Source of the DNA: a virus
Taxonomy: Duplodnaviria; Heunggongvirae; Uroviricota; Caudoviricetes
Strand: one strand, 5' to 3'
IMG/VR virus record: IMGVR_UViG_3300049203_000077
Location: 64,001-104,734 of that record
Length of the DNA stretch: 40,734 nucleotides
Part shown: positions 1-40,734 of the stretch, in pieces
Numbering within the stretch: the first letter of the stretch is position 1
Layout: every line of letters begins with the position of its first letter
Made by a program: the position numbers and the translations under genes
Notes under the pieces: model-generated
Told to the model about the DNA's origin: nothing
Seen by the model: the letters and a program-made list of their open reading frames with translations, nothing else
The model's database searches: none

Positions 1-144
1 CCTGCTGCAGGAATTCAAACTCAAGCATTAGCAGGTCAACCTGGTGGTGGTCTACAACAGATAAAGGCTGGTAAGGATTATTACAATAGAAGAAGTGGTA
101 AAACATATTATTTTGATGGAAATAGGCTTTTACAACGTAAATAA
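1..144 (+). CDS. 3' end of an upstream virion/cargo gene (partial, ...GKTYYFDGNRLLQRK*)
   Basis: Frame 1 is open from base 1 to TAA at 142-144; Gly/Gln-rich; lies just upstream of the cargo operon promoter. Confidence 0.6.
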   Translation, partial: PAAGIQTQALAGQPGGGLQQIKAGKDYYNRRSGKTYYFDGNRLLQRK

Positions 145-154
145 TCACCTCTTA

Positions 155-197
155 TTACCTTTACAAAATAATATAATTAAATTTAGTATATTTGCTT
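155..197 (+). promoter_or_regulatory. Bacteroidota-type promoter (TATATTTG -7 box at 187-194) with extended AT-rich upstream block, driving the cargo operon
   Basis: TTACCTTTACAAAATAATATAATTAAATTTAGTATATTTGCTT matches TAnnTTTG; near-identical copy at 14075-14116. Confidence 0.7.
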
Positions 198-208
198 AAT
201 ATTAGAAT

Positions 209-2704
209 ATGGCCATAAGTTATAAATCCACTGTACATAAACCTATTGATTATGTTCAGCCTGTAGACTTAAATCTTCTTGGGAAGGTACTACAGTATGA
301 ACAAGGGGAGTTTGACAAAGGTGTAAGAAATGTACAAAGTACCATAGACTCTATTGCTGCATTAGACGTGGTAAAAGACGTTGATAGACAATATCTTAAC
401 GCTAAGTTGAGTAATATGGTTAACGCTATCAATAGTATTGGTGGAGTTGATTATTCCGATCCTAATGTGCAGAATCAGATTTCAGGAATGGGTAGTCAAA
501 TCTATGGTGATGATAAGATAATCAATGCTGTGGGAAACACTAAAAAGTTTCGCTATGTGCAGAATTACTACAAAGATCTTAAAGAAAAGAAGCCTAAAGA
601 TTGGAATCAAGCTAATGAGTGGTACGATATGAATAAATTCTCAAGCTGGTTACAGGATGGACAGGTAGGGTCTTCTACTACTAGTGATGCGGGAACAGTT
701 ACTCCATATCACGATTATCAGACAGATTGGGAAAAGCTTTTTGATAAAATTGCTAACTCAGCTAATATAGAGGTACAATGGAGTGACAGAGGCTTGATGT
801 ATGTTAAAGATGGAAAGAAATATGTTTCTCCTGATCGTATTTGGGCTACAGCATCTCAAATGCTTACTCCTCAACAGCGCACACAGCTTGCTATAGAAGG
901 ACGTTACACTTATCAAGGTGTACCAATTTCTGAACTTACTAAAGCCTACGATGCTAAACTTTATGAACAAATAGGAGAGGCTACAAATGAATTAAAGGAC
1001 TATCAAACTAAGTTTAAAGGTGCTACTTCTCTCAAAGATCAACAAGACTATCAAAGACTTGTTGCTGAAAAGGAAGCGGAAGTTACTAGACTAACTGCCC
1101 CTGTCCAAAAAAGTGCTGATCAGATTAGAGAGAAACTTTACTTAGACGAGAAATTTAAGGGACTGCAAGCACGTTACGCTTTCTCGCAAGCTACTTCTAC
1201 AATGCAAGCTGCTACTGACAAGATGTTCAAACTGAAGTATGATATGGATAAAAGTAAGTTTGCCTATCAGCAACAAAAGGATCAGCTTGACAGAATGGTA
1301 GACATGGTAGACAAGGGACTTATGTGGGGTACAGATGCATTCGGTAACAGAACTGCTGTCATTGATCCTTCTAATCCACGAAACTATGCTAAGAGTAAAG
1401 GTGGTACAGGGACAGCTGCGGGAGGAGCAAATTCAATGCTCCCTATTATGGGTGGAGCAGGTGAAGAACAAACCTATACAATGACCGAGAAAGCTCTAGA
1501 CACTAGAAAGACTGCTCTAGTTCAATCAAATAATCAGCTCTTTAATAACTTCGTGAAAGACTTTGGTTGGAAGATGGGATGGACAGATGCCTTTGTTAAT
1601 GATTTTACAGATGATGGATTTCTACAAGGCAAGTTTGATGACAGAGCTGTAAAAATAGCTAAAGATTATAAGGACGCGTGGGAGGCCATGCAAAGGGGTG
1701 AGAAAGTTAACTTCGATCATGTAGATCCAATGTTTAGAAATTTCATCTCTAAATGGCAAGAAAATCAAAAAGAAATAGAAGCTATTGATAATTTCTACAA
1801 TCAAGTAGATAATCAAGTAAGAGAGAAGTATGGATTTACTGGAGCTGACATAGAAAAGGCTGCTGATTATGCTAAACTTCAACAGCAATATACTGAACTA
1901 GACAAGAAATATCCTATAACATCTGTTCAAGGAGGTGTAGTTAGAAAAAATCAGGCAGAGTACAATAAAGAGATTGCAGCTATTAAAGCAAAACAGCAAG
2001 TTCTTGGACTTGATATGAATAAATTAAATAACTACATGACTAATAGAACTGCTGAGAGAAGAGGTTTGATAGAAAGAGGTTCTATGAGATTTAATCTTCC
2101 AGGTGTCACTATTTCAGACGACAAGGAAAAGAATACAGCTAAAATGATTGCGGCTAATGCAGGAACTATGCAGTATTATGATGAAGCAGGGAATGTAGTA
2201 GGGAAAGCTACTCTAAATTCAGATAACATAGAACCTATGACAATAGGATATGATTATATAAATACAGGTGGAACTTTTTCAAGGCAGCCTGTATTAACAT
2301 TTAAATTAAAGACAGGAAGTAAAGCCGATGAGTATTCAATTAATAAAGTACCTTTATCCCCTCAACAGGCACCTCTCTTTGGGTTTGGAAGTGATATGCA
2401 AGACATTTCTGGATATAGATTTGGACTACATGCGACAGGTAAAGTGACGGATATTGGTACAACATCCGGAAACAATTATCAGTTAAAGTATGATATGAAA
2501 AAGTACAATTTAGGTGATGTAAATGATAATAGAGTGTTTGTAATTGTACATGGTAAATCAGGTCCAATATCATTATATAATACACCTTTCAATACGCCAG
2601 AGTTAGCTACTCAATATATGGAAGGTATGACAAAACTGAACTCATTCGACGACGCTATTATAGTATTAGATCAACTATCAAGAGGTCAGATATATAACAA
2701 ATAA
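209..2704 (+). CDS. Large virion cargo/ejection protein, first gene of the crAss-like vRNAP cluster (831 aa)
   Basis: Helical, Cys-free ORF directly upstream of the vRNAP gene (2-nt gap); same position as the gene preceding the RNAP in crAss-like phages. Confidence 0.7.
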   Translation: MAISYKSTVHKPIDYVQPVDLNLLGKVLQYEQGEFDKGVRNVQSTIDSIAALDVVKDVDRQYLNAKLSNMVNAINSIGGVDYSDPNVQNQISGMGSQIYGDDKIINAVGNTKKFRYVQNYYKDLKEKKPKDWNQANEWYDMNKFSSWLQDGQVGSSTTSDAGTVTPYHDYQTDWEKLFDKIANSANIEVQWSDRGLMYVKDGKKYVSPDRIWATASQMLTPQQRTQLAIEGRYTYQGVPISELTKAYDAKLYEQIGEATNELKDYQTKFKGATSLKDQQDYQRLVAEKEAEVTRLTAPVQKSADQIREKLYLDEKFKGLQARYAFSQATSTMQAATDKMFKLKYDMDKSKFAYQQQKDQLDRMVDMVDKGLMWGTDAFGNRTAVIDPSNPRNYAKSKGGTGTAAGGANSMLPIMGGAGEEQTYTMTEKALDTRKTALVQSNNQLFNNFVKDFGWKMGWTDAFVNDFTDDGFLQGKFDDRAVKIAKDYKDAWEAMQRGEKVNFDHVDPMFRNFISKWQENQKEIEAIDNFYNQVDNQVREKYGFTGADIEKAADYAKLQQQYTELDKKYPITSVQGGVVRKNQAEYNKEIAAIKAKQQVLGLDMNKLNNYMTNRTAERRGLIERGSMRFNLPGVTISDDKEKNTAKMIAANAGTMQYYDEAGNVVGKATLNSDNIEPMTIGYDYINTGGTFSRQPVLTFKLKTGSKADEYSINKVPLSPQQAPLFGFGSDMQDISGYRFGLHATGKVTDIGTTSGNNYQLKYDMKKYNLGDVNDNRVFVIVHGKSGPISLYNTPFNTPELATQYMEGMTKLNSFDDAIIVLDQLSRGQIYNK

Positions 2705-2706
2705 TT

Positions 2707-5700
2707 ATGCCACAACAAGACCCAATAAAACCGGGACAAGTAACAAATCTTCCACAGAACAATTACGATCCAAATGCTGAAGCAGGTAGAGTAGTAAATA
2801 AACTTCCATATGTTGCTCCTCCAACTGCTCTTAACTTATTGTTTAATAGTACAGCTCCTACTACTGCAGAAGGTGCTAGTAAGGTGAATCCTGCTTACGC
2901 ATTATATATTAACACATTAAAGAATGCTAATGGAAAACAGGCCTTTTTAAGTCAGCCTTATTACACACCTGAGACAATAGCAGGACGATATGGGGATAAG
3001 GAAATAGGTGGTTATCATCCATATGACATGAACCTTGAAAATTGGTATGGAGATAATCAAAGCTGGTTTAATCAATGGGGAAATCGTCTTGGCAAGCTTG
3101 GAACAAAGGCAATAGGTAGCTTTGCTAATTCCTTAATGGACATTCCAAACATTATAGCTCAATCAGCAACAGGACAAATGTCTCTGGATAAGATGTGGGA
3201 TAATCCAACAAATAGTTGGGCTACTGATCTTATGGAGTGGAGTGAAAAAGCTATGCCTAATTATGAGACAAATTGGGAAAGAGAGCATCCTTTTGCTAAT
3301 CTTATTCCTATTTATGGTGCTCTTCATGGCGGTAGTGCTGCAAACAGCTGGGGCAAAGCAATAGAGAATCTTGGTTTTACTGTGGGTGCTATTGGTGGAG
3401 CTGTAGTAGAAGACTTAATTGTAGGTGGATTAACAGGCGGGGTAGGTGAAGTACCTCTTGCTGCTATGCAAATAAATAAAGCTGTTTATAAGCTAGGTAA
3501 GCTTGTTAATGCAGGAGAGGATTTCTTAGGAGCACTTAAGTCTAACATTAGAAATGCTGATGATATTGTAAAAGGACTTAAAGGAATAGATAGATTCAAT
3601 TATGCTGTTCGTCAAGGACTTTGGGGAGCTAATATGATTACATCAGGTATCTCTGAAGCTGCTTTTGAAGGTATTGAATCTTACAAAACACTATCTAAAG
3701 ACCTTCAACAAAAATATTTTGAAGAAACAGGTAAAGCTCCTTCTTTTGAAGAAAATCAAAAGATAGACGCTCTTGCTAGAGATGCTGCTAACTCTCGTTT
3801 CTTATTAAATACTGCTTTATTAGCAGCAACAAATAGTATTCAATGGGGTAATCTGTTTCGTCCTCTAAACGCTACTAAAGAACTTCTTGAAGCAGAAGCT
3901 AAACAAGGTGTACGTATAGCATTAAAGGAAGGAAGTGTGGACGCTTTCGAAGCTGTAGAACATACTTCCAGACTAGCTAAATGGGGAAAGAACCTTACCG
4001 ATAATAAAGTATCTCAAATTCTATTTGGCTCATCTTCTGAAGGATTTGAAGAAGGCGCTCAATATATTATTGAGAAAGGTATTAACGATTTTTACAAAAG
4101 GAAGTATGAAGATAAGAATATCACTCTTACTAACAACTTTTTAAAATCGTTTGGTACAGGTTTAGCTGAAACATTAGGTACTAAGGAAGGTTGGGAGAAT
4201 ATAGTTCAGGGCCTTCTAGGTGGTGCACTTTATAAAGGTGGGGAACATGCGTATTACAAGGCAAGAGGTATAAATAACAATCCTAACTACAAAAAACAAA
4301 TAGATGCTGTAATTGATGGACTAAACTCCCAATCTCTTACAGGTATATTTGAGAATAAATACGGCACTGCTGTTGAAGCTATGTCTATTCAGCAGGACTT
4401 GCAAGATGCTGCTGCTAAGAATAATGTATTTGCATATAAGAACTATAAGCACGATCAGTTTGTAAACTTTGTTTTAAGTGGTATTCAACAAAATAAGTTT
4501 GATACCCGCCTTGAACAACTTCAAGAATTAAAGAAGCTTGAGGGTTCTGAATTTGAAAAAATGTTTGGTATTCCTTCTAATACAGAGAACAAAAAAACTG
4601 TGTCTGAATATGTAGGCAAATTGGAAGAAAATGCTAAGTATATAAAGGAAATTCACAAAAGGGTATCTCGTACATTTGTTAATCCTTATCAGCTTAAAGG
4701 AACAGGTAACTACAAGAATGCTGAAGAGAAAAAGAGACAAGACGAGGAGAATGAGAAGCACATCATTTACGAGAAGGTAAAAAATGAGCTTGTTCGCTTA
4801 ATGTCTATTTCTAAGGACTCGGCAGATCGCATTAGAGATATGCATAGTCAGATTACTTCTATGCAGACTGTTGTAGACCCTTCAACTGTTATTAAGCTTT
4901 CTTCAATAGAAGGGATACAAGATCTCAAAAAGGAATATAAAGAAAAATTAAAACTTGCTGAGGAATCACTTAAGCTTGCTCCCAATGATGCTAAAAATAA
5001 AAGGGATGTTAAGTGGTATTCTAAGAAAGTATCTGAGATAGAAGATGTTACTAATGAGAAAGATGAGAAAACTCAAAATGTTAAATACAACAAATTTCTA
5101 AATGATGTATTTGATAGAACACAAAAAGAAGATAATAAGTTCTATAAATTATATGGTACTGACTCTCAGAAGTTGTCTGTAGACACTCCTTTTCCAAGAG
5201 ATGTTATTAAGGATTTAACTGATTTGGGAAAAGATATTTATTACTTACAAAAAAGGAATGAGGTTGCCGTTGATAGATATGCTAGTTTAACTACTAAAGG
5301 AGGATTTAAAGAGCACTTTGATAAAGAGGCTACTGCAAGAAAGGAGGCTAATGATTTATTAGTTAATCTACAACAACCTCAGACACAAGGACAAGCAGCG
5401 CAACAACAAGCAGCATTTAATGCTTCTCAAGTACAACAAAATCAAGCACCTACTCCTCAGCCACAAGCAGCTACTACAAATACAACAGCACAAACTCCTT
5501 CTTCTCAACCACCTACAGCAATTCCTCAACAACAAGGATATGTTGAAGAACTTGGTATAATAAAAACAGCAGACGAGGAAAGAGCTGAACTCATCACTTA
5601 CATGATTGAGGCTATTGACGAAAAGAGAGTCTTAAGTGAAATAGAAGCTGAAATCTTAGGCTTTAAGACTATTGACGATTTAAAGTTTGATAATCCTTCA

Positions 5701-8700
5701 GTTAAAGTAGAGGATTATGAAAAAATTAGAACTCAGTCAAAAAGGCACTACTACCTTCACAAAGACACCATAAAGGCTGGTAGAGAGTTCCTAGAAGAAT
5801 ATAACAAAAGACCTTCTACAATATCTAATTTAGTATCTGAGATTGAGAAGAAAAGGAAGGACGCGTTACAAGGTATTAAATTATCGGATGTACAGGTTGG
5901 AGATAAACTACAAGTTTCTTCAAACTTGTCCGGAGGATTTAAAAATAAAGATGTTGTAGTTACTAGAAGATCAAAACTGGGAGTTCAATTTGATAACGAA
6001 AACGTATGGTATAACTTTAAAAATTCTACACTTTCTATAGTTAATTTTAAAAACTATAGTCAAGAAGAAAGAATTAACGCTAAATATGATGCAGAGTTAG
6101 CTGTACTAAGAGGGGGAGCTTCTCAAGAAAGCAATGAAAATCAAGGTGGTGCGCCTCCTATCACTCCTAATGATCCACCTCCTACTACAGGAACAGGAGG
6201 ACTTAGGACTGATGACTTCATGGCAAAAGTATTTGTTCCGGGAGATTTAAAACTCTCGTTTAACAATGCTATATTCTCAGGAACTAGGGATCAAGTTAAG
6301 ACTGGAATGAGTATTCGTGTAAGACCACTGGAGCCTCAATTCCAGCAGCAATTTGATCAACAATCTGCTACAAGATCATATACACAAATGACTGGATTTC
6401 CAGGAGTATATGTGTCTAAAGCACCTGTTGATATTTCTGTTTCACACTTTAATGGTATCGAAGTGAATGAAATAGGTAAAGTAGCCTATCCAAAGAGACT
6501 TTTGTTTAGAGTAGGTAATGACTTTGTTAACATTGACAGGCTTACTCCTGAGCAATATCAACATTTCACTGGCAGGCCAGCAGCTCAACATGCTGCTGAT
6601 GTAGAAGAATATAACAAACAAGTAGCTTTTACAAACTACTTAGCTTTAAGATTTAGAAATAACAATCTACAAGAAATTACTCTCACTCCACAAGAGATTA
6701 ATGAGCTTCTTGATATTGTTATTACTTATGGAGAGTTGGACCTTATACCAGTTGGCCAAGAAAGACCATTATATAATCAGCTAAGACGCAACACTGTATC
6801 TCTTCCTATCTCAACAGGGGGAACATTAAATACAATGGTGATACTGTCTGCTCCTAAACGTCAGATGGATGAAGATGGTGTAATGGTTCGTGAAAGAATA
6901 GGAAGTATCAATCCTATCTATGGACAAAATTTCTATGATAATTCAAGTGCAGATGATAGTGTTATTTTAGATTTTATCAGTAATTCGGCTGACAGTATTA
7001 TTAAAGTGAATTCTCGTTACATAGGACTAGTATCTAAACCAGATGGTAGTTTTTCTCTTATTGCTCTACGTCCAGCAGAAATGGACACTGCTGCTAAAAC
7101 AAGTTTACTCCAAACTCTTATAGATAGATCAACAGAGTCTCTTAGGACAAACTTTGTTCCTTCTACAAAGGAGGAGTCTCCTAAGAATGTATTATTAATA
7201 GGTAATGATGAGGTTTACTATAAACTTCCAAGTGACGCTGCTAAAGACTATAATAAAGATTTCAATGACAATATAAATAATCAAGTGTTTATTTCAGATC
7301 CTAATGGTAAAGTGTGGTTTGAAATTACACTTAGTCCAATTGGAGCTCTTCGCTTGGATATTCATGAACCTAATTCTGGATATAGAAATCGTCTTATTGT
7401 TGCTCCTCAAAAGGTTGGAAAACTTGATTCTTTCCAAGCAATGATTGATGCATTTAATAATGAATTAGTAAAGAAAGAAAAAGATGATGAAACTCTCAGA
7501 GGACTAGCAATAAGACTAAACAGTAGTAACTTTAGGCAAAACATAGCTGATGATAGTAATATTCCTAATGCTGAAGCATTGGCTTCTCAACTAACTGCTG
7601 CTACATCTACAGAGGTATTTAAGAACGGAACAATGAAACTTGTTCCTGATACTGGAAATGTAGCATCAGCTTATAAAAATGCAAGAGGTAGCACACAACA
7701 GGCTACTCCTGAACAAACAGCTCAAGAACAGCCTCCTGTTGCTCCTGAAACTCCAGCTACTCCAGCAATGCCTCAAGGGCTTACTTCTCTTACAGAGCAA
7801 CAACCTCAGGAGTATGGTACACTAGAAGATGTGTTTGGTCCCCAGATTCCTACTGGAATGTTTCAAGGTATGACAGGAGTTCCTGTAGATGAATCAGGAA
7901 ATCCTATTGCACCTATAGAGACTGCTCCTCAAAATCAAGAGGAAGCACAAGGAATTGTTTATACATCTGTTAAGGAAGCATTAAATGCTAATGACATAGA
8001 CTATAGAACAGTAGAAGGTGAAACTCAGTTCTTTAATATTAGTACAGGCCAATTACTTGATCTTCCTGGAGTAGCTCCAAAGGACTTAGCTGATTCTATG
8101 GGACTTACTATTGCACCTCAACAAAGACCTCAGAGAGGTACAGGATTTGACTTTATGCGTTCTGAGCAAAATCTATCTACATTAAACAACATGGTAGATT
8201 TTGAGAATGCTAGAGTGTACATCAATTCTATTCTTCCCTCATTTATTAGTGTGGAGGACATGGATGCTGTAATGAATAAGATTAGAGAGCAAGGAATTGA
8301 AAATCCTGAGAAAAATGTTTGGGGAGCTTTCAAGGATGGGATCATCTATCTTAATAAGCAAGCTCCATCAGCAGGACAAGAGTATCATGAAGCATTCCAT
8401 GCTGTATTTAATTCATTCATTCCTCAAGAAGAACAAAAGTCTCTTCTTAACTATGCTAATGATGAGCTTTACAAAAAGCTTAAGAAAGAAGGAAAATCTA
8501 TTAGAGAATATATTAATGAACAGCGTAAACAAGGAGTATGGACAAATATTTCTGATACCCATGCAGCTAATAAAGCAGCTGAAGAATGGATGGCAGAAAA
8601 GTTTCGCTCATGGAAAAATAAAAAAAAGAACGCAGGTATTCTTCAAAGACTATTTGATTTAATTGATAGATTTTTTAGATGGATAACTAGAAATCAAAAT

Positions 8701-11700
8701 GATCTTAATGCCCTATTCCACAAAATAGATACAGGAGGGTATAAATATTCTAATATAGCTGCTAACTCCTTCACTCAAGAGACAACTGAAGACACTAATA
8801 TTCAGGAGTTTAAATTCATGCTTGTTCCTGCTCGTCCTACGCAAATGGCAGTCGGTAGAGGAACTATTGAAGTAAAGAGAAATCTTGATGCTAAGACATC
8901 TACACAAGTGATTCAAAATGTAGCTGCTTACTTTGAGATGTACAAGAGAATGGGAGAGTACCAGCTGTCTGATGAAAAGTTATTAGACCAAATATTGGAC
9001 GACCTAAAAACTACATACAGCGCAGATAATCCTCTTTATGAAGGAATGACTCAAGAGCAATTAAATATAATAGCTAACTCTGACGAAAACTATATTTATT
9101 CAAATGACGAGACAAGAGCTATTATAAAAGAAGGTGCTAAAGAGTACATTAATTCAATGAATTATTTTGAACAATTCCAGTCTGAGGAACTTGAAGATCA
9201 AGAACAGGATACAGGTGCACCAAGAACTGGATATGATAATAGCTCTGAGAATATTGGAGGATTTAGCTCTCTTCCAGGAATGGTTCGTCATTACTTAGGG
9301 TTTACATCTTATCCTGTAACTAATAGATTTGGTCAATCTACATTAGCTAATGGTAAGCCCGTAATAGCTACAATTGATGCTGTATCAGTTTACTATGGAT
9401 TACTACGTGCTACAGCTAATATCAATGATCCTGTCAGATTCTTTCAGAGAATGATACGCTTTGCTGATAACAATGAGCAGAGTCGTCACTTTGTTAAGAA
9501 ATTCCTCGTTGATACAGGACTTAACGAAGACGCATTAAATGAAGGTAGAATTGAGGCTACCAGAAATAAAGCCTTAGTTGAGCAGGTAAGAAAAGCATTT
9601 AATAAGTATCGTATTGATTATATATTTACAGAGTATGACATGAAGAAGGGTAAATATCGCTCTTATCATGCAAATCGTAGAAATGTAGAAAATGTACAAT
9701 TCGATAAATGGTCTAATGTATTTATTGATGGATACTCTGAGATGAGTGCTGACCAGCAGGCTACTATACGCAGAACTATTGATAACATAAGAAACAGATA
9801 CTTTGATCCAAGAAGGGCTACAAAGAGAACAGCTGATGAAATCAATGTGATAGTTACTGAAGTAAGGAATGCTCTACTTTCAGTAGGTATGCAACTGTCA
9901 TTCGACTATATAAGATATTCATTATTAAGTATTAATGCTAAAAGATTTGATACTCTAAATAAAGAATATAAAGCTCAGGGAGCAGAATTACAGGTTGATG
10001 ATCCACAAAACACATTTATTTCTAAAGCTGATTATAACTATGTTCAGGTAATGAAGATTGCTGATGAAGTTACTTTGAGTAAAGAGTTTATGGATGAGCT
10101 TTCTAGGTCTTTATCAGCTAATGAGAACCCTTATTTTCGTGTATTAAGAGAAGGTGAAGATATTGATGAGGAAGAAGAAAAGTCAAAGGGTGGTATGGTG
10201 ACACGTATCTCAAATGTCGCTAAGGGTAATGCTTTATTTGATGAAACTGTAGGTGAGTCTTCTTATATGAATGCTGATGATAAATTAGTATTTGCTCACC
10301 AAGATGGTACATTTAATGTTAAGGCCTCTTATGCACTTAGAGATGCTGAAACCAGAAGAAGACTTAGAGAGACTGGTATAAGAAATGAGGCTTCTGCAGC
10401 TACAGATTCCTACGATTCTGCATGGTTAACAGATAACTACTTGTTAAACTCTGCTTCATTTGAAGCAGTAGCAGATAATCTATTGTTTCAGAATATAGAT
10501 GGTATTCGTGCTGTAGAAACAAATAAAGAAGGTAAAGTAATTACAGAGGAGTTTAGAGACCAAAAAGAAGGTGTTACCTATGGTTCTTATTCTCCTAGAG
10601 AATTCTTTATTAACCTTACAAATATGTATATCTCTTATGCTAAAGTTCAGAAGACAGCAGCAGGAGATGTTATTACTACTCCTCATCTAATTCGTGTACT
10701 TGAAGCTTCTAAAACAGCTAACACTGTAAACCTACCTATCAACTTAGATGTTTATAGAGAAGGTACAGTAACAGAGAAAACTGCAGATATTCTTTTTAAG
10801 GAGGTGCAAAAAGAGTTCAACAGAATAAAAAGAGTGCAGGGTGAAGTAGGAACTTTAACAGATAGTATAGTGGAAAATTATCATACAGGTAGTTTTGAAG
10901 ATGATGGATTTACTGTAAGAAAGGGTTATCGTGGCCTGAAGTTTACAGATAACATGACTTCCTTATTGACTAAATCTACAGCTAATCTACTTGAAAGGAA
11001 AGCTCGTACAAACCTAGAACTATCTCAAGAAGATGTTGCTACTATTAAACAAGAGATTAAAAACTCTTTAAATAAGATGGTAGATGACGCTATTGATCTG
11101 ATGGTAGCTGAAGGTATTATTAAGATAGGACCTAAAGGTTCTTATCAAAACGTACTTCTTCATCGCGAGTTCTTTGTTCAAGGTAAAGATAGTTTAGGAC
11201 TGAACTTACAAAGTGTTGATAAAGGAGTAAAATTTAAAACGAATATAGGACATGTTCTCATAAATGACTACATTAATACATTAGCGTATAATCAGATTCT
11301 TCATGGTGATCCTGCGTTATCGCTAAAGAATGACGGTGGTATTGATGCTGTAAAACGTGCCAAGGGTGACAATGCTGCAATCACTTCTATTAGAACTGAT
11401 TTGACAGCTCCAGAGCTTGGAATTACTGAAGCATTTACACATTCAAGTGTAGCTATTTTTAAGGAACCTGTTGCTCCAGATGGAACAAAGGTAGCCGATG
11501 CTCAAATGTATGCTACTGTACGTGCTCTTCGTTATACATTATGGGGACTTGGTAGACTTTCTCCACGTTTAGCTAGATTTTTAGACGCCTTAGAAAGAGG
11601 AGATGATATTCACAACTTAACAGATTCAAATGGTGAAACTTATGATGGAGTGTTTGATGATAGTAAAGGCATCTTAAGATGGGATGAAATGACTAACTCT

Positions 11701-14055
11701 TTAAAACTCGTATTTAAAGATGGTAAGACATACTACAAAATGTCTGTAGTTATTCTTCAACCAAATCTTACTGCTAGAAGGAATGAGCAAGGTGAGTGGA
11801 TAACTCGTCCGGGATGGGAAACCCTCGATAGTCTTAGAAGAAAGATGGAGAAAGACAGAATACATTTTGCTGCTCCAGAATCAGCTTCTAAAATGATGAC
11901 TTTAGATGTATCTAAAGCTGAAGACTTCTCAGACTTAAAAGGACATTTAGTTGATAATCAGTATTTTGGACTACAAACAGAAAATCCTTCTAATAAGCTT
12001 GAAATTACTACACCTACTCAGTTATTACAATTGATTGATTCTGAGCAAGATGATAGTGTAGAAGTAGTGTTCCAAGGCACAAGAACTAGTGTTGGAGAAG
12101 TTAAGAGAATTTATCAAGAGTCTGTAGCTCAGAAAGTAGTAAACTCTTATGATACAGCTCTTAATGAAATATACGATATTACAGAGTTTAATGAAGATAT
12201 GGATACTTTGATTGTTAATGGTCATGTAACTCCTCGTCTTGCTAAATTCTATCAGCGTATATCTTCTACATTAGAGTCATCAGGTAGTGATGCGCAATTA
12301 TTAGACTTCTTCTCATTAGATGAGAATGGAAATATTAGGTTTAACGCTAACCTATCAGCAATTAAAACTAAATCTCAACAGCTTTATCTGTCATACTTTT
12401 CTAAAGGAGTTCTTTCTCAGAAGAATCCTGGTTATACTGTAGCTCTGTTCTCAGGTATTGATACTAAAACTTCTAGAATAGCTAAAAGGGTTGAGAATGG
12501 AGTTGTTACAGAATGGGCTTACGTTAGAAGAGATGAATGGGACGCTAACCATAATGGGGTGAGAGATCAACAGATACTTGGTTCTAAAGATCAAGTGACT
12601 GAAGAAGGGCAATTATTCTTGGATGAACTTCAATACATGGTCCCTAAATATAATTATGAGGGAGAAGTAGAAGGGTATTATTCAGAAATGATGCTTCCTG
12701 CTCATTTTAAAGAGCTTCTTGGTCTTAGACCAGGGGATGAAATTCCTGATGCTATAGCTTATATGTTTGGTGTACGTATTCCTTCTCAAGATAAACACTC
12801 ATTCATTTCTTTAAAACTAATAGACTTCTTACCAGCTAACTTAGGGTCTACAGGTATGTTCCCTAAGGAGTTGATTAAACTATCAGGTGCTGACTTTGAC
12901 ATTGATAAACTCTTTATTACTAGATATGACTTCTATCTTACTAAAGATGCAGATGGCAATCCTAAATTTAATAAATATGGTGATGCTACGAATGATAGGG
13001 GTAGATGGATGGAGTATAAGAGATGGATGTTAGAAAACAATAAGTCTCTTAAAAACACTGTAAGAGATATTCTTTTACAAGACGCTACTTATCAGGAGCT
13101 TAAAGATGAGCAGCAGGTATTAAGAGAGCTTCAGATGGAAGAAGCATTTGACGATGCTGCTAGACAATTAAAAAAGCAACTTTATGACAGAGCTGTTTCT
13201 CAAGCTTTAGCGTATCTAAAACTTCCTTCTACACTAGAGCAGTTTACAGAAGCCTCAAGAACTAAAGAACTAAATAATGGTGTTCTGAATAATAGAATAC
13301 TAGATAGTTATCGTACTCTTTTAACAAATAGGGGAATGCATGAAATTGCTGCTACACCTGCTAGCTTAACAGCTCTACAGGACATTCAGGATGAGAATGA
13401 CATTACGTTGAGAGATGCTCAAGGAAATAAAATAGGCTCTGTTTTTCAAAAGAAAACAAATTATCCAGTAGATAGTTTAATGGGTAAATTCTATGGATTT
13501 AAGAATAACACTACAGGCAAAAACAATATTGGTATTGATGTTAATGCTAACTTAATATATTCAGTAGCTAATAAAGGAGATATATCCTTAACAGACCCTG
13601 AAGAAGGATTTGAAATGGACAGTAAGAAGTTTTCTAGCTTTTCTGGAAATAGAGAATATAATTTAGAAACTGAGCAGTTTGATGGAAAACGTACAAATGA
13701 CGTTCTTTCTACATTAATTACAGCTGCTACAGATGAGGCTAAAGAACAGTTAAATGCCTTGTATAACTTAGGAGTGGATGCTCTGAAAGTAGTAAACTAC
13801 TTGGTAGCTCTTAAAGTTCCTTTAAAGACAGCCATCTACTTTGTAAACCAGCCTTCTATTCGTAACTACTTGGATATTAAGGCTGTAAAGCAAAATACAA
13901 TTCAAACTAAAGAAGAAGAGAATCTCTATAGAGATGCCTTCAGGCAAGAAGCTGTATTAAAAACTCAAAAACAAATTAAGGATTATAAGGACATGTCTGA
14001 CAGCGAGCTATTCAGCATGTTTGAGGCTAATAGTTTAGTGGAGGTAAGATGTTAA
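2707..14055 (+). CDS. Giant virion-packaged DNA-dependent RNA polymerase of crAss-like type (3782 aa) with zincin-like metallopeptidase domain
   Basis: Catalytic GADFDIDKLF (DFDID at 12892-12906, residue 3396 onward) preceded by RIPSQDKHS; HEAFH zincin motif at 8386-8400; Gly-rich hydrophobic N-terminal segment; Q/P/T-rich linkers between domains. Confidence 0.9.
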   Translation: MPQQDPIKPGQVTNLPQNNYDPNAEAGRVVNKLPYVAPPTALNLLFNSTAPTTAEGASKVNPAYALYINTLKNANGKQAFLSQPYYTPETIAGRYGDKEIGGYHPYDMNLENWYGDNQSWFNQWGNRLGKLGTKAIGSFANSLMDIPNIIAQSATGQMSLDKMWDNPTNSWATDLMEWSEKAMPNYETNWEREHPFANLIPIYGALHGGSAANSWGKAIENLGFTVGAIGGAVVEDLIVGGLTGGVGEVPLAAMQINKAVYKLGKLVNAGEDFLGALKSNIRNADDIVKGLKGIDRFNYAVRQGLWGANMITSGISEAAFEGIESYKTLSKDLQQKYFEETGKAPSFEENQKIDALARDAANSRFLLNTALLAATNSIQWGNLFRPLNATKELLEAEAKQGVRIALKEGSVDAFEAVEHTSRLAKWGKNLTDNKVSQILFGSSSEGFEEGAQYIIEKGINDFYKRKYEDKNITLTNNFLKSFGTGLAETLGTKEGWENIVQGLLGGALYKGGEHAYYKARGINNNPNYKKQIDAVIDGLNSQSLTGIFENKYGTAVEAMSIQQDLQDAAAKNNVFAYKNYKHDQFVNFVLSGIQQNKFDTRLEQLQELKKLEGSEFEKMFGIPSNTENKKTVSEYVGKLEENAKYIKEIHKRVSRTFVNPYQLKGTGNYKNAEEKKRQDEENEKHIIYEKVKNELVRLMSISKDSADRIRDMHSQITSMQTVVDPSTVIKLSSIEGIQDLKKEYKEKLKLAEESLKLAPNDAKNKRDVKWYSKKVSEIEDVTNEKDEKTQNVKYNKFLNDVFDRTQKEDNKFYKLYGTDSQKLSVDTPFPRDVIKDLTDLGKDIYYLQKRNEVAVDRYASLTTKGGFKEHFDKEATARKEANDLLVNLQQPQTQGQAAQQQAAFNASQVQQNQAPTPQPQAATTNTTAQTPSSQPPTAIPQQQGYVEELGIIKTADEERAELITYMIEAIDEKRVLSEIEAEILGFKTIDDLKFDNPSVKVEDYEKIRTQSKRHYYLHKDTIKAGREFLEEYNKRPSTISNLVSEIEKKRKDALQGIKLSDVQVGDKLQVSSNLSGGFKNKDVVVTRRSKLGVQFDNENVWYNFKNSTLSIVNFKNYSQEERINAKYDAELAVLRGGASQESNENQGGAPPITPNDPPPTTGTGGLRTDDFMAKVFVPGDLKLSFNNAIFSGTRDQVKTGMSIRVRPLEPQFQQQFDQQSATRSYTQMTGFPGVYVSKAPVDISVSHFNGIEVNEIGKVAYPKRLLFRVGNDFVNIDRLTPEQYQHFTGRPAAQHAADVEEYNKQVAFTNYLALRFRNNNLQEITLTPQEINELLDIVITYGELDLIPVGQERPLYNQLRRNTVSLPISTGGTLNTMVILSAPKRQMDEDGVMVRERIGSINPIYGQNFYDNSSADDSVILDFISNSADSIIKVNSRYIGLVSKPDGSFSLIALRPAEMDTAAKTSLLQTLIDRSTESLRTNFVPSTKEESPKNVLLIGNDEVYYKLPSDAAKDYNKDFNDNINNQVFISDPNGKVWFEITLSPIGALRLDIHEPNSGYRNRLIVAPQKVGKLDSFQAMIDAFNNELVKKEKDDETLRGLAIRLNSSNFRQNIADDSNIPNAEALASQLTAATSTEVFKNGTMKLVPDTGNVASAYKNARGSTQQATPEQTAQEQPPVAPETPATPAMPQGLTSLTEQQPQEYGTLEDVFGPQIPTGMFQGMTGVPVDESGNPIAPIETAPQNQEEAQGIVYTSVKEALNANDIDYRTVEGETQFFNISTGQLLDLPGVAPKDLADSMGLTIAPQQRPQRGTGFDFMRSEQNLSTLNNMVDFENARVYINSILPSFISVEDMDAVMNKIREQGIENPEKNVWGAFKDGIIYLNKQAPSAGQEYHEAFHAVFNSFIPQEEQKSLLNYANDELYKKLKKEGKSIREYINEQRKQGVWTNISDTHAANKAAEEWMAEKFRSWKNKKKNAGILQRLFDLIDRFFRWITRNQNDLNALFHKIDTGGYKYSNIAANSFTQETTEDTNIQEFKFMLVPARPTQMAVGRGTIEVKRNLDAKTSTQVIQNVAAYFEMYKRMGEYQLSDEKLLDQILDDLKTTYSADNPLYEGMTQEQLNIIANSDENYIYSNDETRAIIKEGAKEYINSMNYFEQFQSEELEDQEQDTGAPRTGYDNSSENIGGFSSLPGMVRHYLGFTSYPVTNRFGQSTLANGKPVIATIDAVSVYYGLLRATANINDPVRFFQRMIRFADNNEQSRHFVKKFLVDTGLNEDALNEGRIEATRNKALVEQVRKAFNKYRIDYIFTEYDMKKGKYRSYHANRRNVENVQFDKWSNVFIDGYSEMSADQQATIRRTIDNIRNRYFDPRRATKRTADEINVIVTEVRNALLSVGMQLSFDYIRYSLLSINAKRFDTLNKEYKAQGAELQVDDPQNTFISKADYNYVQVMKIADEVTLSKEFMDELSRSLSANENPYFRVLREGEDIDEEEEKSKGGMVTRISNVAKGNALFDETVGESSYMNADDKLVFAHQDGTFNVKASYALRDAETRRRLRETGIRNEASAATDSYDSAWLTDNYLLNSASFEAVADNLLFQNIDGIRAVETNKEGKVITEEFRDQKEGVTYGSYSPREFFINLTNMYISYAKVQKTAAGDVITTPHLIRVLEASKTANTVNLPINLDVYREGTVTEKTADILFKEVQKEFNRIKRVQGEVGTLTDSIVENYHTGSFEDDGFTVRKGYRGLKFTDNMTSLLTKSTANLLERKARTNLELSQEDVATIKQEIKNSLNKMVDDAIDLMVAEGIIKIGPKGSYQNVLLHREFFVQGKDSLGLNLQSVDKGVKFKTNIGHVLINDYINTLAYNQILHGDPALSLKNDGGIDAVKRAKGDNAAITSIRTDLTAPELGITEAFTHSSVAIFKEPVAPDGTKVADAQMYATVRALRYTLWGLGRLSPRLARFLDALERGDDIHNLTDSNGETYDGVFDDSKGILRWDEMTNSLKLVFKDGKTYYKMSVVILQPNLTARRNEQGEWITRPGWETLDSLRRKMEKDRIHFAAPESASKMMTLDVSKAEDFSDLKGHLVDNQYFGLQTENPSNKLEITTPTQLLQLIDSEQDDSVEVVFQGTRTSVGEVKRIYQESVAQKVVNSYDTALNEIYDITEFNEDMDTLIVNGHVTPRLAKFYQRISSTLESSGSDAQLLDFFSLDENGNIRFNANLSAIKTKSQQLYLSYFSKGVLSQKNPGYTVALFSGIDTKTSRIAKRVENGVVTEWAYVRRDEWDANHNGVRDQQILGSKDQVTEEGQLFLDELQYMVPKYNYEGEVEGYYSEMMLPAHFKELLGLRPGDEIPDAIAYMFGVRIPSQDKHSFISLKLIDFLPANLGSTGMFPKELIKLSGADFDIDKLFITRYDFYLTKDADGNPKFNKYGDATNDRGRWMEYKRWMLENNKSLKNTVRDILLQDATYQELKDEQQVLRELQMEEAFDDAARQLKKQLYDRAVSQALAYLKLPSTLEQFTEASRTKELNNGVLNNRILDSYRTLLTNRGMHEIAATPASLTALQDIQDENDITLRDAQGNKIGSVFQKKTNYPVDSLMGKFYGFKNNTTGKNNIGIDVNANLIYSVANKGDISLTDPEEGFEMDSKKFSSFSGNREYNLETEQFDGKRTNDVLSTLITAATDEAKEQLNALYNLGVDALKVVNYLVALKVPLKTAIYFVNQPSIRNYLDIKAVKQNTIQTKEEENLYRDAFRQEAVLKTQKQIKDYKDMSDSELFSMFEANSLVEVRC

Positions 14056-14074
14056 CAATAATCATCACTTCCAC

Positions 14075-14116
14075 TTACCTTCATAAAAAAGTGTAATTAA
14101 ATTAGTATATTTGCTT
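14075..14116 (+). promoter_or_regulatory. Internal promoter (TATATTTG at 14106-14113), near-copy of the 155-197 promoter
   Basis: 37 of 43 positions identical to 155-197 by manual alignment; ATG is 5 nt after the box. Confidence 0.7.
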
Positions 14117-14117
14117 T

Positions 14118-16697
14118 ATGGCTTGTACTTATGTCGTAAAAAATAGTGCTGGAGAGGAAATCTCATTTAATAGTCAAGGGGAAGCTCTTCAATATCTCAA
14201 GGATAATAATATAGCTGAGTCTAGCGTTAAAGGAGAACCTGCACGTAACACTGCTACGTTAGCTAATGTGTTACGTCAAGTAGCTTTTGGAGAAAATAAT
14301 TATTCTCCTGAACAACTGCGTGTCTTCCAAGAACAAATGTTGGATGAGTTTATAAGAATGGAAGAACAATCTCAGTTCTTCTATAAGATGGGTAGTCCCA
14401 TTGCCCTTACAAAAGGTTTGGGAAAGAGCTTTGATCAGATGGCAGGAGTTGTTAAAAATCTTACTGATCTTGGTATTGGACTTCCTGCTGATACTGAAAT
14501 AGATGCTCCGTTTGATGTGCGATATCTTCTTTCAGGAGAAGACAGATATAGATCTGCTGATCAAAATCCTTATTATCATAAGATTACTGCGAATAACATT
14601 AAGATAATGAAGGATGTTTATTCTTTGAGTAAGACAATGTTTATGGAGCAAGCTCCTTCCTTTATGAATATATCAGATAGAGTGATATCAAATCTTAAAG
14701 GAGGTCTGGCTGATGACATTGATAAAGTGAGAGAGATTAAAGATGATTTGGCAGCCTTCTTACAAATAGCTGCTTACAAACAGTGGATAGACGTAAATGA
14801 TAAGAAAACAAGTACATTACATAACAGTCTTATTTATGATACTGAAGGAACTACTTCTACTGTTGTAGATATTGTTAAAGAAGCTATTGCACTCTCTCCT
14901 GATAATACTTTCTTAAAATTTATTCTCCCTGTAAGCACCACTGTAAAAATAGGAAAAAGAAAGGTAAGAAACATAAATAATAAGGATATTATTAATACTA
15001 TCGAAGGTAAAACTCGTGGTAAAATAGAACCAGACCTTATTGCTAACATGATGGACTCATTCTCAGAACTTTATCTAAATCCTAGAACTCAATATCATGC
15101 TAAAGCACTATTTGATTACCTTATAGTGAAAGATGGTTTGATGTATAGAAATAAGTCGTTTATTAAAATGATTCCTACATTCATGTTCAAGGAGATGTCT
15201 AATGCTACTGATCTAGCTACAGAACTTCTCTCCCTTTCTCAAAGAGCTGAATTTAGTAGGTTTCTTAGAAAGATAGACACTCTGGAAATAGTAGATTCTG
15301 AAGGAAACTATAGAAGCTATTTCTCAGATGCTGATAGACAGCAATTCAATGATCTGTTTAGAAATAATGACCTTTTAGGTATAAAAAATAAATTATATGA
15401 AAAAGTTTTTGGTCTTAACTACAATCAACTTTATAATAGGTTTGAACAGATTTATGCTACAGATGCCCGGTATCAGTTTAATTTGGAGCTAATTAGGACT
15501 AAGGTAAAACCTGCGACAGGTCCAGCAAGGACGGCTAACGGTATAGCCTTTGCGGAGGATGCTGGAGTTCGTTATTTACACGTAGGTATGTTTACTGAGA
15601 AATTTAGAGCTACAGAAGAAGGTAGTGAAGAAAGATCTAAAGTGTTTAGGGAAACAATGGAAGATCTTGCTGCGGCTGGATTTAACAGTGTAAAAGTTGG
15701 GGAAGATAAAACAAATCTTCAATTTAAGAAATTTATTCGTATAAGAAGAAGTGCAGGAACATCACCTACAGGGGAACAAAAAATTGTATATGTTACGTAT
15801 CAACTTGTAAATGTTGAAAGACAAGGAGCAAATAATAGAACACAAGCTTTCTCAGGAGCAGCTATGACTGCAGAAGGTGAGTCTATTCCTAGAGGTGTTT
15901 ATGCTGTTTATGCTCCTGTAGATATTGTAGGTACATCAAACTCTACAGGCGTAGCTAATTTAGGACCGCGTCCTACAAAAGAACAAGTGATTCAAACTCT
16001 CAATAATAAGTTAAGAGGTGGTGGACAAAATCCTCCAGCAGCACCTACTACTGAGCCTTCTGGTCCTACTGGTGGTACACCTATAAGCGGTGGAACCTAT
16101 TCAGGACAAATAACTTCTCTTAGTGAGAATCAAGTATTTGTGTTTGGTTCTAATCCACTAGGTGTAAATGGAAATCCTGATAAAGGAACTGGTGGAGCAG
16201 CTCTTTCAGCTCTTAAAAATGGATGGGTGAAACAAGGTGAGAAAATGGACAATAAGGTGTCTGATTCTGGGAAGGCTTATGGTTTAACAACCGTAACTGC
16301 TCCCGGAACTAAAAGAAGTATGACTGCTGAACAGATAACAAGCGGCATTGAGAAACTCTACAAACTTGCTTATGGTAACCCTCAGAAACAATTCCTTATA
16401 GCTTATATGGGTAAGACAGGAAATAATCTGAATGGGTATTCTAACCAAGAGCTTGCAGATATGTTCTCAGCATTTGTTATTCCACCAAATATTATTTTTG
16501 AGAAAGACTTTAATACACTAATTACTAGAAAGACTCCTACTTCTAAAACAGAATCAACAGGAATAGTACAAGGAGGTATATTTGGAGGAATGCAACAAAT
16601 GCCTTTTGATCCTAATGATCTTTCAGGATTTGATGCAGGTTTTTTTACTGATAGTAGTAGTATTGATGACACATTAGACAAACTAGATGACTGTTAA
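14118..16697 (+). CDS. Virion cargo protein (859 aa): probable split-off C-terminal part of the vRNAP plus a C-terminal macro-like (FVFGSN / A1S_2505-type) domain
   Basis: Follows an RNAP ORF that ends only about 386 aa after DFDID; G/P/T linker, then QVFVFGSN...GTGGAA...KAYGLTT...PQKQFLIAY...GYSNQELADMF (16110-16526). Confidence 0.7.
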   Translation: MACTYVVKNSAGEEISFNSQGEALQYLKDNNIAESSVKGEPARNTATLANVLRQVAFGENNYSPEQLRVFQEQMLDEFIRMEEQSQFFYKMGSPIALTKGLGKSFDQMAGVVKNLTDLGIGLPADTEIDAPFDVRYLLSGEDRYRSADQNPYYHKITANNIKIMKDVYSLSKTMFMEQAPSFMNISDRVISNLKGGLADDIDKVREIKDDLAAFLQIAAYKQWIDVNDKKTSTLHNSLIYDTEGTTSTVVDIVKEAIALSPDNTFLKFILPVSTTVKIGKRKVRNINNKDIINTIEGKTRGKIEPDLIANMMDSFSELYLNPRTQYHAKALFDYLIVKDGLMYRNKSFIKMIPTFMFKEMSNATDLATELLSLSQRAEFSRFLRKIDTLEIVDSEGNYRSYFSDADRQQFNDLFRNNDLLGIKNKLYEKVFGLNYNQLYNRFEQIYATDARYQFNLELIRTKVKPATGPARTANGIAFAEDAGVRYLHVGMFTEKFRATEEGSEERSKVFRETMEDLAAAGFNSVKVGEDKTNLQFKKFIRIRRSAGTSPTGEQKIVYVTYQLVNVERQGANNRTQAFSGAAMTAEGESIPRGVYAVYAPVDIVGTSNSTGVANLGPRPTKEQVIQTLNNKLRGGGQNPPAAPTTEPSGPTGGTPISGGTYSGQITSLSENQVFVFGSNPLGVNGNPDKGTGGAALSALKNGWVKQGEKMDNKVSDSGKAYGLTTVTAPGTKRSMTAEQITSGIEKLYKLAYGNPQKQFLIAYMGKTGNNLNGYSNQELADMFSAFVIPPNIIFEKDFNTLITRKTPTSKTESTGIVQGGIFGGMQQMPFDPNDLSGFDAGFFTDSSSIDDTLDKLDDC

Positions 16698-16699
16698 AT

Positions 16700-19600
16700 A
16701 TGAAATGTAGCGTAATAAGAAATAGTAATAATGAAATTCAACAAGTATTGGCTTCAAATGGTGAGGAGTCAATACTTTTTAATATCCTTGATAGAGTATT
16801 GAATGATAAGGAAAAGGCTCTAAGACTATGGGCTACCACTTATACTCCTGACTTCAAGAAGAAATTCAAAGGAGAACGAGATGAGAATGGCGAACCTCTT
16901 TTAAGAGAGATTTCCTCTATGGTTGAAATGGATAATCCTAATGCTAGTGACAGCATCTATTTTCAGAAAGGAGATAACTCTTCATTTGAACTATTCGGAA
17001 AGATTCAAACAATTGCTCAGAAGCTAAATAACAGATTCAATATTCCCTATAGTATTATTAATGATCCCAGCAATCCTAATAGAGGATGGTTTGGGGTTAA
17101 TGGTGTGGTTATTAATTTAGCTCATGCTAAGAAAGATACAGTGTTTCATGAATATTTACACCCATTTATTCTAGCTGTACAACAGCAGAATCCCTTTCTT
17201 TATAAAGACTTATTAGTTCAACTTAGCAGTGATTTAGAAGGAATTAAAGTAATAGGTGAAGTAACTAGAAAATATCCTGAGCTTACTAAAGAGCAACAAA
17301 TGAATGAAGCTTTAGTAGAGTATTTAGGAAAACTATCAGCTCAAAAATATAACACTCCAAAATCTCCTTTTAATCGTTTTATTAACTGGTTAAAATCTTT
17401 ATTTAAGAAGATACAAATTGATCCTAAGAACTTTAGGATTGATATGACTCTTGATGAAGTTGCTGATTTAATAGTAGATGATATTTATGTAGCCGACTTA
17501 CGAGCTATTCTTCAAGATGCTAAGATACAAACGGTATATCAAAAGCCTGACACAGACTTAACATATGAGTCTGTTTATCAAAGAATTAAAGATAAAGTAT
17601 CTATCCTAAACAGAACAATTAAGAATAGAAAGAAAGGTGACCAATTTAAGGAAGATATTAGTGTGCTTAATGAAATCATCCAAAATCAGGATGAGATAAC
17701 GTCTATAAATAACTTTATATCAAACTCAATATACTATATTGACGCAGCTAAGAAAAGATTTGAGACTTTAAGAGATTCTGTAAGAAAAGCTGATCAGCTA
17801 ACAAAGGATCAACTTTCTTATAATTTGAATATTCTTGGTGAAATTCAGCAGCTTTTGAACGTATACAACTCATTAGATAGTGTCAAATCTCTTTTGTTTA
17901 GGGAGGGTATTGGATACGACAATCCAAGATTTCAAGAACTTGCTACAGCTATAGATCAAAAAAATCAGATTATTGAGGATTTTAAATCATTCAGCCTCAC
18001 CTATCTAACAGAATGGTTATTTCCATATCTTGAGCCTACAAATAGAAACTTAGAAGCTCAAGGCAAACAAAACATGATGATTACTAAAGATCAATTCAGA
18101 GAGCAATTAGTAATGGCTTTAAGAGATATTTCTGCTGCTGGATATTGGTTAGGTACAACTATCAATAGTCGTGATCCTGTATCTGCTGCCGTAGGATTGG
18201 CTCTTAAAGATGTGGTGTATGATAATCATCTAAAAGACCTTGATACAAAGAAAGAGCTTACAAATGAATATGAAAGGGCAAGAGGTTCAGCTCTTTACAA
18301 AAGCTCCAAAGACGAAGAGACTTTTAACAAAGAGTTCTTAAGAGAAGTTGAAGTATGGGAGAAAGTGGGAGTTGATCCTGAAACAGGTGAAGATAAATAT
18401 GATTACAGAAGACGTTTAGCCTTTTATCAAGAGTACCAACTGGATCAATTTGACAAGGCCAAGAAAGAATTTTATAGACAACTTGGGCCTAAACCTACTA
18501 ACGATGCAAAAGCTTTAAGAGCTTGGAACAAAGCCCAAAGTGAATGGTATGCTCAGAATACACAAATTCACCCTGATTATCAAAGAATTATAAGTGAGAA
18601 AAGAAGAACTCTTACTAAGAGACAATTTGAAGAGTGGTGGTTAACAAATACTAAAGAGATAGATGAATTGGATTATGGATATGGTAGAAAACTCTCTCAT
18701 TATTATGGAAGAAGAGTATTACAGAACTCTTTTAACCCAACAAAAGGAACATTTCGTGCTCTTTCCGGTGAGCTTATTAGGCCTGCGGAAAAATACAAGG
18801 ATAGGAAGTTTTCTACTCTTATGAATAATGCTTATTATAGGAAACTCTATAATTCTTATAAAGAAGCTAATGACAAACTTGGAAGTTTTGGACTTAAATA
18901 TGGTATTATTCCACAGCTATCTAAAGGACAAAATGCTTTTTCTGATTTAGAATGGAAAGATGGAGTTAAGAAAAATCTAGGGAAAGCCTGGAAAGGAGTG
19001 AAGGATTCTATTACGGCTAACTTTGATGAGGAAAAAACTGTTCAAAGACAAGATGGTGCTGAGGTTAAGAAAGTGCCGGTTTACTACACAACAATGTTAA
19101 ATCCAAGTGATCTTAAACTAGATTTACTTGAAGGTGTTCTAAAGTATAGTCAGATGGCAAATAACTACTCTACTATGACTGAAATTGAGCCTAATATTAT
19201 TGTTCTTAAAACTGTACTTAATGGAGACTTTAATCTAGGTATTAAAGGTAGAGATGTAGCTAAAACAAACTCTAAGGGTATTCAAGTATTCAATGCTATT
19301 ACTAAGAAAGTGGTTCCTAAGATGGCGCGTGAAGACATGCTGAATAATCGTTTAAACGAGTTTATTAATGACATTGTTTACGGAGATGCAGAGTTTGAAC
19401 AAGCTATTAATATGGGTGGAAGAGAAGTATCTTTAAACAAGCTATCTAATAAGGTGGCACTACTTACAGCATTACAAAACATGGCGGTTAACGTAAATGG
19501 AGGTATAAGTAACGTTATTGTAGGTAACTTTAACAATACTATTGAAGCTATGGGTAGACGCTTCTATTCAGCAAAAGACTATGCTTGGGCTCAAGGAGTA

Positions 19601-20656
19601 TACGCTAGGGAGCTTCCTTCTCTAGTAGCTGAAACAGTTGGAAAGGGAGATTCTTTTCTAAACAAACTAGCAGATCACTATGATGTTCCTCAAGGTGAAT
19701 TTAAGGATCATTATGGAGAAAATGTTTCTAAGGGAACATTCAATAAATTAATGAAAACCAGCACTTTATTCTTTTTACAGAAAGGGGGTGAACATCAGAT
19801 TCAGGTGACAGGAATGCTTTCTTTAATGCACTCTGTTAAATTAACTGATTCTAAAACAGGAGAGCAAACAAGTCTTTATGCTGCTATGAAAGAGACCAAT
19901 GGAAATCTCGATGAAATGGCGTCAAAATTTGGATGGAGTGTAGAAGACGATAAAGCTTTTAGAAATAGGTTACATGCTGTTGTTAAAAATCTACAAGGTG
20001 TGTATAATAGTTTTGATAAAGCTATGTTATCAAGACGTTGGTATGGTAAACTAGCACTTATGTTTCGTAAATATCTTTTTAAAGCTATGCAGTCAAGATG
20101 GGGTGAGAAGTATGTAGATTATGAGCTTGGAACAGATGATGGTGGATATTGGAGAGAATTTATGAGTAAGTTTTATAAAGATGTTAAAGAGTATAAATGG
20201 GGAGCTATTCAAAGAATGTGGACTAAAGATGGATATGATGAGTTTCAGAAATCAGCTATTAATAAATCTTTATATGAATTTAGTGTTATCTTAGCTACAT
20301 TTGTTCTTATAGGACTTATTGGAAGTGGAGATGAGGATGACAAGTGGTTAGATAATGAAATGCAACTTCAACTTACACGGTTTAGTGCAGATATTACTCA
20401 GTATATCAATCCATCAGACTTTATTCGTGTGATTCGTAATCCTGCAGCTTCTATTAACATGATGGAAAAATGGATAAGTTGGTTTACTCAGATATTTAGT
20501 CCATTTGAAGAGTATGAAAGGGCTTCTGGCATAGCTGAAAAAGGAGATAATAAGCTGTATATTAAGACGTTAAAACTAATGCCTGTTGTTAGGCAACTCA
20601 TTAATTTTCTAACCCCGGAAGAGCAAATTAAATTCTATAAACTTACTGGTAGATAA
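16700..20656 (+). CDS. Large virion cargo/ejection protein with zincin-like HExxH domain (1318 aa)
   Basis: TVFHEYLHPF (17147-17161) followed by NEALVEYLG; C-terminal hydrophobic segment FSVILATFVLIGLIG; last gene of the giant cluster. Confidence 0.75.
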   Translation: MKCSVIRNSNNEIQQVLASNGEESILFNILDRVLNDKEKALRLWATTYTPDFKKKFKGERDENGEPLLREISSMVEMDNPNASDSIYFQKGDNSSFELFGKIQTIAQKLNNRFNIPYSIINDPSNPNRGWFGVNGVVINLAHAKKDTVFHEYLHPFILAVQQQNPFLYKDLLVQLSSDLEGIKVIGEVTRKYPELTKEQQMNEALVEYLGKLSAQKYNTPKSPFNRFINWLKSLFKKIQIDPKNFRIDMTLDEVADLIVDDIYVADLRAILQDAKIQTVYQKPDTDLTYESVYQRIKDKVSILNRTIKNRKKGDQFKEDISVLNEIIQNQDEITSINNFISNSIYYIDAAKKRFETLRDSVRKADQLTKDQLSYNLNILGEIQQLLNVYNSLDSVKSLLFREGIGYDNPRFQELATAIDQKNQIIEDFKSFSLTYLTEWLFPYLEPTNRNLEAQGKQNMMITKDQFREQLVMALRDISAAGYWLGTTINSRDPVSAAVGLALKDVVYDNHLKDLDTKKELTNEYERARGSALYKSSKDEETFNKEFLREVEVWEKVGVDPETGEDKYDYRRRLAFYQEYQLDQFDKAKKEFYRQLGPKPTNDAKALRAWNKAQSEWYAQNTQIHPDYQRIISEKRRTLTKRQFEEWWLTNTKEIDELDYGYGRKLSHYYGRRVLQNSFNPTKGTFRALSGELIRPAEKYKDRKFSTLMNNAYYRKLYNSYKEANDKLGSFGLKYGIIPQLSKGQNAFSDLEWKDGVKKNLGKAWKGVKDSITANFDEEKTVQRQDGAEVKKVPVYYTTMLNPSDLKLDLLEGVLKYSQMANNYSTMTEIEPNIIVLKTVLNGDFNLGIKGRDVAKTNSKGIQVFNAITKKVVPKMAREDMLNNRLNEFINDIVYGDAEFEQAINMGGREVSLNKLSNKVALLTALQNMAVNVNGGISNVIVGNFNNTIEAMGRRFYSAKDYAWAQGVYARELPSLVAETVGKGDSFLNKLADHYDVPQGEFKDHYGENVSKGTFNKLMKTSTLFFLQKGGEHQIQVTGMLSLMHSVKLTDSKTGEQTSLYAAMKETNGNLDEMASKFGWSVEDDKAFRNRLHAVVKNLQGVYNSFDKAMLSRRWYGKLALMFRKYLFKAMQSRWGEKYVDYELGTDDGGYWREFMSKFYKDVKEYKWGAIQRMWTKDGYDEFQKSAINKSLYEFSVILATFVLIGLIGSGDEDDKWLDNEMQLQLTRFSADITQYINPSDFIRVIRNPAASINMMEKWISWFTQIFSPFEEYERASGIAEKGDNKLYIKTLKLMPVVRQLINFLTPEEQIKFYKLTGR

Positions 20657-20711
20657 TGCTATTAGAGTTCTTAAATGAACTCTAACTACTTCATTTCTAA
20701 TAAAAAAAGCA

Positions 20712-20719
20712 TATATTTG
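20712..20719 (+). promoter_or_regulatory. TATATTTG -7 promoter box for the lysis/structural genes downstream
   Basis: Consensus match in the 20657-20798 intergenic gap. Confidence 0.55.
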
Positions 20720-20720
20720 T

Positions 20721-20757
20721 GCCTAGCGAGCAATTGCTGGGCTCTTTTATTTCTTTT
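20721..20757 (+). terminator. Intrinsic terminator after the cargo operon
   Basis: Stem GCCTAGC / GCTGGGC (one G-U pair), 8-nt loop, followed by TCTTTTATTTCTTTT. Confidence 0.6.
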
Positions 20758-20798
20758 ATTTAGAGCTGGATTTTTTAATAATAAAAAATTGATAATAT

Positions 20799-21104
20799 AT
20801 GGCTCAAGGAGATTTTCTACTTGTCTTGGATCAAATTGCGCGTAATACGCGTATTACTGCAAATACCCTCTGTGGCACTCCCTCTCTAGCTTCCATTACT
20901 GGCGGAACGGGAAATATTCCCTATGGATTTAACTCTGTTAGTATTACAGCTACAACAGTTCCTGCAACAATTACTTTCGCTGATGCAACAACTTACACTC
21001 TTAGTACAGTAGGGGAAACTCTTCCTATTTCTGCTGCTGAAGGTGGGAGGTTACCTGCATTTACTATTTCTGCTGGAGCAGTTAAGTGGATAGGTATAAA
21101 ATAA
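20799..21104 (+). CDS. Small beta-rich hypothetical protein, probably structural (101 aa)
   Basis: Thr/Ala/Gly-rich ORF in the late module, with A-rich upstream region. Confidence 0.55.
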   Translation: MAQGDFLLVLDQIARNTRITANTLCGTPSLASITGGTGNIPYGFNSVSITATTVPATITFADATTYTLSTVGETLPISAAEGGRLPAFTISAGAVKWIGIK

Positions 21105-21120
21105 TCTATCATATGTATGT

Positions 21121-21483
21121 ATGAGAAAAGGAGAGTACATTGATATGAATTTATTAGAATTTCTTAATGATCTCGGGATTGGATGGCGCTATTTACTTAA
21201 TGGGCTTATTGGGGCTATTGTTTGGTCAATCTATAAGAAACTACGATTAATAGAAGCACTTAGACAGATATTAATAGGCTCTATTGTAGCAGGATATATT
21301 ACTCCGTTAATTGCGTATAAAGAAGCAATCCCTATTGAATATATGGCAGCATTATCCTTTATCATAGGAATGATGGGAATGATTATAATTGATGGAATTT
21401 ATAAATATATAGTAGGTAAAGTTCGTGCATTTAGAAAGGGGAAAGAAATTCTAAATGAAGAATTGGAGAATTCGAAAAATTAG
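21121..21483 (+). CDS. Putative holin (2-3 TM segments, basic C-terminal tail); start may be ATG at 21145
   Basis: Hydrophobic segments LLNGLIGAIVWSI, ILIGSIVAGYI and ALSFIIGMMGMIII; basic tail; upstream of the lysozyme gene. Confidence 0.6.
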   Translation: MRKGEYIDMNLLEFLNDLGIGWRYLLNGLIGAIVWSIYKKLRLIEALRQILIGSIVAGYITPLIAYKEAIPIEYMAALSFIIGMMGMIIIDGIYKYIVGKVRAFRKGKEILNEELENSKN

Positions 21484-21493
21484 TGTATCTTTG
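21463..21493 (+). promoter_or_regulatory. Bacteroidota promoter TTG-N20-TATCTTTG
   Basis: TTG at 21463-21465, TATCTTTG at 21486-21493, ATG at 21511. Confidence 0.6.
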
Positions 21494-21510
21494 TCACTAA
21501 AATCAAAAAT

Positions 21511-21732
21511 ATGAGTATTAAATTAAGTAGAAAAGCAAAAGACATTCTGTTTGTATCTGGTCTTTTAAGCTGCCTAGTTTTAGCTGTTGGTGGATTTGGT
21601 TGGTCAGATTATGCAGATTCTAAGTTCTGGCAAGTAGCATGGAATGTACTCGGTGGTCTTGGTATCATTGGTTTCTTAGGTGGAATCAAGTGGAAATCAG
21701 ATCAGAGAGAACCTATTAAACCTGATCAATAA
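21511..21732 (+). CDS. Small two-TM membrane protein (73 aa)
   Basis: Two hydrophobic helices; stop codon overlaps the next start (TAATG). Confidence 0.65.
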   Translation: MSIKLSRKAKDILFVSGLLSCLVLAVGGFGWSDYADSKFWQVAWNVLGGLGIIGFLGGIKWKSDQREPIKPDQ

Positions 21733-22142
21733 TGTATTGGCTGGCATTCATAATATCTCTTGCATTTACACTTCTTCTGTCTGGAAAGGACGCAAGTTCT
21801 TTCCTTCTCAGAGGAGTACTGGATTCATATCAAGGAGTGACAAAATCACGTCTTGATAGGTGGCACAGAGATGGTGTTATAATGCACAGCTTATTTACAC
21901 TAGTTCTAGCCTGGGCTACAGGACTATGGGTAAGTGCTCCTATCCAAGCACTTCTAATAAGACTGGGTTTTTACGACCTATCTTTTAACAAGTGGACTTC
22001 CTTACCAACAACCTATATTGGAAACACTTCTGGTGTAGATAGAATATTTTTAAAAATATTTGGACATAATGGTGCTGTAAAGAAAAGTGCAGCATTTTTA
22101 ATAATACTATTGTTATGGGGAGTGTTAAGGATATTTTTGTAA
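21732..22142 (+). CDS. Multi-TM membrane protein of unknown function (136 aa)
   Basis: Three or four hydrophobic segments; translationally coupled to the upstream gene. Confidence 0.65.
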   Translation: MYWLAFIISLAFTLLLSGKDASSFLLRGVLDSYQGVTKSRLDRWHRDGVIMHSLFTLVLAWATGLWVSAPIQALLIRLGFYDLSFNKWTSLPTTYIGNTSGVDRIFLKIFGHNGAVKKSAAFLIILLLWGVLRIFL

Positions 22143-22924
22143 AGGTAATTTCAGATAGTAAGTCAAAATTGTTACTTGCGGGAGCAAGTATTATTCTGCT
22201 TTTAGTGCTTCTTAATCATTGGAATTACAAGAGATATAAAGAAGCAAAGCAAAGGATAGAGAGAGCAGAAAATAACTTAGCTGCTGCTCAAGATACCATA
22301 AGAGTAGCAAAAGCTAAGAATGGCGAACTTGAGTATAGTAAGCGTATTTATGTTGTTTCTACTAAGAGAAAACTCAAGGAATTAAGTGATTCTCTTGCTA
22401 AACAATTAGATCTCTCAAAAGGTAATGTTATAGCTATAGAGAATATAGGGTTTAAAATAAAACATGACACTGTCTCAGTACCTACTACAGTATATGTGAA
22501 TAAAGAGGATAGTATTATAAAGATAAGATCTCGGATAGATACTACTTATTCTAAGGGTAACTTTAGAACAATATCTTTTGAAAGTGAATATAAGGCTAAA
22601 GAAGGAAAAGCTTTTAGTCTTCTCACTGAAGATAAAATAGGCTTCACTGCTACTGTAGGGCTCAAAATAAATGAAAAGAAACAATACGAAATATTCGTTC
22701 GTCCTCACTACCCTAATATGACAGTGGGACTCCTAGAAGGAGCGATAATTGAGGATAATTTAATTAAAAAAGAGACTAAGATTCCTCTTGTTACGATAGG
22801 AGGACATTTAGGCTGGACACCGTTCACCTATGATATTAAGACACAGAAGGCTGATGTTAACTTTAATAGAATAGGAGTAAGTGTAGGGCTTAACTTCAAC
22901 TTAGCTGCAATGCTGAAGAAATGA
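22115..22924 (+). CDS. Spanin-like protein: N-terminal TM, coiled coil, C-terminal amphipathic beta strands (269 aa)
   Basis: LLLAGASIILLLVLL anchor; coiled coil KQRIERAENNLAAAQDT; ends IGVSVGLNFNL; lies in the lysis cassette. Confidence 0.5.
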   Translation: MGSVKDIFVKVISDSKSKLLLAGASIILLLVLLNHWNYKRYKEAKQRIERAENNLAAAQDTIRVAKAKNGELEYSKRIYVVSTKRKLKELSDSLAKQLDLSKGNVIAIENIGFKIKHDTVSVPTTVYVNKEDSIIKIRSRIDTTYSKGNFRTISFESEYKAKEGKAFSLLTEDKIGFTATVGLKINEKKQYEIFVRPHYPNMTVGLLEGAIIEDNLIKKETKIPLVTIGGHLGWTPFTYDIKTQKADVNFNRIGVSVGLNFNLAAMLKK

Positions 22925-23214
22925 GGCAAATTAATAAATCACGACTAGAACTTTATGTAGAAAATTATCTGAAGACTAAGCCTCCTAGAACACTGCAAGG
23001 TCTCAATTACCTACGTAAATCTAGGGCATATATTGATTATGCTCTTTTCTATAACGAGTGTGATTACTCCGAACCTTTTCTGAATCTATACACTATTCAA
23101 GATAATCAGTTTACAAAAACTGTTTATCATATGATAAGAAATATAGGACTTAATTACTACAAAAAAAGTTTAGAAAGAACGTCGGAGTTATTAAATAAAT
23201 ACATAAACCAATGA
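22921..23214 (+). CDS. Hypothetical protein (97 aa)
   Basis: ATGA overlaps with both neighbouring genes. Confidence 0.6.
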   Translation: MRQINKSRLELYVENYLKTKPPRTLQGLNYLRKSRAYIDYALFYNECDYSEPFLNLYTIQDNQFTKTVYHMIRNIGLNYYKKSLERTSELLNKYINQ

Positions 23215-23390
23215 ATATAGAGTTTACACAACAAGATTTACAAAAATTAGACGAATTAATTCAACAAACACCTTTCAAATATGCTCTTCCTTTCTTCCAA
23301 TTTTTTCAGGTGAAGGTAAAGGAGACACAAGATAGGCAGCTTATTTTGGAAGGAAAAGCTCGAACAGATGGAAATCAAACAGATGGATAA
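23211..23390 (+). CDS. Small helical hypothetical protein, 59 aa, not in the ORF track (MNIEFTQQDLQKLDELIQQTPFKYALPFFQFF...)
   Basis: Translated by hand; ATG overlaps the TGA of the previous gene; fills the gap up to the lysozyme gene. Confidence 0.65.
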   Translation: MNIEFTQQDLQKLDELIQQTPFKYALPFFQFFQVKVKETQDRQLILEGKARTDGNQTDG

Positions 23391-23817
23391 TAAAGGAATT
23401 GAATTCTTAGTTAATGAGGAAGGACTAGTTCTTCATCCATACTTAGATGATGGAGGAGTTCCTACAATTGGTGTAGGTTGTACTTACTACGAGAATGGTA
23501 GCCGCGTCAAGATGACTGATCCTGCAATTTCCAGGGAAAGAGCAATAGAATTGTACAGACATATTCTAAAAAACTATGAAACTACTGTTTGGTCTGTTAC
23601 TAGAGATGACATTTCTCAGAATCAATTTAATGCTCTTACATCTATCTGTTTCAATATTGGAGTAGGAGCTTTTAAGAAAAGCACACTTCTTAAGCGTGTA
23701 AATAATAATCCCAACGATCCCTCTATTAAGGAGGCATTTAAAATGTGGAGATTTGACAACGGAAAACCTGTTCTTCTAGGAAGACGCATTAGGGAATCCA
23801 AGCTTTATTTTAGTTAA
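23368..23817 (+). CDS. Endolysin, GH24 phage lysozyme (start may be 23383)
   Basis: Catalytic E-x8-D-x5-T arrangement in NEEGLVLHPYLDDGGVPTIG; ISQNQFNALTSICFNIGVGAF; LLGRRIRE. Confidence 0.93.
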   Translation: MEIKQMDNKGIEFLVNEEGLVLHPYLDDGGVPTIGVGCTYYENGSRVKMTDPAISRERAIELYRHILKNYETTVWSVTRDDISQNQFNALTSICFNIGVGAFKKSTLLKRVNNNPNDPSIKEAFKMWRFDNGKPVLLGRRIRESKLYFS

Positions 23818-23829
23818 ATAATTTGATTA

Positions 23830-25215
23830 ATGCTAGGTGATAGATTTTACGTAGAAAAAGACAAAGGTGGAAAACCTAAGTTATTTTCTCCAGTGTACAC
23901 AGAAAGAGTTAAAGATAATCTTTTAGAGATTACTGATTATCTTGAATCATGTTGTAATACACTTACAAACATATCTAATTATAAGAGATTTTACATAAAA
24001 TTAGATTCTCATAATAAGCCTATACATGGAACCTTAACTAATAGAAGACCTATTACGGGGAATTATGCAGATATAACTTTAGCTTACGTATCCCAATCAT
24101 GTTGTTCAACACATGTTGAAAAACAATTAGTTAATTTTAATTCTGTAAATATTACAGAATACCCTGTTGGAGTATTTAATTATGTGGGAGACTATTTAGG
24201 AGATGCTAATACACAGCAAGAGTACATTAGTATATGGAATGCTGATCCTGTAAATAACGAAAAAGCATTATTATCAATAGGTTCAAATGATTTTTTGTTT
24301 GATGTTTTGTTATTGGATGAGACATTTACAGGAAACTTACTAGGATTGAATTTCTTTTCGACTACATTTGCAAATAACGGAAATGTAACACTGCATCTTG
24401 ATAACGACGCAGTAATTATAAATAAAACTACTGATGCTATTTACTATAGTAATAACTATCCTGTCGTAAATAGTGATACCAATGTATTTTTTAATTTCAT
24501 TGTTCCTTATTTCTGGCATGTGACACCCACTTTTAATATGAGAAATGTTGCATTAACTGGGTACACTGCAGGTGAAAAAATGAATATCTATCATAATAAT
24601 GTAGATATTGTATTTGCACATGTATTTACAAATCAATTAACAACTATCCAGGGTCAACTTCCTACAGGATTACAATATTTCTTTGCAAGAGGTGTTGTCA
24701 CAACAGACTATAATTTAATTACTAATGTTGGAGATTTAGCAAATCTTAAGGTTTGGGCAACTGATCATTTTGGAGGAGCTCCTAATTATATTCTTCCATC
24801 ATTTGTTCCAACAGAATTAAGAGATTTATCCCAGATAGAAATGTTATGGCTTGGTGAAACGAATACTGCAGATGAATTGTATCAATTTGATTGGGTTACA
24901 GCAGCCAATTTTCCTGTATTAACAGATTTAATATTTACAGGTAATCCACTTACACTAACAAGTGTGGACAATGTTTGGGTGTCAGCGCTTCCCAAACCTA
25001 CTAATTTGCTATTGTTTAAATTTAATTTTCTAGTGCCTAGTTCTATAGCAGATGATCTTTGGAATGCAATCGGTAATCATATGACAGGGGTTGTTCCTAC
25101 TGGTGCTCAGAAGAGAATCGTAGTAGCAAACACGGATACAACTGTGACGGCTGCTTCTTTGTCAGCTAGAAATGCTCTTACTGCTGCTGGTTGGACTTTA
25201 AGTTACACTGTATAA
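23830..25215 (+). CDS. Virion fibre/decoration-like protein with duplicated Cys-Cys N-terminal module and LRR-like C-terminal region (461 aa)
   Basis: Two RFY...KP...I....SCC repeats; LRR-like segments (LPTGLQYFF, LANLKVW, LSQIEMLWL, FPVLTDLIF); C-terminal cap ARNALTAAGWTL. Confidence 0.55.
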   Translation: MLGDRFYVEKDKGGKPKLFSPVYTERVKDNLLEITDYLESCCNTLTNISNYKRFYIKLDSHNKPIHGTLTNRRPITGNYADITLAYVSQSCCSTHVEKQLVNFNSVNITEYPVGVFNYVGDYLGDANTQQEYISIWNADPVNNEKALLSIGSNDFLFDVLLLDETFTGNLLGLNFFSTTFANNGNVTLHLDNDAVIINKTTDAIYYSNNYPVVNSDTNVFFNFIVPYFWHVTPTFNMRNVALTGYTAGEKMNIYHNNVDIVFAHVFTNQLTTIQGQLPTGLQYFFARGVVTTDYNLITNVGDLANLKVWATDHFGGAPNYILPSFVPTELRDLSQIEMLWLGETNTADELYQFDWVTAANFPVLTDLIFTGNPLTLTSVDNVWVSALPKPTNLLLFKFNFLVPSSIADDLWNAIGNHMTGVVPTGAQKRIVVANTDTTVTAASLSARNALTAAGWTLSYTV

Positions 25216-25237
25216 AACATACTGAAAGATATTAATA

Positions 25238-28200
25238 ATGAGTAAATCAAGAGTTTGTAAGAAAAACTGTAGCTGCGATCAAAATATTTGGTACAAACTA
25301 AATTGTAATAATCTTAATTTTACAAGTGAGGATAGTACTGTAACTATTACTAAGGATGGATGTAATTTTGACCTTTCTGTAGATGCTCTTGCAGGATCTG
25401 GAACTGTCACTTCTGTAGGACTTACTGTACCGTCCGGTCTCTCTGTAGCTAATTCTCCTATTACTACAAGTGGTACAATAAATATCACTACTGTTCTAAA
25501 TGGTCCTGTGAGAGGAACAGGAACAGGGTTCACTACAGGACAAATAAATTTAGCTACAGAAGTACTTGGAACTCTTGCTGTTACTAATGGTGGTACAGGT
25601 ATTACTGCTTTAGGAGGGGCGCTGCAGCTACTTAGGGTTAATACTCTAGGAAATTCACTAGAATACTTTACGCCTTCTTATATATCTGGTGTCTCTCTTA
25701 CAGGAGATGTCACTGGGACAGGTACAAGTAGCTTAACTACCACCATCTCTCCACAAGCTGTTACATTCTCTAAGATACAAAATATTAGTACACAAAAACT
25801 TATTGGAAGATATTCTCCTAGTACTGGTTCTGTGGAAGAAATTACACTAGGAACAGGTCTTACTCTTTCTTCCGGAGGCGTTCTTAGTGCTAGTGGTGGA
25901 GTAACTTCAGTTAACTTTACGGATGGAAGTGGATTTGATGGAACAGTATTAAATCCAACCACAGCTCCAGTTATATCTCTCACTACTACACTTTCGTCAG
26001 GAAGCATTCCTTTTATTGGAATAGGAGGTGGACTACTTGAAGATAACTCTATTCTATTTTGGGATAATACAAATAAAAGACTTGGTTTAGGAACTAATAC
26101 TCCTTCTCAAAGACTTCATGTCTCAGGAAGCACCATTATTTCAAATCTAGCTACAGGAGGAACTGCACCTACTACTTCTGGCACTACTAGAATGGTAATA
26201 AGTGACGCTAACGGACTTCTTTCATTTACTGCCATACCAGTAGGTAACACCTACACCTCAGATAATGGAATTACATTAACAGGTAATAATTTCCAGCTTG
26301 GAGGTACTTTACTGCATGATACTGTTATAGACGCTACAACAGATTATAGTTTATCTGTTGTAGGGTCAGGAGCAGGTATTCCATTTAAAGTTACTTCTGA
26401 CAATAATATAGCAACACAAATCATATCTGCTACTAGTATTGCTGTACAAGCAACTGCAGGTGATAGTTTTCCGGCAGGACATTTTACAAACAGTACGCCT
26501 TATACAGATAGTGTGATCGATGCTATACATGCACAACATCAAGCTAATGGCTCTCCTGCTTCATTGGGTATAGGTGTAGGAATATCAATGAATGTTTCAG
26601 ATGATAGTGGTTTATATCAGTCCACAAGGCTTATTTCGAAATGGACAGACTTAACACATGCTACTCGTAGCTCCCAGTTTACTATTACAGGTGTAAATAG
26701 CGGAACTAGCTCTGACATTTTTACTTTAAGTGGAAGTGGAGCTACTAGGCTAAATAAATATGGAACAGGAACATTTACTGGAACTGCTGCTTATACACTT
26801 CAAGTAGACTCTTCTGGAAATATAATAGAAGGAACTGTTTCTGGAGGAAGTAGTACATTTGCAGGATTAACTGATGTAACTCTCACAAGTTTACAAAACG
26901 GACAAATAGCAAGTTATAATAGTGCTACTTCTGAATGGGTGAATAGACAACCTTGTTACTTTAATGTTAAAGATTATGGTGCTTTAGGAGATGGTGTAAC
27001 TGATGATAGAGCTGCTATTATTGCTGCTAGAGATGCTGCATATACATCTGGTGGAGGAGTGCTTTTCTTTCCTGCTGGAGAATACCTACTTTCTGATAGT
27101 ATAACATTTGAGCATTGTATAAGATTTCAAGGGGTTACTAAGTCAGGAGGATTGCATAATAATCAAGCAGGGGGTGTTCTTGAAAAAGACAGACTTGGTC
27201 CTATTGAAATGTCAAGTGTTATTGTCGTAACTGATAATAAAGATGGATTTGTATTTGATAGGCAATCTGATGAAACAAAGGCGGCTTTTTCAGTAGAAAA
27301 TCTTACTTTTAAGTCAACAGTCACTCCTGGATCTAATACTGGAGGTTCCTTTATAGTTATTAAAGGAATGCTACAAGGTACCATAGTTAAGGATACTACA
27401 TTCTATGGAGGGTACATTCAGTTAAACATTGAATCAGGTTATTATCAAATGATAACTGGGTGTCATTTCTCCGCTCCTCTTATAGCTGGTATAAAGACTA
27501 ATAATAATATTCGTACAGATACAGGTGATTTCACTGTGTTAGCATGTACGTTTAATTCTGGTACATTCGCTACAGGAACAGCAGTAACTAAGGCTATTTG
27601 GTGGCAATCAGGTGGAGGTATGCGCGTGGTTGATTGTAAGTTTGACGCATGTGAATTTAATAACGCAAATGGTTATCAGTATCATATATATGTAGAAAAT
27701 GTTCTTGATCCAACAAGTGATATTATACTATCTAATAATAGTTTTGAGAACTGGGTAGTTTCCGCTGTATATATGAGAGGAATTGTCTCTCCCTATGTTC
27801 GAAATATACATATTACTTCTAATCAGTTTGCTCCAGTAGGTTCTACTGGACCCGCAATTGACATTGATCAAATGGAAGTGATTGTTGTAAGTGATTTTGA
27901 AATTAGAGATTGGGGAGGAACTGTTTCTGCTGCTGCAATAAAAATTACAAATTGTACAGGTGTAACAATAGGTAAAGGTCACATAAGAGACTATACCTCT
28001 AATTTTGATTTAACAGGAAGTACAGACACGCATATTGATTATATGTGGGGAGGAGATGTTGCTATTGGAACAAAAAACACTGCTAATATTGCTGGTCTTA
28101 ATAGTACTTTATATACAACAGGGACTATATTAGGTAGAGCTACTACAGGTCAATTTGGTGCTGGTATTGTTGAACTTGCTTCTCAACTTGCGGAGCTACC

Positions 28201-29335
28201 AGCAGGTACACCAACAGATGTTGGTTTTGTTGATTTTACAGTTAATAGTAATAGTGGTGCTCATAAACGTGTGGCAGCCATTGGTGTTACAGCAGATGGT
28301 GCTACTACAGGTGCTCGTGGTGGTGATTTTCACTTTTACACTAAACCTGATGGTGGGTCACTTGCCGAGAGAATGGGTATTCTAAGTACTGGACAGTTAA
28401 CATTAGGTACTGGTTATAGTGGAGGGTCATTTACTGGAACTGCTGCATACTTGTTGGGTGTAACATCTGGAGGTAATGTTATAGTGACTTCTGGGGGTAG
28501 TTCACAATGGACAACTGCTGGTTCAGATATTTATTATAACACAGGTAATGTTGGTATTGGAGATAGTTCACCCGATGTTAAGCTTGATATAGAAATGTCA
28601 AACACTGGTTCAGATGGAATAATTATAACTAACACGAACAGTGGAGCAGCTGCAAGGCCAATAATAAGAGTTGTTAACGATGCTAGTGAGCTTGGGCAAT
28701 TTGGGATGATGAGTAGCACACATTCAACTTTAGCCAACTATACACTGTTCGAGGCAACAAAGAGCCTGCAATTTGGTACAGATCAGGGTGTAGCTTCTGG
28801 GGGAACTTCTGTCATTAACTTTGTAACTGGTGGTTATAGTGTTTCTCCTGCTGTACAAATAAAAGGAGATGGTAATGTTGTGTTTGGTACAACAACTTCT
28901 ATAGTTGGCACTACTACTAATAATAATGCAACGGCAGGTAATATAGGAGAAGAAATAAGCTCTACTGTGAGTACTTACACTAATTATACTACAACAGCTA
29001 CTTATCAAAATATTACATCTATAACTCTCACACCTGGAGATTGGGATATATCTATTCCTGTTTTTACATGTAGTACAAATTCTGCAACCATTACAGGGGA
29101 TGCTATCTTTGTAGTTAGTACTACAACGGCTAGTGCTTCTGGAGCTGTTGAAGGAGTAAATATTAGTTATATTTCACAATCTACACTTTTAGGAAGTTCT
29201 AAACAATCAGGTATTATAGCACCTTTTAGAGTTTCGTTGGCATCAACAACAACTTATTACTTAAATACACAAGCTTCTTTCTCAGCAGGAAATCCTCAAT
29301 TCGTAGGAACCATAAGAGCTAGAAGGATGAGATAA
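25238..29335 (+). CDS. Tail fibre/tailspike with pectin-lyase-like beta-helix depolymerase domain (1365 aa)
   Basis: FNVKDYGALGDGVTDDRAAI...GGGVLFFPAGEYLLS (Pectate_lyase_3-type start); G/T/S-rich fibre repeats; Cys-rich N-terminus. Confidence 0.85.
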   Translation: MSKSRVCKKNCSCDQNIWYKLNCNNLNFTSEDSTVTITKDGCNFDLSVDALAGSGTVTSVGLTVPSGLSVANSPITTSGTINITTVLNGPVRGTGTGFTTGQINLATEVLGTLAVTNGGTGITALGGALQLLRVNTLGNSLEYFTPSYISGVSLTGDVTGTGTSSLTTTISPQAVTFSKIQNISTQKLIGRYSPSTGSVEEITLGTGLTLSSGGVLSASGGVTSVNFTDGSGFDGTVLNPTTAPVISLTTTLSSGSIPFIGIGGGLLEDNSILFWDNTNKRLGLGTNTPSQRLHVSGSTIISNLATGGTAPTTSGTTRMVISDANGLLSFTAIPVGNTYTSDNGITLTGNNFQLGGTLLHDTVIDATTDYSLSVVGSGAGIPFKVTSDNNIATQIISATSIAVQATAGDSFPAGHFTNSTPYTDSVIDAIHAQHQANGSPASLGIGVGISMNVSDDSGLYQSTRLISKWTDLTHATRSSQFTITGVNSGTSSDIFTLSGSGATRLNKYGTGTFTGTAAYTLQVDSSGNIIEGTVSGGSSTFAGLTDVTLTSLQNGQIASYNSATSEWVNRQPCYFNVKDYGALGDGVTDDRAAIIAARDAAYTSGGGVLFFPAGEYLLSDSITFEHCIRFQGVTKSGGLHNNQAGGVLEKDRLGPIEMSSVIVVTDNKDGFVFDRQSDETKAAFSVENLTFKSTVTPGSNTGGSFIVIKGMLQGTIVKDTTFYGGYIQLNIESGYYQMITGCHFSAPLIAGIKTNNNIRTDTGDFTVLACTFNSGTFATGTAVTKAIWWQSGGGMRVVDCKFDACEFNNANGYQYHIYVENVLDPTSDIILSNNSFENWVVSAVYMRGIVSPYVRNIHITSNQFAPVGSTGPAIDIDQMEVIVVSDFEIRDWGGTVSAAAIKITNCTGVTIGKGHIRDYTSNFDLTGSTDTHIDYMWGGDVAIGTKNTANIAGLNSTLYTTGTILGRATTGQFGAGIVELASQLAELPAGTPTDVGFVDFTVNSNSGAHKRVAAIGVTADGATTGARGGDFHFYTKPDGGSLAERMGILSTGQLTLGTGYSGGSFTGTAAYLLGVTSGGNVIVTSGGSSQWTTAGSDIYYNTGNVGIGDSSPDVKLDIEMSNTGSDGIIITNTNSGAAARPIIRVVNDASELGQFGMMSSTHSTLANYTLFEATKSLQFGTDQGVASGGTSVINFVTGGYSVSPAVQIKGDGNVVFGTTTSIVGTTTNNNATAGNIGEEISSTVSTYTNYTTTATYQNITSITLTPGDWDISIPVFTCSTNSATITGDAIFVVSTTTASASGAVEGVNISYISQSTLLGSSKQSGIIAPFRVSLASTTTYYLNTQASFSAGNPQFVGTIRARRMR

Positions 29336-29347
29336 AATTATTAATAT

Positions 29348-29584
29348 ATGAAAGAATTTTTGAATAAAATAGGTAATGGAGAAATAAGAAGTATACTTGC
29401 TGTAATAAGTATATTAGGCTCTTTTGCACTAATGTTTACTTTTATTTTTGCAGAAATACCTAAAGAGAACAGAGACGTAGTTATGATGGGAGCTGGTTCC
29501 ATCCTAACTGGAACACTTGGAGGTGTAATAGGATATTATTTTGGTGCCTCTAAGGGAAATGAAACTAAAATAAATAAAGTTTAA
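29348..29584 (+). CDS. Small two-TM holin-like membrane protein (78 aa)
   Basis: Two TM segments ending in VIGYYFGAS, a motif typical of small phage holin-like proteins. Confidence 0.55.
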   Translation: MKEFLNKIGNGEIRSILAVISILGSFALMFTFIFAEIPKENRDVVMMGAGSILTGTLGGVIGYYFGASKGNETKINKV

Positions 29585-29607
29585 AAATTATACTAAAATA
29601 AATTAAA

Positions 29608-30066
29608 ATGTCTAGATTAAATAAACAAGTATTAAATGACTACTTCAAATCATTTTTTAAACAATTCTCTCTTACAAAAGAGCAATTTGACAAGGTGAGA
29701 GATCTGATAGATGAAGCAGAATGTGGATGCTGTTCAGTAGTCACTGTCAATTGGATTAGTGACGATGAATCGGCAGCTTCTCCTGCTGCAGAGCAGATTG
29801 TGTTTAAAGATGAAAATGATGAAATTGTAGCGTCTACAAGCATTACAGGAGGGTCTCCTCAGAGAATATGTGTTCCAAGGGAGGCCACAACAATATGTAT
29901 AAATATTATTGAAGCAGTAACTACAGGGGGAACATTTACTCTTACAGGATCTGATGGGTTTAGTCAATCAGGAGCAGATACTGTTACGGAGGGGTGCTAT
30001 TTCATTGGCCCTCTTGAGACATCACTTCCAGCTTCATCTTATATAATTGTGACCGCCGAACCATAA
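29608..30066 (+). CDS. Hypothetical, probably structural protein (152 aa) with ECGCC motif and beta-rich C-terminus
   Basis: Last gene of the + strand module; Cys cluster resembles those of neighbouring fibre genes. Confidence 0.6.
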   Translation: MSRLNKQVLNDYFKSFFKQFSLTKEQFDKVRDLIDEAECGCCSVVTVNWISDDESAASPAAEQIVFKDENDEIVASTSITGGSPQRICVPREATTICINIIEAVTTGGTFTLTGSDGFSQSGADTVTEGCYFIGPLETSLPASSYIIVTAEP

Positions 30067-30084
30067 TCTACGTTCAAGATTTCT

Positions 30085-30135
30085 AAAAAAAAGTTCCGGC
30101 GAGCCTCATGTGCTCCCGGAACTTCCTTATTTTTA
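30085..30135. terminator. Bidirectional intrinsic terminator between convergent modules
   Basis: AAGTTCCGG (30091-30099) / CCGGAACTT (30116-30124) plus inner GAGC/GCTC; A-run upstream and T-rich run downstream. Confidence 0.8.
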
Positions 30136-30143
30136 TTATGTCC

Positions 30144-31166
30144 TTACTTTTTAGCTCTTAGATCATTAACAAAATTCTTGATTCTGTTGTATAGTTCTTG
30201 ATAGAATTCAGGATTGTCTGTTAACATTCCTTTAAACTCTTCAAGGTCATATTTTAGTGGTTCTGTTCCCTCTACAAATAATGTGATTTGCTTTCCCCAT
30301 TTCTTTAGTATTCCTGCTTTGTGACCAAGTTCAATTACTTCACTTACTTTATCAATTCCTTTGGCGAACTCTACATCAAATTCTGCTATTTTAAATGGCG
30401 GACCCACCTTATTTTTGACTACCTTTACTTTCACCTTATTACCAATCATTTCGTCACCATCCTTTACTACATCGTCCTTACCTAGTGCTCTACGAACATC
30501 AAGTCGTACAGAGGCATAAAACTTCAATGCGTTACCACCGGTAGTGGTTTCGGGGTTACCGAACATAACACCTATTTTTTCACGCAGCTGGTTAATGAAT
30601 ATAAGTAGGCAATTGTTTTTTGATACAGTACCTGTAAGTTTGCGCAATGCTTGTGACATTAGTCGAGCGTGAAGTCCCATTTTACTTTCACCCATTTCTC
30701 CTTCTAATTCCCCTTTAGGAACTAAAGCAGCTACAGAGTCAATTAAAACAACTCCAAATTTGCCAGAGCTAATAGCCCTATCAGCGATTTCAAGAGCCTC
30801 GTCTCCACTATCAGGTTGACTAATATATAGAGTTTCTGTATTCACTCCTAATTTCTTAGCGTACTCCATGTCAAAAGCATGTTCAGCATCTATTACTAAA
30901 CACTTGTCGCCTTTCTTTTGAGCTTCCGCTATAACATGAGTAGATAAAGTAGTTTTTCCAGATGATTCAGGACCGTAAATTTCGACAATTCTTCCTTTTG
31001 GTAAACCCCATACACCAAGAGCACTATCTAGACCTAATGAGCCTGTAGACACTACGTCAATTGGTCCAGAGGGTTTATCACCTGCCTTTATAATTGCCCC
31101 TTCTCCAAAAGCCTTCTGAATTTCATCAATAACTTTAGATAATTCCTTTAAATTGTTATCTGACAT
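30144..31166 (-). CDS. recA: RecA recombinase (340 aa)
   Basis: Walker [10 protein letters not shown]; [14 protein letters not shown]; [15 protein letters not shown]; [34 protein letters not shown]. Confidence 0.97.
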
Positions 31167-31184
31167 TTATAATTGTTTAGGATA

Positions 31185-31192
31185 CAAAGATA
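31185..31192 (-). promoter_or_regulatory. TATCTTTG -7 promoter box upstream of recA
   Basis: Reverse complement of CAAAGATA, 18 nt upstream of the recA ATG. Confidence 0.55.
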
Positions 31193-31474
31193 CTACTTTT
31201 TCTCTGAAGTTTTGGATATTTCTTCAAGTTTTCTGTAATAAATATCTATTGTTTTCTCTATACTATCAGTTTGACTTTTTATATATTCAAGTGCTACAAA
31301 TGGCACAGAACTAGCTTTTTCTCCACGTTCATTTCCGGCTTTAGCTTGTTCTTTCACCCAATCTTCTAACTTCTTTGTGTGCCATCCAAGTAATCCAAGG
31401 CTAGAGTTAGTATCATGAATTAATGAAGCTAAAGCTCTTTCTTCTGGTTTGTTTCCAAACAAATTAATAGACAT
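31193..31474 (-). CDS. Small helical protein resembling a stand-alone HisKA/DHp phosphoacceptor domain (93 aa from ATG 31474; track start 31510)
   Basis: LASLIHDTNSSLGLL resembles the H-box; second helix ALEYIKSQTDSIEKTID; GAGGAGGGAG precedes the ATG at 31474. Confidence 0.5.
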   Translation of the reverse strand: MSINLFGNKPEERALASLIHDTNSSLGLLGWHTKKLEDWVKEQAKAGNERGEKASSVPFVALEYIKSQTDSIEKTIDIYYRKLEEISKTSEKK

Positions 31475-31676
31475 TATCTCCCTCCTCGTAAATTGCGTCT
31501 GTTTTCTCAAATAAGTTAAAGAAATCCTCTTTTAATCTCACCCAAATGTCTCCATCTGGGTTATCGTAGAGAGTAGCGTAGATGATACATGGAATCCATG
31601 TACCACCTACTTTTATGCTAGTCTCTTCAACAATATAGTAGGGTTTTTCCTTATAGATGTAAACGTTACTTCGCAA
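31464..31676 (-). CDS. DUF1653-like small protein (70 aa)
   Basis: PYYIV...CIIYATLY...DIWVRLKEDFF pattern. Confidence 0.6.
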   Translation of the reverse strand: MRSNVYIYKEKPYYIVEETSIKVGGTWIPCIIYATLYDNPDGDIWVRLKEDFFNLFEKTDAIYEEGDNVY

Positions 31677-32058
31677 GTTTATTAGCTTCTTTTGGAGTTA
31701 AAGGATAGTTTCCAACATGACTATTTGGGAACTTTTTTAGTTCCCTTTCTTTTATCCGCTTCTTGAGTTCCTCTGTTCTATCGTATTCAGCGGCAATTAA
31801 AGCTCCGGCAACAGCGAGCCTTTCCTGATAAGACTTCTCTATCATCTTCCTGCAGTGAGCTATTCCCCAAGAGTCAGGAAAATCATGAAGAACAGGACGT
31901 TCTTTTAATAAAGCTCTAGCAGCTTGAACAAGTTCTCCATTTGGATTATAGAGAATGTCGTCGTTGACAGTAAGTTTATGTTTATGAATCTGGTCGTTTC
32001 GCTCATTTATAATAGCGACAATACCGTGTAAATTATTATTTACGATTGTATCGTTCAT
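31666..32058 (-). CDS. Conserved phage protein of unknown function (ER..Q...DD...GEL..AA...L..AGALIAAE.DR family, 130 aa)
   Basis: ERNDQIHKH...DD...NGELVQAA...ERLAVAGALIAAEYDR motif, recalled from phage hypothetical proteins. Confidence 0.65.
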   Translation of the reverse strand: MNDTIVNNNLHGIVAIINERNDQIHKHKLTVNDDILYNPNGELVQAARALLKERPVLHDFPDSWGIAHCRKMIEKSYQERLAVAGALIAAEYDRTEELKKRIKERELKKFPNSHVGNYPLTPKEANKLAK

Positions 32059-32132
32059 CTTTCTTGTTTTCGTTTTATACGTTTGTTCTTATTCTATTGT
32101 TAACTACATCCGAAATATAACCACTACTAGTA

Positions 32133-33047
32133 TTATTTTGTAGTACTTTTTTGAACTCTTCCATCTATTTGCGTTTCTAGTTCAAGTAAAGCACGATGTT
32201 GAATGAACCCCTTAAGATTCTTACACCATCCGTATTCATCTATTTTCTCTCCATTTCTTATCTCTACTTTTCGAAAACCTTCATATTCTTCTTTACTCAT
32301 ACATCTTGCTACGTGCTCAAATGGACTTGCATGTTTGCTTTTAAGTAGCCTTTCATATAGACGAATATCCTCCTTATAATCATCTTTACCTTCAAAGTTT
32401 AGATAACTTACTCTTGCACAGCGTGCTGTAGCTACTTTTAATTGCCAATCACCTGCTTCTTCATTAGTAAACCCTTTAGTTTTCTGCATGTCAAGGTTGT
32501 CTCCAAAGGGAATATGCCATTCATAGGACTTTAGTACCTTAGGAGTACTTGCATTTGCAGCTTCAAGCATCTTATATGCAAGTTCTTGAATGTGTATTTC
32601 AGCGTCTGGATGTGCTCTTAATGCAAAGAAATTCTCAAACTCGGTTCCCGTACAAATACAGGTGTGCCACATGAAGGGCTCAAGAAGACGATTGGTAATT
32701 TGTTTAGTAGCACCTGCTTCACTTAAAGCTTTTGCTATTTCGATATTACCATCTCTTGCATTAAGCCATGCATTATTTAATCTTTCAATCTCTACATGAT
32801 GCGTAAAGTACTCAGTACCTTGCATTCCTGTATGTTCCTTCATCCATCTGATAGGGATGAATGGATTTTCCCGTACCATCTTAAGCATTTTCTTAAATGG
32901 TATAGCGCGGCTACTTGCACTATTGCGAGATAATGCTCGGTGAGTGTTAAACTCAGCGAGTACGATACGGGGAAAGGTAAGCACATAAGTAATAATCCTG
33001 TCCCCAAATGGACCCAAACTGTCTGCAATAATTTTCGCTTCAATCAT
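32133..33047 (-). CDS. thyX: Flavin-dependent thymidylate synthase ThyX (304 aa)
   Basis: AEFNTHRALSRNSASSRAIP motif; KQITNRLLEPF; NFFALR; HASPFEH. Confidence 0.9.
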   Translation of the reverse strand: MIEAKIIADSLGPFGDRIITYVLTFPRIVLAEFNTHRALSRNSASSRAIPFKKMLKMVRENPFIPIRWMKEHTGMQGTEYFTHHVEIERLNNAWLNARDGNIEIAKALSEAGATKQITNRLLEPFMWHTCICTGTEFENFFALRAHPDAEIHIQELAYKMLEAANASTPKVLKSYEWHIPFGDNLDMQKTKGFTNEEAGDWQLKVATARCARVSYLNFEGKDDYKEDIRLYERLLKSKHASPFEHVARCMSKEEYEGFRKVEIRNGEKIDEYGWCKNLKGFIQHRALLELETQIDGRVQKSTTK

Positions 33048-33391
33048 TCGTAGTATTCGTCAATTAATTTCCTTAAATCAAGTGTATTTGTAATTTTTAT
33101 ATTTTTGTCTTTCAGCCTTGGTTTATTGATAAGTGCTAAATGAGACTCAAAAGAGTCATCCGTATATACCACATCGTATAGAACATCATTTGAACCTGAA
33201 ATTTTATAGGTTAATAAAAAAGGTGTTTTTGAATAAGGTTGTCTAATACTACCTAGAATAGAATATTCAAGATCAACATCAGCGTCTTCCTCCATGCTCT
33301 TAATACTCTTCTCCACATCTGATTTAGGAAGTAAGAATAAATCCTTACCATTCTCTGAAAGACAAATAAACAAAGTTTCTTTTTTAGTCAT
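33044..33391 (-). CDS. Hypothetical protein (115 aa)
   Basis: ORF overlaps the thyX start (ATGA-type coupling). Confidence 0.65.
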   Translation of the reverse strand: MTKKETLFICLSENGKDLFLLPKSDVEKSIKSMEEDADVDLEYSILGSIRQPYSKTPFLLTYKISGSNDVLYDVVYTDDSFESHLALINKPRLKDKNIKITNTLDLRKLIDEYYE

Positions 33392-33407
33392 ATTTTGTTT
33401 TTAGATT

Positions 33408-33435
33408 AAAAAAGTCCCCACGTTTCCGCAGGGAC
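33408..33435 (-). terminator. Intrinsic terminator with GAAA tetraloop
   Basis: Minus strand reads GTCCCTGCG-GAAA-CGTGGGGAC-TTTTTT. Confidence 0.8.
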
Positions 33436-33464
33436 CAAAACCTCTAAAAATGAAAAAAAATCAA

Positions 33465-33656
33465 TTATAAACTGTTCAGAAATGTCTTAGCTGCTTTAAT
33501 AGAGCTTACGCTTTTACAATGGCGTACGCCATCTACCATCTTCCGTACACAGTAGGAGCCGCTTACATCTTTGTAGATGTTTGGAGCTATACGAGTGTAG
33601 ATAGAAGTCTTAAGGTTTTTCTTAGCTGTTTTCTTTGTCGCTTTACGTTTAATCAT
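33465..33656 (-). CDS. Small basic protein with AP2/integrase-arm-like three-strand DNA-binding fold (63 aa)
   Basis: Lys-rich N-tail, then NIYK...YCVRKMVDGVRHCKSVSSIKAAKTF (three strands plus helix); own promoter and terminator. Confidence 0.55.
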   Translation of the reverse strand: MIKRKATKKTAKKNLKTSIYTRIAPNIYKDVSGSYCVRKMVDGVRHCKSVSSIKAAKTFLNSL

Positions 33657-33680
33657 ATTTTTAATTTCAATTTTCGATCA

Positions 33681-33711
33681 CAAAGGTAAATAGTATTTAA
33701 CTATCTACCAA
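33681..33711 (-). promoter_or_regulatory. Bacteroidota promoter TTG-N20-TACCTTTG
   Basis: CAAAGGTA at 33681-33688 and CAA at 33709-33711 on the + strand. Confidence 0.65.
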
Positions 33712-33718
33712 ACATTTC

Positions 33719-33955
33719 TTAGAATAAGTTGGAAATAAATTTTAATCTTTCATAATGAGCTTCTTCTGCTGTAGCGAAATGACCTATGTGAATTGTGGTA
33801 AGTTTTCCTGATACGGTCTTTGCAGATACTTGTGCTGAAAATTTATTTACAGAAGCAGGGTTACTTATCTCGGATACACCCTTATATCCAGTGTTAGTAA
33901 AAGGTTTATATCTTAGCCCCTTTGGTCTATTTCTTTTCTTTTTTACTTCAGTCAT
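33719..33955 (-). CDS. Stand-alone AP2-domain DNA-binding protein (78 aa)
   Basis: NTGYKGVS...KFSAQV...IHIGHFATAEEAH; no HNH domain attached. Confidence 0.8.
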   Translation of the reverse strand: MTEVKKKRNRPKGLRYKPFTNTGYKGVSEISNPASVNKFSAQVSAKTVSGKLTTIHIGHFATAEEAHYERLKFISNLF

Positions 33956-34392
33956 TAAGCTTTTTCTTTGTTAGTACTACCATATCCTCCTTTACCACGA
34001 ATAGTGTCAGATAGATTCTGAGTTACTTTAAATGTAGCTTGTTCTACTTTAGCAATAACTCCTTGAGCAATTCGATCGCCAGTGTTTATTGTGAATGTGC
34101 TATTACCATGATTAATCAAGATAATACCAATTTCTCCACGATAATCTGAGTCAATTGTTCCGGGAGAGTTAAGAACAGTAACACCATTCTTAAGAGCAAG
34201 GCCACTACGAGGACGTACTTGCATTTCATACCCTTTAGGGATTTCAAAGGCAAGTCCTGTACCTACAAGTACTCTTTCTCTTGGACCAATCATATATGTT
34301 CCAGACGAATGCAAATCAAATCCTGCTGCTCCTTCTGTCTGGTATTCAGGAACAGTAGCGGTACTAATCAATTCTTTTACTAAAATCTCCAT
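33955..34392 (-). CDS. dut: dUTPase, trimeric type (145 aa)
   Basis: AAGFDL, RPRSGLA, GTIDSDYRGEI, GDRIAQ, RGKGGYGST motifs. Confidence 0.97.
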   Translation of the reverse strand: MEILVKELISTATVPEYQTEGAAGFDLHSSGTYMIGPRERVLVGTGLAFEIPKGYEMQVRPRSGLALKNGVTVLNSPGTIDSDYRGEIGIILINHGNSTFTINTGDRIAQGVIAKVEQATFKVTQNLSDTIRGKGGYGSTNKEKA

Positions 34393-34724
34393 TAAAGTCC
34401 TCCTTTGTATTTTCCTTCGTTGTAGTATTTTATTAACTTAGAAATCTTGGTGTCAAGACGCTCACCAATCGGGTCTTCTTCTACTTCAAGCTGTTTTATA
34501 ACAACTCCAAGTCGTAGAAAAACATCTCCTACTTCATCCACAATTGCTTGTTTAGAAGGAGCTTTTTCTGGTTTCTTGTTGATGTACTTTAATAGAACTT
34601 CCTGAAGTTCAGAGAGTTCTTCACAGAGTTTTGTAATATTAAACTTAGGGTCGTTTTCATTAAGAAGAACTTCCATTAATTCTTCTTCTGTCTCAATCTT
34701 GTTAATTACTGCTGTTTCGCTCAT
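34392..34724 (-). CDS. MazG-like nucleotide pyrophosphohydrolase (110 aa)
   Basis: KLCEELSEL...IVDEVGDV acidic EExxE...E..D motif. Confidence 0.75.
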   Translation of the reverse strand: MSETAVINKIETEEELMEVLLNENDPKFNITKLCEELSELQEVLLKYINKKPEKAPSKQAIVDEVGDVFLRLGVVIKQLEVEEDPIGERLDTKISKLIKYYNEGKYKGGL

Positions 34725-34733
34725 TGTGTAGTA

Positions 34734-34850
34734 TTAATTAAATAAATTTTGAAATGTATTAGCTGCTGCCCAAAGAAGAGCAGCTATAAATACACCTATA
34801 GCTGCTCCCCAGACAATGTCGCCTATTTTTTGTTTTTGTTCTTTTGTCAT
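34734..34850 (-). CDS. 38-aa single-TM micropeptide, not in the ORF track (MTKEQKQKIGDIVWGAAIGVFIAALLWAAANTFQNLFN)
   Basis: Translated by hand; TAATG overlap with the Tad1-like stop codon; fills the gap exactly. Confidence 0.6.
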   Translation of the reverse strand: MTKEQKQKIGDIVWGAAIGVFIAALLWAAANTFQNLFN

Positions 34851-35161
34851 TATGCAAGATGTTTACCTTCTACTCCCCGCTGAACTCTGTTTTTTGTTCT
34901 CTCGTTTAACCAAATAAGGGCTTGTTGAAGATTACTAATAGCATACTCGTTTTCCTTACAAGGAAACTTCCCTTGTAAATATTCCATTCTGTTAATGAGA
35001 ACTTCTAGCACATCTTCGTTAGTTGTACCGTCTGCTACTGTTACTAAGTATTGATCAGAACCAACTAATTCTTTTTGAATGAATTGTAATGTTTGACCTT
35101 CTTTTTCTTTATTCTCGAAATTATCGAGTTCGTATTTGTGTCCTTCTACTTTTATTTTCAT
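34850..35161 (-). CDS. tad1: Tad1-like (Thoeris anti-defence 1) signal-sponge protein (103 aa)
   Basis: GTTNEDVLEVLINRM...FPCKENEYAISNLQQALIWLNERTKNRVQRGVEG matches the Tad1 C-terminal pattern as I recall it. Confidence 0.75.
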   Translation of the reverse strand: MKIKVEGHKYELDNFENKEKEGQTLQFIQKELVGSDQYLVTVADGTTNEDVLEVLINRMEYLQGKFPCKENEYAISNLQQALIWLNERTKNRVQRGVEGKHLA

Positions 35162-35176
35162 TTGTTGTATATTTAA

Positions 35177-37819
35177 TTATCCACATTTTGAGCTGCCACA
35201 TTCTAAACATGTTCCACAGCCTTCTTCAAATTTTACATTGGATGAGCCACATTCAGAACATTTATAACGTTCTAAAAGCTCTTTTTCAGGAATGTATTTC
35301 TTTAAGGTACGAGCTAAGGCTTTACCAAAGCTTACTACCTCTAAGGGACATTTATCAATTTGTTCAATAATGAACTTAGGGTTGACACCATGACGCATCA
35401 TTCCCGATACTAGGCGTGTAAGAACCTGTTCGTCAACATGTGCGTCGCGATTTTGTATATTTTCAATTGTCCGTCCTTTATCGTAAGTAAAGCTGTAGTG
35501 TCCTTTCTTGACTTTAGTGACAATACCCTTCCCATTTGTTGGTTTTTCGTCCTCTTCTTCGGAGCTAAAGGCAAATACCTCATACGGTTTATTATTTAAA
35601 AGTCCAACAATTACAGCATAAGAGTTACCCTTCACTCTAATAGAGTGACATTCAGCCTCTAATGACTTAGGACGTTTTGGAGCATCGTGATAAACCAAAT
35701 CATTCCCGTCACTAGACTTGCTTGTAACAAGCACGCCACTACGAGAACCATCACGATATACAGTAACTCCTTTAAGACCAGCTTTCCACGCTTTAAAGTA
35801 TATGTCAGATACTGTTTGTTTTGATACATCTTTTGGTAAATTTAAGGTTGAACTAATAGCATTTGTGGTGTATTTCTGGATAATTGATTGAATTTCAATA
35901 CGCTTCTCCCATGAAATATCATTTGCACAACTTCCATAGTATGGAGAGTTTTCAAATAAGTACTGCATCTCCTCTTTAGTCATATTTTCAATTTCCTTAT
36001 CCTCGAAAAGATTCATGTGTTGTCTATTGATATCGTACCATTCTTTAAATCCACCCATTACTACAGGATAAGTCATCCAACAATCCCCGTTCTGATCTTT
36101 GAAGTCAACACGAGCATCTTTATCAGAAGGATTCACTTTTTTATTTCTAAAGTGGTAAGGCAAGAAGCAAGGCTCAAGTCCCCCAGTAGTGTTAGAATAC
36201 TTAATGAGGAGAGCTACAATACTTACAGTACCAGTAGGTGCTACGGTAGACCAACTTACGTTACGTCTTCCGTAGACAAACATTCTCTCTACCTGTTCAG
36301 GAAACTCTTTACAAAGCATCTGATAGAAAGAGTTCAGTCCTACAATCTGTCTTTTCTCATTGAGGAAGCCTTCACCAAGCTCTAAATCTCTATCCCATCC
36401 AGTAAATGTTCCACGTAGTATAGCTAGGTCAATAGTACAATCTAGCTCTGCTCGCATTTTAGCCTTCATTACTTCTTCAGTAACCTTGAGAGCTTCATCA
36501 GAATCATATTTCAATCCTAATGCTGCCAACATGTCACCAAGAGCAGTGAATCCACAACCAGTCCGCCTAGAAGCAGAAGCCGTTTCTTTTACTTTCTCCC
36601 AAAGATTAAGCTCTGTGGCTTTAATATCATCGGGTTCTGGATCAGCCTTAATTTTAGCGATAATCTTGTCTACATACTCGATTTCGAGGTCAACAATATC
36701 ATCTGCTAAACGTTGTTGAATATAGAATACTTCGTATACTTTTTCATAGTCAATACTCGCGTTCCTCGTAAACGGATTACGAACAAAGCTAAATAGATTG
36801 ACCGCAAGCAATCTACAGGCGTCATAAGCTTGTAACCATTGCTCACCGCATGGATTGGAAGCAATAGCTCTAAATACTTCATAGACACCTTCTGGAGAAT
36901 AATCTTGTACTCGATCCATGAAAGCTACGCCGGGTTCAGCATTCTCCCATGCCATCTCTACGATAAGGTCAAAGACTTCACGAGCTTTCACTTTCATTGC
37001 TGCAATTTCGCCTTTACCTTCTACCTTTATATTTACGATAGTATTATAAGCAGCACCTTCAAGCTCATCAATACTTACACTAGCATCAATAGGAAAACGA
37101 CATACAAAATCGCTATCCTTTTCTACAGCATTCATAAATTCATCCACTATCTGAACACTTACATTGGCTCCTGTTACCTGTGTGCGGTCTTTCTTCTTGA
37201 TAATGAACTGTCTAACATCAGGGTGTAGAATGCTCATTAGAAGCATTAAAGCTCCTCGTCTTCCATTTTGAGCAACTTCGCGTGTAGTGTTCGAAAACCT
37301 AGACATAAAGCTATGTGCGCCAGTAGAAGTACCGGCAGCGTTAAGCACAACAGCATCATCATATCGAAGTTTGTTAAGAGTTGTGCCGACTCCTCCTCTA
37401 CGCTTTTCGAGTTGGGCGATTTCTTGGTCTGCTTTGAATATTCCTCCATAAGAATCAAGTGGTTCTGGTACAACAAAACAATTAGATAGAGACTGTAACT
37501 TATAATGGTTACCAAGTCCAGACATAATAGACCCCTGAGGTATTATCCATTTGAACTTGTGTAGGTACTCCATTATCTCAGCCGCACTAAGTGCTCTAAA
37601 ATGGTCTTTACCAAATGTAGATAGAGCTCCATAATTTAATGGTCTGCCATCCATATACCTCTCTTCTGCTCTAGCTAATTCTCTTGCCATGCGAACATGC
37701 ATGTCGTAAGGTGTTGTTTCTACAACCTCTTTTTTCTCATTCTTTAGTGCATACTTACCATACCATACTGATGCTGAAAGTTCGTCGCCGTTAAAATAGT
37801 CTAATAGTTCTTTCGTCAT
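35177..37819 (-). CDS. nrdJ: Class II (adenosylcobalamin-dependent) ribonucleotide reductase (880 aa)
   Basis: SLSNCFV, ASNPCGEQ, TVAPTGTVS; C-terminal TSCPD-like domain and CxxC...EEGCxxCxxCGxSKCG tail; no NrdB gene in the window. Confidence 0.92.
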   Translation of the reverse strand: MTKELLDYFNGDELSASVWYGKYALKNEKKEVVETTPYDMHVRMARELARAEERYMDGRPLNYGALSTFGKDHFRALSAAEIMEYLHKFKWIIPQGSIMSGLGNHYKLQSLSNCFVVPEPLDSYGGIFKADQEIAQLEKRRGGVGTTLNKLRYDDAVVLNAAGTSTGAHSFMSRFSNTTREVAQNGRRGALMLLMSILHPDVRQFIIKKKDRTQVTGANVSVQIVDEFMNAVEKDSDFVCRFPIDASVSIDELEGAAYNTIVNIKVEGKGEIAAMKVKAREVFDLIVEMAWENAEPGVAFMDRVQDYSPEGVYEVFRAIASNPCGEQWLQAYDACRLLAVNLFSFVRNPFTRNASIDYEKVYEVFYIQQRLADDIVDLEIEYVDKIIAKIKADPEPDDIKATELNLWEKVKETASASRRTGCGFTALGDMLAALGLKYDSDEALKVTEEVMKAKMRAELDCTIDLAILRGTFTGWDRDLELGEGFLNEKRQIVGLNSFYQMLCKEFPEQVERMFVYGRRNVSWSTVAPTGTVSIVALLIKYSNTTGGLEPCFLPYHFRNKKVNPSDKDARVDFKDQNGDCWMTYPVVMGGFKEWYDINRQHMNLFEDKEIENMTKEEMQYLFENSPYYGSCANDISWEKRIEIQSIIQKYTTNAISSTLNLPKDVSKQTVSDIYFKAWKAGLKGVTVYRDGSRSGVLVTSKSSDGNDLVYHDAPKRPKSLEAECHSIRVKGNSYAVIVGLLNNKPYEVFAFSSEEEDEKPTNGKGIVTKVKKGHYSFTYDKGRTIENIQNRDAHVDEQVLTRLVSGMMRHGVNPKFIIEQIDKCPLEVVSFGKALARTLKKYIPEKELLERYKCSECGSSNVKFEEGCGTCLECGSSKCG

Positions 37820-37843
37820 TAATTATATAAAAAATTTAGCTTG

Positions 37844-37851
37844 CAAAAATA
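37844..37851 (-). promoter_or_regulatory. TATTTTTG -7 promoter box upstream of nrdJ
   Basis: Reverse complement of CAAAAATA in the divergent intergenic region. Confidence 0.5.
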
Positions 37852-37890
37852 ATCAAATCAATTGAGAGAAAAAAATTTATTAAAAATATT

Positions 37891-37920
37891 TTGTAATATC
37901 GTTTATTCATCTTACCTTTG
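37891..37920 (+). promoter_or_regulatory. Consensus Bacteroidota promoter TTG-N19-TACCTTTG driving the + strand island
   Basis: TTG at 37891-37893, TACCTTTG at 37913-37920. Confidence 0.75.
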
Positions 37921-37937
37921 TGTAACATAAGTTGATT

Positions 37938-38402
37938 ATGGCTCAAAGAAAAAACAAAGAACGTAAACAAAAATTATTAAAATACAAAAAATCAAAAGTA
38001 ATGAGTGAATCAAAAGCGCCTGAAATGAGACCGTTCCGCCAAGTACCAAACTGGTCAAGTACTGAAAAGTTTGATATAAATGGTGAAGAACTAGGTGCAT
38101 TGTATAATTTTTTCAATATCTTCGCACCAGCCTATACTGCTTTCCAGCAAGTGTTTGCCCGTGGTTATAAGTCAGGTAAGGTGACAGTTTCATACGAGGA
38201 TTTAGAGGGTAACCCTATTCATAACGATGAAATTGAGCAGTTTACACAGAAGTTGAATGAACATTTTCAGGCAGAGAATGCGAAAAAAGAAGGTAAAGTG
38301 ATAGATGGAGATGTTCCATCGCAAAATGCGAAAATCGTGTCATTTACAGGCGAGAGATTAACTAAGGAACAAGTCGATTCGACTCTTCCATTAGAAGACT
38401 AA
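37938..38402 (+). CDS. Hypothetical protein (154 aa from ATG 37938; track uses TTG 37932)
   Basis: Basic N-terminus; behind a consensus promoter; coupled to the HNH gene (TAATG). Confidence 0.7.
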   Translation: MAQRKNKERKQKLLKYKKSKVMSESKAPEMRPFRQVPNWSSTEKFDINGEELGALYNFFNIFAPAYTAFQQVFARGYKSGKVTVSYEDLEGNPIHNDEIEQFTQKLNEHFQAENAKKEGKVIDGDVPSQNAKIVSFTGERLTKEQVDSTLPLED

Positions 38403-38812
38403 TGAAAGAAGTCTGGAAAGACATTAAAGGTTATGAGAAACTCTATCAGGTGTCAAATCTTGGTAGAGTTTCTTCTTTGCGTTTTAGCAAGCCTAAGATT
38501 CTTAAAACAAGAATTAAAAATGGTTATGAATATATTAATTTAGGTATTGATAATAAACGTAAAACCTTTCTAGTTCATAGACTTATAGCAGAAACCTTTA
38601 TAGAAAATCCAAATCCTGATTTATATACACAAGTACATCATATAAACAGTATCAGAAATGATAACCGAGTAGAGAATTTACTTTGGTGTACACAAATTCA
38701 GAACTTGGATTTTATAAATAGAAATCTTTTACATAAGGTAATCTCCAATATTCTCAGAAATAATCCAGAAATTGTAGATATTCCTTCTTTATTACTCTAT
38801 TTAAGCAAATAA
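38402..38812 (+). CDS. NUMOD4-HNH homing endonuclease (136 aa)
   Basis: EVWKDIKGYEKLYQVSNLGRV (NUMOD4); VHRLIAETF...QVHHINSIRNDNRVENLLWCT...N (HNH). Confidence 0.9.
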   Translation: MKEVWKDIKGYEKLYQVSNLGRVSSLRFSKPKILKTRIKNGYEYINLGIDNKRKTFLVHRLIAETFIENPNPDLYTQVHHINSIRNDNRVENLLWCTQIQNLDFINRNLLHKVISNILRNNPEIVDIPSLLLYLSK

Positions 38813-38825
38813 AGTCCCCCTTTTT

Positions 38826-39116
38826 TTATCTTAAATTTTCATAAGCACTAATAACAGTCTGTATGTGCTCAACTTCTGAAGGATCAAGTTTTCGCACAGT
38901 GTATTTATAGGCTTGAGAATTGTACCCATCTTCACTTCCGCGAAGATCGTCCTCATCAACGTATTCTTCTCCATCGAGATACTTACCTTCAGGTGTAGTT
39001 TTATACCAATCACTATCAGTTATAAACTTTTTTATTCCACCTTTATCAGGAGAACCATGTGGGTCAACAAAATAAGTTGTTTGAGTTACTAGGAATCTAT
39101 CGTCTGTTTTTGCCAT
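38826..39116 (-). CDS. Hypothetical acidic protein (96 aa)
   Basis: ORF in operon order behind the acidic peptide; A-rich upstream region. Confidence 0.6.
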   Translation of the reverse strand: MAKTDDRFLVTQTTYFVDPHGSPDKGGIKKFITDSDWYKTTPEGKYLDGEEYVDEDDLRGSEDGYNSQAYKYTVRKLDPSEVEHIQTVISAYENLR

Positions 39117-39124
39117 AATTTATT

Positions 39125-39295
39125 TTATTGTAACCAAGACCAGTCGTTATCAATAAAGTCCGGAAAATCTTCTTCTAATTCATCTTCTGGAAAAAGATCG
39201 TCGTCATCAATATTACTGTCTTCTACTAAAATATCGGTGTCATCATAATCTTGAAGGAATGATGAGAATGGTGAATTTTCTTCGAAATAGTTCAT
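39125..39295 (-). CDS. 56-aa extremely acidic peptide, possible DNA mimic; not in the ORF track
   Basis: Translated by hand: MNYFEENSPFSSFLQDYDDTDILVEDSNIDDDDLFPEDELEEDFPDFIDNDWSWLQ; 4-nt and 8-nt gaps to its neighbours. Confidence 0.65.
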   Translation of the reverse strand: MNYFEENSPFSSFLQDYDDTDILVEDSNIDDDDLFPEDELEEDFPDFIDNDWSWLQ

Positions 39296-39299
39296 AATA

Positions 39300-40436
39300 T
39301 TAATTCTCCAATGCTACATCTGTATGAGTAGCCCTTAAAAATTTACGAATGTCTGTATTAAGTTCTTTTAAATATTGTTTTTCGATAACATCTTCTGGAA
39401 GACTACTGCGAAGGAATGCCTCATCAATGGCTGTTATTTTTTCCTGAGCATGTTTTAGAATATCCTCAAGATTGTGTTTTCCGTGACGTATCTCTTTCAA
39501 ATACTCAGCGTTCTGGCGTCTTACAATGAGTTCACCATATTCTGCAATATCAAGAGCAGTCTCAATTAGACGTATGCAATGAAGCATGTTTTTACCATCT
39601 ATTTGTTGACCATGATTCTCAATATCTACATACCTCTGAGTATTACGGTTTTTCAACCATGTTTGGTATTCGTTATAAGCCTTACAATGCTGGGTATATC
39701 CGTCTTTGTTAAAGTACATTATACCAATACCATACGCGTCTTCAGGAATAGAGGATAGAGAAATATCGTTAGATGTGCTCTCATCTTGTACTATTCCTCG
39801 AAACATATATTTAGCATCATGAAACAGGTTGTACAAATCCCGAGTATGAGGAATTGCGGCTACTCCCATTAGTTTAATCTGACTGAGAGCAAAGGTTTTC
39901 TTCATGGGGTAGGTTTTGTACTTTTCATCTGTACTTGGTTCCATTGAATTACTTATAAAGTAACAGAAGTCCAAAACAGATTTACGTTCAATCTTTTCTT
40001 TCTCCCAGTTCATTTTCTTATTTAGCCCTTTGGCCTTCTCAATCTGAGAGATAGCATATCCTCCAAAAGAGAGTCTACACTTTTTAGTTAAGAAGCTATT
40101 TCTCTGACGTATTATCATATCAAACACCTTGTGTTTGTATATAATCATGTCTTCAGGACTAAATAATAGTTCAAGAATGGTAGGGTTAGCCTTCTCAGCT
40201 AATTCCAGAAACCTTGACAACTCATAGGCTGTTTCATCTTTAGAAATGTTAATTTGTGGGCGTGGACCATTAATAAAATAGTCATCCGCGCTTTGAACAT
40301 ATATCCATTTCTTATCAATATCAGATCCTTCAACGTTTGTACCGTAGGCATGAGAGCCTACGATACACCCGAAGATAATTGTATTTCCGTTGCCTAATTT
40401 AGGAAGATCAGGCGATGAATTCCTTGCTATTACCAT
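39300..40436 (-). CDS. Pol-beta-superfamily nucleotidyltransferase of RlaP/Nuc-transf type (378 aa)
   Basis: GSHAYGTNVEGSDIDKK (GS..DxD motif); NPTILELLF; DGKNMLHCIRL; SD-like AAGGAGG upstream. Confidence 0.8.
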   Translation of the reverse strand: MVIARNSSPDLPKLGNGNTIIFGCIVGSHAYGTNVEGSDIDKKWIYVQSADDYFINGPRPQINISKDETAYELSRFLELAEKANPTILELLFSPEDMIIYKHKVFDMIIRQRNSFLTKKCRLSFGGYAISQIEKAKGLNKKMNWEKEKIERKSVLDFCYFISNSMEPSTDEKYKTYPMKKTFALSQIKLMGVAAIPHTRDLYNLFHDAKYMFRGIVQDESTSNDISLSSIPEDAYGIGIMYFNKDGYTQHCKAYNEYQTWLKNRNTQRYVDIENHGQQIDGKNMLHCIRLIETALDIAEYGELIVRRQNAEYLKEIRHGKHNLEDILKHAQEKITAIDEAFLRSSLPEDVIEKQYLKELNTDIRKFLRATHTDVALEN

Positions 40437-40734
40437 AATATTTTTCCTCCTTTATTTTAGGCATTTCTTTGTACTTTCTTCGTAATTTTTTCTTAGGATA
40501 AAGTGCTGGTATAGGAATACCATTTCTTTCAAGATATCTCCATAAACTGTCTCTACTTGCCCATTTGACACGAAGATTATCGCGATAATAGTCTGTATTT
40601 AGAATACGACTATCAGCATACTCATTTACCCATATACCACCAGATCGAGTTTTATTGACTATAACACCATGTCTTGCATCATAAGCAGGAGATATTTGAG
40701 TACCATTAATAGTTACTATTAAGAAGCGAACGCT
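40408..40734 (-). CDS. 3' part of a hypothetical gene running off the window end (partial, about 108 aa)
   Basis: Open minus-strand frame from 40734 to TGA at 40408-40410 (...RVKWASRDSLWRYLERNGIPIPALYPKKKLRRKY...). Confidence 0.5.
   Translation of the reverse strand, partial: SVRFLIVTINGTQISPAYDARHGVIVNKTRSGGIWVNEYADSRILNTDYYRDNLRVKWASRDSLWRYLERNGIPIPALYPKKKLRRKYKEMPKIKEEKYYGNSKEFIA

Follow-up and report, generated by a model that had tools for sequence, protein, structure and literature searches.

Paired terminal cysteines in the giant virion cargo proteins of crassviruses and their possible role in joining the ejected chain

Described virion RNA polymerase modules and the cargo locus

The closest described systems are the gp67-gp66-gp65 module of Cellulophaga phage phi14:2, in which gp66 is the virion RNA polymerase (PDB 6VR4), and the homologous gp47-gp50-gp49 module of crAss001. 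The three crAss001 proteins were detected as cargo by mass spectrometry and are thought to cross the tail partly unfolded, and inter-subunit disulfides are present in the gp57 dimer and in the tail hub and ring proteins of the same virion (PMC10172136). Single-gene 'polyprotein' forms of the crAss RNA polymerase module were noted by Drobysheva et al. and Yutin et al., and proteolytic cleavage of the fused product is assumed in the literature. The Schitoviridae (N4 gp50/gp51/gp52; DEV gp71/gp72/gp73) also have a giant virion RNA polymerase that leaves through a narrow tail in a partly unfolded state, and the N4 enzyme was likened to beads on a string, an arrangement considered to help ejection (PMC13434306). 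However, the Schitoviridae polymerase is a single polypeptide, and its global structure has been described as fundamentally distinct from that of gp66. Cysteine depletion of ejected proteins is already known for these N4-like phages, where the strong suppression was explained by passage through the periplasm (PMC11445570). The terminal cysteines treated here are not mentioned in the crAss001 structural paper (PMC10172136) or the phi14:2 preprint (bioRxiv 10.1101/2020.03.07.982082), and no description of terminal cysteine pairs was found in the literature.

The window, which is the whole stretch of 40,734 nucleotides that was analysed, contains a homologous module at the equivalent place in the genome, where it follows the muzzle and C1/C2 cargo genes. 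The window, phi14:2 and crAss001 have in common a DFDxD two-barrel motif, giant cysteine-poor virion proteins and an identical scheme of protein ends, but the chain is cut at different places, the gp47|polymerase junction being fused in the window. The cargo block consists of four ORFs, all on the plus strand. Protein A (831 aa, 209..2704) has no cysteine and lies outside the cysteine-linked set. An orthologue precedes the giant gene at the equivalent position in two other loci, L004 (828 aa, E 3e-269) and L005. Protein A had no PHROG match, and its weak match to Enolase_C is probably spurious. The 949-aa ORF directly upstream of the window, a homologue of crAss001 gp45, is also free of cysteine.

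Protein R (3782 aa, 2707..14055) comprises a gp47-like N-terminal half, with residues 107-2014 matching crAss001 gp47, fused to most of a two-barrel virion RNA polymerase. Its C-terminal part matched p-crAssphage gp44, the RNAP catalytic subunit (E 2e-15), and contains the catalytic-loop motif DFDID at residues 3396-3400 (12892..12906); in phi14:2 g066 the DFDxD motif is located at residue 1361, and in crAss001 gp50 at residue 1483. An earlier reading of the window, the sequence-only reading, had called this protein the vRNAP, a label that has to be corrected for the gp47-like fusion and for the C-terminal part of the enzyme, which is located at the start of protein B. Protein B (859 aa, 14118..16697) opens with a head connector and continues with the C-terminal part of the polymerase fold and a swappable cassette; its tail ends in cysteine. 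The cassette (residues 665-818, 16110..16571) is a phrog_2072-type domain of unknown function, and in homologues it is exchanged for cpYpsA (PF12694), NADAR (PF08719) or DUF7831 (PF25176) while the cysteine tail stays. Protein C (1318 aa, 16700..20656) is a homologue of crAss001 gp49 (E 1e-45) and of phi14:2 gp65 (g065, E 9e-30). The B and C of the window itself had no Pfam match. The swappable cassettes of B and C homologues (ART-PolyVal PF18760, NADAR, cpYpsA and LPD-type PF18838) resemble those of the polyvalent proteins of phages and conjugative elements, reportedly described by Iyer, Burroughs, Anand, de Souza and Aravind in 2017. To our knowledge, a conserved MxC head and cysteine tail are absent from that description.

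Number, position and conservation of the cysteines

The four ORFs of 831, 3782, 859 and 1318 aa contain 4 cysteines in 6790 aa, each of them being either residue 3 or the final residue of its protein. R has a single cysteine as its last residue (TGT 14050-14052, ...LVEVRC followed by TAA), B has Cys3 (MAC, TGT 14124-14126) and its last residue (...KLDDC, TGT 16692-16694) and none besides, and C has only Cys3 (MKC, TGT 16706-16708). The sequence-only reading had placed four cysteines at the facing ends of the consecutive genes R, B and C, and all of its counts and coordinates were reproduced when the ORFs were re-counted. Because cysteine accounts for 1.26% of residues in 84 further ORFs of the 104.7-kb virus record, approximately 86 would be expected in the four ORFs. 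The binomial probability of 4 or fewer in 6790 aa is ~8e-32, and the chance of the 4 falling at these terminal positions is ~5e-12.

The termini were compared in alignments of homologues. The R tail connector (ELFSMFEANSLVEVRC, 14005..14052) ends in a cysteine that is an invariant column of alignment A1 and lies within the last 7 residues in 112 of 120 homologues. In the B head connector (residues 1-32, MACTYVVKNSAGEEISFNSQGEALQYLKDNNI, 14118..14213) the invariant columns of alignment A2 include M1, C3 and Y5, and Cys3 is present in 36 of 39 homologues, the other three having truncated or mis-called starts. The B tail (residues 807-859, ...FFTDSSSIDDTLDKLDDC, 16536..16694) has cysteine within the last 5 residues in all 39 homologues and as the very last residue in 34; it matched the end of the fused homologue P0108 with 43% identity, so that conservation extends past the swapped cassette. 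The C head module (residues 1-69, MKCSVIRNSNNEI...DENGEP, 16700..16906) has cysteine within its first 7 residues in 45 of 46 homologues, and Cys3 is the sole invariant column of alignment A3. The same module is found at the start of the otherwise unrelated proteins P0076-P0087 and of the middle member in an epsilon crassvirus. The terminal cysteine is therefore invariant in A1, A2 and A3 and is the only residue invariant across all; no conserved His, Asp or Glu partner was present near the termini in these alignments.

Two features proposed from the sequence were retained in part. A motif shared by the N-termini of B and C was limited to MxC plus hydrophobic residues, with nothing beyond, and profile-profile comparison of the two heads aligned 5 columns (E 0.078), giving no supported homology. 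Both cysteine-ended tails had been described as acidic, which is clear for B, but the R tail is just mildly acidic.

Taken over ~205 metagenomic homologues, terminal cysteines were retained in 93-100% and were often the sole invariant column, although these counts are not tree-based and overstate the number of independent events, many of the homologues being mutually related. Internal cysteine amounted to 0.003-0.01% over 625,000 aa, and the single 'internal' cysteine in 31,872 aa of B homologues was due to a mis-called start. Each of the 13 named crassvirus genomes that were sampled, representing the Steigviridae, Intestiviridae, Suoliviridae and the epsilon group, likewise has cysteine pairs. 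The sequence-only reading would have been contradicted by homologous clusters lacking paired terminal cysteines, and both sets of homologues retained the pairs. In phi14:2, cysteine is located at the last residue of g067, at residues 3 and 2179 of 2180 in g066 and at residue 3 of g065. The corresponding positions in crAss001 are 2339 of 2341 in gp47, 5 and 2404 of 2412 in gp50 and 5 in gp49. This scheme, with cysteine at the C-terminal end only, at both ends and at the N-terminal end only, also occurs in cr85_1 and the epsilon phage csAssE-Sib. Two-member versions span the Intestiviridae, Suoliviridae and marine clades, and were observed in p-crAssphage, cr8_1, cr11_1, cr3_1, cr271_1, cr110_1, cr125_1 and cr55_1 and in the marine loci L004, L007 and L008. 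The numbers of N-end and C-end cysteines balance in nearly every genome examined. As judged from the sequences, the terminal pattern is not a product of chance.

Several observations are less regular. Several internal cysteines, at 0.14-0.49%, are tolerated in gut Intestiviridae and Suoliviridae, and p-crAssphage gp47 has a lone near-terminal cysteine (856 of 857) with no evident partner. In some giant proteins the cysteine motif NPLNDEC is followed by 12-58 more residues, so that the cysteine is not strictly terminal. All three observations count against a linking role of the termini. The relevance that had been given to gene adjacency did not hold for other crassviruses: the first partner gene of crAss001, like that of cr85_1, is encoded on the opposite strand, and the third gene of the epsilon phage is 8 kb away.

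Gene boundaries and the junction within the polymerase

The cysteine pairs are strictly linked to gene boundaries, being present where the chain is split and absent where it is fused. R and B are fused in approximately 83 of the 120 giant homologues, and these have no cysteine pair at the junction. The two closest, P0106 and P0108, lack precisely the C-terminal 16 aa of R, which form the tail connector, together with some 30 aa from the start of B. The chain of L005 is split elsewhere, and a new pair is found there (...KQCK and MVIC...). The gp47|gp50 junction has a cysteine pair in crAss001 and phi14:2, and is fused and cysteine-free in R. Fusion at a junction removes both of its cysteines at once and fission introduces both at once, and this behaviour at several different junctions agrees with the proposal that the termini serve for docking.

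The position of the R|B cut was examined in structural models. A model of the junction region in a fused homologue (pLDDT 74) matched residues 1586-1816 of phi14:2 gp66 (6vr4_A) with a VIA Z of 10.5 and an rmsd of 5.3 over 219 residues, compared to 4.4 for the next match. R and B therefore represent two halves of one fold, and the cut lies inside the polymerase fold, between positions equivalent to residues 1586 and 1816 of gp66. The last 150 aa of R and the first 150 aa of B were modelled as a complex together with three controls, using our own unpaired alignments. As had been anticipated for this terminal pair, the R tail was predicted to dock on the B head, with an ipSAE of 0.79 compared to 0.28 for the best of the three controls; of 80 solved complexes 58 reached the same mark, as did 2 of 110 mismatched pairs, and these counts are only roughly valid with our own alignments. 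The docking runs shared at least 81% of contacts with a partner pLDDT of at least 67, and the predicted interface includes residues 145-150 of the modelled R piece and residues 1-7 of B, which are both cysteine-bearing ends. Since the pair corresponds to a solved fold cut in two, this result shows that the halves fit and not that they are covalently linked.

A possible disulfide-linked thread and its alternatives

R, B and C may be consecutive pieces of one ancestral Crassvirales cargo unit, ordered as a gp47-like part, the two-barrel virion RNA polymerase and a gp49/gp65-like part, which different lineages would encode as one, two or three genes. At each cut the new C-terminus and the new N-terminus would each carry a short docking module with a single cysteine, and all remaining cysteines would have been purged. 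In the assembling particle the modules would dock head to tail, the R tail on the B head and the B tail on the C head, and outside the reducing cytoplasm the paired terminal cysteines would form disulfides. The product would be an unbranched thread of ~5,960 residues, since each bond would join a last residue to a residue 3. Its N-to-C polarity would be continuous, as in the natural single-gene fusions and the single-chain N4 polymerase, and it could traverse the tail partly unfolded. Thioredoxin-type reduction in the host cytoplasm would then part R, B and C, although non-covalent association may persist. Every testable prediction of the sequence-only reading was borne out and it is regarded as supported; the disulfide chemistry, the docking of B with C, the passage as a single thread and the reductive release are the parts that we infer. 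Overall, docking modules locked by disulfides in the virion and released by reduction are considered the probable explanation.

Some of the evidence would also fit docking of termini whose cysteines are not oxidised, acting as a metal clasp (zinc or iron) or as packing residues in a non-covalent link. The R-B model passes without a covalent bond, and the acidic residues that often adjoin the C-terminal cysteine (DDC, DEC, EC) could complete a metal site. The phages are assembled in the reducing cytoplasm, and gut crassviruses occupy an anoxic habitat and have anaerobic hosts, which counts against disulfide formation. This alternative is nevertheless unlikely: A1, A2 and A3 contain no conserved column for a second or third ligand, a packing residue need not be the sole cysteine in 6,000 residues, the purge of other cysteines points to a thiol chemistry intolerant of mispairing, and crassvirus virions demonstrably contain disulfides. 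A two-residue bond also fits better than a metal site because only cysteine is invariant near the termini. Quite unlikely is a role of the disulfides mainly as a redox switch, with the split polymerase stored inactive or compact until reduction and the order of ejection set by other contacts. The geometry of a cut within the polymerase fold could influence activity, regulated activation of crAss virion RNAPs has been proposed (bioRxiv 10.1101/2020.03.07.982082) and C-terminal autoinhibition is described in N4 (PMC13434306). However, cysteine pairs are also found at the gp47|gp50 and gp50|gp49 junctions, which are distant from the catalytic part, the fused forms do without them, and a link at the extreme termini would hardly restrain conformation.

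The many inter-subunit disulfides of crAss001 structural proteins, and the unpaired cysteine of p-crAssphage gp47, raise the possibility that each cargo protein is joined to portal, capsid-interior or tail proteins. The balance between N-end and C-end cysteines, their loss and gain in pairs and the predicted docking of R and B on one another make this very improbable. The arrangement in the window, TGT-TAA followed 11 or 71 nt on by ATG-NNN-TGT, recalls ribosome bypass between matched codons as in T4 gene 60, and the connectors missing from fused homologues resemble excised intein pieces, either of which would yield a fused polyprotein. Both are contradicted here by partners on opposite strands or 8 kb apart and are scarcely credible: the codons differ (TGC vs TGT) in 3 of 15 junctions, 1-58 residues often separate the cysteine from the stop, the cysteines are at the split ends and not at extein-intein borders, 46 aa is far below intein size, and annotation or published reports give the proteins of phi14:2 and crAss001 as separate components of the virion. 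There is hardly any likelihood, either, that the terminal cysteines are neutral residues tolerated after a purge for crossing the oxidising periplasm, as proposed for N4-like phages. Suppression of cysteine is on record for the ejected proteins of Schitoviridae (PMC11445570), but those proteins lack cysteine altogether, termini included; the crassvirus cysteines are the best conserved residues at 20-30% identity and track gene boundaries, and the positional probability calculated above comes from the window alone.

The proposed terminal links resemble the structural disulfides of crAss001, which form and persist in crassvirus particles and hold subunits together. The structural disulfides, however, staple folded subunits side by side, while the cargo links would be end to end, reversible and between ejected proteins. 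The Schitoviridae have no terminal pairs, whereas the crassvirus system keeps exactly those cysteines that would join the chains. Single-gene polyproteins contain the same domains in the same order as the window, and the separate-gene forms seem to re-create this continuous chain through their terminal cysteine pairs, which reduction, and not a protease, would separate. The terminal-cysteine rule across the whole phage order suggests a previously undescribed way of tying cargo proteins into one thread.

Cysteine distribution and identity of the cargo proteins

The window forms the right-hand 40.7 kb of a 104.7-kb virus record from IMG/VR. The cysteine content of four co-directional ORFs was determined from their translations. 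The first, A (209–2704, + strand, 831 aa), contains no cysteine, while R (2707–14055, + strand, 3782 aa) has a single cysteine as its last residue. B (14118–16697, + strand, 859 aa) has cysteines only at residue 3 and at the last residue, and C (16700–20656, + strand, 1318 aa) has a single cysteine at residue 3. This gives 4 cysteines in 6790 residues, compared with approximately 86 expected from the cysteine content of 1.26% in the other 84 ORFs of the whole 104.7-kb record (P ~8e-32). The probability of the four cysteines landing at these terminal positions is ~5e-12. The counts and coordinates of the sequence-only reading were all correct, and the terminal-only placement of cysteine in R, B and C is confirmed. 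The 949-aa ORF immediately upstream of the window (61295–64144 of the whole record) also contains no cysteine. The ribonucleotide reductase large subunit encoded at 35177–37819 (− strand) has a TSCPD domain and a cysteine-rich C-terminus with 8 cysteines in the last 60 residues, indicating that the phage does not avoid cysteine in non-ejected proteins. The spacer between R and B (14056–14117) is 62 nt long and AT-rich, and that between B and C is 2 nt.

Residues 107–2014 of R match crAss001 gp47, and towards its C-terminus R matches the RNAP catalytic subunit of p-crAssphage, gp44 (E 2e-15). The two-barrel RNAP catalytic-loop motif DFDID was found at R residue 3396 (nt 12892–12906), the DFDxD form being common to R, phi14:2 g066, crAss001 gp50 and p-crAssphage gp44. 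C matches crAss001 gp49 (1e-45) and phi14:2 g065 (9e-30), and the 949-aa ORF ahead of the window gave a match to crAss001 gp45, the C1 cargo protein (6e-28). In approximately 83 of 120 giant R homologues the reading frame continues uninterrupted into B-like sequence. The modelled R-B junction of one such fused metagenomic homologue, P0108:3868–4224 (pLDDT 74), aligned to residues 1586–1816 of phi14:2 gp66 (6vr4_A) with a VIA Z of 10.5 and an rmsd of 5.3 over 219 residues, the next match scoring 4.4; this fold match belongs to a protein ~54–57% identical to R and not to the window's own chains. Foldseek alone gave a weak match of the fused junction to gp66 (6VR4; E 0.61, prob 0.84), and profile searches with the R tail and B head, the terminal segments bearing the cysteines, gave nothing significant; the link to 6VR4 comes from fold comparison only. 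The gp47 and gp44 matches, the DFDID motif and the fold of the fused junction identify R as a gp47-like protein joined to most of the polymerase, and the fold match places the C-terminal part of the polymerase at the start of B, where it is followed by a swappable cassette and a conserved tail.

None of R, B and C matched the sequence of a solved structure. A weak Pfam match to Enolase_C in A (residues 527–611, 85 aa, E 2.4e-5) is probably spurious. Megablast among phages revealed no close relative, and a scan of viral contigs returned none with B as query and one (L001) with C. Neighbouring genes encode a holin-like protein, lysozyme, a pectate-lyase-like fibre, RecA, ThyX and ribonucleotide reductase, a set that fits a crAss-like genome. 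The window resembles the virion-packaged RNAP cargo module of Crassvirales in its DFDxD motif, its homology and the gp66 fold of the fused homologue. Mass spectrometry places the cargo of phi14:2 and crAss001 in the virion (crAss001: PMC10172136), and homology and gene position suggest that R, B and C are likewise packaged and ejected in the uncultured phage of the window.

Conservation of the terminal cysteines

In the B family (39 homologues, 40–81% identity) Cys3 is present in 36 of 39, the other three having truncated or mis-called starts. A cysteine lies within the last five residues in all 39 and is the very last residue in 34; the one internal cysteine is due to a mis-called start. The C family, a count that takes in some members sharing only the first ~70 residues with C, comprises 46 homologues with identity down to 20%, of which 45 have a cysteine in the first seven residues, with 7 internal cysteines in 70,303 aa. 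Among the 120 R homologues (2.4–5.4 kaa) a cysteine is found in the last seven residues in 112, with 46 internal cysteines in 523,136 aa, and the eight exceptions retain an NPLNDEC motif with 12–58 residues of low-complexity sequence added after it. The terminal cysteines are thus retained in 93–100% of homologues, at an internal cysteine content of 0.003–0.01% compared to 1.26% for the genome. In each of the terminal alignments the cysteine is invariant, and in the C head it is the sole invariant column. The tail type of B and the head type of C co-vary (DxLDxLDxC with MxCSVIRN; FFTDEQ..C with MWCDIK), but this follows two clades and is not independent evidence. Homology between the N-terminal motifs of B and C, which had been described as shared, was rejected, as hhalign aligned 5 columns only.

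Effector domains of the kind that polyvalent proteins, which are packaged giant proteins, carry in arrays (ART-PolyVal, NADAR and others) occur in homologues of B and C but not in the B and C of the window. PHROGs and Pfam searches gave no match for R and C, and for B the only match was phrog_2072. This phrog_2072-type domain of unknown function covers B residues 665–818 (16110–16571) and is shared with Vibrio, Aeromonas, Shewanella and Sphingomonas PAU phages and with Bacteroides jumbo phages. Among B homologues the cassette is exchanged for cpYpsA (PF12694), NADAR (PF08719) or DUF7831 (PF25176) while the cysteine tail stays, and it looks like an exchangeable cassette for injected effectors. 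In many C homologues (P0043–P0051, P0064, P0066 and others; 24004–28350 in locus L004) an ART-PolyVal ADP-ribosyltransferase (PF18760) directly follows a 70-residue MxC head; the C of the window lacks this domain. The MxC head module also starts otherwise unrelated proteins of 1,450–2,170 aa (P0076–P0087).

Paired terminal cysteines were present across the R, B and C families and also in named crassviruses. In phi14:2 the cysteine of g067 (1797 aa) is its last residue, g066 (2180 aa) has Cys3 and Cys2179, and g065 (1421 aa) has Cys3. In crAss001, gp47 has a cysteine at 2339 of 2341, gp50 at 5, 1334 and 2404 of 2412, and gp49 at residue 5; the triad of cr85_1 is the same. The epsilon phage csAssE-Sib has a 2208-aa protein with a terminal cysteine, a 752-aa protein with Cys5 and Cys751, and a gp49 homologue 8 kb downstream, the region of which opens with an ORF starting MTSTC. 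This 281-aa ORF (30430–31275 of L012) runs in another frame across the start annotated for the 1885-aa gp49 homologue (31175–36832); a frameshift, an error in sequencing or the presence of two genes may account for this. A two-member version, with a cysteine at most 4 residues from the end of the first protein and at residue 3–5 of the second (MSC, MAC, MQC, MANNC or MSIIC), was found in Intestiviridae (p-crAssphage, cr8_1, cr11_1, cr3_1, cr271_1, cr110_1), Suoliviridae (cr125_1, cr55_1) and three marine loci (L004, L007, L008). The first partner gene is on the opposite strand in crAss001 and cr85_1, which indicates that gene adjacency is not required and that the signal acts at the protein level.

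Several further features were observed at these loci. The C1 cargo homologue gp47 of p-crAssphage (5234–7807 of L009) has a single cysteine at 856 of 857 and no evident N-terminal partner, and may form a homodimer or pair with another protein. Thioredoxins are encoded a few kb from the cargo module in p-crAssphage (30624–30902 and 31622–31891 of L009) and cr8_1 (30450–30719 of L013), which would be relevant if thiol chemistry has a part in assembling or releasing the cargo. The cargo genes of cr125_1 (L018) contain 5–78 in-frame stops each under table 11 and the terminal cysteine rule still holds; stop-codon reassignment is known in some crassviruses, with which these stops are consistent. In cr110_1 (16014–29267 of L019) the annotated start MLDIAINN... 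places the first cysteine at residue 17; as the sister phage cr11_1 starts MSC, the protein probably begins 14 codons further on. The MxC signature may thus help to correct start calls.

Gene fission, gene fusion and predicted docking

The ancestral chain is divided into genes at several different places, and the cysteine pairs track these divisions. The cut between R and B was found only in the clade of the window, where both cysteines are present, and R-B fusions lack a cysteine pair where the two parts meet. The two closest fusions, P0106 and P0108, align to R and B on either side of a gap that removes exactly the cysteine-bearing segments, the last 16 residues of R and the first ~30 of B. 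In locus L005 the chain is cut near R residue 1800 and the C-terminal part of R is fused to B; a new cysteine pair is found at the new cut (...KQCK / MVIC...) and none at the fused R-B junction. The boundary between gp47 and the polymerase has a cysteine pair in crAss001, phi14:2 and others, and is fused in R with no internal cysteine. At the fused gp50-gp49 junction (p-crAssphage gp44 and the 4422-aa protein of cr8_1) the pair is apparently absent, as judged from cysteine lists, because phmmer was too insensitive to map the junction onto these proteins by alignment. That both cysteines are gained when a gene is split and both lost when genes are fused is what a Cys-Cys link between consecutive pieces of the chain predicts, and links to other partners would hardly account for it.

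Complex modelling of the C-terminal 150 residues of R and the N-terminal 150 residues of B gave an ipSAE of 0.79 (runs 0.81, 0.79 and 0.75) compared to 0.28 for the best of three controls. The calibration set of the tool included 80 solved complexes, 58 of which reached this mark, and 110 mismatched pairs, of which 2 did; these figures hold only roughly here because our own alignments were used in the model. The runs share at least 81% of contacts, with a partner pLDDT of at least 67. The predicted interface contains residues 145–150 of the R piece, residues 1–7 of the B piece and the conserved cores of both, a pattern consistent with two halves of a single fold. As a prediction, the output of which carries no Cys-Cys distance, the model supports binding of the R tail to the B head.

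A candidate end-to-end thiol linkage

The best-supported explanation is that the termini are docking modules, which we infer to be locked by disulfides in the extracellular particle. Within the reach of sequence comparison and modelling, the interpretation originally placed on the four cysteines, a disulfide-chained ejection polyprotein, is supported. A last residue bonded to residue 3 would give an unbranched chain of continuous polarity, the only disulfide geometry that would pass a narrow channel as a single strand, and removal of all other cysteines would keep the chain from looping or branching. Since disulfides do not survive in the cytoplasm, such a bond would have its function in the virion or in the course of ejection, and reduction on arrival would release the pieces. 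In its fullest form, with C docked to B in the way predicted for B and R, the separate cargo proteins would be joined post-translationally by end-to-end disulfides into a linear thread of ~6,000 residues that is the physical unit of ejection, host cytoplasmic reductases performing the 'cleavage' and gating the start of phage transcription; we advance this tentatively, as possible but a little short of probable. Such a thread would resemble the single-gene polyprotein of relatives and the single-chain N4 polymerase. Three observations on known phages provide context in support of disulfide-locked docking: crAss001 virions contain inter-subunit disulfides, the cargo proteins gp47, gp49 and gp50 are expected to unfold partly in passage, and the ordering of ejection has been left open (PMC10172136). 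The beads-on-a-string single chain of N4 has been seen as an ejection aid and its relation to the three crass proteins asked (PMC13434306).

A metal clasp or plain docking of the termini is possible, but no further conserved ligand accompanies the cysteines. A redox switch on polymerase activity is also possible, although cysteine pairs occur at junctions far from the catalytic part. Links from the terminal cysteines to other virion proteins do not explain why the cysteines are gained and lost in pairs, and neutral tolerance of cysteine at the termini is contradicted by its conservation. Two further mechanisms, a split intein and ribosome bypass, were rejected. In a split intein cysteine (or Ser/Thr) would mark the extein-intein borders, whereas here the cysteines are at free fragment ends, and the deleted connectors total ~46 aa compared to >100 aa for intein halves. 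Ribosome bypass of the T4 gene 60 type would need take-off and landing codons that match and lie in cis on one mRNA, with a stop beside the take-off codon. It does not accommodate a partner gene on the other strand (crAss001, cr85_1) or at a distance of 8 kb (the epsilon phage), codons that differ in 3 of 15 junctions, or the 1–58 residues that follow the cysteine in many homologues.

Two related facts are already known. Cysteine suppression has been described in the ejected proteins of Schitoviridae, where it was attributed to passage through the periplasm and cysteine is absent altogether (PMC11445570). Fusion of the three crass proteins in some phages is also known, with proteolytic cleavage assumed (phi14:2 preprint, bioRxiv 10.1101/2020.03.07.982082); that preprint makes no mention of the cysteines. 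The R, B and C families share low internal cysteine with the Schitoviridae ejection operon, but keep terminal cysteines and a two-barrel DFDxD polymerase, whereas the Schitoviridae proteins lack cysteine even at the termini and include a T7-like single-subunit polymerase. R, B and C work like these ejection proteins in part and are not members of that system. Neither terminal cysteines nor disulfides between cargo proteins of crassviruses are mentioned in the full-text literature covered, which includes a minority of the subscription papers.

Among phages of the human gut, Crassvirales are the most abundant, and it is an open question how protein amounting to megadaltons, a giant RNA polymerase among it, is passed down a narrow tail in the right order. 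A conserved end-to-end thiol link would supply a concrete mechanism for this ordered passage, and would explain the free fusion and splitting of cargo genes in evolution, the purge of cysteine from the cargo proteins and the relation of the three crass proteins to the single-chain N4 enzyme. A giant cysteine-free protein with an MxC start or a cysteine end provides a metagenome signature for ejected cargo. If the cargo does pass as one disulfide-joined thread, it would represent protease-free, redox-driven processing of a polyprotein, and would amount to a general rule on the splitting and fusing of ejected-protein genes.

Follow-up and report, generated by a model that had tools for sequence, protein, structure and literature searches.

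The window analysed here is the whole stretch of 40,734 nucleotides taken from a tailed virus of the Caudoviricetes (IMG/VR record IMGVR_UViG_3300049203_000077, positions 64,001 to 104,734). Two neighbouring plus-strand ORFs in it encode a split crAss-type virion RNA polymerase. The upstream ORF (3782 aa, 2707..14055) supplies the N-terminal and catalytic part, as indicated by motif positions and by a tblastn match to the crAssphage RNAP catalytic subunit KP06_gp44 (7e-16). Its DFDID motif lies at aa 3396 (nt 12892-12906), with only 382 aa beyond it; a zincin motif, HEAFH, lies at aa 1894, and the only Cys is the last residue. The downstream ORF (859 aa, 14118-16697) begins with a C-terminal polymerase module (aa 1-630, 14118..16007). 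Foldseek with the AlphaFold2 (AF2) model of this module (pLDDT 80.9) returned the phi14:2 polymerase gp66 (PDB 6VR4; 6vr4_A, E 1.9e-3, prob 1.0) as best match, and in VIA residues 42-626 of the ORF superpose on gp66 residues 1701-2113 (Z 14.6 over 381 residues, runner-up Z 4.0). The DFDxD motif and the gp66-like fold that mark crAss-type virion RNA polymerases are thus distributed across the two ORFs, and the 859-aa gene is the C-terminal piece of such a split enzyme. The module has 39 orthologues with 41-80% identity. Searches of the GenBank phage collection with the window (megablast, blastn) and with the module (tblastn) returned no match.

Both phi14:2 and the window phage are crAss-like and of the marine Bacteroidota type. 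gp66 is a single chain of 2180 aa, whereas in the window the break between the two ORFs falls at about residue 1700, the upstream part carries about 2000 additional N-terminal residues and the C-terminal part contains a cassette. phi14:2 gp66 enters the cell together with the DNA and transcribes the early genes (Drobysheva, bioRxiv), and polymerase-associated proteins have been found in crAss001 virions. The first-pass annotation, made from the DNA letters and their translations, had called the 859-aa product an injected virion protein, a view that homology supports, the carrier being the C-terminal part of a polymerase whose phi14:2 counterpart enters with the DNA. By the same homology, the cassette is an effector domain fused to a virion-delivered protein, as in polyvalent proteins and other virion cargo.

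The polymerase module is followed by a low-complexity linker rich in G, P and T (aa 631-659, 16008..16094, KLRGGGQNPPAAPTTEPSGPTGGTPISGG; pLDDT <50 from aa 635), a domain of the A1S_2505 family (aa 660-804, 16095..16529) and a C-terminal tail of 55 aa (nt 16530-16694, ending with the stop codon at 16697; 16530..16697) that reads GGIFGGMQQMPFDPND..GFFTD..LDDC, all on the plus strand. The observation of a domain behind a G/P/T linker in an 859-aa protein is real: the ORF, the linker and the family match were all verified, and translation of 16110-16526 yields QVFVFGSNPLG, GTGGAAL, KAYGLTT, PQKQFLIAYMG and GYSNQELADMF, all as quoted earlier. The domain does lie in this interval, but the HMM envelope is wider (aa 660-804, nt 16095-16529), and the earlier start, 15 nt late, clips the first β-strand (TYSGQI). 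The protein had also been said to end in the domain, as an appendage. Instead, another 55 aa follow, and the domain is inserted before a tail common to all orthologues (40/40), whatever fills the slot ahead of it; a Cys at the C-terminus or at most 5 residues from it is conserved in this tail.

The cassette slot is therefore the interval between the linker and the 55-aa tail. A survey of its content in related phages, as the first-pass annotation had suggested, found that in 40 orthologues it holds a macro-like domain (6), a cpYpsA domain of the SLOG class (7), NADAR (2), NADAR together with cpYpsA (1), DUF7831 (1) or an unknown insert (about 7), the remainder being empty; the NADAR-bearing slots are those of P0203, P0210 and P0188. 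Atlas searches with two of the unknown inserts gave nothing for that of P0180 and a SLOG-like lead only for that of P0201. Placing the cassette labels on the orthologue tree requires 13 changes, and different cassettes occur on near-identical polymerases; cassettes are swapped between nearly identical polymerases. Identity of the window domain is 92% to that of P0123 and 83% to that of P0124, with 79-80% for the polymerase module, values that we list as evidence of selection. In P0125, a near-identical assembly, a frameshift within the domain counts against a functional reading.

Membership in the A1S_2505 family, proposed in the first-pass annotation, is borne out by NCBIfam NF049995 (A1S_2505_Nterm; 48.8 bits for the whole protein and 52.4 bits for the domain, E 5e-14), above the curated cut-off of 45 bits, and PHROG 2072 matches the domain as well (E 1.8e-15). 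NF049995 is the only significant match listed for the domain, and in hmmscan neither the whole protein nor the domain hit any Pfam family at E<=1, PF01661 included. The domain profile matches 4827 clusters at 50% identity (E<=1e-3); 119 stand-alone homologues were collected, and stand-alone proteins of 140-160 aa make up most of the family, which NCBI names only 'phage non-structural protein'. The signature motifs FVFGSN, GxGAA, NLNGY and P-x-N-I-x-F and the invariant Thr are all present in the window domain. Family positions G13, N15, G29, A31, T61, F119 and N127 do not vary among 69 sequences, nor among 310 domain copies. The window domain belongs to subtype 2, recognised by N20, a 6-aa insertion and V62. 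In it, the loop-1 insertion reads GNPDKGTGG (aa 685-693, 16170-16196), and T725-V726 (16290-16295) stands where subtype 1 has T-K. Invariant over both subtypes are N679 (16152-16154), T725, N772 and Y774 of the loop-2 motif NLNGY (aa 770-774, 16425-16439), and N791 (16488-16490).

The AF2 model of the domain (pLDDT 95.5) has a three-layer α/β fold superposable on solved macrodomains. The best VIA match is TARG1 with ADP-ribose (Z 11.5, rmsd 2.6 A, 120 aa), and DarG (Z 10.5 and 10.3) and alphavirus macrodomains (about 10) also score highly. At least Z 8 is reached by 118 solved chains, and the top 50 are without exception macrodomains or designs on a macrodomain scaffold, covering 120/139 residues at 2.6-3.0 A. 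Foldseek matches in the PDB are also macrodomains, but weak (E about 1e-2), and matching AFDB clusters include entries annotated Macro and TIGR02452. The macro-like fold that the first-pass annotation had anticipated thus emerges from structure search, with TARG1 and DarG in front among solved structures. The two loops expected of a macrodomain, a phosphate-binding GxG loop and a second glycine loop, are found as G691-G693-A-A after the strand VFVFGSN and NLNGY after the strand FLIAY. A reading of FVFGSN..GxGAA as a SLOG/LOG-type Rossmannoid was rejected, as macrodomains are every top structural match. By its predicted structure, the domain is a macrodomain, closest to TARG1 (C6orf130; PDB 2L8R/4J5S) and DarG (5M3I/5M3E), with which it shares size, strand order and two glycine-rich loops. 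It differs from both in sequence, with 13-14% identity and no significant profile match, and from DarG in having no DarT partner.

The family profile was not significantly matched by hhalign to E. coli YmdB, to a 33-sequence YmdB-type Macro profile, to AdfM alone or to a 27-sequence DarG/AdfM profile. At probabilities of 0.8-3.3%, the local alignments were used as collinear hints only; in them, the loops of the domain fall on NAAN..GGGV and GVYGY of YmdB and on VN..GAGLA and GCANGG of AdfM. A profile search of PDB sequences gave chance matches only (kinesin, E 0.018), and a search for YmdB-related loci in viral contigs found none. No sequence method ties the family to macrodomains with significance, and the macro assignment therefore rests on predicted structure.

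Homologues of the domain recur on giant proteins, including those of cr112_1, cr50_1 and cr116_1. DFDxD is present in 30/47 giant proteins bearing the domain, which in about 21 of those 30 lies 850-1200 aa past the motif (about +1047 in the window); in many unsplit giant polymerases, it lies about 1000 aa downstream. Across the family, fusion partners are NADAR (a frequent one), ART-PolyVal, cpYpsA/YAcAr/YpsA (SLOG), DUF4326 and microbial PARG. The first-pass annotation had mentioned fusions to ADP-ribosylglycohydrolases in Bacteroidota; a glycohydrolase partner does exist, but of the microbial PARG type (PF10021/TIGR02452, in one Alistipes and one Fibrobacter genome), and a search for ARH-type fusions found none. 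In Bacteroidales chromosomes, the domain is also fused to ECF sigma-like proteins. Elsewhere in the 104.7-kb record (77% complete), ART-PolyVal, NADAR, cpYpsA and canonical Macro (PF01661) were not detected, the controls being silent too for two of these families. The minus-strand ORF once labelled 'Tad1-like' (34853-35161) has no Pfam match. Among the other products of the phage is an RlaP RNA-repair nucleotidyltransferase.

It is highly improbable that the likeness to macrodomains reflects a mere shared α/β architecture, with a substrate unrelated to ADP-ribose or a SLOG/LOG-like Rossmannoid fold. The insignificant profile comparisons and the modest Foldseek E-value would fit such a reading, but the uniform composition and coverage of the top 50 VIA matches argue against it, as does a fusion network made up almost wholly of NAD/ADP-ribose enzymes. 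So does the RIGCG loop 2 in a Bacteroidales subfamily of the domain, which we take to be TARG1-like.

The catalytic positions of the known enzymes are only partly retained. In the best hhalign alignment, which is statistically weak, the position of the catalytic lysine of DarG and TARG1 (K80 and K84, respectively) corresponds to V726, and the His preceding the GxG loop is replaced by Asn. Among the family copies sampled, the V726-equivalent position is K in 176/310 (57%) and V in 125/310. The [PI]-T-K lysine typical of DarG/TARG1-type glycohydrolases is thus missing from the window domain; AdfM and the DarG profile both show PTK. The DarG model NF048014 matches AdfM (137.8 bits, 4.9e-40) and not the window domain. 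The invariant N679 aligns in two hhalign runs (weak, collinear) with N23 of AdfM, the Asn of the strand-loop motif, and the substitution N23A lowers AdfM activity (PMC13309987).

With Lys replaced by Val and His by Asn, DarG-type chemistry is not conserved in the window subtype, and the domain might bind without catalysing anything. As a non-catalytic reader or polymerase accessory, it would bind ADP-ribose, NAD-capped RNA, nucleic acid or a host factor and regulate or localise the polymerase, with no eraser activity. Its tethering to transcription proteins twice independently, in virion polymerases and in Bacteroidales ECF sigma-like proteins, is in keeping with such a role, which we nevertheless consider quite improbable, given that the five residues invariant in both subtypes are typical of an active site and that the family consists mostly of small stand-alone proteins. 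Moreover, the slot is frequently empty or occupied by unrelated enzymes, so the domain is not integral to the polymerase.

We favour the reading in which the domain is an enzyme and probably a counter-defence tool that is made in advance in the particle and enters the cell with the DNA. Since it is part of a packaged polymerase, it most likely travels inside the capsid and passes into the cell along with the DNA. The FGSN/GxGAA and NLNGY loops are predicted to form a cleft, in which the domain would bind an ADP-ribose moiety; it would hydrolyse an adduct or derivative of ADP-ribose made by a host NAD+-dependent defence, so that ADP-ribose would be cleared before expression of any phage gene. 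The preferred target may be ADP-ribosylated ssDNA or RNA near the transcribing polymerase, as made by DarT- or CmdT-type toxins. For this reading as a whole, a cassette macrodomain on a packaged polymerase that is injected and that binds and hydrolyses the ADP-ribose adduct of a host NAD+-dependent defence, we estimate a probability of about 0.6.

Degradation or sequestration of a soluble ADP-ribose-derived molecule, such as a gcADPR or His-ADPR signal of Thoeris type, O-acetyl-ADP-ribose or ADP-ribose-1''-phosphate, in place of macromolecule adducts, seems unlikely. Iyer et al. 2022 (PMC9503650) argue from context that phage ADP-ribose-targeting domains are likelier to act on soluble derivatives. 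The use of the same slot by cpYpsA-SLOG, of a nucleotide-binding or nucleotide-processing class, favours this alternative, and so does the phage's RlaP, ADP-ribose-1''-phosphate being a by-product of RNA repair. On the other hand, the nearest solved structures, TARG1 and DarG, act on macromolecules, and the slot alternates with NADAR, characterised phage examples of which take ADP-ribose off DNA (PMC11825919). A few polymerase-bound copies per virion would also make a poor trap for a diffusible signal, although they could still break it down enzymatically.

A more specific version of the favoured eraser function would make the A1S_2505 macrodomain a transcription-coupled enzyme, clearing the single-stranded template, nascent RNA or the polymerase itself of ADP-ribose while transcription is under way. 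We regard this as unlikely. One hint is that the domain has twice, independently, been joined to transcription proteins (at the C-terminus of crAss-type virion polymerases and in the Bacteroidales ECF sigma-like proteins). Another is that subtype 2 may have relocated its catalytic lysine from the T-K site to the GNPxKGTGG insertion.

Phage factors against ADP-ribosylation are already published, as are predictions of virion-packaged phage macrodomains. The macrodomain AdfM (PhiKZ gp104), which is DarG2-like, overcomes DarTG2 as an anti-DarT2 factor (PMC13309987), and the NADAR protein AdfN (T4 gp30.3) overcomes DarTG1 (PMC11825919). AdfM, like the window domain, is a small phage macrodomain of the TARG1/DarG structural class and a plausible counter to ADP-ribosylation. 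It belongs to another family (NF048014, not NF049995) and retains the PTK lysine, where the window domain has Val and a 6-aa loop insertion. AdfM is a stand-alone protein, made during infection and taken up into the phage nucleus, whereas the window domain is fused to a virion polymerase. AdfN is an ADP-ribose eraser for phage counter-defence, and a NADAR domain sits in exactly this cassette slot of orthologous polymerases; its fold is unrelated to that of the window domain, and AdfN is a free early protein that belongs to no virion polymerase. Packaging of Macro and NADAR domains in virions has been predicted; polyvalent proteins and virion-packaged NAD/ADP-ribose domains are treated by Iyer et al. 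2017 (PMC5512222) and Iyer et al. 2022 (PMC9503650). The systems treated there likewise carry effector domains on virion-delivered proteins, predicted to act at entry, and share the partner repertoire (ART-PolyVal, NADAR, SLOG, zincin peptidase). crAss-type polymerases are absent from both papers, Macro domains are not discussed in PMC5512222, and in the sections considered here neither paper describes A1S_2505 as a macrodomain or a slot with a conserved tail.

If the favoured reading is correct, a large, so far uncharacterised family (about 4800 clusters at 50% identity) would gain a fold and a likely chemistry. Near-identical phages that differ only in their cassette (macro-like, NADAR, SLOG or none) constitute a natural experiment, which makes pre-loaded counter-defence directly testable. 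The crAss-like phages, among which are the most abundant human gut viruses, would on this reading deliver ADP-ribose-processing enzymes on an injected polymerase before any phage gene is read, and NAD+-based immunity would be countered ahead of phage gene expression.

The window makes up the final 40.7 kb of an IMG/VR virus record of 104.7 kb. Its ORF at 14118-16697 (+) encodes an 859-aa protein, and translation of 16110-16526 recovers every motif quoted in the first-pass annotation for its C-terminal domain. The A1S_2505 segment scores 48.8 and 52.4 bits against NCBIfam NF049995 ('A1S_2505 family phage non-structural protein'; curated cut-off 45) and also hits PHROG 2072 at 1.8e-15; a Pfam search of the protein and domain returned no family. 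A profile of 69 homologues places the domain envelope at aa 660-804 (nt 16095-16529), so the start first proposed, 16110, is too late and clips the first strand (TYSGQI). Nor does the protein end in the domain, as had been supposed: 55 residues still follow.

The predicted fold agrees with the macro-like fold first suggested. An AlphaFold2 model of the domain built from 69 stand-alone homologues (pLDDT 95.5, pTM 0.89) was used in an exhaustive search of 48,161 representative chains, where macrodomains fill nearly all of the best 26 rows (Z 10.5 for M. tuberculosis DarG, 10.3 for alphavirus nsP3 and 10.2 for TARG1). When the 1000 best Foldseek chains are re-aligned, TARG1 with ADP-ribose reaches Z 11.5 (rmsd 2.6 Å, 120/139 residues) and DarG 10.5 and 10.3, with Z≥8 in 118 chains. 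Foldseek E-values are weak (∼1e-2); the PDB matches are nonetheless mostly macrodomains, and AFDB cluster matches include the annotations 'Macro domain-containing' and 'TIGR02452'. Because profile-profile comparisons with YmdB-type and DarG/AdfM-type profiles (AdfM is a phage DarG-like macrodomain) fall below significance, we infer a macrodomain at the level of predicted structure, an assignment that is consistent but not proven by sequence statistics. The non-significant local alignments run collinear with the fold, pairing GQITSL with GDITKL, FGSN..G.[HN]G.GAA with NAAN..GGGV (YmdB) and VN..GVMGAGLA (AdfM), the invariant Thr of the family with that of the P-T-K motif in DarG/AdfM, and NLNGY with GVYGY (YmdB) and GCANGG (AdfM). 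No description of the A1S_2505 family as a macrodomain was found in the literature searched.

Across the 310 domain copies gathered, N15, G29, A31, T61, N127 and an L-N-G-Y motif (N679, G693, A695, T725, N791 and 771-774 in full-protein numbering) are invariant or nearly so. N679 corresponds, in weak profile alignments, to AdfM N23, mutation of which reduces DNA de-ADP-ribosylation (PMC13309987). The family comprises two subtypes with correlated features: subtype 1 (157 copies) has His before the GxG loop, no insertion and T-K, while subtype 2 (91 copies), which includes the window's domain, has Asn, a six-residue insertion (consensus GNPxKGTGG) and T-V. In the weak profile alignments the catalytic lysine of DarG/TARG1 falls on the Lys of T-K; since subtype 2 has T-V, the window's domain lacks that lysine. 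This absence makes possible one main rival to an enzymatic role, that of a non-catalytic reader. Lys or Arg is found within 90 of 107 inserted loops, which suggests that the catalytic lysine may have been relocated into the insertion.

The upstream 3782-aa ORF (2707-14055, +) matches the crAssphage RNAP catalytic subunit (7e-16) and contains DFDID at residue 3396, with just 382 residues beyond. When residues 1-645 of the 859-aa protein are modelled (pLDDT 80.9), the one real match is gp66, the virion RNA polymerase of Cellulophaga phage phi14:2 (6VR4), both by Foldseek (E 1.9e-3, probability 1.0; next match 0.10) and by structural alignment (Z 14.6 over 381 residues, model 42-626 to gp66 1701-2113; next match Z 4.0). 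Both the DFDID motif (1361) and the trigger loop (1598-1636) of gp66 precede the matched module, so the polymerase gene in the window is split directly after its catalytic core. gp66 is delivered into the host together with the DNA; it transcribes early genes and favours single-stranded DNA. The three polymerase-associated proteins are present in crAss001 virions. By homology, the 859-aa protein is probably packaged in the virion. Earlier work predicted polyvalent proteins and the packaging of Macro and NADAR domains in virions (PMC5512222, PMC9503650); A1S_2505 on crAss-type virion polymerases was not found in the literature searched.

Several neighbouring genes were also annotated. Zincin-type HExxH motifs occur in the 3782-aa ORF (YHEAFHAVF, 8386-8400, aa 1894) and in a 1318-aa ORF (VFHEYLHPF, ∼17130-17160), and may mark processing peptidases as in polyvalent proteins. 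For the 831-aa protein preceding the polymerase gene (209-2704, +), the only family hit is the Enolase C-terminal TIM barrel; this match is weak and isolated, with E 2.4e-5 over aa 527-611. A 378-aa protein (39303-40436, -), encoded near RecA, ThyX, dUTPase and class II ribonucleotide reductase genes, matches RlaP (2.4e-20), an RNA-repair-pathway DNA polymerase beta family nucleotidyltransferase.

We identified 39 homologues of the polymerase module (41-100% identity, many on 80-127 kb contigs), all sharing a tail of ∼45-55 aa, GG[IM]FGG.QQ.P[FY]DPND..DFF[TS]D....C, which in the window is the 55-aa GGIFGGMQQMPFDPND..GFFTD..LDDC (16530-16694). All 40 orthologues keep the tail and a Cys that lies at the C-terminus or no more than five residues from it, regardless of what occupies the preceding segment. 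Cys3 of the module (14124-14126) is invariant, and the only Cys of the 3782-aa ORF is its last residue (14050-14052); together these features suggest a disulfide link or else a signal for packaging, docking or processing.

The segment between module and tail is variable. It holds an A1S_2505 domain in six orthologues (P0001, P0123, P0124, P0125, P0129 and P0205), cpYpsA-SLOG in seven, NADAR in two, NADAR plus cpYpsA in one, DUF7831 in one and unknown inserts in ∼7 (one with a SLOG-like lead), and is empty in 16 (∼680-720 aa in total, two N-terminally truncated). On the maximum-likelihood tree of the module, cassette labels change 13 times against a possible minimum of 6, the macro label at least three times, and macro-like P0129 groups among P0181 and P0182 (cpYpsA) with branches of 0.008-0.08. 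In the closest relatives, identity is 92% and 83% in the A1S_2505 domain versus 79-80% in the module. No such slot with a conserved tail was found in the literature searched. The near-identical P0125 (798 aa, 8.9-kb contig), which comes from a different assembly, has a frameshift within the domain right after NLNGYSN (window ∼16437-16529) that removes the last strand and the tail; this reflects either faulty assembly or natural loss of the cassette. The motif HIGSWQTTF, read by eye from C-termini, marks a further unknown cassette in P0180, P0186 and P0187; the modules of P0180 and cpYpsA-bearing P0179 are almost identical.

Elsewhere, the A1S_2505 profile matches 4827 clusters (E≤1e-3). DFDxD is present in 30 of 47 domain-bearing giant proteins (≥1500 aa) gathered in the analysis, and in ∼21 of these 30 the domain lies 850-1200 residues beyond it, the placement seen in the window. 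In human-gut crassviruses it occurs at the N-terminus of a 'putative RNA polymerase' (Kehishuvirus cr112_1), near the C-terminus of a 4774-aa protein (cr50_1) and inside an 'ART-PolyVal-like' protein (cr116_1). Other fusion partners are NADAR, ART-PolyVal, cpYpsA, YAcAr, YpsA, DUF4326, DUF488, ExoI and SF1 helicases. The bacterial fusion to an ADP-ribosylglycohydrolase noted in the first-pass annotation is partly confirmed, with microbial-type PARG/TIGR02452 as the partner (one Alistipes and one Fibrobacter genome). Bacteroidales chromosomes encode 21 proteins of 350-430 aa with an ECF sigma-like N-terminal region, a C-terminal A1S_2505 domain and TRIGCGIAGF as second loop (L015:2179-3354, L016:2146-3366, L078:2089-3342 and 18 further loci in alignment A3). 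TIGR02937 is detected in 14 of the 21, at best 1.9e-10, under its cut-off. This fusion gives a second, independent tether to the transcription machinery, of which no description was found in the literature searched.

Nearly all slot alternatives and fusion partners are NAD/ADP-ribose enzymes. The known DarT-toxin antidotes are of two kinds, NADAR and DarG-like macrodomains, and phages employ both, with experimental precedents in AdfN (NADAR, PMC11825919) and AdfM (PMC13309987). Given these partners and precedents, the cassette is most economically read as a factor that arrives with the polymerase and erases, or at the minimum binds, ADP-ribose. Searches elsewhere in the 104.7-kb record found no ART, NADAR, SLOG or canonical Macro domain, with positive controls silent for two of the families. 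The other main rival, action on soluble ADP-ribose signals, is favoured for phage macrodomains generally by Iyer et al. 2022 (PMC9503650). For an eraser or binder brought in by the polymerase, the candidate target favoured here would be an ADP-ribosylated nucleic acid where early transcription occurs.

Follow-up and report, generated by a model that had tools for sequence, protein, structure and literature searches.

The locus examined here raises two questions, namely whether a small gene lying directly behind a ribonucleotide reductase gene in a phage of an uncultured lineage encodes a sponge for immune signals, and which signals such a protein would take up. The window, by which we mean the whole stretch of DNA analysed, forms the final 40.7 kb of an IMG/VR record of 104,734 bp (CheckV completeness 77%) and has a GC content of 35.7%. 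A preliminary description of this DNA had placed a Tad1-like ORF at positions 34850-35161, and the ORF list of the window contained exactly this frame on the minus strand, with an ATG start, a length of 103 aa and a TAA stop; both peptides quoted in that description were present in the translation. Tad1 (Thoeris anti-defence 1) proteins are small, oligomeric phage proteins that sequester signalling nucleotides and so keep the defence effector from being activated. The gene was recorded as follows:

34850-35161, minus strand: tad1-like gene, assigned from the ORF, PDB sequence matches, identity to SBSphiJ7 Tad1, an AlphaFold2 (AF2) model, and Foldseek and VIA-align comparisons

The N-terminus of the translation, MKIKVEGHKYEL, aligned with the N-termini of 34 relatives, which supports the ATG start codon, and 28 columns of the family alignment were invariant. 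Homologs were found far above chance expectation: the protein collection gave 189 at E<=1e-3 (2e-37 for the best match other than the protein itself), IMG/VR 235 relatives and GTDB genomes 78. Those in the protein collection were mostly of 101-110 aa and 55-68% identical to the window protein, and a protein identical to it was encoded on nine contigs.

A phmmer search against all PDB chains matched aa 44-100 to CmTad1 (8KBB, E 1.7e-9) and CbTad1 (7UAV, E 7.7e-8). When 50,697 phage records were searched by tblastn, the best match was the annotated Tad1 of Bacillus phage SBSphiJ7 (51.7% identity, E 1e-13), and pairwise BLASTP against this protein gave 52% identity over 60 aa (E 8e-22). SBSphiJ7 Tad1 is the founding member of the family (142 aa), and its residues 81-140, comprising loop, hairpin and tail, are 52% identical to window aa 43-101, with SBS N110, R127 and R131 corresponding to window N71, R88 and R92; it differs in having 39 more residues in its N-terminal beta domain, where there is no significant sequence similarity, and in carrying F100 where the window protein has Leu62. 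A profile of the clade to which the window protein belongs aligned with the canonical Tad1 profile in hhalign at a probability of 99.9% (E 3.9e-32) across aa 42-103 only, and the Tad1 motifs RxxxLQ/FQ, F.C[KR]EN, WL..RT..R and VEG were all found. The sole Pfam match in hmmscan was PF24729.2, 'Acb2/Tad1, hairpin domain', which scored 14 bits where the cut-off is 27 bits (E 0.06), while the precomputed table of the protein collection assigns PF24729.3 to the window protein and to all 120 relatives listed. PHROG 2428, a family of unknown function, was matched at 3e-22 and no NCBIfam model matched the protein. Proteins of 200-230 aa with a C-terminal Tad1 hairpin were also observed, these being PDB 8Y6V chain I (gp184, 230 aa) and PHROGs 22140 and 23843, whose matches fall on aa 44-101 of the window protein, with E values from 1e-3 to 4e-6. 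For the N-terminal 42 aa, hhalign comparison of the profiles alone with the canonical Tad1 N-domain was not significant (E 0.11, probability 0.5%); sequence homology between the N-domains was dropped on this value, and only the structure model links them.

An AF2 monomer model built from 35 clade sequences had a mean pLDDT of 88. It contained a five-stranded N-terminal sheet spanning aa 2-43 (strands at 2-5, 9-11, 24-26, 29-33 and 38-43) and a C-terminal hairpin spanning aa 48-95 (helices at 48-65 and 69-95), followed by the tail VEGKHLA. According to the Tad1/Tad2 structure paper, the Tad1 architecture is an N-terminal antiparallel beta-sheet followed by two C-terminal helices. The top 14 matches of the model in a Foldseek search of the PDB were all Tad1 chains, each with a probability of 1.00, and VIA-align gave Z 9.2 to CbTad1 (94 residues, rmsd 3.9 A, model 1-103 to chain 16-124) and Z 8.9 to CmTad1 over model 1-103. 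Rows for proteins other than Tad1 covered the helical hairpin only, alignment at full length being confined to Tad1 chains. The preliminary description had proposed Foldseek against Tad1 as a check of its assignment; the structural match was found, and the assignment is upheld by the PDB, SBSphiJ7 and profile matches together with the full-length predicted fold. The model shows the short N-terminus as a Tad1 sheet that has been trimmed, not as another kind of domain; nothing in the window protein corresponds to the first ~15-21 residues of CbTad1. CbTad1 and CmTad1 (7UAV, 7UAW, 8SMD, 8KBB-8KBH) are thus the sole full-length structural matches (Z 8-9.2 over 91-94 residues, rmsd 3.3-4.3 A), although their overall identity to the window protein is 24-28% and several of their loops are missing from it. 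By solved structure these proteins are hexamers, the Tad1 homo-hexamer being a trimer of dimers, and they bind six gcADPR molecules or dinucleotides plus two cyclic trinucleotides, whereas the window protein is represented by a monomer model only. Sequence similarity and predicted fold together indicate that the product of 34850-35161 is a Tad1 homolog.

The hairpin is shared with the Acb2 (anti-CBASS 2) family, small sponges that consist of helices only and have no beta-sheet domain ahead of the hairpin. Membership of this family in place of Tad1 would fit the Pfam result, since the only match carries both names, and at 103 aa the window protein is nearer in length to Acb2 proteins (62-99 aa in the table of a 2025 screen) than to canonical Tad1 (124-142 aa). 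T4 Vs.4 and PaMx33 Acb2 are, moreover, small hexameric phage sponges with the PF24729 hairpin motif and bind trinucleotides in a similar way at a site of three-fold symmetry. They nevertheless differ in lacking the beta-sheet domain that precedes the hairpin in the window model, where the five-stranded sheet aligns with the Tad1 sheet and so departs from the helices-only architecture of Acb2. The Tad1 motifs listed above are present, all significant sequence and structure matches were Tad1 chains, and neither the PDB sequence matches at E<=10 nor the top Foldseek rows contained an Acb2 chain, a result that leaves room for distant kinship. We regard it as exceedingly improbable that the protein belongs to Acb2, and continue with the Tad1 assignment.

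Ligand contacts were taken from the founding preprint and the Tad1/Tad2 structure paper and mapped through the PDB phmmer and SBSphiJ7 BLASTP alignments. One numbering offset per chain recovered every published residue, so the map is considered reliable for the C-terminal half. At the gcADPR/dinucleotide pocket the correspondences were:

Cb R78, window R58: identical
Cb F87, window F66: identical
Cb N92, window N71: identical
Cb R109, window R88: identical
Cb R113, window R92: identical
Cb G120, window G99: identical
Cb F82 (SBS F100), window L62: changed
Cb N122, window H101: changed

Six of the eight mappable gcADPR contacts are therefore identical to those of CbTad1. They include the equivalents of Cb N92, R109 and R113, mutation of which abolishes binding in published Tad1 work, and at N71, R88 and R92 between 118 and 120 of the 120 clade members listed have the same residue. 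The adenine-stacking Phe (Cb F82, SBS F100) is absent, its place being taken by Leu62, as it is by Leu in 117 of the 120 clade members listed. In published Tad1 structure work Cb Q8 and L13 contact the guanine of 2',3'-cGAMP, and the CbTad1 segment bearing them is missing from the window protein. Three CbTad1 contacts in the beta2-beta3 and beta4-alpha1 loops (H29, G55 and R57) had no mapping with statistical support; a global profile alignment paired the invariant H8 with the canonical His and QFI.KE with the canonical FQ.GP (with the N-domains alone at E 0.11), making H8 a candidate equivalent of Cb H29, and gave no clear equivalent of Cb R57. The clade-wide change from Phe to Leu at the base-stacking position and the loss of the segment carrying Q8 and L13 would both suit a Tad1-fold protein of shifted specificity, one that kept the oligomeric sponge but took up a ligand other than gcADPR or cA3, or that had lost its trinucleotide site. 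Candidate ligands would be another ADPR-derived Thoeris signal, a cyclic dinucleotide prevalent in the host phylum (for example cGG) or an undescribed nucleotide. Against such a shift, the core gcADPR contacts N71, R88, R92, R58, F66 and G99 are intact. Leu62 itself is not disqualifying, because the Opitutaceae TAV5 homolog and homolog 62 of the 2025 screen, both reported active, carry the same Leu, which is thus compatible with Thoeris inhibition.

A different picture emerged at the cyclic-trinucleotide pocket, where according to the structure paper Cb R90 and T97 (Cm R88 and T95) bind the phosphates and Cm C87, A91 and M92 pack on the bases. Here the correspondences were:

Cm C87, window C68: kept
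Cm R88, window K69: conservative change (K in 67 and R in 51 clade members)
Cm T95, window S76: conservative change (Thr in 117 of the 120 clade members listed)
Cm A91, window E72: changed (Ala in 106 of the 120 clade members listed)
Cm M92, window Y73: changed (otherwise C, I, L, V or M in the clade)
Cm W103, window W84: interface residue, invariant

The states at E72, Y73 and S76 were found in no other of the 120 clade members listed, and the interface positions Q80, I83 and E87 stand against E, M and K in the clade consensus. The window protein departs from a clade consensus of at least 80% at seven positions, and four of these (72, 76, 80 and 87) are pocket or interface positions; six positions with at least 80% consensus line the trinucleotide pocket or hexamer interface, and the enrichment of four in seven has a hypergeometric P of 0.0013. 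It is consequently uncertain that the window copy binds cyclic trinucleotides in its three-fold pocket (C68, K69, E72, Y73, S76). It is conceivable, though on balance doubtful, that the three-fold pocket has been rebuilt in this copy (E72, Y73, S76; Q80, I83, E87) with the gcADPR pocket kept, such that it would bind a signal other than cA3 or cAAG, or that the site has been dropped. If so, this would be a natural case in which one pocket of a two-pocket sponge was retuned independently. The peculiar residues and their enrichment at pocket and interface positions likewise favour the broader proposal of shifted specificity, but K69 and S76 retain the charge and the hydroxyl that CmTad1 uses for phosphate contacts (R88, T95). 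Judged from the residues compared, the altered trinucleotide pocket is the only feature peculiar to the window copy, and its unusual residues make this copy a reasonable pick for a specificity or binding panel. For the different ligand range that the preliminary description had thought possible, these residues are the one support seen in the sequence.

The preliminary description was right that the N-terminus is shorter and divergent, but this does not make the protein a new variant. A short N-terminus is already known and, from the sequences compared, marks a large clade of ~104 aa proteins found mostly in Bacteroidota-associated DNA. Many short-clade proteins are included as Tad1 homologs in Table S1 of 10.1101/2025.08.24.671296, in which the DGTTNE motif occurs at least 47 times. 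The 'known homolog' row of that table is the protein of Opitutaceae sp. TAV5 (IMG gene 2510264739), letter-identical to an ORF of IMGVR_UViG_2510065049_000001 (L054), and over aa 1-100 the window protein shares 58% identity with it (E 1e-41). In the founding study, Leavitt et al. (10.1101/2022.05.03.490397) report inhibition of Thoeris by all of the ten homologs they tested, one of them from Opitutaceae sp. The TAV5 and window proteins resemble each other in length (104 and 103 aa), in the sequences MKI..EGH.YEL.NFE, QFI.K, the DGTTNE loop and KFPC[KR]EN, and at the gcADPR pocket, where both have Leu at the Cb F82 position and keep the N, R and R. They differ in the trinucleotide pocket, which has the canonical R, A, I and T in TAV5 against window K69, E72, Y73 and S76, as well as in host phylum (Verrucomicrobiota for TAV5) and phage background. 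As a 58%-identical relative has already been reported, as Opitutaceae sp., to block Thoeris, the window gene is of low significance as an ordinary Tad1; earlier work has described, and in part tested, this family with its mechanism and its short-form clade, and current understanding is unchanged by the gene.

Further short homologs from the 2025 screen bear on the ligand. Homolog 62 (IMGVR_UViG_3300021602_000019, 101 aa) was positive against type I Thoeris and 3'3'-cUA CBASS; it shares with the window protein the short form, Leu at the Phe position and the KFPCREN motif, and differs in N-terminal sequence, with a hairpin that is by eye about half identical. Homolog 51 (98 aa), which has a divergent trinucleotide site, inhibited none of seven systems. 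With one short homolog active and the other inactive, membership of the family is a good guide to the sponge mechanism and a poorer one to the exact ligand. Tad1 homologs differ in binding spectrum according to published work, and 19 of the 84 sponge homologs in the screen inhibited none of the tested systems, two observations that also speak for shifted specificity. Weighing these against the intact gcADPR contacts, we consider a general shift of specificity unlikely.

The gene probably encodes a short-form Tad1 family sponge that sequesters host immune signalling nucleotides, a reading based on homology, the predicted fold and analogy with tested relatives. Homology, fold and residue conservation were computed, whilst oligomeric state, ligands, timing of expression and host are inferred. 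By family precedent the window protein would assemble into a hexamer, and its most likely ligands would be the gcADPR of type I Thoeris (3'cADPR) and perhaps cyclic dinucleotides. These would be held in a dimer-interface pocket formed by R58, L62, F66, N71, R88 and R92 with the C-terminal tail around G99, and sequestration of gcADPR would block the Thoeris effector. The gene is probably transcribed with the nucleotide-metabolism operon, so that the sponge would be supplied while the phage replicates.

That operon comprises the following features around the tad1-like gene:

35177-37819, minus strand: nrdJ, class II (B12-dependent) ribonucleotide reductase-like, 880 aa (tblastn)
35162-35176, minus strand: 15-nt spacer from the nrdJ stop to the tad1 start, with no terminator-like site in the terminator scan
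34734-34850, minus strand: 38-aa ORF with one hydrophobic helix, unannotated (ORF list)
34392-34724, minus strand: MazG-like NTP pyrophosphohydrolase, 110 aa (PHROG 2245, E 1e-6; weak Pfam MazG match)
33955-34392, minus strand: dUTPase, 145 aa (Pfam PF00692, E 1.5e-33), its start overlapping the MazG stop
33685-33709, minus strand: terminator-like stem-loop, the first downstream of nrdJ on this strand (consensus scan, pattern match only)

The nrdJ gene is the first past a divergent intergenic region (37820-37931), and its product showed by tblastn 45% identity to the annotated vitamin B12-dependent ribonucleotide reductase (RNR) of crAss001 and PhiCrAssBcn phages and 59.5% identity to the RNR of Leptolyngbya phage Lbo-JY46. 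The ATG of the 38-aa ORF shares one base with the TAA of tad1 (TAATG), the MazG-like gene starts nine bases past this ORF, and a ThyX gene lies further downstream on the same strand as tad1. The preliminary description had stated that the gene is co-transcribed directly behind nrdJ. Its placement is as described, in a tight string of genes on one strand, and the scan found no terminator-like site on the minus strand between nrdJ and 33709; co-transcription with the nrdJ operon, as inferred from gene spacing, is plausible. Matches to sigma-70-type promoters were not in excess (18 found against 23 expected from shuffled sequence). The stem-loop at 33685-33709 is the likely end of the transcription unit. 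Terminator-like stem-loops at 33685-33709 and 33413-33436, both on the minus strand, follow ORFs of 78 and 63 aa, and these may split the long minus-strand gene string into units. Further along the same strand, a 130-aa ORF at 31666-32058 had a weak match (E 1.3e-4) to the C-terminal part of the 685-position phrog_6628, of unknown function, and no Pfam or NCBIfam match.

Such a position, 15 nt behind nrdJ and in a string with MazG-like, dUTPase and ThyX genes, could suggest that the protein is a nucleotide-metabolism accessory working with the adjacent reductase, for instance a small nucleotide-binding regulator, with no role in counter-defence. Gene neighbourhoods were surveyed within 5 kb for the best 80 of the 235 IMG/VR relatives. 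ThyX was present in 7 of these loci, and in 11 of them a class I RNR small subunit lay near on the same strand, both of which would accord with an accessory role, but an nrdJ-type reductase was found within 5 kb in none of the 80. The commonest same-strand neighbours were a 5'-3' exonuclease and a DnaB-like helicase with intein, in 14 loci each, followed by a RecA-like protein and the class I RNR small subunit, in 11 loci each. The gene thus lies elsewhere beside replication and nucleotide modules of a general kind; replication and recombination genes are what any early or middle accessory gene would be expected to have beside it. The phages closest to the window phage also have mazG or unrelated ORFs directly after nrdJ, and homologs of the protein have demonstrated sponge function. 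An accessory role in nucleotide metabolism is thus very unlikely, and sequestration of immune signals is retained as the probable function. Adjacency to nrdJ as a conserved functional linkage was rejected, with 0 of 80 loci and a variable slot. In 14 phage contigs carrying a short Tad1 (L015:5829-8267, plus strand, and 13 others) the gene just downstream encodes a DnaB-like helicase with a LAGLIDADG/Hom_end intein-type domain.

Variability of the slot was seen when the closest relatives of the window phage were identified through nrdJ. In L165 and L166 mazG follows nrdJ directly and the slot is empty. In the closest relative, L164 (75% nrdJ identity), it holds four small ORFs of 184, 155, 67 and 45 aa (6647-7983, plus strand), the first three of which had no Pfam match above threshold. 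Lbo-JY46, the nearest cultured relative, again carries four small ORFs that are different (L004:8582-9735, plus strand), without a Pfam match above threshold, and it had no Tad1 match. On its downstream side the variable slot is bounded by the MazG-like gene, which is conserved. Because the slot is empty or filled with other ORFs in relatives, the gap between nrdJ and mazG is regarded as a variable cargo slot and tad1 as an acquired accessory gene outside the reductase machinery, and the slot ORFs of L164 and Lbo-JY46 are candidate accessory or counter-defence genes. The presence of tad1 as cargo in a variable slot of an otherwise conserved nucleotide-metabolism operon should aid annotation of such phages, and the slot itself helps to locate further candidate counter-defence genes at the same site in relatives. 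A 45-aa look-alike of the 38-aa ORF, ending NTFQHLFDE, occurs in the L164 slot behind a different gene (L164:7643-7780, plus strand). This likeness, of a hydrophobic core and a C-terminal NTFQxLF, was recognized by eye and tblastn at E<=1e-3 reported none; if it is real, the peptide would belong to the operon and would not be a Tad1 partner.

With the window gene a further Tad1 gene is recorded, carried by a crAss-like phage of an uncultured lineage; the crAss-like label rests on similarity in portal, terminase and RNR. A literature search for crAss or Crassvirales with Tad1 found nothing relevant. Matches to PHROG head-and-packaging families were obtained for terminase, portal and head protein, and a giant ORF of 3782 aa, a putative virion RNA polymerase, had no PDB sequence match. 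By tblastn the portal (L085:2697-5381) is 47% identical to that of Lbo-JY46 and otherwise 25-32% identical to those of crAss-like and Bacteroidota phages, namely csAssE-Sib, Cellulophaga phi17:2 and phi4:1 and gut crAss-like phages. The nearest cultured relative by portal and RNR is therefore Lbo-JY46, a phage recorded on a cyanobacterium, whereas the other portal relatives are crAss-like phages of Bacteroidota, and phage family by itself may be an unsafe guide to the host of this lineage. The preliminary description had called it a Bacteroidota phage; this agrees with the genomic copies of the clade, which are mostly in Bacteroidota, but sits less easily with the cyanobacterial record. Full-length short-form copies in GTDB genomes occur mostly in Bacteroidota (Arcicella, Emticicia, Runella, Flavobacterium, Tenacibaculum, Chitinophaga and Cyclobacteriaceae), with a few in Verrucomicrobiota and other phyla, and a Bacteroidota host is likely for the window phage. 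Matches in GTDB to the hairpin only, which represent the canonical form, were mainly in Firmicutes.
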